Shown here: positions 1 to 26,441 of the stretch, one piece after another
Layout of the letters: each line of letters begins with the position of its first letter
Numbering within the stretch: the stretch's first letter is position 1
Virus record (IMG/VR): IMGVR_UViG_3300044267_003210
Coordinates: 1-26,441 of that record
Length of the DNA: 26,441 bases
Reading direction: 5' to 3' (one strand)
From: a virus
Taxonomy: Duplodnaviria; Caudoviricetes
The notes under the pieces: generated by a model
What the model was told of the DNA's origin: nothing
Seen by the model: the letters and a program-made list of their open reading frames with translations, nothing else
Database searches by the model: none
Program-made: the position numbers and the translations under genes

Positions 1-150
1 GGAAATGTCTACTACTCAGGTAAATCTGAGGGTGGAGACGAATTCGTTATGTTCAGAAACACCTACTGGAAAGAAGGTTCCAACAAACCATACTTCAGAT
101 TAATGAAGCGTGTGGGCGATGGACCATCTACATCAGCTACGGAGGACTGA
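1..150 (+). CDS. Partial CDS (3' end), small beta-rich phage protein, DUF736-like/possible ssDNA-binding
   Basis: Frame 1 is open from base 1 to TGA 148-150 (GNVYYSGKSEGGDEFVMFRNTYWKEGSNKPYFRLMKR...) and abuts the ATG at 151. The YYSG...F.N...K..SN.P.FR pattern resembles DUF736-type small phage proteins. Confidence 0.5.
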   Translation, partial: GNVYYSGKSEGGDEFVMFRNTYWKEGSNKPYFRLMKRVGDGPSTSATED

Positions 151-522
151 ATGTTTGGAAGAGATGCAGAACGCATGATGGACATGTGGGTAGATTTACT
201 CAATGAAATTGAGAGAATTCCATCCAAATCACGACCATTTATGCAGAAGCGTAAAGAGATTGGTAGTGTAGAAGACCGTGACACTGAGTTAGTTCTCAGT
301 GCAGACTTACCCGGAATTGAGAAGGAAGACATCGAACTAAAAGTTGATAGTCACAGTATAGCTTTCTCAGCTAAGACTGAAGAAAGAAACTATGATTATG
401 GACAAAGTTTTGATTTTGAACTCAACCCAGAAGAAGTCAAAGCTACATTTGTCAATGGAGTCTTAGACGTAGTCGTAAAGAAATCCGAAGGAACACAAGG
501 TAAAACTATAAAGATAGAATGA
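151..522 (+). CDS. hsp20: Small heat shock protein (Hsp20/alpha-crystallin family), archaeal type
   Basis: Alpha-crystallin motifs ADLPGIEKEDIEL and KATFVNGVLDV, plus C-terminal IxI motif (IKIE). GGAGG RBS lies just upstream. Confidence 0.92.
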   Translation: MFGRDAERMMDMWVDLLNEIERIPSKSRPFMQKRKEIGSVEDRDTELVLSADLPGIEKEDIELKVDSHSIAFSAKTEERNYDYGQSFDFELNPEEVKATFVNGVLDVVVKKSEGTQGKTIKIE

Positions 523-1190
523 GTAGCTATGATGATTGGATTCAATCGCCAAGGAGTCAACGAATATGGTTAGTAGATTCAATGAAGGCGTTGGGTCAAT
601 TTGCTTTCATAGCACCAATCCATAGAGTCAAACACTGGAATCCTTCAACGAAACGTAGGAATAAATGTTGGGCAAAGGAAGGTGAATGTGTCTTTTGTAA
701 GAACGGCACACCTAAAATAAATGAATTCACCTACGGCATATATGTATCCGCAGAAAAAACCATAAAATATCTGACGCTTACAATAGCCTCACACACTAAT
801 GCCCAGCGTTTATTTACTACAATAATTGAGAATGGTATTAACCCTACTGATTTAGTTTTTGAATTTCAAAAAGGGAAAGTAAAGACTACTTTAGGTAGAG
901 AAGCCAATGGGTATTTATTATCCCCAACCGAGGAAGACCCCTTTGTAGCTGAGAAGTTTAGACCAAGCTTAACAAGCAGTGAAGAACAATCCTACACATG
1001 GGTAGTTCCCGAAGAGATAGTAGAATACCTTAAGGATAAAAATGGAGACCCTATAACTATGATAGATTTATACTTGGTAATGAAAGAACAATTCCCTGCA
1101 ATTTCAGACAAAGAACTAAAGAAATATGCAGTGAAACTTTGTGAACACAATGTATTAAACCTAAACAATGCGAGGCAGAAATGGATATAA
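519..1190 (+). CDS. Hypothetical Zn-binding protein, possible T4 gp32-like ssDNA-binding protein
   Basis: H...C-x6-C-x2-C cluster (KHWNPSTKRRNKCWAKEGECVFC) followed by a beta-rich region. It sits in the replication module and has an ATGA overlap with hsp20. Confidence 0.45.
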   Translation: MSSYDDWIQSPRSQRIWLVDSMKALGQFAFIAPIHRVKHWNPSTKRRNKCWAKEGECVFCKNGTPKINEFTYGIYVSAEKTIKYLTLTIASHTNAQRLFTTIIENGINPTDLVFEFQKGKVKTTLGREANGYLLSPTEEDPFVAEKFRPSLTSSEEQSYTWVVPEEIVEYLKDKNGDPITMIDLYLVMKEQFPAISDKELKKYAVKLCEHNVLNLNNARQKWI

Positions 1191-1282
1191 TAGAATATAT
1201 AACAATAGTTTTTATATTAGATGGACCAATCTTAGGATTGTTCTATCTTTTATATAGGAAGTGTGTAAATGAAAAAATTTGA
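1181..1282 (+). CDS. 33-aa single-pass membrane microprotein (not in ORF track)
   Basis: MDIIEYITIVFILDGPILGLFYLLYRKCVNEKI*. GAGG RBS at 1172-1175. Hydrophobic core followed by RK. Overlaps both neighbours and fills the apparent gap. Confidence 0.55.
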   Translation: MDIIEYITIVFILDGPILGLFYLLYRKCVNEKI

Positions 1283-2753
1283 ATTACATGATTTATTAAG
1301 ATATTTTCATAACGCAAAGAAACCCGATGGAACTCTTTTCCCTATACTGGGAGAGGATGCTTTAGCCTTAACCACTTCACTATCTTACTTGTTAGAAGAC
1401 ACTAATTTTTGTATTAAAGCTTATAGTGGAACTGGAAAAACTGTGCTAATGGAAGCCATAGGTAATCTTTTACCTGAAGAATATATCTATACAGTAGAGC
1501 ATATGTCTGAGACAGCTATTTGGTATGATACTGAAAAAATAAACAATGCACGTTTTGTATTTATACCTGAAGCTCAAAAGATACCTGAAGGTGTTATGGA
1601 AATAATTAAGACGTGGGCTGATGGAAGAACCAGCGAAAGGAAGGTTACCGATGTAACAAGGAAATTACCTACCTATCAATGGTTACACCCTAAGTATGTA
1701 TTAATGGCAGTCGCAGTAGAGAACGATAAAGGTTCAGCTATGTTTGATGCTGAATTGGAACGTAGGTGTATGATTATGCACACTAACCCCACAGTTAAAC
1801 AAACTGAGTTAGTGGTAAAGCATAAGCTAATGAATTCGGCACTACCTAAAAAAACTATGTCATCAATGTCTGATAAAGAAATAGCAGAATTAAAGGAACA
1901 CGTAACTAAGGCTTTAAGAGAAAGGGATGAAGATGATGCTACGGTAATTAAAAACCCCTGTGCCCCTTTCCTTTTTGAAGCGATACCAAGTGCGTTCCCT
2001 GTCTCACGTTCTAAGGTTCAATACCTACTAAGACTTATAAACGCTATTGCTAGATTTTATCCTGATGAAATAATTAGGACTAAACATGATGGAATAACCT
2101 ATGGTTTGGTTTCGCCTAAACACAACTGGCTTGGACTGAGAATATATCTCAACTCCTTTGTTGAGGAATGTTTACATATGCCAAGTCACGGAACAGACAT
2201 ATTAAAACTGTTTCCTGAAACGAGACTAGATAAGTTTGGGTTCGCAGATAGTGAGACAGTGAAGATGTCTGAAGGTGAACTGAAGAAAGCAGCGAAAGCT
2301 GCGGGTTTACCTTTTACTAAACTGAGACCTGTCTTAGCGGGTCTTTTAATGACAGGGTTCTTGGAAGTAGATGATGAAGGTGGTAAGAAACTTTACTATA
2401 AGAGTCCATTGATTAATGAACCTGTGTCTAAAATAAATTGGAGTGAGTTAATTGAAGAAACAAAAGAGTTTATACGAGAAAACTGGCCTAAAGTGGCTGA
2501 TGAATACATTAGGCGCAGTTGTAGCAGTATCAAAATTGTTGACCCGTTTAGCGGGGACAACATTGAACTGGGTGAGAGAGCAAAGACAGCGATAGAGGTC
2601 AGTGATGCTGATTACCCCAGCGTCTTTAAAACAGCCAAAGACGCAAAGTGCAGAAACCATGCACATTTTCTATTAAATGCAGAAGGAGATTATACAGATG
2701 AAGAAAGTGAAGCAGTCAGAAAGTTTTACGAAGAAAGTGAAACTACCGATTAA
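1269..2753 (+). CDS. AAA+ P-loop ATPase, putative replicative helicase (MCM/MoxR-like), with probable C-terminal winged helix
   Basis: Walker A AYSGTGKT (1419-1442), Walker B-like FVFIPE, Arg-finger-like ELERRC, sensor-like FPVSRSK. Located near PolB and primase. Confidence 0.65.
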   Translation: MKKFELHDLLRYFHNAKKPDGTLFPILGEDALALTTSLSYLLEDTNFCIKAYSGTGKTVLMEAIGNLLPEEYIYTVEHMSETAIWYDTEKINNARFVFIPEAQKIPEGVMEIIKTWADGRTSERKVTDVTRKLPTYQWLHPKYVLMAVAVENDKGSAMFDAELERRCMIMHTNPTVKQTELVVKHKLMNSALPKKTMSSMSDKEIAELKEHVTKALRERDEDDATVIKNPCAPFLFEAIPSAFPVSRSKVQYLLRLINAIARFYPDEIIRTKHDGITYGLVSPKHNWLGLRIYLNSFVEECLHMPSHGTDILKLFPETRLDKFGFADSETVKMSEGELKKAAKAAGLPFTKLRPVLAGLLMTGFLEVDDEGGKKLYYKSPLINEPVSKINWSELIEETKEFIRENWPKVADEYIRRSCSSIKIVDPFSGDNIELGERAKTAIEVSDADYPSVFKTAKDAKCRNHAHFLLNAEGDYTDEESEAVRKFYEESETTD

Positions 2754-3015
2754 AGACGAACAATTTGCTGTTGTGAGTGAAATGTCAGGTGGGTCACGTA
2801 TGACAGCCCTCTGTGAAGATGGTAAAACGAGAATGGTAAGAATTGGTGGTAAATTTAAAAGGAGAATGTGGGTTAGAGAACGAGACCTCATCCTTATTAA
2901 ACCTTGGCCTGTGCAAGGAGATAGGAAAGCAGACTTAGTTCATAGATACCTACCAAATGAGAGAAACTGGATTCTCAGAAAAGATATACTACCAGAGGAG
3001 TTACAAATATGGTAA
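2698..3015 (+). CDS. eif1a: Archaeal translation initiation factor aIF-1A
   Basis: OB-fold signature LP..EQFAVVSEMSGGSRMTALCEDGKTRMVRIGGKFKRRMWVRERDLILIKPW..Q..KADLVHRY. GGAGA RBS at 2685-2689 favours ATG 2698 over 2677. Confidence 0.93.
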   Translation: MKKVKQSESFTKKVKLPIKDEQFAVVSEMSGGSRMTALCEDGKTRMVRIGGKFKRRMWVRERDLILIKPWPVQGDRKADLVHRYLPNERNWILRKDILPEELQIW

Positions 3016-3329
3016 GTGGAATAGAAGCTACCTATATGGATTTTACTCGCAAAACTGCGAAATATCCTAAGCGTAGAGAAAAAGAATACCTAATGATAGG
3101 TTTAATGAATGAAGCAGGAGAAGTCGGTGGAGCTTTTAAGAAAGAAATAAGAGACCACATAGATAATACCGACCTTATTATAGATGAGATGGGTGATGTC
3201 TTATGGTATCTCACACGTCTGTGTGATGTATATGATATTAAGATATCTGAACTCATGATTAATAATATAGATAAACTTGTCGGAAGAATGACACCTGAAC
3301 AAAAGAAAGAGTATAGAGAAAATGTATGA
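3009..3329 (+). CDS. mazG: MazG-like NTP pyrophosphohydrolase
   Basis: GLMNEAGEV...DEMGDVLWY all-alpha NTP-PPase motifs (ExxE...ExxD). Confidence 0.88.
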   Translation: MVSGIEATYMDFTRKTAKYPKRREKEYLMIGLMNEAGEVGGAFKKEIRDHIDNTDLIIDEMGDVLWYLTRLCDVYDIKISELMINNIDKLVGRMTPEQKKEYRENV

Positions 3330-3622
3330 CCATTATAAAGAAACTAACAGTTACTACAGATAATGAAAGAAAACAATGGATTGAAATGCTGAAACTGGCC
3401 AGTGACTATCATTATGATATGTCTGGTCAGTTCGAACCTGAGATTAAAACCCCTAATAAAGATAGTAAAGATGAACAGGTAGCTCAAATACATAGAGCGT
3501 GGGGTAGAGCTATACAAGAAGCGGCTGAACTCATTAAAGTTTGGGAAATAGAAGAGAATGATGATATTAAAACCCCAAGTGATACTAAACTAGTATACGA
3601 CCAACTAAAGGATAAAGAATGA
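3326..3622 (+). CDS. Hypothetical protein (98 aa)
   Basis: ATGA overlaps on both sides indicate translational coupling. No recognisable motif. Confidence 0.7.
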   Translation: MTIIKKLTVTTDNERKQWIEMLKLASDYHYDMSGQFEPEIKTPNKDSKDEQVAQIHRAWGRAIQEAAELIKVWEIEENDDIKTPSDTKLVYDQLKDKE

Positions 3623-5850
3623 AAGTTCCACTTATAGCAAGTATAAACAAACGCACAATAGATTTAAAAACTAAAAAATTGAAGGTCAAGATGTATAGAA
3701 ATGGACAAGCTGAGGCTGTAGAGTCTCCATACACTCCATACTTCTATACTGAGGACAAAATGGGGGAGACAAAAAAGTTGATTGCCTCAGATGAGACAGT
3801 CCAACTGAAAAAACACCTCTATATACCCGGTAAGGACCACATTCCGAGCCACGCACTCTTTGATGGTGGAAGGGAAACATTACTCGAAAGGTTATGTATA
3901 GAACATCCTAAGTTCTTTGCAGACTACCCTAACGACAAAGATGTAAAATGCCTTGTGTTCGATATAGAAACACACTCCCCCGATGGTACTTTTCCTTTTG
4001 GAGAAAGATACCCTATCGTTGCCATTGGCATTGTAACTTCCACCGGAGAGCGCAAAGTGTTCCTTTGGGACAATGAGAAAGAAGATGATAGTAAATTACT
4101 ATGGGACTTCGCTAATTATGTACAGGACTATGACCCTGACATTATTGCGGGGTGGAATCTTGTGGGGTATGATATTCCACAAATACTCCACAGGGTCCGT
4201 TATAATCATATAAACGAAGACCAATATAAAAAACACTTGAACAGAGATGGTTCAAGCTGGGGGTATGAACCTCCTAAAGATAATAGAGAACTAAAGATGA
4301 ACGCTGGTGGTCGCATAGTTTTAGACCTGCTACGGTGGGCCCGATTGGATTATTCATTATCAGGCTTACCACGTGGACTCAAACAGGTATCTCAGGCATT
4401 TGGCCTTGAACCGATTGAGCTCGACTTTGCAGAGAAAAACCTTCTCGATTACCCCCTACATGAGATAGAAGACTACGTTCTGTCAGATGTGGACTGTACG
4501 ATGTTTATGTATAACCACTACTTTCCACAAATACAATACGTAGCCGAGGTTCTATGTGTACCACTGGCCACCTATGTTAACGCCCCCAGTAGCTATATTA
4601 CGAAAATATTGCAGGGGAGGAGCTTATTCGAGCAGGGCATAGTGGCGCTTAATAGAAATAAAGAGAGACATCCACAAATATTTAGGTTTGACAAAGGCAA
4701 CTATCAAGCTGCACACATTGAACTATATAGACAAGGTTATGAAGCTGAGAACTATAAAGTAGATTTCAGTTCGTATTACCCATCTATAGCTATGGCTCTC
4801 AACTTAGGACCTGATACCACCAAAATTGTAGGTTATGAGGAATATAGTCCAGACATAGAGTTTAAGGATGGTATTCTTTATGTGCCTGATAACAAAGTCA
4901 ACAAGCGTTTAAAGGTTAAGATAGACCAACAGAACAAAAGTTCATTATATAATATGTGTAGTGTATTTAAAGAGATGCGTAAACCTTATAAGCTAGGTAA
5001 AACGAAAGAAGATAAGAGCAAGTCCGATGCTCTTAAAATAATGGTGAACACGTTTTATGGTGCAAACGCTAATCCTTACGTTAGCTATGGTGATATGGGG
5101 GTGGGTATCACTATCACAGCTATTGCCCGTTGGTTACTCCTATCGGGTGTCGACATCATCCGTTCTAGGTATGGAAAGGATGCTGTGGTTTATGTACACA
5201 CTGATGGGATTAATACTAATGTGGATGTTGATGTCGAGTGGTTAACTGGTAGGCTGAGACAACTACTTAAATATCACATACCTTTTAGTGAAGCTAAAAA
5301 TATATCTATGGATAAAGATATATTTAAGGAAGGTGTATGGATTCAGGTTGGTAATTATATATTACGTAACTTGGATGGTAGTGTTACAAAGCATGGAAGC
5401 ACCTTTAAATCAAAGAGCCGTTCTAGATTCTATAATAAGGTATTAGATAAACTATCTGACGCTCGATTAAATAATACCGTTACAAATTCATTTGTAGATA
5501 AATTATATGATTTAGATGAATATATCTTAGAAGATTTTATAATGCGTAGGTCCACCAACAGAGGATATGATGATTATAAATCTGAAACAGACCTAACTGT
5601 ACAATTAATGAATCTTGGAAAACAAATAGGAATGGAACCAGCAGAAGGAACAACATACTTTTACGCTAAAACCAAGGAAGGTTATAGACTTAAGGAACAA
5701 ATAAAATCTGTAGATGAAATAGACATTACATACTATTGGGATACGATATCTAACCTACTTATTAAATTTGGATTAAAAGAGTACGTTAAGAAAAAGCCCC
5801 CCTTAACTATGTTAGATAAAAAACAACAATCACTTGCAGAGTGGATATAA
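3619..5850 (+). CDS. polB: Family B DNA polymerase with 3'-5' exonuclease
   Basis: ExoI FDIET, ExoII GWNLVGYD, ExoIII YVLSD. Polymerase motif A DFSSYYPS, motif B KIMVNTFYG, motif C YVHTDG. C-terminal PIP-box-like QQSLAEWI. Confidence 0.95.
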   Translation: MKVPLIASINKRTIDLKTKKLKVKMYRNGQAEAVESPYTPYFYTEDKMGETKKLIASDETVQLKKHLYIPGKDHIPSHALFDGGRETLLERLCIEHPKFFADYPNDKDVKCLVFDIETHSPDGTFPFGERYPIVAIGIVTSTGERKVFLWDNEKEDDSKLLWDFANYVQDYDPDIIAGWNLVGYDIPQILHRVRYNHINEDQYKKHLNRDGSSWGYEPPKDNRELKMNAGGRIVLDLLRWARLDYSLSGLPRGLKQVSQAFGLEPIELDFAEKNLLDYPLHEIEDYVLSDVDCTMFMYNHYFPQIQYVAEVLCVPLATYVNAPSSYITKILQGRSLFEQGIVALNRNKERHPQIFRFDKGNYQAAHIELYRQGYEAENYKVDFSSYYPSIAMALNLGPDTTKIVGYEEYSPDIEFKDGILYVPDNKVNKRLKVKIDQQNKSSLYNMCSVFKEMRKPYKLGKTKEDKSKSDALKIMVNTFYGANANPYVSYGDMGVGITITAIARWLLLSGVDIIRSRYGKDAVVYVHTDGINTNVDVDVEWLTGRLRQLLKYHIPFSEAKNISMDKDIFKEGVWIQVGNYILRNLDGSVTKHGSTFKSKSRSRFYNKVLDKLSDARLNNTVTNSFVDKLYDLDEYILEDFIMRRSTNRGYDDYKSETDLTVQLMNLGKQIGMEPAEGTTYFYAKTKEGYRLKEQIKSVDEIDITYYWDTISNLLIKFGLKEYVKKKPPLTMLDKKQQSLAEWI

Positions 5851-5854
5851 TGCC

Positions 5855-5870
5855 ACAAACTTTATATACT
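5855..5870 (+). promoter_or_regulatory. Archaeal-type promoter (BRE-like purines + TATA box)
   Basis: ACAAAC-TTTATATA (TATA at 5861-5868) in the first real intergenic gap after polB. A similar AACTTT(T)TATA occurs upstream of nrdJ. Confidence 0.6.
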
Positions 5871-5890
5871 AAGATAAAATATATTATTAA

Positions 5891-5928
5891 TAGGACAGTA
5901 CGTGTACTGCTCCTACCCCTTCGGGTAG
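5891..5928 (+). promoter_or_regulatory. Two overlapping stem-loops in the predicted 5' leader
   Basis: TAGGACAGTA-CGTG-TACTG(C)TCCTA (5891-5915) and CTACCC-CTTC-GGGTAG (5913-5928). They form a GC-rich patch in an AT-rich gap. Confidence 0.55.
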
Positions 5929-5935
5929 TGATAAA

Positions 5936-6130
5936 ATGGATGAAAAGGAAATTAAACCGTTGTCGGCATTTTTGTCGGACGCAGAAGTCAAAGTGGTTTG
6001 GCGTGAAGAAGAAAGAACAAAGGTCGGAAGAGGAATGATAACGAACGACGATGAGAATTTTGTATACCTTACTGGAGATAAGGGAACCGTTATTGTTAAT
6101 AAAAGAGATATTATAGCTATAAAACAATAG
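5936..6130 (+). CDS. Small Sm/LSm-like (SH3-type beta-barrel) protein
   Basis: 64 aa with an N-terminal helix, then VKVVW...GRGMITNDDENFVYL...TVIVNKRDIIAI, matching the Sm1/Sm2 pattern. Confidence 0.6.
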   Translation: MDEKEIKPLSAFLSDAEVKVVWREEERTKVGRGMITNDDENFVYLTGDKGTVIVNKRDIIAIKQ

Positions 6131-6139
6131 AGGTAATAA

Positions 6140-7642
6140 ATGTCAAAAAGCAAGAATGATATGAATACAGTAGGCGAATACGCTGAAGATGTAGAATGGG
6201 ATAGACCTTTAAAAGGTAAGTTACGTATTATGCCAGTATCAGATAGCCCTTGGGCTCCTACTGGTTTCGGAACTAACACGAAGAATATAGGGTGTATATT
6301 GTATGATGAAGGACACCATATAGGTTATGCTGGGTGTCAGAACCCCCGTTATGGTAAATGGAAAACTCCATGGCCTTTAAATCAAAAAGATAAAAAGGCT
6401 ACTTTCGAACTCTTACCTATTATGTATATGGGACAAGAAAGGTTTGGAGAAAAATCATTCCCTATTTGGGTAAAGGATTTTAAACCAGATTTAGTTATAG
6501 GACATCTTGATTTCCAAATGTTTAAACATATCACAGATATGAAATCCCCCCAGATGATACAATTACCCATGTATAACCCAGAGACTGGTAAATTATTAGG
6601 GCGTAAAGAAAGAATGGAAATGATGAACACTGCCTTTAAACAAGTACAAAAGGGCATGCCATGGAAATTTGGTTGTATTATACCTTATGATGGAGAACCC
6701 TCTATCCCTCAATGGCAACAACAAATGGATAATATAGATTATGGGGTAGCCATGTCACGTTATGGTCAAATAGGATTAGAGAAAGACTTTAATAAAAAAA
6801 CAACATACATCCCACATGGAGTTGATACTGATTTATTCAAACCTATTATGAAACCTATGTATGGTAATAACCCTAAACCTAATGCATTCATTGTAGGATG
6901 TGTAGCAAGAAATCAACACCGTAAAAACCTACCACGCTTAGTTAAAGGTTTTGCTCAGTTCGTACAGAAAAATAATCTGAGCCCAAAAGAAGCCAAACTA
7001 ATAATGCATATGGATTGGAACGATGCTATGGGATGGAAGTTTCCTAATTTTATAGAAAACTATATATCTAAAGATTATTTAATGGACCCCTTAATGGGTT
7101 TCTTGGATGGAGGAGAAGCAGTCACTGAAAAAGAGATGGCCAACCTTTATAATTGTATGGATGTATTCGTTTTACCTACGGCTGGTGAAGGTTTTGGTAT
7201 ACCTACATTAGAAGCTATGTCTTGTGGAGTTCCTATATGTGTTACAAACTACACCACAGGTTGGGAACTAATTAAATCAGAAGATGCTGAGAACGAAGAC
7301 ATACCTATGTTTCCATTAGGAGGACATTTTAATGATGCAGGACCAAATGGCAGAGACCACTTAGAAGAAGAAGATATATGCGAGAGAGGTATATTACTAC
7401 CATATAAAGATATGTGGTGGGACACTCCTGCTCGAGCAGCACCACAAAGAGCTATATGTAGTGAAAAAGCTATATGTGAAGCTTTAGATTATTACTATCA
7501 CAACCCTGATAAACGTATAGCTGCTGGTAAAGCAGGAAGAAAACATGCTAAAAAATATTATAGTTGGGATGTAATAGGTAAGAAATGGATTAACTGGGCT
7601 AATAATATAGCTCAGGAAATGAAAGGAAATAAGAAAAAATGA
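6140..7642 (+). CDS. GT-B fold glycosyltransferase (GT4 family)
   Basis: SDSPWAPTGFG N-terminal loop, IPHGVDTDLFKP, ARNQHRKN, and DVFVLPTAGEGFGIPTLEAMSCGVP (E-x7-E). GAGGT RBS. Confidence 0.92.
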   Translation: MSKSKNDMNTVGEYAEDVEWDRPLKGKLRIMPVSDSPWAPTGFGTNTKNIGCILYDEGHHIGYAGCQNPRYGKWKTPWPLNQKDKKATFELLPIMYMGQERFGEKSFPIWVKDFKPDLVIGHLDFQMFKHITDMKSPQMIQLPMYNPETGKLLGRKERMEMMNTAFKQVQKGMPWKFGCIIPYDGEPSIPQWQQQMDNIDYGVAMSRYGQIGLEKDFNKKTTYIPHGVDTDLFKPIMKPMYGNNPKPNAFIVGCVARNQHRKNLPRLVKGFAQFVQKNNLSPKEAKLIMHMDWNDAMGWKFPNFIENYISKDYLMDPLMGFLDGGEAVTEKEMANLYNCMDVFVLPTAGEGFGIPTLEAMSCGVPICVTNYTTGWELIKSEDAENEDIPMFPLGGHFNDAGPNGRDHLEEEDICERGILLPYKDMWWDTPARAAPQRAICSEKAICEALDYYYHNPDKRIAAGKAGRKHAKKYYSWDVIGKKWINWANNIAQEMKGNKKK

Positions 7643-8022
7643 ATTTAGTATTCGGAATGGACGGAGTAATTTGTACTCCTTGTAAAGACTACCATGATGT
7701 AGAGCAAGCAAAACCATTAGCCAACGTAAAGGATTTTATGAGTTGGTTAATGTTAAAAGAACACCACATAACAATATGGTGTAAAAGACCCAATTCATTA
7801 GATTGGGTTATGGCAACCAAGGAATGGTTATCTGACAATCAAATTCCATATAGTAGGTTATTATTTGATAGACCCTACAATGCGTTAATGGTAACAGAAA
7901 CCCCACCAAACGCCAAATACCATACACATGAAGGAGATTTAAGTGTAGTGGCTATGTTGTTTGAAGAATGGAAAGAATGGATAACAAAGGAGTCTCACGA
8001 TGAGTTACAAAAAGGGAGATAG
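7639..8022 (+). CDS. HAD-superfamily (capless, BcbF/EcbF-like) protein with degenerate catalytic motifs
   Basis: LVFGMDGVIC (cf. FDxDGT), HHITIWCKR, TKEWLSDNQIPYSRLLFDRP. The fold pattern is clear but the catalytic residues are replaced. Confidence 0.7.
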   Translation: MNLVFGMDGVICTPCKDYHDVEQAKPLANVKDFMSWLMLKEHHITIWCKRPNSLDWVMATKEWLSDNQIPYSRLLFDRPYNALMVTETPPNAKYHTHEGDLSVVAMLFEEWKEWITKESHDELQKGR

Positions 8023-8383
8023 AACCCCAATAGATAATAAAGACCGAGTAGGGGAAACCCTTGGGAGTGTTGGTCCTTTAGTAAAGGTCACATGGAATGA
8101 CGCAGCCAGTACATTTAAACAATATAAAATAAATGGCTCTAACCCTTCTGAACATCTAACTGTGTGTGAAACAGTAGGGGAATTAGTAGCTAAGGATGAT
8201 AAAGCTTTAGTATTAGTTATGCATGGGTCTCAATGTGATGGTGTAGATATAATGGCTATACCTCGAGATTGGACCCAAAAAATAGAAGTAATGGAGATAG
8301 TAGGAGAATGTATTTCAGAGAATTTGGAATCCCAGCTAGGATTGGAAGATGCTATAACATCGACCAGCTCGAAGAAAAAATAA
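8000..8383 (+). CDS. Conserved phage hypothetical protein, probable Sm/SH3-like barrel
   Basis: VKVTWNDA...CETVGELVAKDDKALVL...MAIPRDWTQKIEV pattern, common in small phage proteins. AGGAG RBS upstream. Confidence 0.55.
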   Translation: MSYKKGDRTPIDNKDRVGETLGSVGPLVKVTWNDAASTFKQYKINGSNPSEHLTVCETVGELVAKDDKALVLVMHGSQCDGVDIMAIPRDWTQKIEVMEIVGECISENLESQLGLEDAITSTSSKKK

Positions 8384-9378
8384 AGGAATTCAACGGTAAA
8401 AAAAACTGTTACACCAGTGTGTATGTGTTTGATGATACGCAGGACAAGACAGAGGGTAAAACCTTTTATGACTCTGCTGTGTTAAATACTATATGGTTTG
8501 ACTTTGATGATGAAAAGGATATTAAAAAATGTTTAATGGACGTAAGAAGATTTATAAGACAGTACTGCAAACCCAACGGGATTATACCAAGGATATATCT
8601 TACAGGGGGGAAGGGCTTTCAAATGAATATAGACCTGTACTCCCACGTGGACTTGTCGGATACTATCAAAAGAGACATGCTAAGAAATTACTTAACATTC
8701 TTAAAGAACAAATATAAACTTAAAACCTTAGACCAAGCATGTATAAACAATAGCGTAGCTTGTTTACGTAGGATACCCAACACTCAGTACATATCTAAGA
8801 TAACTAATGAACCTACTGGTGTGTGGTGTATACAACTAACTGTTAATGAAGTTATGAAGATGTCTGTAGAGGAAATATATGGTATGGCTGTCGAACCACG
8901 AACTGAGGAGTTTGAGTCTACTAAAAGTAAAAAAGCATATCGTCACTTTGTTGAGTATATGTGTGACGAACACGACATAAAGCATAACGTATCTCTTAGT
9001 GTAGCTTATCTTTTAGATAAAATTAACAATGTTATAAGCCCTATTAAGCATACCTCTATACAGCATGATTATATTATGCCCCCTAGAAAGTGTATAATAG
9101 AGCTTATAGAGCATAATATAGAGCGTGGACATAGCTCCCATGAGGAGAATAAGATTATTGGTATGGAGTTAATCAATGCTGGTTACTCCAACCGTGACAT
9201 TCATTTTATATTCGAGAGTATCTATAACGAGCCGGGCCGAGACTGGGGTTGGTATACTGAGAACCCAGACAAAGCTGGACACATTATTCAGAACATGAGA
9301 GAGAAAGCTTTAAATAGGTATTCAAAGGATAAGTTAATACAAATGAAAGTATGTGCAGGAGACTGTGCCTGTACATAG
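8308..9378 (+). CDS. Archaeo-eukaryotic primase, PriS catalytic domain fused to a PriL-CTD/PriX-like domain
   Basis: Motif I WFDFD, motif II YLTGGKGFQ, motif III region LDQ...LRRIPNT. C-terminal PPRKCI...GHSSHEEN...AGYS..DI..IF...YSKDKL...CAGDC. ATG 8308 (MYFREFG) is preferred over TTG 8269. Confidence 0.85.
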   Translation: MYFREFGIPARIGRCYNIDQLEEKIKEFNGKKNCYTSVYVFDDTQDKTEGKTFYDSAVLNTIWFDFDDEKDIKKCLMDVRRFIRQYCKPNGIIPRIYLTGGKGFQMNIDLYSHVDLSDTIKRDMLRNYLTFLKNKYKLKTLDQACINNSVACLRRIPNTQYISKITNEPTGVWCIQLTVNEVMKMSVEEIYGMAVEPRTEEFESTKSKKAYRHFVEYMCDEHDIKHNVSLSVAYLLDKINNVISPIKHTSIQHDYIMPPRKCIIELIEHNIERGHSSHEENKIIGMELINAGYSNRDIHFIFESIYNEPGRDWGWYTENPDKAGHIIQNMREKALNRYSKDKLIQMKVCAGDCACT

Positions 9379-9389
9379 GAGAAAAAACA

Positions 9390-9758
9390 ATGGCTACATT
9401 GAAAAGATTAGAGAAACGTATGAACGAAGTAGAAGGCTGGGTAAAGGAATTTAATAATTCTAATGGACCTAAACAAACCATGGATAACTTAAACTGGTTA
9501 GTAGGACAAACTAGACAATTAGGTGAGAGACTAGCAGCTACTGAACAACAAGCAATGCAAATGCAACAAGCTATAGAACAAAATGGTCAGATTGTAAATG
9601 ATTTTGTTGAGAAACACGAATTAGTACACGATTGGCAAGCATTTATAGCAGAACTACAAAAGGAGCAAGAAGATGCCGTTCAAGAGTCAGAAGCAGAGAG
9701 CTTGGATGTACAAGAACAAGCCGAAGATGGCGAAGAAATGGGAAAAGGAGACGCCTAA
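9390..9758 (+). CDS. Coiled-coil protein with acidic tail
   Basis: AGGAG RBS before ATG 9390. Heptad-rich Q/E/L sequence. Confidence 0.7.
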   Translation: MATLKRLEKRMNEVEGWVKEFNNSNGPKQTMDNLNWLVGQTRQLGERLAATEQQAMQMQQAIEQNGQIVNDFVEKHELVHDWQAFIAELQKEQEDAVQESEAESLDVQEQAEDGEEMGKGDA

Positions 9759-9834
9759 AGGCTCCAAACTCCCAAAGAAAGTTAAATCTAAAGGCAAAAA
9801 GAAAGCAACGAAACGCAAATATAAGCGTAAGTAA
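9673..9834 (+). CDS. 53-aa highly basic phage microprotein (MPFKSxKQR family; not in ORF track)
   Basis: MPFKSQKQRAWMYKNKPKMAKKWEKETPKGSKLPKKVKSKGKKKATKRKYKRK*. AGGAG RBS at 9661-9665. The N-terminal pattern is recurrent in phages. Confidence 0.8.
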   Translation: MPFKSQKQRAWMYKNKPKMAKKWEKETPKGSKLPKKVKSKGKKKATKRKYKRK

Positions 9835-9865
9835 TATTGGCGAAGACAAAAAAAGGTGAAATATT

Positions 9866-10207
9866 ATGGCAGTAATAACTATAACAGTAGACGGAAATGC
9901 CGGATGTAAAGCAGACGTATACGTAGCACGCTACGAAGTCTATCCTAATACAGACCCAACTGGTGTATGTGTAGGATTTAGAGCTGTATGCAGTCCGAAT
10001 GGTCTGTCTGGATATTGGGACACTGTTGTCCCTAACGCAGATATATCTGAAGGTGATACACCTAATGATATAGCAGGATACGCATGGAACGGAGTTACCG
10101 ATTCCATTACCGGTCTATCAGGAACTATTGTTCCGTGGGCTGAGACAGAAATGGTTAAGAGTACAATCATTGGTGAAGAATTCGCTAAGATTGAGGAGTC
10201 TGGTTAA
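9866..10207 (+). CDS. Hypothetical acidic protein (113 aa)
   Basis: AGGTGA RBS upstream and clean ORF. No motif recognised. Confidence 0.75.
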   Translation: MAVITITVDGNAGCKADVYVARYEVYPNTDPTGVCVGFRAVCSPNGLSGYWDTVVPNADISEGDTPNDIAGYAWNGVTDSITGLSGTIVPWAETEMVKSTIIGEEFAKIEESG

Positions 10208-10262
10208 TCATGTGCTGTAAAAAAGGATGTGAGTGTACAGATTGTTGTACAGAGGATTAATT

Positions 10263-10418
10263 ATGGCTAAGAAAAATACTAAGAAAGTTGAAAAAGTCAT
10301 TGAAGAAATCAAAGAAGAAGTGCCCGAGGCACTTACATTTACTGAAAAAATAATTGCCCGTAGGGGTAAATCCATAACCGTGAGAACATACTCTGACGGT
10401 AAGGTAGAGGAATTATAA
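10263..10418 (+). CDS. Small hypothetical protein (51 aa)
   Basis: GAGG RBS before ATG 10263; MAKKNTKKVEKVIEEIKEEVPE... Confidence 0.65.
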   Translation: MAKKNTKKVEKVIEEIKEEVPEALTFTEKIIARRGKSITVRTYSDGKVEEL

Positions 10419-10420
10419 AT

Positions 10421-10564
10421 ATGGCTAAGAAAGCAAAAGCAACAAAAAAGGCTGAGCCTAAACCTAAAGTGAAAAAGGAAGAAAAGAAAGAGATACCCAA
10501 ATGTGAAGGTCACTCTGGTCCACCATGTGCAGACCCAGATTGCCCAGAATGGGGTAGATGGTAG
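10421..10564 (+). CDS. 47-aa Lys-rich microprotein with C-x2-H-x4-C-x4-C motif (not in ORF track)
   Basis: MAKKAKATKKAEPKPKVKKEEKKEIPKCEGHSGPPCADPDCPEWGRW*. GAGG RBS upstream. Confidence 0.7.
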   Translation: MAKKAKATKKAEPKPKVKKEEKKEIPKCEGHSGPPCADPDCPEWGRW

Positions 10565-10572
10565 ATTTTTAG

Positions 10573-10665
10573 ATGGGGTTATTAACGACCCTATCTCGCT
10601 GTGAGTGTAATCCCAAAGAGGATTGCACTTGTGGCAAACGTGTTTTAATAGACTATAAGGCATAA
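10573..10665 (+). CDS. Possible 30-aa CxC-x5-CxC microprotein
   Basis: MGLLTTLSRCECNPKEDCTCGKRVLIDYKA*. Starts 8 nt after the previous stop; the RBS is weak. Confidence 0.4.
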   Translation: MGLLTTLSRCECNPKEDCTCGKRVLIDYKA

Positions 10666-10678
10666 CTTTTTATAGTTA
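10662..10678 (+). promoter_or_regulatory. Archaeal TATA-box promoter for nrdJ
   Basis: TAAC-TTTTTATA-GTTA about 45 nt upstream of ATG 10716, with a GGAGTGG RBS. Confidence 0.5.
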
Positions 10679-10715
10679 GAAAAACTAAAGTAATGAACCG
10701 CATTGGAGTGGTAAA

Positions 10716-12581
10716 ATGTTTAAAAACGAAGTAGCAGAATTTATATATAAACGAACGTATTCACGTTGGCTAGATGAAGAGGCCCGCAGAGAAGATTGGC
10801 CGGAAACAATTGAAAGATTTATTGAATTTATAATTTTAAAAAACCCAAATATACCTGACAAAACAATTAATAAGATAAGAAAGTATATGACAAAATTTGC
10901 AGTAATGCCCTCCATGCGATTTTTATGGGCCGCTGGTCCAGCTGCTGAGTTTGATAACACTTGCATTTATAATTGTGCATTTGGAAAAATAAACACAGTA
11001 GATGCTTTTGCTGAATGTTTATATATATTAATGTGTGGAACTGGTTTTGGTTTCTCAGTGGAGAAAACTGAGGTAGAAAAATTACCTGAAGTACCTACAA
11101 TTAAATCAGGTCAAGGTTTACCTAAAGAAATGATAGCAGACTCTAAAGCAGGGTGGGCTGATTCAGTAAAGACCCTGATGAACAGTCTCTATAAGGGACA
11201 AAATATTTATTTCGATTACTCAGAGATTAGACCTGAAGGTGCTCGACTAAACACTATGGGAGGAAGAGCATCAGGTCCCCAACCTCTAGTAAAATTGCAT
11301 GATTTCATACGTGAGACCATGCACAACGCCCAAGGTCGAAAGCTCACGACACTTGAAGCTCACGATATATGTAATCAAATTGCAGAAATAGTAGTCGTGG
11401 GTGGAGTTAGACGCAGCTCACAAATCTCTTTGAGTGACCTTGATGACAAAGAAATGCGTCACGCTAAGGAATGGCCTTTCCCTATTAAACGTGCTATGGC
11501 AAATAATAGTGCGATATTCAGGGAAAAGCCTTCCGCAGCACAATTTTTAAAAGAATGGGCTTCATTAGCTCTATCAGGCACTGGAGAAAGAGGTATATTT
11601 AATCTTAGTGCTGCACAGAGCAAAGCACCATCAAGACGTTACGCTCCTCTTATCCAAGGAACTAATCCTTGTGGAGAAATAATGTTGCGGGATATGGAAT
11701 TCTGTAACCTTTCGGAAGTAGTAATAAGAGCCGAGGATGATTTAGACTCCTTGTTAGACAAAGTTGAGACAGCAACGTGGCTTGGTGTAATACAAGCAAC
11801 CTTTACGGACTTTCCGTATCTGAGAAAAGAGTGGAAAAAGAACTGTGACGTAGAACGGCTTCTAGGTGTCAGTTTAACCGGTCAGATGGATAACCCTTCG
11901 GTTCTCACATCGGAATGCTTAAAAGCGCTTAAAAGCCGTGTTTTACGCATATCTCGTAAAGCAGCAAAGGTACTCGGTATAAATGTGCCTGTTGCGACCA
12001 CTTGTGTTAAGCCATCAGGAACTGTTTCACAGCTTGTTGACTCTGCGTCTGGCGTCCACCCAAGATACTCTCAATACTACATACGTCGTTACCGAATTGC
12101 AGCCCGTGACCCATTATTTAAAATGATGAAAGATGCAGGTATAAAAGCATCACCAGAAGTGGGGCAAGATAAAAAGACAGCTACCACATGGGTATTAGAG
12201 TTTCCAGTTAAATCTCCCGAGGGATGTATAACCCGTAAAGATGTCTCAGCTCTTGAGCAACTGAGCCATTACAAAAACTTACAACACAATTGGTGTGAAC
12301 ATAACGCTAGTATGACTGTGTATGTTAGAGACGATGAATGGTTTGAAGTAGGTAATTGGGTTTATAAGAATTGGGATATCATTAATGGAGTATCCTTCCT
12401 ACCATACGATGGTGGTAAGTATGAATTAGCTCCTTATGAAGAAATTGATGCCCGAACCTACGAAAGGCTTATAAAGAAACTCCCCGTAATTAATTATACA
12501 CAACTCTCTCAATACGAGTTAGAAGATACTACCCAAGGTAAAGGGGAGTATGCTTGTGTGGGAGATAGGTGTGAAATTTAA
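10716..12581 (+). CDS. nrdJ: Class II (adenosylcobalamin-dependent) ribonucleotide reductase, RTPR-like
   Basis: RTYSR, PSMR, YNC, GTNPCGEI (thiyl Cys), FCNLSEV, TCVKPSGT, and C-terminal redox pair CVGDRC. No beta subunit gene is adjacent. Confidence 0.94.
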   Translation: MFKNEVAEFIYKRTYSRWLDEEARREDWPETIERFIEFIILKNPNIPDKTINKIRKYMTKFAVMPSMRFLWAAGPAAEFDNTCIYNCAFGKINTVDAFAECLYILMCGTGFGFSVEKTEVEKLPEVPTIKSGQGLPKEMIADSKAGWADSVKTLMNSLYKGQNIYFDYSEIRPEGARLNTMGGRASGPQPLVKLHDFIRETMHNAQGRKLTTLEAHDICNQIAEIVVVGGVRRSSQISLSDLDDKEMRHAKEWPFPIKRAMANNSAIFREKPSAAQFLKEWASLALSGTGERGIFNLSAAQSKAPSRRYAPLIQGTNPCGEIMLRDMEFCNLSEVVIRAEDDLDSLLDKVETATWLGVIQATFTDFPYLRKEWKKNCDVERLLGVSLTGQMDNPSVLTSECLKALKSRVLRISRKAAKVLGINVPVATTCVKPSGTVSQLVDSASGVHPRYSQYYIRRYRIAARDPLFKMMKDAGIKASPEVGQDKKTATTWVLEFPVKSPEGCITRKDVSALEQLSHYKNLQHNWCEHNASMTVYVRDDEWFEVGNWVYKNWDIINGVSFLPYDGGKYELAPYEEIDARTYERLIKKLPVINYTQLSQYELEDTTQGKGEYACVGDRCEI

Positions 12582-12583
12582 AC

Positions 12584-12859
12584 ATGGAATTTGAAAAAGA
12601 CATTACAGGTTATGGACGCAAAATGGGTCGTGACGCAGGACTTAATTCTGAGGGTAGAATAGATTCTGTCGTTAAACTTGGTGGTGGAGAGTTCGAAGGT
12701 ATGCAACCAGCTGGAACTGTAGCAGTCAGAACTATGAACCCCGGTGGTTCAGAAACATCTGGTGGTGGTGCAAATGCTGGTGACTACGCTCCTTCCTATG
12801 GTAGAGATGATGGTGTCACTGGAAATCCACGTGGACCCCCAAACATGAACACCCCTTAG
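12584..12859 (+). CDS. Gly-rich, probably disordered hypothetical protein (91 aa)
   Basis: Starts 2 nt after the nrdJ stop with a GGTG RBS. Its stop codon overlaps the stop of the converging gene. Confidence 0.65.
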   Translation: MEFEKDITGYGRKMGRDAGLNSEGRIDSVVKLGGGEFEGMQPAGTVAVRTMNPGGSETSGGGANAGDYAPSYGRDDGVTGNPRGPPNMNTP

Positions 12860-13908
12860 CTATCTTGTTGTTTAATATATTCAGCGAGAGTCGGTGGTTT
12901 TTTATTTATATTTATTCCCACAGAGTAACCTCCCGGAGTAAAAGCAATCTTTTTACCACGAATCCTGTAGTTGCCTGAATATTCTTGTTGGTCCGTGCTA
13001 ATGTTTACTACATCATTTTCAGCTAAATAAACACCTTCTAGAGTGTCTATACCATATTCATATTGAGCTTCTAAATTAGCTCTAAATATTTTTTGAGCAA
13101 AGTCCCTACAAGCAGCAGGAGATTCAAGGTTTTTATTATCAACTTCTAAGTAACTTACATCCAAAGCCTTACGAGCTCCCTCGTGAGTGAAAGTACCCTT
13201 TACTTTATTTTTTCCCGTTACTATAATCATAGTGGGTATTTTTTTATTAATAATTTTTAAACTTGTAATATTATCCTTACTGTTAAATTTATATGTTATA
13301 TCAGAGGTTTTTAAATCACTTTCTAACTCTATAACCAGCTGAGATTTTTTACCGTCATCTATTACCTTAAGTATATTAGGTCTCGGTAACTCTCCTGAAT
13401 CATCTACGGCTCTTTTTAATAATTCTTTTATTATATCTAATACTGCGTAAGTTCCTCTTAAAGGAGGAGCAGAAGAACTAATTAAAGGAGAAGTGTCTCC
13501 TATACAATCGGTTCCTATTTTAGAATCCAACTTAACCATTTTTATAGCTTTTCTAATAGCATTACCAGCAGTAAGACCATCAAGATTATCCTCCTCAGTT
13601 AAAGCTAATATAGCTTGGTCTGGACTACCTCCTAAGACCAAATATCCTAAAACGTCTTGAGCCATTATCCTTATAAAATTAAATCCTTTTTTCACTCTTT
13701 TAACATAACCCCTAAACAAAGGAGTACCACTCTCTTCGTTGATATACATAACAACTTCTTTGTTCCATAATTTCATTTCATTACCATAGCGTAAAGGAAT
13801 CTTAAAATCCATAGAAGCAGCACGTAAGCCTCCTGTATTAGTTAAAGCTCCATCTAAAAAGGTTACTTCTTTACCATCTATAGTAATTTTAGGTATAAGT
13901 CTGTTCAT
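12856..13908 (-). CDS. Tail tip/baseplate hub protein (gp27/Mu gp44/P2 gpD-like)
   Basis: ITIDG..., LFRGYV...IMAQDVLGYL, and C-terminal ENDVVNI...SGNYRIRGKKIAFTPGGYSVGININK. Last gene of the tail operon. Confidence 0.7.
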   Translation of the reverse strand: MNRLIPKITIDGKEVTFLDGALTNTGGLRAASMDFKIPLRYGNEMKLWNKEVVMYINEESGTPLFRGYVKRVKKGFNFIRIMAQDVLGYLVLGGSPDQAILALTEEDNLDGLTAGNAIRKAIKMVKLDSKIGTDCIGDTSPLISSSAPPLRGTYAVLDIIKELLKRAVDDSGELPRPNILKVIDDGKKSQLVIELESDLKTSDITYKFNSKDNITSLKIINKKIPTMIIVTGKNKVKGTFTHEGARKALDVSYLEVDNKNLESPAACRDFAQKIFRANLEAQYEYGIDTLEGVYLAENDVVNISTDQQEYSGNYRIRGKKIAFTPGGYSVGININKKPPTLAEYIKQQDS

Positions 13909-16900
13909 CAGCTATTCCTCCTAGTGGGAAAATATCTGTCATTAATTTACCCGAAGTATCTAATAACGCAATACCATCAACACCTAAAGTAAAAGTGTAG
14001 TTAACTATTCTACGCGGTCCTCCTACCCCAGCTGTTTCATTAATATTTTGAACTACTCCAAACAGTCTTAAAAATGTACCATCCTTTTGTGGCTCATCCC
14101 AATATACCCTACAATCCTGTGCTTGAATCTTACGGAGAGTGTGTAAATGTCCATAAAGAGTGGAAGGGCCTTGGTTATCAAAAGCTTGTGAAGTGGCAAC
14201 ACTTTCATCACCCAACGCCACACTAGTAAAACCAACCTCCTGCAACTGAACCCCTGTTTTAGTAATAATAACCTTTCCTTTATGAGTAACTGCTTTATAA
14301 TAAGTACCAGCTCTACCCACATTAATACTACTAGTAATAGCTAGAGAATTTAAGTTGTAAGCTGAATCATCTATTACTCTAACTACAGCACTTGAACTTT
14401 GATTAGCATCAAAAATATTCCATAATTCTGGATGTATATAATCACTCCCTAATTTCATCGTACCAGACAAACCTATTTTTACAGCATATTTTTGTTGATT
14501 ACGCCATGAAGCTTCTATACTTTCTCCAATTCTGTCTCCTCTCGAATCGTCAGGGTATAATGTATATTGGTTAGGGAAACCATCTGATGGATATTCACTA
14601 TCAACTCCTAAAAGTTTATGTGCAGTTCCACCACTAGGTAAATAGACTTTACTGAATCCTGTAAAGGCATTATACATATTAATACGCCTTACAACAAATT
14701 CAATATCCCCACTTAAACTTTGACAACTATCTCTCAAAGATGCCGAACTATCTCCTATATGGAAGTATACAGTATCGTCACCATCCCATCCATCATCACC
14801 ATCTTTAGTTAACCAAAAGGCATTTTTATCATAACCAGCTGGTGAAGTAATTTGAGCAATATATTTAAAAGAACCTATATCAACAGCATTTAGAGCAGTT
14901 GTGTAGGTTTTAAATTGAGAAGATATGTCTCCACTAGAAGTTCCAGTAATTACGAAATAATCACCAAACTCAGTTCCAGTTTGCACTGAACCAGAGACAC
15001 TTCCTGACATTATTCCAAAATCATAATCATTACTACTCGTAACATGACCAATCTTTCCTCCAGCCAAATCTTCTAAAGTTACGCTATTCCAATTATCAAT
15101 CATATCATAAGAAATAATACCACTCTTAGATAAACTACAAGAAACTTCTGAATATTTATCATTAGTGGTATCTCTATACTCTTTACTGGATGCTGTTCCG
15201 TCAGTAAATTCTACAGGTTCCCAATAAGCATTCATTAATCTATTACCTGAATTTTCAACCTTTAACAAAGAAACAGAATCGATACCCCATGGAGGGGCAG
15301 TGGAAATAGATGATTGTAAATAAGGAGCATAATTAGACATATTAAAAAACAATTTGTCAGTCTTAGAATCAAGAAGAACTATTAAATATTCCTGCAAGGG
15401 AGTAGTCCTGTCATTATTCTCCATATCTCTCCATGTGTGGTCATTAGTGCCGCTTAGACTTATTTGACCACTGCTAGAGTTTTGTAAATTTTGATTAGTA
15501 TAGTCCTTACTATTTGAATCAGCGTTTGTAGCACCATCATCTAATATTTTAGTAGGATTACCACGGGCATCACTTGCACTAGCATCTGTAGTACTGCCGG
15601 GGTTTTTATTCCATGAACGTACAGGAGTTATCCTAAACACATTAGGCATATGTAATGGATTCTTATAACTGTTAGCCCCTGCTTTACCTTGACTTCTTAC
15701 TAAATAATATTGGTCCATAAATCTACCAAAATCATCTAGAGGAAATTGGTCCTGAACATATGTGGTAGCATCATTAGAAGACCATGCAGCAGAAGTGTAA
15801 TACCACGGGTTATAGGTACTTCCTTTGTTGTAAGTTAAACCATAAGGATTTAACATGTAAGTGTAAGCTAAAGATTTAGTTGAAGTAGTGGTTTCTGGAT
15901 AAGTAAATTGCCAATAGTTGTGAACGTGTGTATCAGTACCATGGAAAGTATAACCACCGGATTTAATAACTGCTCCACTATTATGAGAACCAGATGCGTT
16001 AATAAACCCACGCGTTACATTAAGTAAAGCTGTAGAAGAAACGCCATCATAATATATCATTTCTCCACTATTAGAAGCTTCTGCGGCTATAGATGCCATC
16101 CCAGAAGCAGGAAAACCAGTAGCGTCTGTTACAGGTATTTCTGTCGCAGTCGCGTTAACTCCAGCACTTAAAGTACTAGAAGCACCAGAAGTAGCCCACC
16201 CATTAACTGGAGAGAACCACATCTTACCTGTATCGTAAAAATAAGAAGATATAGAAGCATTAGAAGCAGCAGGTCGACTCTGAGAAAAATCAGCTGTAAT
16301 CAAACGGTCTGCATCATTAGCTCTTTTTATAGGGTCACCTGCCGTTACATAACACACAGGTAAACCACGACCAGTAATATTACCATTCCCATATCTTGAA
16401 CTGGCTGTAAATAAACCAATTTTTAATTTATTCAAAGCTGCATTTTCGGTGAACGACGTCTTACCAGACGCACCCATATATTTAGGATTTTTATAAATAA
16501 CTTCTAAAACACGAGCAACACTAGCTCCTGATATTAAAGGACCGTTTGTAGCTGAACCACTTTTTAATACATCTTTAAGTCCTGTGTTACCAGTCAAACC
16601 TGTTCCAGATAATATACAAGAAAGAGTTTGAACCACATGTTCCTCACCTCCAGATGGAGCTGACCAAGAAGTATTAGTCATAGTACCTGTACCATCAATT
16701 ATAGGTAAAGCTAATACACAAGTTATGTCTACTTCAATAGGACTAAAATAAGCTAATTCAGTATCAGTAAGAGTAGGCATAATACAAATATATAATTTAC
16801 CGGGCCCACTATCTTCAAACACACTATTGTCTATACCTGCTTTGGCGTCTGTATTATTAACACGTGTTACTCCTGTTACGGCAGAATCAACCATAGGTAA

Positions 16901-17224
16901 CGAAGCTATATTGGTATCTTGAGAGAAAGGTACTAAATCAGCTTCACTACTATTAGCACTATAATATCGAGATACAAATCCATTAGAATTAACTGTTTGT
17001 ATAACAGGATAAAAAGTACCTGTAGCATTATAAGTGTGTGTAAGTGTGGTGCCTGTGATATTTTCTGTACTTGTAAACCATTGATAATTTGCTTCTGTTT
17101 TTTTATTAGATTCACCATCGTCCCAATCCACATACATAGCACGCACATTATTATCTTTAAATGTAAAGGTTCCCGTAACCTCGGTATTAACTGTTCCAGT
17201 TGTAGTATTCCACGTTAAACTCAT
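13889..17224 (-). CDS. Large virion/tail protein with N-terminal PKD-like domain and possible C-terminal Dit-like domain
   Basis: YVDWDDG...THTYNATGTFYP (PKD). S/T/G/N-rich. C-terminal RLFGVVQNINET...VNYTFTL pattern, directly upstream of the hub gene. Confidence 0.65.
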   Translation of the reverse strand: MSLTWNTTTGTVNTEVTGTFTFKDNNVRAMYVDWDDGESNKKTEANYQWFTSTENITGTTLTHTYNATGTFYPVIQTVNSNGFVSRYYSANSSEADLVPFSQDTNIASLPMVDSAVTGVTRVNNTDAKAGIDNSVFEDSGPGKLYICIMPTLTDTELAYFSPIEVDITCVLALPIIDGTGTMTNTSWSAPSGGEEHVVQTLSCILSGTGLTGNTGLKDVLKSGSATNGPLISGASVARVLEVIYKNPKYMGASGKTSFTENAALNKLKIGLFTASSRYGNGNITGRGLPVCYVTAGDPIKRANDADRLITADFSQSRPAASNASISSYFYDTGKMWFSPVNGWATSGASSTLSAGVNATATEIPVTDATGFPASGMASIAAEASNSGEMIYYDGVSSTALLNVTRGFINASGSHNSGAVIKSGGYTFHGTDTHVHNYWQFTYPETTTSTKSLAYTYMLNPYGLTYNKGSTYNPWYYTSAAWSSNDATTYVQDQFPLDDFGRFMDQYYLVRSQGKAGANSYKNPLHMPNVFRITPVRSWNKNPGSTTDASASDARGNPTKILDDGATNADSNSKDYTNQNLQNSSSGQISLSGTNDHTWRDMENNDRTTPLQEYLIVLLDSKTDKLFFNMSNYAPYLQSSISTAPPWGIDSVSLLKVENSGNRLMNAYWEPVEFTDGTASSKEYRDTTNDKYSEVSCSLSKSGIISYDMIDNWNSVTLEDLAGGKIGHVTSSNDYDFGIMSGSVSGSVQTGTEFGDYFVITGTSSGDISSQFKTYTTALNAVDIGSFKYIAQITSPAGYDKNAFWLTKDGDDGWDGDDTVYFHIGDSSASLRDSCQSLSGDIEFVVRRINMYNAFTGFSKVYLPSGGTAHKLLGVDSEYPSDGFPNQYTLYPDDSRGDRIGESIEASWRNQQKYAVKIGLSGTMKLGSDYIHPELWNIFDANQSSSAVVRVIDDSAYNLNSLAITSSINVGRAGTYYKAVTHKGKVIITKTGVQLQEVGFTSVALGDESVATSQAFDNQGPSTLYGHLHTLRKIQAQDCRVYWDEPQKDGTFLRLFGVVQNINETAGVGGPRRIVNYTFTLGVDGIALLDTSGKLMTDIFPLGGIADEQTYT

Positions 17225-17418
17225 TCATCCTCCTCTACAAACCATGTATATTTTCCTTCTTCGTCAGTGGGTACAACATGAGCACAATAACCCCTTGTTT
17301 TTGTATGATGAGAGTTTAAACATGTCTGTTCTTTTATTTCTTTACCTTCTTCATCTACTCCTGTTACACGCAAAGTAGGGCAAACATTCGATTCAATAAT
17401 CTGGGTTGGCTGGCTCAT
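17221..17418 (-). CDS. Small hypothetical protein with Cys/His residues
   Basis: ATGA overlaps at both ends if the start is 17418 (MSQPTQ...). GGAGG RBS. Confidence 0.65.
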   Translation of the reverse strand: MSQPTQIIESNVCPTLRVTGVDEEGKEIKEQTCLNSHHTKTRGYCAHVVPTDEEGKYTWFVEEDE

Positions 17419-20400
17419 ATTGTAGCCCTCCATGAAGCTTCATTAGTAGAAGCTTGTGTTTTAGTTGATTTACCTCTAATATTATGATAATCACATACAA
17501 ACACCTTAGCATTATGACTAATCAACTTAGTTCCAGATAAATCTAATTCGTTAGCAGTATTATGTATATATTCTTGGCTGTTTGGGACTCCTATTATTTC
17601 ATGATTATAAAATACCAACTCTTCTATGTGGCCATTGAAAGTTTGTCCTTGGAATGGCATACCTATAGCCTTTACAGTTAGCACAACAGAAGCACCTCCA
17701 CCACCACCCATCTTAGCATCAGCAAAGGTTAATGTATCATCCACAGCATATCCAGAAGCTCCCGATAATATAGTAAATGTGGGCGTACCATCACTTGCTA
17801 CTACTATTTTAAACTTAGTATCGGCAATTACCCCTGAACCATCCGTCGATGTAGGCGTTACTCCACTACCTCCTCCATCATAGGTATCAGGTGTTCTACT
17901 TCCATCAGCAGCACCATTAGAGGTATAAGACCAAATAGCACTACTAGCTTGGTTTCTTGCAGTGCCTATAAATAAATCAGTATCGGTAGTAGGTAAAGCT
18001 GGCATTGTATCTGCATAAGCTTCTAATACCCCGTCAACATATAATTTAGCATCAGGTCCTGTGGCGCTTCCACTATTATAAGTATAAATAATATTAACCG
18101 CACTACCATCATTTGGTATAGGTGTAGAAGATGTTAAGAAAGTTCCTGCATGACATACCTGCACATAAGGCGTACTACTTCCACTAATTTGCATAGATAA
18201 ACCAGTTCGCACTGGAGAACCATTATTAGCATCAACTCCTTTAGAAAATATAAATTGCCATTGTTGGCTTGTACCGCTTACTGGAGTACAGTGCGCCATA
18301 ACGCTGAATTTTTGAGTTTCCGCAGCAGAACCAAACGGAAATGAAAAATTACCTCCACTAAGTAAAGTGGCATATTGTCCTACAGTATCCGGACTAAAGG
18401 TAGGTGCCCATCCTGAAATACCTGTTAAATCACAAGTTAAAGCACTTTCATAACCATTAGCTGCTACAATACCCAAAGGTTGATTTTCTATCCCAGCAGC
18501 ATTAGCTAAAGTGGTGCTAGTTCCACTTACTACATCATAAACATAATGAGAAGTTACAAAACTTTTCATATTCTGGTTAGGAGGTTCTTCATTAAGAGGC
18601 ATCCACAATCTAGCTCCATGGTATTTATTAGCAATACTACCAGTCCCTACTATCATATACCTATACCACACATCCTCTTCTTGTTCATCCCATGTAAATT
18701 TAACAGCATTTAAGTCTTCAGTAGTTAAATCATAAAGATTCACATCTGATTCCAATAAATCAAAAGCAGGTTTTACATCTAAATTTCCTATTACTGGAGG
18801 TAAATCTATATATTGCCAGTAAAAACGAGGAGTTCTATATATATCGCTTGATACAGGACTATATAAATCTACTCCACTATTGTTCATTTTTCCATCCATT
18901 CTACAAAATAGAAGGAAACTCTGTTCATCAGTAATAGTCTGAGTATCAATAGGACCACTTAAATCAAAATCAACATAATTACCCGAAAGAACTCCTTTCA
19001 CATCTACCTCTCCACCTGTAGAAGTATCTATGTCATAAGGGCCATATCCCCAATCTTGCCCTAACTCAAACACACTAGCTTCCTCATCAAATTCAAAATC
19101 CCATACATTATGAGACATTGCGGAGCGCCCTACGGTACCTGTAGCAGTAGTATCATAACTGTATATATTTTCATTGAAAGTTGTCCCTGTGTGAGCAGTT
19201 GTTGGAGTAGTATCAACTTTAAAAATACTTGAATAGCTGCGGGAAGCTGGTAATTGATTATTACTTGCACCATATGACGCGTTCGTAGGATAAGTCATAG
19301 TTACCCAGTATTTATAAGGAGAAATATATAATTCGTTCCAAAACTTTCTTTGCATATATGGTTTACCACCAGTAGACGTAGTTACTTTTTTATTAAAGGT
19401 AATGGTATTACCTACTATAGAGCCTGTTTCTGCTAATTTTATTCCTGTTAAACGATGATTATTATTGTCTGAAGCATGAGCTCTATAAATAATATACTCA
19501 TCATCTGAGAATTCATTAAATATAGAAGGGTCAGCTACTTGGATTTGATTGTCTGCCAATCCGTTACCAGCTCTGGGAACCCCTGTAATTTTAACAGACG
19601 CACCTGCGTGCTCACGTTTACCCCAATTACCATAATCTACAGCAGTATCATTCCCCGCACTACCAGATACACTCACATAAGCAAATCCTTTTTGAGTAAA
19701 AGCATCTGTAGACATAAAACTATTAGAGCCTGAAGCAATAGTCATTTTATTACCAGCTACAGTACCCGCATCTGTTATCTCATATGACGCACCAGATAAA
19801 TTATTATAACTACCAACCATCTCACCATACTGTACTTCTACAGCACCACTAATATAATGAGCTCCCATAAATTGGTGACCTAATTTATTAACATCATTAG
19901 TTACAACGTTATCAGCCATACTGATAAAACCTCCATTGCTAAAATTAGTCCAGAAAGGATAATTAAAATAATTTAATCCATTAAAATCAAGAGTAGAAAA
20001 ATCCCCAAAAAACATATAATTCGCATTATTACCACTTTTATCATCCCATCCCATTATTACTTGATTGGATGGATGTAACGTTCGATAACTGGCTGCATTC
20101 GTTCCCCCTGCATTAGTTCCTGAAACTGCGTTAAAAGAAATTAAACGTCGATGATTTTCGTTCCCACTACCAGAACCTGTAATATTGTATAAAGGAGATT
20201 CAACACTAGAAGGGGCAATAGTCCACGGAGAAACTCTTCCATTAGTTGCAGTATGGTTGTTGATTTTAGGGGTAAAATCTTTAATTGTAATGTTATCTAT
20301 ATATAACTCAGTTTCCTGTGTAGAACCATCAGGAGAAACATCTCCATAATAATAATAATCGTCATCTTGACCATTAAGTATTTCTGTTTCACGCCTTGTG

Positions 20401-23027
20401 TTGGCACTACCAACAATATATCTATAATTATTTACCCATATTATCATATGCTTTGGAAATAATTTTGCAGCATCATCTTCATCTAAGGTAGCATTAAGTT
20501 CCCCAGTTTCATTATCCAAAGGACACCAGAATTTTGTTTTTGATACATATTGTGACACTGATTGAGTATCATCTAGTGGATTGCATGGGAAAGGAATATC
20601 TATAAATGGATATTCTTCAGTACTTGATAATTCTGGGTCAGTTCCTCCTCCTTCAACTTCAAACATAGCTCTACAAATAGGACCCTGTGAAGCATATTCA
20701 TTAGTAGGAGAACTAGCATTTAATTTAGAATAAGGGATATTACTAAAAGAAGCATCGGAATTACAAGCTAATACATCCCAAAATAAACGTAATTTAAAGA
20801 AAGAATTAAAAGGTAATTTTTGCCATAAAGGAGGACCTGCCCATAGTTCAGTAGCATCTGTACCTAATTGACTTTGATACGCATCTATCCAACTATCAAC
20901 TCCCAAACGAAGTAAGTAATCATCTCCAGTAACAGCAGCACTTACACCTCCCTTTTCATCAGTGCGGAATGTTAGAGTTTCATTCACTCTCGTAGCTGTG
21001 GCTGGTTGCGTTAATTTAAAAGCCGTACTAGATGTGATTGATGCAATTTTAGTTCCAGAAGGTAAATATGTACTTTCCACTGTTTGTCCTGCTTTTATAC
21101 TTGTATTAGCGGTGTGTGTAACACTAACACTGTCAGTTGTTAAATCACATGAGGCATCTGTAAAAACTCCATCGTCATACTTTCCTGTACAAAGTCGAAT
21201 AAAACCGCCATTTTCAAAAAGTTTACCATCTCCTACACTTTTACCACTTAAATCATTTTTAGGCATTACAGGGAGAGCTTGTGCATAAATGGTATTGGTA
21301 TCCAGAGAAGGATAAGATTGTCCAGTGTTTGCTGCATCGGCTGCACCAGTATCATTATATATACTTCCATATGTCCTAAACATGAGCCCCCCAACTATAC
21401 CATGCTTTGTTTGTTGTTTTATATAGAAATTATTTAAACCATAATTAAGAAATTCGTCAAGAGTAATATTAGCACTCGTACTCACATCTGTTGGTGTATA
21501 ATTAGAAAAAGTAATGACTACACTGCGTAACAGACTTTCACATTTGTCATTAGTATAATCTGTAGGGTCTATTGTAGCTGCTTGTGCACGTGCGTTTACA
21601 GTAGCTCCCGCAGCTAAACCATAAACCATAGCGTCTCCTCCTTCAGTATATTTTGAAGTGTGCGTACTAACACCATATAAAGGAGTAGCTCCTAGTTTAT
21701 CTATACGCATATCCATAGATATCTCAGGGAAATATGTACGCCTATCACTTACAGCGTAGCTATTATCACTATCGTGGCCGCAATCTGTAATTAAAGGTAT
21801 AGGAATATTATAAATAGAAGCTCTAGCGGTTTGACCATTTACGTCAGCACTTCTTCCATATTCTACTTCAATAGCTGTTTTACCACCAGACGCTCCTTGT
21901 GAGCCACTAGCAAAATCCCAGCTATGATAGAAACGAGCAGCGTTACCAAATCCCTGCCCTTCAGTTTTAGATAAATTGAGTAATGAATACACTAACGGAT
22001 TAGTTGCATCTGCGTTCCATGGATTGTGTACTAAACGCGAAGAAAAAATTTCATTAAATATTGTATTGTTGTTAGTCTGACGAGCTTCACTGTCGTCCCC
22101 CTCAGGTAGTGGGTGCATAGACCCGTATTGAATCCAATCTGTAATCTGGTGACGGTCGGTTCTGTTATACTCCCCAGAAAATTGAATATGTTTAGATTGT
22201 TTGATACTACCATCTTCTTTTCTTACTTTAGGGTGCCATGTGATGGTGCGGGCGCTGGAGTCGGTGGACAGCGCGGACGAATATGTTTGTGAGGCTTCTT
22301 TGGTTAAATAAATTCTTGCTATACCTCCACCTCGACGCCCTAAACCTCCCATACTCTTAGAGTAATCAGGGGCGGCTTGTCCTCCACCTATTACATTGTT
22401 ATTGTTATTTAATGTCACAGACGTACTCCCATCTGACATACTTAGATGTTGGTCACGAGGGTCAAATGTTCTGTAAGGTTTAAGGTCCTTTTTAGCTCTA
22501 TTCCTAGTGACAGAAGCTTTTCTCGCATGTATATCTACAGCGTCATCATACCATATAAAAGGGTCACTACCCATATAACCTTGTATGGCGGCAGGACTAT
22601 AATTTAAAGAATCTCCTTCTCCATCAAAATCTTCTATTGAATATGTAATTCCTCCTTCAGGGTAAGTATTACTATAGATAGCACCAACATCAGCAGCACT
22701 GGCTGGGGTAATTCCTCCCTCTTTTATTTCAATATCATCTTTAAAAACATACATCGATAAAGAAGCAGGTTGACCCGCAGTACTCACATCTGCTCCACTA
22801 GCAAACATTCGTAAATATCCCCCTATTAAATCATACCTACCAGCAGTTAGTTCGTTGTTAATATTACCAGAGACCACGTAGCTTTTATTTATATCTCCAG
22901 TTGAAAAATCTAATATTTGTGAAGTTGCAGCTATAGGTAAATCAGGCATTTCTGATATCAAAGGAAGGATAGACCCTGAAGCGGGAGTATTCTTTAAAAA
23001 GAACCTATTAGGTCGAACCTTTATCAT
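17415..23027 (-). CDS. Giant tail/adhesin protein (1870 aa) with C-terminal LamG (ConA-like) domain
   Basis: FSVMAH...IFSKG...YTYNSG...KLYVDGVLE...LFIG...FNGHIEELVFYN. Located directly downstream of the TMP. Confidence 0.75.
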   Translation of the reverse strand: MIKVRPNRFFLKNTPASGSILPLISEMPDLPIAATSQILDFSTGDINKSYVVSGNINNELTAGRYDLIGGYLRMFASGADVSTAGQPASLSMYVFKDDIEIKEGGITPASAADVGAIYSNTYPEGGITYSIEDFDGEGDSLNYSPAAIQGYMGSDPFIWYDDAVDIHARKASVTRNRAKKDLKPYRTFDPRDQHLSMSDGSTSVTLNNNNNVIGGGQAAPDYSKSMGGLGRRGGGIARIYLTKEASQTYSSALSTDSSARTITWHPKVRKEDGSIKQSKHIQFSGEYNRTDRHQITDWIQYGSMHPLPEGDDSEARQTNNNTIFNEIFSSRLVHNPWNADATNPLVYSLLNLSKTEGQGFGNAARFYHSWDFASGSQGASGGKTAIEVEYGRSADVNGQTARASIYNIPIPLITDCGHDSDNSYAVSDRRTYFPEISMDMRIDKLGATPLYGVSTHTSKYTEGGDAMVYGLAAGATVNARAQAATIDPTDYTNDKCESLLRSVVITFSNYTPTDVSTSANITLDEFLNYGLNNFYIKQQTKHGIVGGLMFRTYGSIYNDTGAADAANTGQSYPSLDTNTIYAQALPVMPKNDLSGKSVGDGKLFENGGFIRLCTGKYDDGVFTDASCDLTTDSVSVTHTANTSIKAGQTVESTYLPSGTKIASITSSTAFKLTQPATATRVNETLTFRTDEKGGVSAAVTGDDYLLRLGVDSWIDAYQSQLGTDATELWAGPPLWQKLPFNSFFKLRLFWDVLACNSDASFSNIPYSKLNASSPTNEYASQGPICRAMFEVEGGGTDPELSSTEEYPFIDIPFPCNPLDDTQSVSQYVSKTKFWCPLDNETGELNATLDEDDAAKLFPKHMIIWVNNYRYIVGSANTRRETEILNGQDDDYYYYGDVSPDGSTQETELYIDNITIKDFTPKINNHTATNGRVSPWTIAPSSVESPLYNITGSGSGNENHRRLISFNAVSGTNAGGTNAASYRTLHPSNQVIMGWDDKSGNNANYMFFGDFSTLDFNGLNYFNYPFWTNFSNGGFISMADNVVTNDVNKLGHQFMGAHYISGAVEVQYGEMVGSYNNLSGASYEITDAGTVAGNKMTIASGSNSFMSTDAFTQKGFAYVSVSGSAGNDTAVDYGNWGKREHAGASVKITGVPRAGNGLADNQIQVADPSIFNEFSDDEYIIYRAHASDNNNHRLTGIKLAETGSIVGNTITFNKKVTTSTGGKPYMQRKFWNELYISPYKYWVTMTYPTNASYGASNNQLPASRSYSSIFKVDTTPTTAHTGTTFNENIYSYDTTATGTVGRSAMSHNVWDFEFDEEASVFELGQDWGYGPYDIDTSTGGEVDVKGVLSGNYVDFDLSGPIDTQTITDEQSFLLFCRMDGKMNNSGVDLYSPVSSDIYRTPRFYWQYIDLPPVIGNLDVKPAFDLLESDVNLYDLTTEDLNAVKFTWDEQEEDVWYRYMIVGTGSIANKYHGARLWMPLNEEPPNQNMKSFVTSHYVYDVVSGTSTTLANAAGIENQPLGIVAANGYESALTCDLTGISGWAPTFSPDTVGQYATLLSGGNFSFPFGSAAETQKFSVMAHCTPVSGTSQQWQFIFSKGVDANNGSPVRTGLSMQISGSSTPYVQVCHAGTFLTSSTPIPNDGSAVNIIYTYNSGSATGPDAKLYVDGVLEAYADTMPALPTTDTDLFIGTARNQASSAIWSYTSNGAADGSRTPDTYDGGGSGVTPTSTDGSGVIADTKFKIVVASDGTPTFTILSGASGYAVDDTLTFADAKMGGGGGASVVLTVKAIGMPFQGQTFNGHIEELVFYNHEIIGVPNSQEYIHNTANELDLSGTKLISHNAKVFVCDYHNIRGKSTKTQASTNEASWRATI

Positions 23028-25633
23028 GCAATACCTCCGAAAGAATCAATTCCTATTGACACATCTTTTAACACTACTCTACCACCTAATAAATCTTGGG
23101 TTTGACCAGTATTTAACATTTGCCCTGAATTACCGGGCATAAAGAGTTCTGGTCCTTGTTCTCCAACCAAATAAGGCCGACCTCCTCCCATGCTACCACC
23201 ACCAGCCATAGGTTGGACATACCCACCAGACTGAAGAACTCCTCCCATCTTTAGTAAATCATATCCGAGCCATGCAGCCCCTAGTGCCATTCCAATAGGA
23301 CCCAAAGCAGCCAATCCAGCTCTTGCTCCTATTTTAGGTACAAAAGCTCTCATAGCCTTTTTAGTTCCTACTTTCATCATACCCCCTGAAGGGCCTCTAA
23401 TCATATTTTTACCAACATATTCATATCCTTTCTTTAAAGTGCCGCCTGAGGTTACACCTCGACTAGCTAATAAACCGGTTGCTAATCCAGCACTTGTGGC
23501 ACCACTAGCAACAGCAGCTCCTGCACCAGTGACCATAGTATTAACAGCCCCTATCTTCATTAAGCCCACACCCATAGCACGTAATAATTGAGGGATTCCC
23601 ATAAAAGATAATGCTTTCCAAGTAGCAGCAAAAATAAGTAACCCTTGTACTAATTTACTATCACTATTCAATAATCTATCAATAATCCTCAATGGTACTA
23701 ATATAACTTGCCAAAGACGTTGTACTGTAGGTAATAAATCCTTTATACCCATAATTAAATTCTTTACAATTTCTACAATTTCTATCAAATATTCAGTTGA
23801 CATATCTTGTAATTGTTGACCAAATTCTGTAAGTCTTTGTTCACCATTCTCAGTTACTATAATCATGTCTTTAAACCCTTGAACTGACTCTACAACAGCC
23901 TTATGGAAACCATTAATAAATTCCGTTCCTTCATAAGCTGCATCTCTCAATGCAAAAATAGAGAAAATATTAGTCTTTAATATTTGTAATTGTGCACCCA
24001 ATGATTCGTTCTGAATTCGAACCATTTCATCTAATTGACCACCTGCGTTAGTGGTATCTTCAACAGCCTGAGTAAACTCATCAGAAGCTTGAACTAAGTG
24101 GATAAACGCAGTAGCACCACGCACATTCAAGTCTTGTATCAGAGTAGTTAATAACTCTGTATTTGATGCAGTTTCTGGACCAACTGCGGCTGCAAACTGA
24201 GAAGCTATCTCAGTTAATTGTAACATTTCACCTTCCGCGTTGAGAATTTCTACTCCCATTTTACGGAATCCTACTTCAGCATCCATAGCACTTTCAGCAA
24301 ATTCAGCCAATGCTTGTCTTAAACCCCTACCAGCTATACCAGCCTCTAAAGCTCTATTAGTCAATATCTGTAGAGCCCCTAACAATTGGTCAATAGATTG
24401 CCCTGTAGAGGTAAAGAAAGGTAGAGCAAACTTAACAGCGCTTGATAAATCTTGATATTCAATAAGAGATTTCTGAATAGCATAAGCAAATTTATCTGTT
24501 ATTAGTGCTGCTTGGTCCATTTCCATACCAAATCCAAACAATGTCTGTGCAGTTAATTTAGAGATAGTATTGTGGTCTCCCTGTACCGCCATGGATAATT
24601 TTAAGGTGTGGGGTAGAACTTCTAAAGCTTCATTGGCTTCTAAACCAGCCGATGCTAGTTGGTAAAGACCAGTAGCACCATTTTGAACAGCAATACCAAA
24701 ATTATTACCAAATTCAACAATGCTGTTTCCTACTTCAAAGAGATTATCGTTAGTCAAATTAAAAACAGAATTAGCATTTAAAAGTTCTCGTTCAAATTCA
24801 ACTAAATCTTGGGTGTTTTGATTTAATTTGTAACCGACTGCTGTTAAAATAGCAACACTGGTTCTTAAAGCACTGTTAAATTGACTGCGTACTGCATTAG
24901 TTACGTCAATTACACCTTCTGCCAACTCACTTACATTCTTAGACATAAAATCATATTCCGCAGTAAGTTGTTTAGAAAGTTGAATTCGTTCCTTTATGTC
25001 TCCTAACAGCTCTTTTTGAGTTAAAAGTTGGTCTTCAGCATTTTCAGCTTCTTTTACTGCAAGATTGTATGCATCTTTTTGTGGCTTTGTTTTCCTTTCC
25101 ATCAGTGCAGCTTCTTCATATAAGTTTTGAATTCGCTTATTTTCCTGACCAATATACATTTGTAAATGAGACACAACAGCTTGTCTTTCTGCTTCATTCA
25201 TTTTATGTAAATTACCAGCTAACTGAGTAACATTATGGAAAGATTCCCCTTTCTTCATACCCCGAGTTAATTTATCACCTAAATCTTTACTCAATATTGA
25301 CTGTATTTTAGAATAGTTACTAGATAAAGCAGAAGCAGATTGAGACATACTTCCTTTGGTTTCAGCGTTTATTTTGGACAAAGTGGTCTTCATGCGTGCT
25401 ACAATCTGATTATTCATTTTATCAGTTAAACTAAGTGCTTTTTTGTTAGATTTATCCATTTCCGCGGCATATTTCCCTGAGATATCACCACGTCCTCTGG
25501 CTAATTCTATCCTTTTTTGTATATTTGTGATAGCTCTAGCTAATACTCCACCAGTCTTATTTAAAGCCTGTGGACTAGGAACGGCTAAACCAATCGCGAC
25601 ACGCGCTGCAAAAACTTGTCCTGCAAAACCCAT
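23024..25633 (-). CDS. Tail tape measure protein (TP901/PhageMin_Tail core)
   Basis: GLYQLASAGL...GIAGRGLRQAL...MGVEILNAEGEMLQL core, hydrophobic segments, and C-terminal GRPYLVGEQGPELFMP motif. Confidence 0.93.
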   Translation of the reverse strand: MGFAGQVFAARVAIGLAVPSPQALNKTGGVLARAITNIQKRIELARGRGDISGKYAAEMDKSNKKALSLTDKMNNQIVARMKTTLSKINAETKGSMSQSASALSSNYSKIQSILSKDLGDKLTRGMKKGESFHNVTQLAGNLHKMNEAERQAVVSHLQMYIGQENKRIQNLYEEAALMERKTKPQKDAYNLAVKEAENAEDQLLTQKELLGDIKERIQLSKQLTAEYDFMSKNVSELAEGVIDVTNAVRSQFNSALRTSVAILTAVGYKLNQNTQDLVEFERELLNANSVFNLTNDNLFEVGNSIVEFGNNFGIAVQNGATGLYQLASAGLEANEALEVLPHTLKLSMAVQGDHNTISKLTAQTLFGFGMEMDQAALITDKFAYAIQKSLIEYQDLSSAVKFALPFFTSTGQSIDQLLGALQILTNRALEAGIAGRGLRQALAEFAESAMDAEVGFRKMGVEILNAEGEMLQLTEIASQFAAAVGPETASNTELLTTLIQDLNVRGATAFIHLVQASDEFTQAVEDTTNAGGQLDEMVRIQNESLGAQLQILKTNIFSIFALRDAAYEGTEFINGFHKAVVESVQGFKDMIIVTENGEQRLTEFGQQLQDMSTEYLIEIVEIVKNLIMGIKDLLPTVQRLWQVILVPLRIIDRLLNSDSKLVQGLLIFAATWKALSFMGIPQLLRAMGVGLMKIGAVNTMVTGAGAAVASGATSAGLATGLLASRGVTSGGTLKKGYEYVGKNMIRGPSGGMMKVGTKKAMRAFVPKIGARAGLAALGPIGMALGAAWLGYDLLKMGGVLQSGGYVQPMAGGGSMGGGRPYLVGEQGPELFMPGNSGQMLNTGQTQDLLGGRVVLKDVSIGIDSFGGIA

Positions 25634-25635
25634 TA

Positions 25636-25929
25636 TTAAATATCCTTGAAACTAGGTTTCTTGTGTTCTCTTCCTGTCATTGCTTCGTAACGACGCCGTG
25701 TAACTAGATAATCGTGATATTGTTGTCGTACTTGAGGCTTGTTTTTAGCCATTTCTTGTACATCTTTATCATCATATCCATCCATCGAATGCATACGTCT
25801 ATGCTCATAGGCCGCAGCCAATAGATAGTCTAATTCATAACGGGGCGTATTTTTAATTTCATTCCATGACATCCCTAATTCTTTCATTAAGGGGATGTAA
25901 AGTAAAACCGCATCAGGCGATTCTAGCAT
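25636..25929 (-). CDS. Tail assembly chaperone, gpT-like part
   Basis: LMKELGMSWNEIKNTP..EL pattern. Directly upstream of the TMP. Confidence 0.7.
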   Translation of the reverse strand: MLESPDAVLLYIPLMKELGMSWNEIKNTPRYELDYLLAAAYEHRRMHSMDGYDDKDVQEMAKNKPQVRQQYHDYLVTRRRYEAMTGREHKKPSFKDI

Positions 25930-26291
25930 TATTCCCGAAAACTTTCTCTGATTTCCTCTTCAACACCTAAAATTCTATTAGAAATAGCATATCTTAGAGT
26001 GGTTGGTAAAAGCCCCCATTGTTCCTCTGTAATAACAGGACCTTCAGGGTTCTTTTCGTTAGCCTTTAAAAGCATACTTACTACTCTTTTTGACCCAATT
26101 TCTTGATATAATGCTAATTTTTCTTCTTCTGGTAAATCGTCTCCGACTCCAGTAAATTTAGGCTCTTCTTTTTCAGTTAATTCACAATATTGAAATGGAA
26201 CCATTCCATCTCTATATTCAACTTCGTCTTCTTGCACTTCATCAGTGAGTGCTACTAATTCGTCCATTGACCATATTTTCTTTTCTGTCAT
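25929..26291 (-). CDS. Tail assembly chaperone, gpG-like
   Basis: Acidic 120-aa protein between the probable tail tube gene and the TMP. AGGAG RBS. Confidence 0.7.
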   Translation of the reverse strand: MTEKKIWSMDELVALTDEVQEDEVEYRDGMVPFQYCELTEKEEPKFTGVGDDLPEEEKLALYQEIGSKRVVSMLLKANEKNPEGPVITEEQWGLLPTTLRYAISNRILGVEEEIRESFRE

Positions 26292-26303
26292 TGTTTTCTC
26301 CTA

Positions 26304-26329
26304 AGAGCAGGGGCTCAAGCCCCTACCCT
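26304..26329 (-). promoter_or_regulatory. Intergenic stem-loop between tail tube and chaperone genes
   Basis: Minus-strand RNA AGGGUAGGGGC-UUGA-GCCCCUGCUCU forms 11 bp with two G-U pairs, directly before the AGGAG RBS. Confidence 0.65.
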
Positions 26330-26341
26330 AATAAATATTAT

Positions 26342-26441
26342 TTACAGTTCTGCTGCGGTTAATACTGCTTGGTCAGGTGTCTGGCCATAGCTTGGAGTTA
26401 TGTATGTCATAAACTCTATTGTTTCATCAGCTGAACCATCA
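26342..26441 (-). CDS. Partial CDS (3' end), probable tail tube (major tail) protein
   Basis: ...DGSADETIEFMTYITPSYGQTPDQAVLTAAEL* runs off the window edge. Its position upstream of the chaperones and TMP is canonical for the tail tube gene. Confidence 0.55.
   Translation of the reverse strand, partial: DGSADETIEFMTYITPSYGQTPDQAVLTAAEL

Follow-up and report, generated by a model that had tools for sequence, protein, structure and literature searches.

Does a tailed virus of archaea truly own a translation initiation factor and, if so, what could it use it for? Virus-encoded translation factors are known from large phages. The question is raised here by a stretch of 26,441 nucleotides (IMG/VR record IMGVR_UViG_3300044267_003210; this whole stretch is called the window below), in which an earlier note, made from the letters alone, had recognized an intact gene for the archaeal factor aIF-1A inside a replication operon.

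Genetic organization of the locus

The aIF-1A gene is located on the plus strand at positions 2698..3015 and comprises 105 codons, starting with the ATG at 2698, followed by a TAA stop codon (3013-3015). Another ATG, at 2677, lies upstream in the same open frame. The start at 2698, together with a Shine-Dalgarno (SD) core AGGAG placed 9 nt before it (2684..2688, plus strand, within the upstream P-loop gene), is kept in 10 of 10 relatives examined, and the sequence AAGGAGA before the start is likewise kept in relatives.

The neighbouring genes are carried by the same strand. The first two encode a small heat-shock protein, HSP20 (151-522), and a conserved product of 223 amino acids (orf223, 519-1190), and both precede the replication block in relatives too. 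They are followed by a 494-aa AAA+ protein with a P-loop (GTGKT) that belongs to phrog_12057 (1269..2753). The predicted fold of this protein is closest to the ATPase modules of MCM helicases, which makes it a putative replicative helicase. The overlaps of aIF-1A with the ATPase and mazG genes, already pointed out in the earlier note, are real: a segment of 56 nt (2698..2753, plus strand) is read in two frames, one for the C-terminus of the P-loop protein, which is acidic, and one for the tail, basic in character, at the N-terminus of aIF-1A, and the start of the gene for a MazG-like nucleotide pyrophosphohydrolase (3009..3329) overlaps the aIF-1A stop by 7 nt (ATGGTAA). The replication block continues with a 98-aa ORF of no assigned function (3326..3622), which overlaps each neighbour by 4 nt, and with a family B DNA polymerase (PolB, 3619..5850).

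SD cores of the type GGAG/GAGG occur 3-12 nt upstream of 10 of the 24 ORFs in the window, about 10 times the background of 4.4%; the statement that most viral genes here have such motifs was therefore too strong. The archaeal TATA box TTTAWATA was seen 13 times against 9.5 expected, hence no enrichment. A single RNA run contained part of the stretch; its six contigs all fall within 3501-5957 and none covers aIF-1A, so that this run is uninformative on expression.

Family identity and predicted fold

The protein matches the Pfam family PF01176 (eIF-1a) with 62.3 bits (E 3.4e-17; cut-off 30.2 bits), covering profile positions 2-64 of 64. It also exceeds the cut-off of the NCBIfam subfamily model NF003084 (107.4 bits; cut-off 91), whereas it stays below the equivalog cut-offs of TIGR00523 (91.2 versus 102.9) and NF003082 (84.4 versus 108); against NF003086 it reaches 87.7, the cut-off being 202. 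No family of PHROGs corresponds to it. Its best sequence matches in the PDB are the aIF1A proteins of Methanocaldococcus jannaschii and Pyrococcus abyssi (E ~4e-24).

The AlphaFold2 model (pLDDT 83) is an OB fold, with five strands within residues 22-83, followed by a C-terminal helix (residues 86-94). The top Foldseek match of this model is P. abyssi aIF1A (4mno; TM 0.81/0.89, rmsd 1.2 Å over 89 columns). Bacterial IF1 chains align over 65-67 columns only, and IF1 has no C-terminal helical part. Judging from its sequence, the ORF at 2698-3015 is thus a complete, full-length aIF-1A of the archaeal type.

Family, length and fold are those of cellular aIF1A (P. abyssi 4MNO, 5JB3 and 7ZAI; M. jannaschii 1JT8), with 44% and 40% identity to the P. 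abyssi and M. jannaschii proteins, respectively, and TM scores of up to 0.89. Cellular and viral proteins have in common the CEDGK loop that contacts aIF5B (viral residues 39-43) and the A-site tryptophan (W58). Unlike its cellular counterparts, the viral gene is embedded in a replication operon, and the viral clade has fixed substitutions: RIGGK (residues 48-52 in the window's copy), REND/RERD and an end in ...NIW.

The top structural matches in BFVD are eIF1A proteins of giant viruses (Klosneuvirus, Indivirus, Catovirus, Hyperionvirus, Marseillevirus LCMAC202 and CroV; TMq 0.65-0.80). However, these are of the eukaryotic type, 147-239 aa long and 21-31% identical to the viral aIF-1A. Moreover, giant viruses have genomes of hundreds of kb with many translation genes, whereas the present gene belongs to a tailed virus of ~70 kb in which one translation gene was found.

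Viral ownership and evolution of the gene

The union of our searches of IMG/VR recovered aIF-1A in 40 related contigs. The aIF1A profile alone retrieved 38 contigs, with a shared gene order in all 12 whose flanks were checked. The order orf223, P-loop gene, aIF1A, PolB is present at each of the nine loci retrieved with the aIF-1A protein, and aIF1A directly follows the P-loop gene at 27 of 27 informative loci retrieved with the P-loop protein. The gene is missing from 5 of 42 informative relatives, and some members thus dispense with it. Relatives judged complete by CheckV are ~70 kb long and carry genes for TerL, portal, HK97 capsid and tape-measure proteins. In one of them, G083 (72.5 kb, CheckV 100%, with TerL, portal, HK97 major capsid and tape-measure proteins), aIF-1A is the sole translation gene among the 69 ORFs scanned; no tRNA genes were found.

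The continuity of the locus is supported by independent assemblies. Logan contigs identical to the window span 2562-3086 and 2562-3089 in two seawater runs, and a contig from a third run spans 2432-3098 with 10 differences from the window. Both junctions of the aIF-1A gene are thus bridged in each of three seawater runs, from three separate studies. The stretch is found in 15 runs at at least three quarters of sampled words, and 219 protein clusters match.

In our trees, which include cellular aIF-1A, the viral copies group together at the end of a long stem branch, as one clade (support 95/73) that 92% of bootstrap trees recover. Their nearest group consists of cell-like metagenome proteins, putatively of the marine Thermoplasmatota type, ending in LPxE-D-[FY], with 43-52% identity; the two together (42 rows) are separated from the 24 others with support 96/93. 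This group shares the C-terminal LPEE-x-I-[WFY] with the viral copies. Many of its members have long acidic tails, whereas the viral copies have none. Identity to any genome-encoded copy sampled is at most 48%, the sample including 79 genomes around a record titled Nitrosotalea. The aIF1A of the record titled Nitrosotalea itself clusters with ANME-1/Methanophagales records. Since the viral protein scores below the equivalog cut-offs and sits on a long stem, its function may have changed.

A divergent copy (L138; 41% identical to that of the window and 50-57% to cell-like proteins) was considered as an independent capture. This candidate was dropped after an AU test, in which a single viral clade was not rejected (p 0.61) and the constrained tree was 5.4 log units better. 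Pairwise identities of aIF1A correlate with those of PolB, the ATPase and orf223 with Spearman coefficients of 0.42-0.54, compared with 0.76-0.80 for these three among themselves. Recombination may be read from these values, but MazG, which is likewise short, behaves similarly (0.34-0.49).

The viral gene evolves under purifying selection: among 10 copies, dN/dS was 0.067-0.377 in 40 of 45 pairs, the other five being synonymously saturated.

One could still imagine an artefact, with host DNA joined to the virus when the reads were misassembled, or a mere passenger, captured neutrally and not long ago. The window is a linear fragment, 38% complete, which explains why head genes are not found in it, and a possible chimera among the related contigs contains the replication block twice, in divergent versions. 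Nevertheless, the recurrence of the gene order across the 40 contigs, the bridging of the junctions in independent runs, purifying selection at saturated synonymous divergence, the grouping of the viral copies in one clade and a composition similar to that of neighbouring genes (GC 0.39, GC3 0.34) leave this explanation with almost no credence. The gene is viral, neither host DNA nor a chimera. The original proposal that an intact aIF-1A lies within the viral replication block, and not in flanking host DNA, is thereby borne out, and the misassembly that the earlier note had named as its possible refutation did not materialize.

The virus and its host

The window encodes a tail tape-measure protein (23024..25633, minus strand; 84.5 bits), which marks a tailed virus, in line with the TerL, portal and HK97 major capsid proteins of the relatives. 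All 40 GenBank matches of the P-loop protein are in haloarchaeal tailed viruses. The archaeal-type factor, these exclusively haloarchaeal-virus homologues and the predicted MCM-like fold of the ATPase all point indirectly to an archaeal host. The virus is thus tailed (Caudoviricetes) and probably infects marine archaea, in line with the tailed archaeal virus of the earlier note; no CRISPR or tRNA link to a host was obtained. The best PolB match among GenBank phages has at most 25% identity. The CobS/CobT-like genes of G083 are reminiscent of marthaviruses (PMC7678222), a likeness in gene content.

The nearest cell-like relatives, with LPxE-D-F ends, appear to be of a Thermoplasmatota (MGII-like) type, as leads point out; this label comes from an ESM Atlas lead and not from named genomes. 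With the viral protein itself as query, the ESM Atlas yielded generic aIF1A clusters only. Accordingly, aIF-1A is only a coarse host marker, pointing to a broad archaeal group. It had been described as a good marker for host assignment, which the long stem and the low identity to sampled genome copies do not support.

A tblastn search of 50,697 GenBank phage and archaeal-virus records with aIF-1A gave no match. We also found no report of aIF-1A in the part of the literature on archaeal viruses that was searched; the nearest is an 'IF1' listed among five proviruses in one paper. The haloarchaeal tailed viruses (Hafunaviridae, HRTV-27) share with the present virus the MCM-like P-loop protein (~20% identity) and family B polymerases. 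However, in HRTV-27, the one haloarchaeal tailed-virus locus that was read, the gene after the ATPase encodes a primase, where the present virus has aIF-1A.

Proposed function of the viral aIF-1A

We favour, with fair confidence, the view that this virus-owned, complete archaeal-type aIF-1A supplements or substitutes for the host factor on the host small ribosomal subunit. The protein would be made together with the replication genes and bind the A site of the 30S subunit. There it would assist in loading of the aIF2-tRNA complex, before cooperating with aIF5B when the subunits join. In this way, the virus would sustain or raise initiation while host production of translation components declines.

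The residues expected of a working factor are in place. One structural study describes the P. abyssi loop 41CEDGKI46 as touching aIF5B, with its cysteine and aspartate strictly conserved in archaea (PMC9226500). The viral CEDGK loop corresponds to this loop, and neither C39 nor D41 varies among the aligned viral copies. Similarly, W58 aligns with P. abyssi W60, which is placed at the edge of the P/A codons in another study (PMC7005279). In 90 cell-like representatives, 20 columns are conserved to at least 80%, and 18 of these are unchanged in the viral majority. The other two differ: residue 62 is N/R instead of G, and residue 92 is I/V instead of L.

Replacement of one aIF1A by another has a cellular parallel. 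Haloferax volcanii has a second aIF1A, HVO_A0637 (presumably on replicon pHV4, given its locus tag), an extra diverged copy that is able to replace the main one, but is cellular. In H. volcanii, aIF1A is essential, and its two paralogs, 67% identical, are interchangeable, with redundant but non-identical functions (PMC3828320). During HFTV1 infection, most host translation genes drop while aIF1, aIF5B and aIF1A are sustained, according to a preprint (10.64898/2026.09.13.751334).

The viral copies nevertheless carry traits of their own. The RIGGK motif, singled out in the earlier note, is a genuine trait of the clade, being present in 26 of 30 viral copies (RIGGR in one). A functional departure is not apparent from it, as two viral copies keep proline at that column and the column also varies in cells, with proline in 63% of the 90 cell-like representatives. 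Clade-fixed substitutions are A24, V25, E28, M29, A37, G50, M57, I65, L80, L85, P86, R89, N103 and W105, and the copy of the window ends in PEELQIW. G50, N62, the NIW end and the missing acidic tail may tune the factor to viral needs.

The same traits could be those of a take-over tool, an altered competitor in the 30S A site that changes start stringency or blocks host initiation and favours SD-led, coupled viral cistrons. The fixed substitutions, the changes at two otherwise conserved columns, the long stem, an end in ...PEELxIW where many of the nearest cell-like relatives extend into acidic tails, and the SD enrichment in the window would all fit. However, the aIF5B-contact loop and the 18 conserved columns are kept, which a working factor needs and a blocker would need less, and several proteins of the sister clade are likewise tail-less. 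We therefore regard such a tool as unlikely. Quite unlikely, in our opinion, is the more specific scenario in which the tail-less, retuned factor would reprogram the small subunits of the host, giving polycistronic SD-led viral messages the advantage in start-site selection and in subunit joining. If true, the protein would be a ribosome specificity factor of viral make in the domain Archaea, and would offer a natural means of probing the in vivo role of aIF1A and of its contact with aIF5B.

Alternatively, the protein could have been re-used away from the ribosome, as an OB-fold RNA chaperone or single-strand binder serving the replication or transcription block. S1-like OB folds generally bind single strands, and such a role would be consistent with a pI of 10.1 and with the fixed place of the gene between the MCM-like ATPase and MazG/PolB, overlapping the P-loop and mazG genes. 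Nevertheless, the protein has kept what is specific to a/eIF1A beyond the OB barrel, including W58 and the CxDG loop as well as, towards the C-terminus, the helix and the conserved LPEE motif that the cell-like relatives also have. In addition, neither the HRTV-27 locus nor any of the GenBank records searched has an aIF-1A. A re-used binder thus appears decidedly improbable.

Significance

The recurrence of the gene in 40 contigs, its dN/dS of 0.07-0.38 and the single clade formed by its copies establish it as a virus-encoded homologue of a cellular translation factor that is kept under selection, adding an aIF-1A of archaeal viruses to the translation factors already known from giant viruses of eukaryotes. 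For this unclassified virus group, it also provides a coarse clue to the host. The 30 aligned viral copies constitute a compact natural variant set for probing which surfaces of aIF1A matter. Finally, a lineage of modest genome size, widespread in seawater, keeps aIF-1A while no other translation gene was found in it, which suggests that the supply or the properties of aIF1A limit viral protein synthesis in these hosts.

Identity of the gene and its surroundings

The ORF at 2698-3015 (+) encodes an intact aIF-1A, as the earlier note had proposed. Its product matches the Pfam eIF-1a family at 62.3 bits (cut-off 30.2) and the NCBIfam subfamily model NF003084 at 107.4 bits (cut-off 91), with the stricter equivalog models below cut-off, and the nearest solved structures by sequence are the aIF1A of M. 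jannaschii and P. abyssi (E ~4e-24). In the AlphaFold2 model (pLDDT 83), five strands are accompanied by two helices, one short and one C-terminal. Foldseek ranks P. abyssi aIF1A (4mno) first (TM 0.81/0.89, 44% identity and rmsd 1.2 A over 89 columns), followed by eukaryotic eIF1A chains of 43S/48S complexes; bacterial IF1 aligns over only ~66 columns. JGI automatic annotation likewise calls the proteins of this viral group 'translation initiation factor 1A'.

The window, a linear IMG/VR virus record in its entirety (26,441 bp, 38% complete according to CheckV), carries the gene in a tight plus-strand block. This block opens with a small heat-shock protein gene (HSP20, 151-522), which is kept in most relatives, and continues with a 223-aa ORF (orf223, 519-1190), a 494-aa P-loop protein (1269-2753), aIF-1A (ATG 2698, TAA 3013-3015), MazG (3009-3329), a 98-aa ORF (3326-3622) and a family B DNA polymerase (PolB, 3619-5850); a glycosyltransferase, a primase-like ORF and a class II ribonucleotide reductase lie downstream. 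Co-transcription is inferred because aIF-1A shares 56 nt with the P-loop gene before it and 7 nt with mazG after it. Within the gap after PolB (5851-5935), TTTATATA occupies 5861-5868 and a short inverted repeat rich in GC, CTACCC-CTTC-GGGTAG, lies directly before a 64-aa ORF; these elements may mark a transcript boundary.

An AGGAG sits 9 nt 5' of ATG 2698, and the arrangement AAGGAGA-N-ATG with an 'MKK' start recurs in all 10 relatives examined. A second in-frame ATG upstream, at 2677, lacks a Shine-Dalgarno (SD) motif and is found in some relatives only. Of the 24 window ORFs, 10 have an SD core (GGAG/GAGG) 3-12 nt ahead of them, against 4.4% of random positions: an enrichment, but not the majority of viral genes that had been claimed.

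A tailed, probably archaeal virus

The virus is tailed and probably archaeal, as first thought. The window encodes a tape-measure protein together with very large tail genes on the minus strand from 12.9 kb, and head genes are found in G083, a complete relative (72.5 kb, CheckV 100%) with TerL, portal, HK97-type capsid protein and tape measure. G083 also carries PolB, RNR, ligase, RecU, a Cas4-like nuclease, a PolX thumb and a CobS/CobT-like pair; a search for tRNA genes in it found none. The tail-region ORFs at 12856-23027 (-) reach 350, 1111 and 1870 aa, and none of the three has a family match. In G083, the region 64748-70546 codes for a protein of 1932 aa in which collagen triple-helix repeats are recognised (505 bits).

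Homologs of the P-loop protein in GenBank viruses come exclusively from haloarchaeal tailed viruses (40/40 records, ~20% identity), where they are annotated as 'hypothetical proteins'; in one of these viruses, HRTV-27, the homolog adjoins an archaeo-eukaryotic primase. The protein has no Pfam match and belongs to phrog_12057 (unknown function). Its model (pLDDT 75) most resembles the ATPase modules of MCM helicases (E 2e-9; TM ~0.4 and, on the target, at most 0.55), a lead towards a candidate family of viral replicative helicases. With an MCM-like protein whose homolog neighbours a primase, 'replication operon' is a fair description of the block.

The gene belongs to the virus

Synteny, independent data and composition all identify aIF-1A as the virus's own gene and not flanking host DNA. 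The order orf223, P-loop, aIF1A, PolB is found in 9/9 IMG/VR contigs (37-72 kb) recovered with the aIF-1A protein, eight of which have HSP20 and eight MazG. Searching with the P-loop protein located 28 loci; in all 27 that extend past the P-loop gene, aIF1A follows immediately. An aIF1A profile search returned 38 contigs, and the 12 whose flanks were checked all have the window's gene order. The P-loop profile search yielded 44 loci on 43 contigs, with aIF1A in 37 of the 42 informative loci; the five exceptions (L132, L136 and L140-L142) have a 92-aa ORF, MazG directly or a GIY-YIG ORF in the slot. Altogether, 40 distinct contigs carry the gene.

The stretch 1200-6200 is present in 15 marine/seawater runs at >=0.74 of sampled words, and contigs from three runs of three studies span both aIF-1A junctions (2562-3086 and 2562-3089, identical to the window, and 2432-3098, with 10 differences), so that misassembly or chimerism is not borne out. 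The GC content of the gene (0.39; GC3 0.34) lies inside the range of its neighbours.

The GIY-YIG ORF of L140-L142 is 151 aa long and homing-endonuclease-like. One 31.5-kb contig, IMGVR_UViG_3300037195_000659 (L138 and L142), bears two divergent P-loop/PolB block copies in opposite orientation, one with a divergent aIF1A and the other with the GIY-YIG ORF; two related viruses may have been joined here in a chimeric assembly.

Evolution and host

Among 10 viral copies, 40 of 45 pairs have a dN/dS of 0.067-0.377 at nearly saturated synonymous sites; in the remaining five pairs these sites are saturated. When 1.84 billion representatives were searched exhaustively, 1,242 proteins matched at E <=1e-3, of which a single full-length one (P0152, 63%) exceeds 60% identity, along with four truncated or frameshifted fragments of its clade. 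Genome-encoded aIF1A copies reach at most 48% (79 genomes searched) and 47% (18 named archaeal records). The only closer genome match (L011, 68%) lies on a 10.9-kb contig, NZMJ01000097.1, binned in a bacterial MAG (Maricaulis sp.); its aIF-1A is of the viral type, with the SD and start of the viral copies, and the contig is probably a mis-binned archaeal-virus contig.

A quick tree was made from 114 rows: the viral and named ones, and those 91 of the 150 listed representatives in which the domain is covered. All 16 viral rows fall into a single clade (SH-aLRT 99) with a long stem branch. For a careful tree of 66 rows, the 42 belonging to the relevant clade were combined with 24 from elsewhere; the long-branch rows P0293, P0234 and P0200 were omitted, as were most of the remaining distant representatives. 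Here a single branch sets the viral rows apart (95/73; recovered in 92% of bootstrap trees), and together with P0153 and 25 cell-like aIF1A proteins they are split from the 24 others (96/93). A second capture of the gene in L138, whose copy is divergent, was considered and dropped, as a single viral clade is not rejected by the AU test (p 0.61).

The 25 cell-like proteins end in LPxE-D-[FY], resembling the viral ...PEELNIW, and in nine a long acidic tail follows; in ESM Atlas, Thermoplasmatota is the commonest phylum among the nearest clusters of this tailed type, which we take as a lead. The gene is therefore at best a pointer to a broad host group, not the good marker for host assignment once envisaged.

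The nine tailed marine proteins (P0155, P0158, P0159, P0167, P0172, P0173, P0176, P0181 and P0206; 135-231 aa) have repeated D-rich LFG / DDDDIDSLFG motifs in their tails, and some of these tails appear frameshifted. Reviews describe archaeal aIF1A as devoid of an acidic C-terminal tail. In both trees, the aIF1A of L024, a record titled Nitrosotalea sp., groups with ANME-1/Methanophagales records; a class search around it also returned genomes titled Methanobacteriota and Halobacteria, and the title may be wrong.

Predicted function

Across 90 cell-like representatives, 20 columns are conserved at 80% or more. The viral majority keeps 18 of them; the changes are at residues 62 (G to N/R) and 92 (L to I/V). 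The viral beta2-beta3 loop CEDGK corresponds to 41CEDGKI46 of P. abyssi aIF1A, which with the C-terminal helix contacts aIF5B and has a C and a D that are strictly conserved across archaea (PMC9226500, in part), and viral W58 aligns with P. abyssi W60, located at the P/A codon edge (PMC7005279, in part). RIGGK does replace the commoner RIPGK, in 27/30 viral copies (26 RIGGK, 1 RIGGR; the others have two Pro and one Arg at that column). As Pro occupies this column in only 63% of cell-like proteins, we would not read the change as a functional break. Most likely, the protein is a working initiation factor that would be made together with the replication genes and supplement host aIF1A. Less probably, it may compete in altered form and so bias initiation, or may have been re-used to bind RNA or DNA. 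The supplementary role is plausible because aIF1A is essential in H. volcanii, where diverged paralogs are interchangeable (PMC3828320, in part), and because host aIF1, aIF5B and aIF1A are sustained during HFTV1 infection while most of the translation apparatus falls (preprint 10.64898/2026.09.13.751334, in part).

Viral initiation factors in archaea

By tblastn, none of 50,697 GenBank phage and archaeal-virus records has an aIF-1A, and PHROGs holds no family matching the viral protein. BFVD structural matches are giant-virus eIF1A homologs and one 'Virus NIOZ-UU159' protein annotated IF-1A (19% identity). Full-text literature searches for magroviruses with initiation factor, or for initiation factor 1A with archaeal viruses, found nothing; since supplements were outside their scope, the gene may have been listed earlier. 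Term searches likewise met no mention of it in PMC5434244, PMC5474096, PMC8651126, 10.1101/2025.08.23.671958, PMC11706807, PMC10160649, PMC7678222 and PMC5332604. The one related mention, in PMC13573593, is of 'translation initiation factor IF1' among the translation genes of five archaeal proviruses. The aIF-1A described here is a real and conserved viral gene product with a predicted function. Virus-encoded translation factors are already known, and what is notable here is the archaeal setting.
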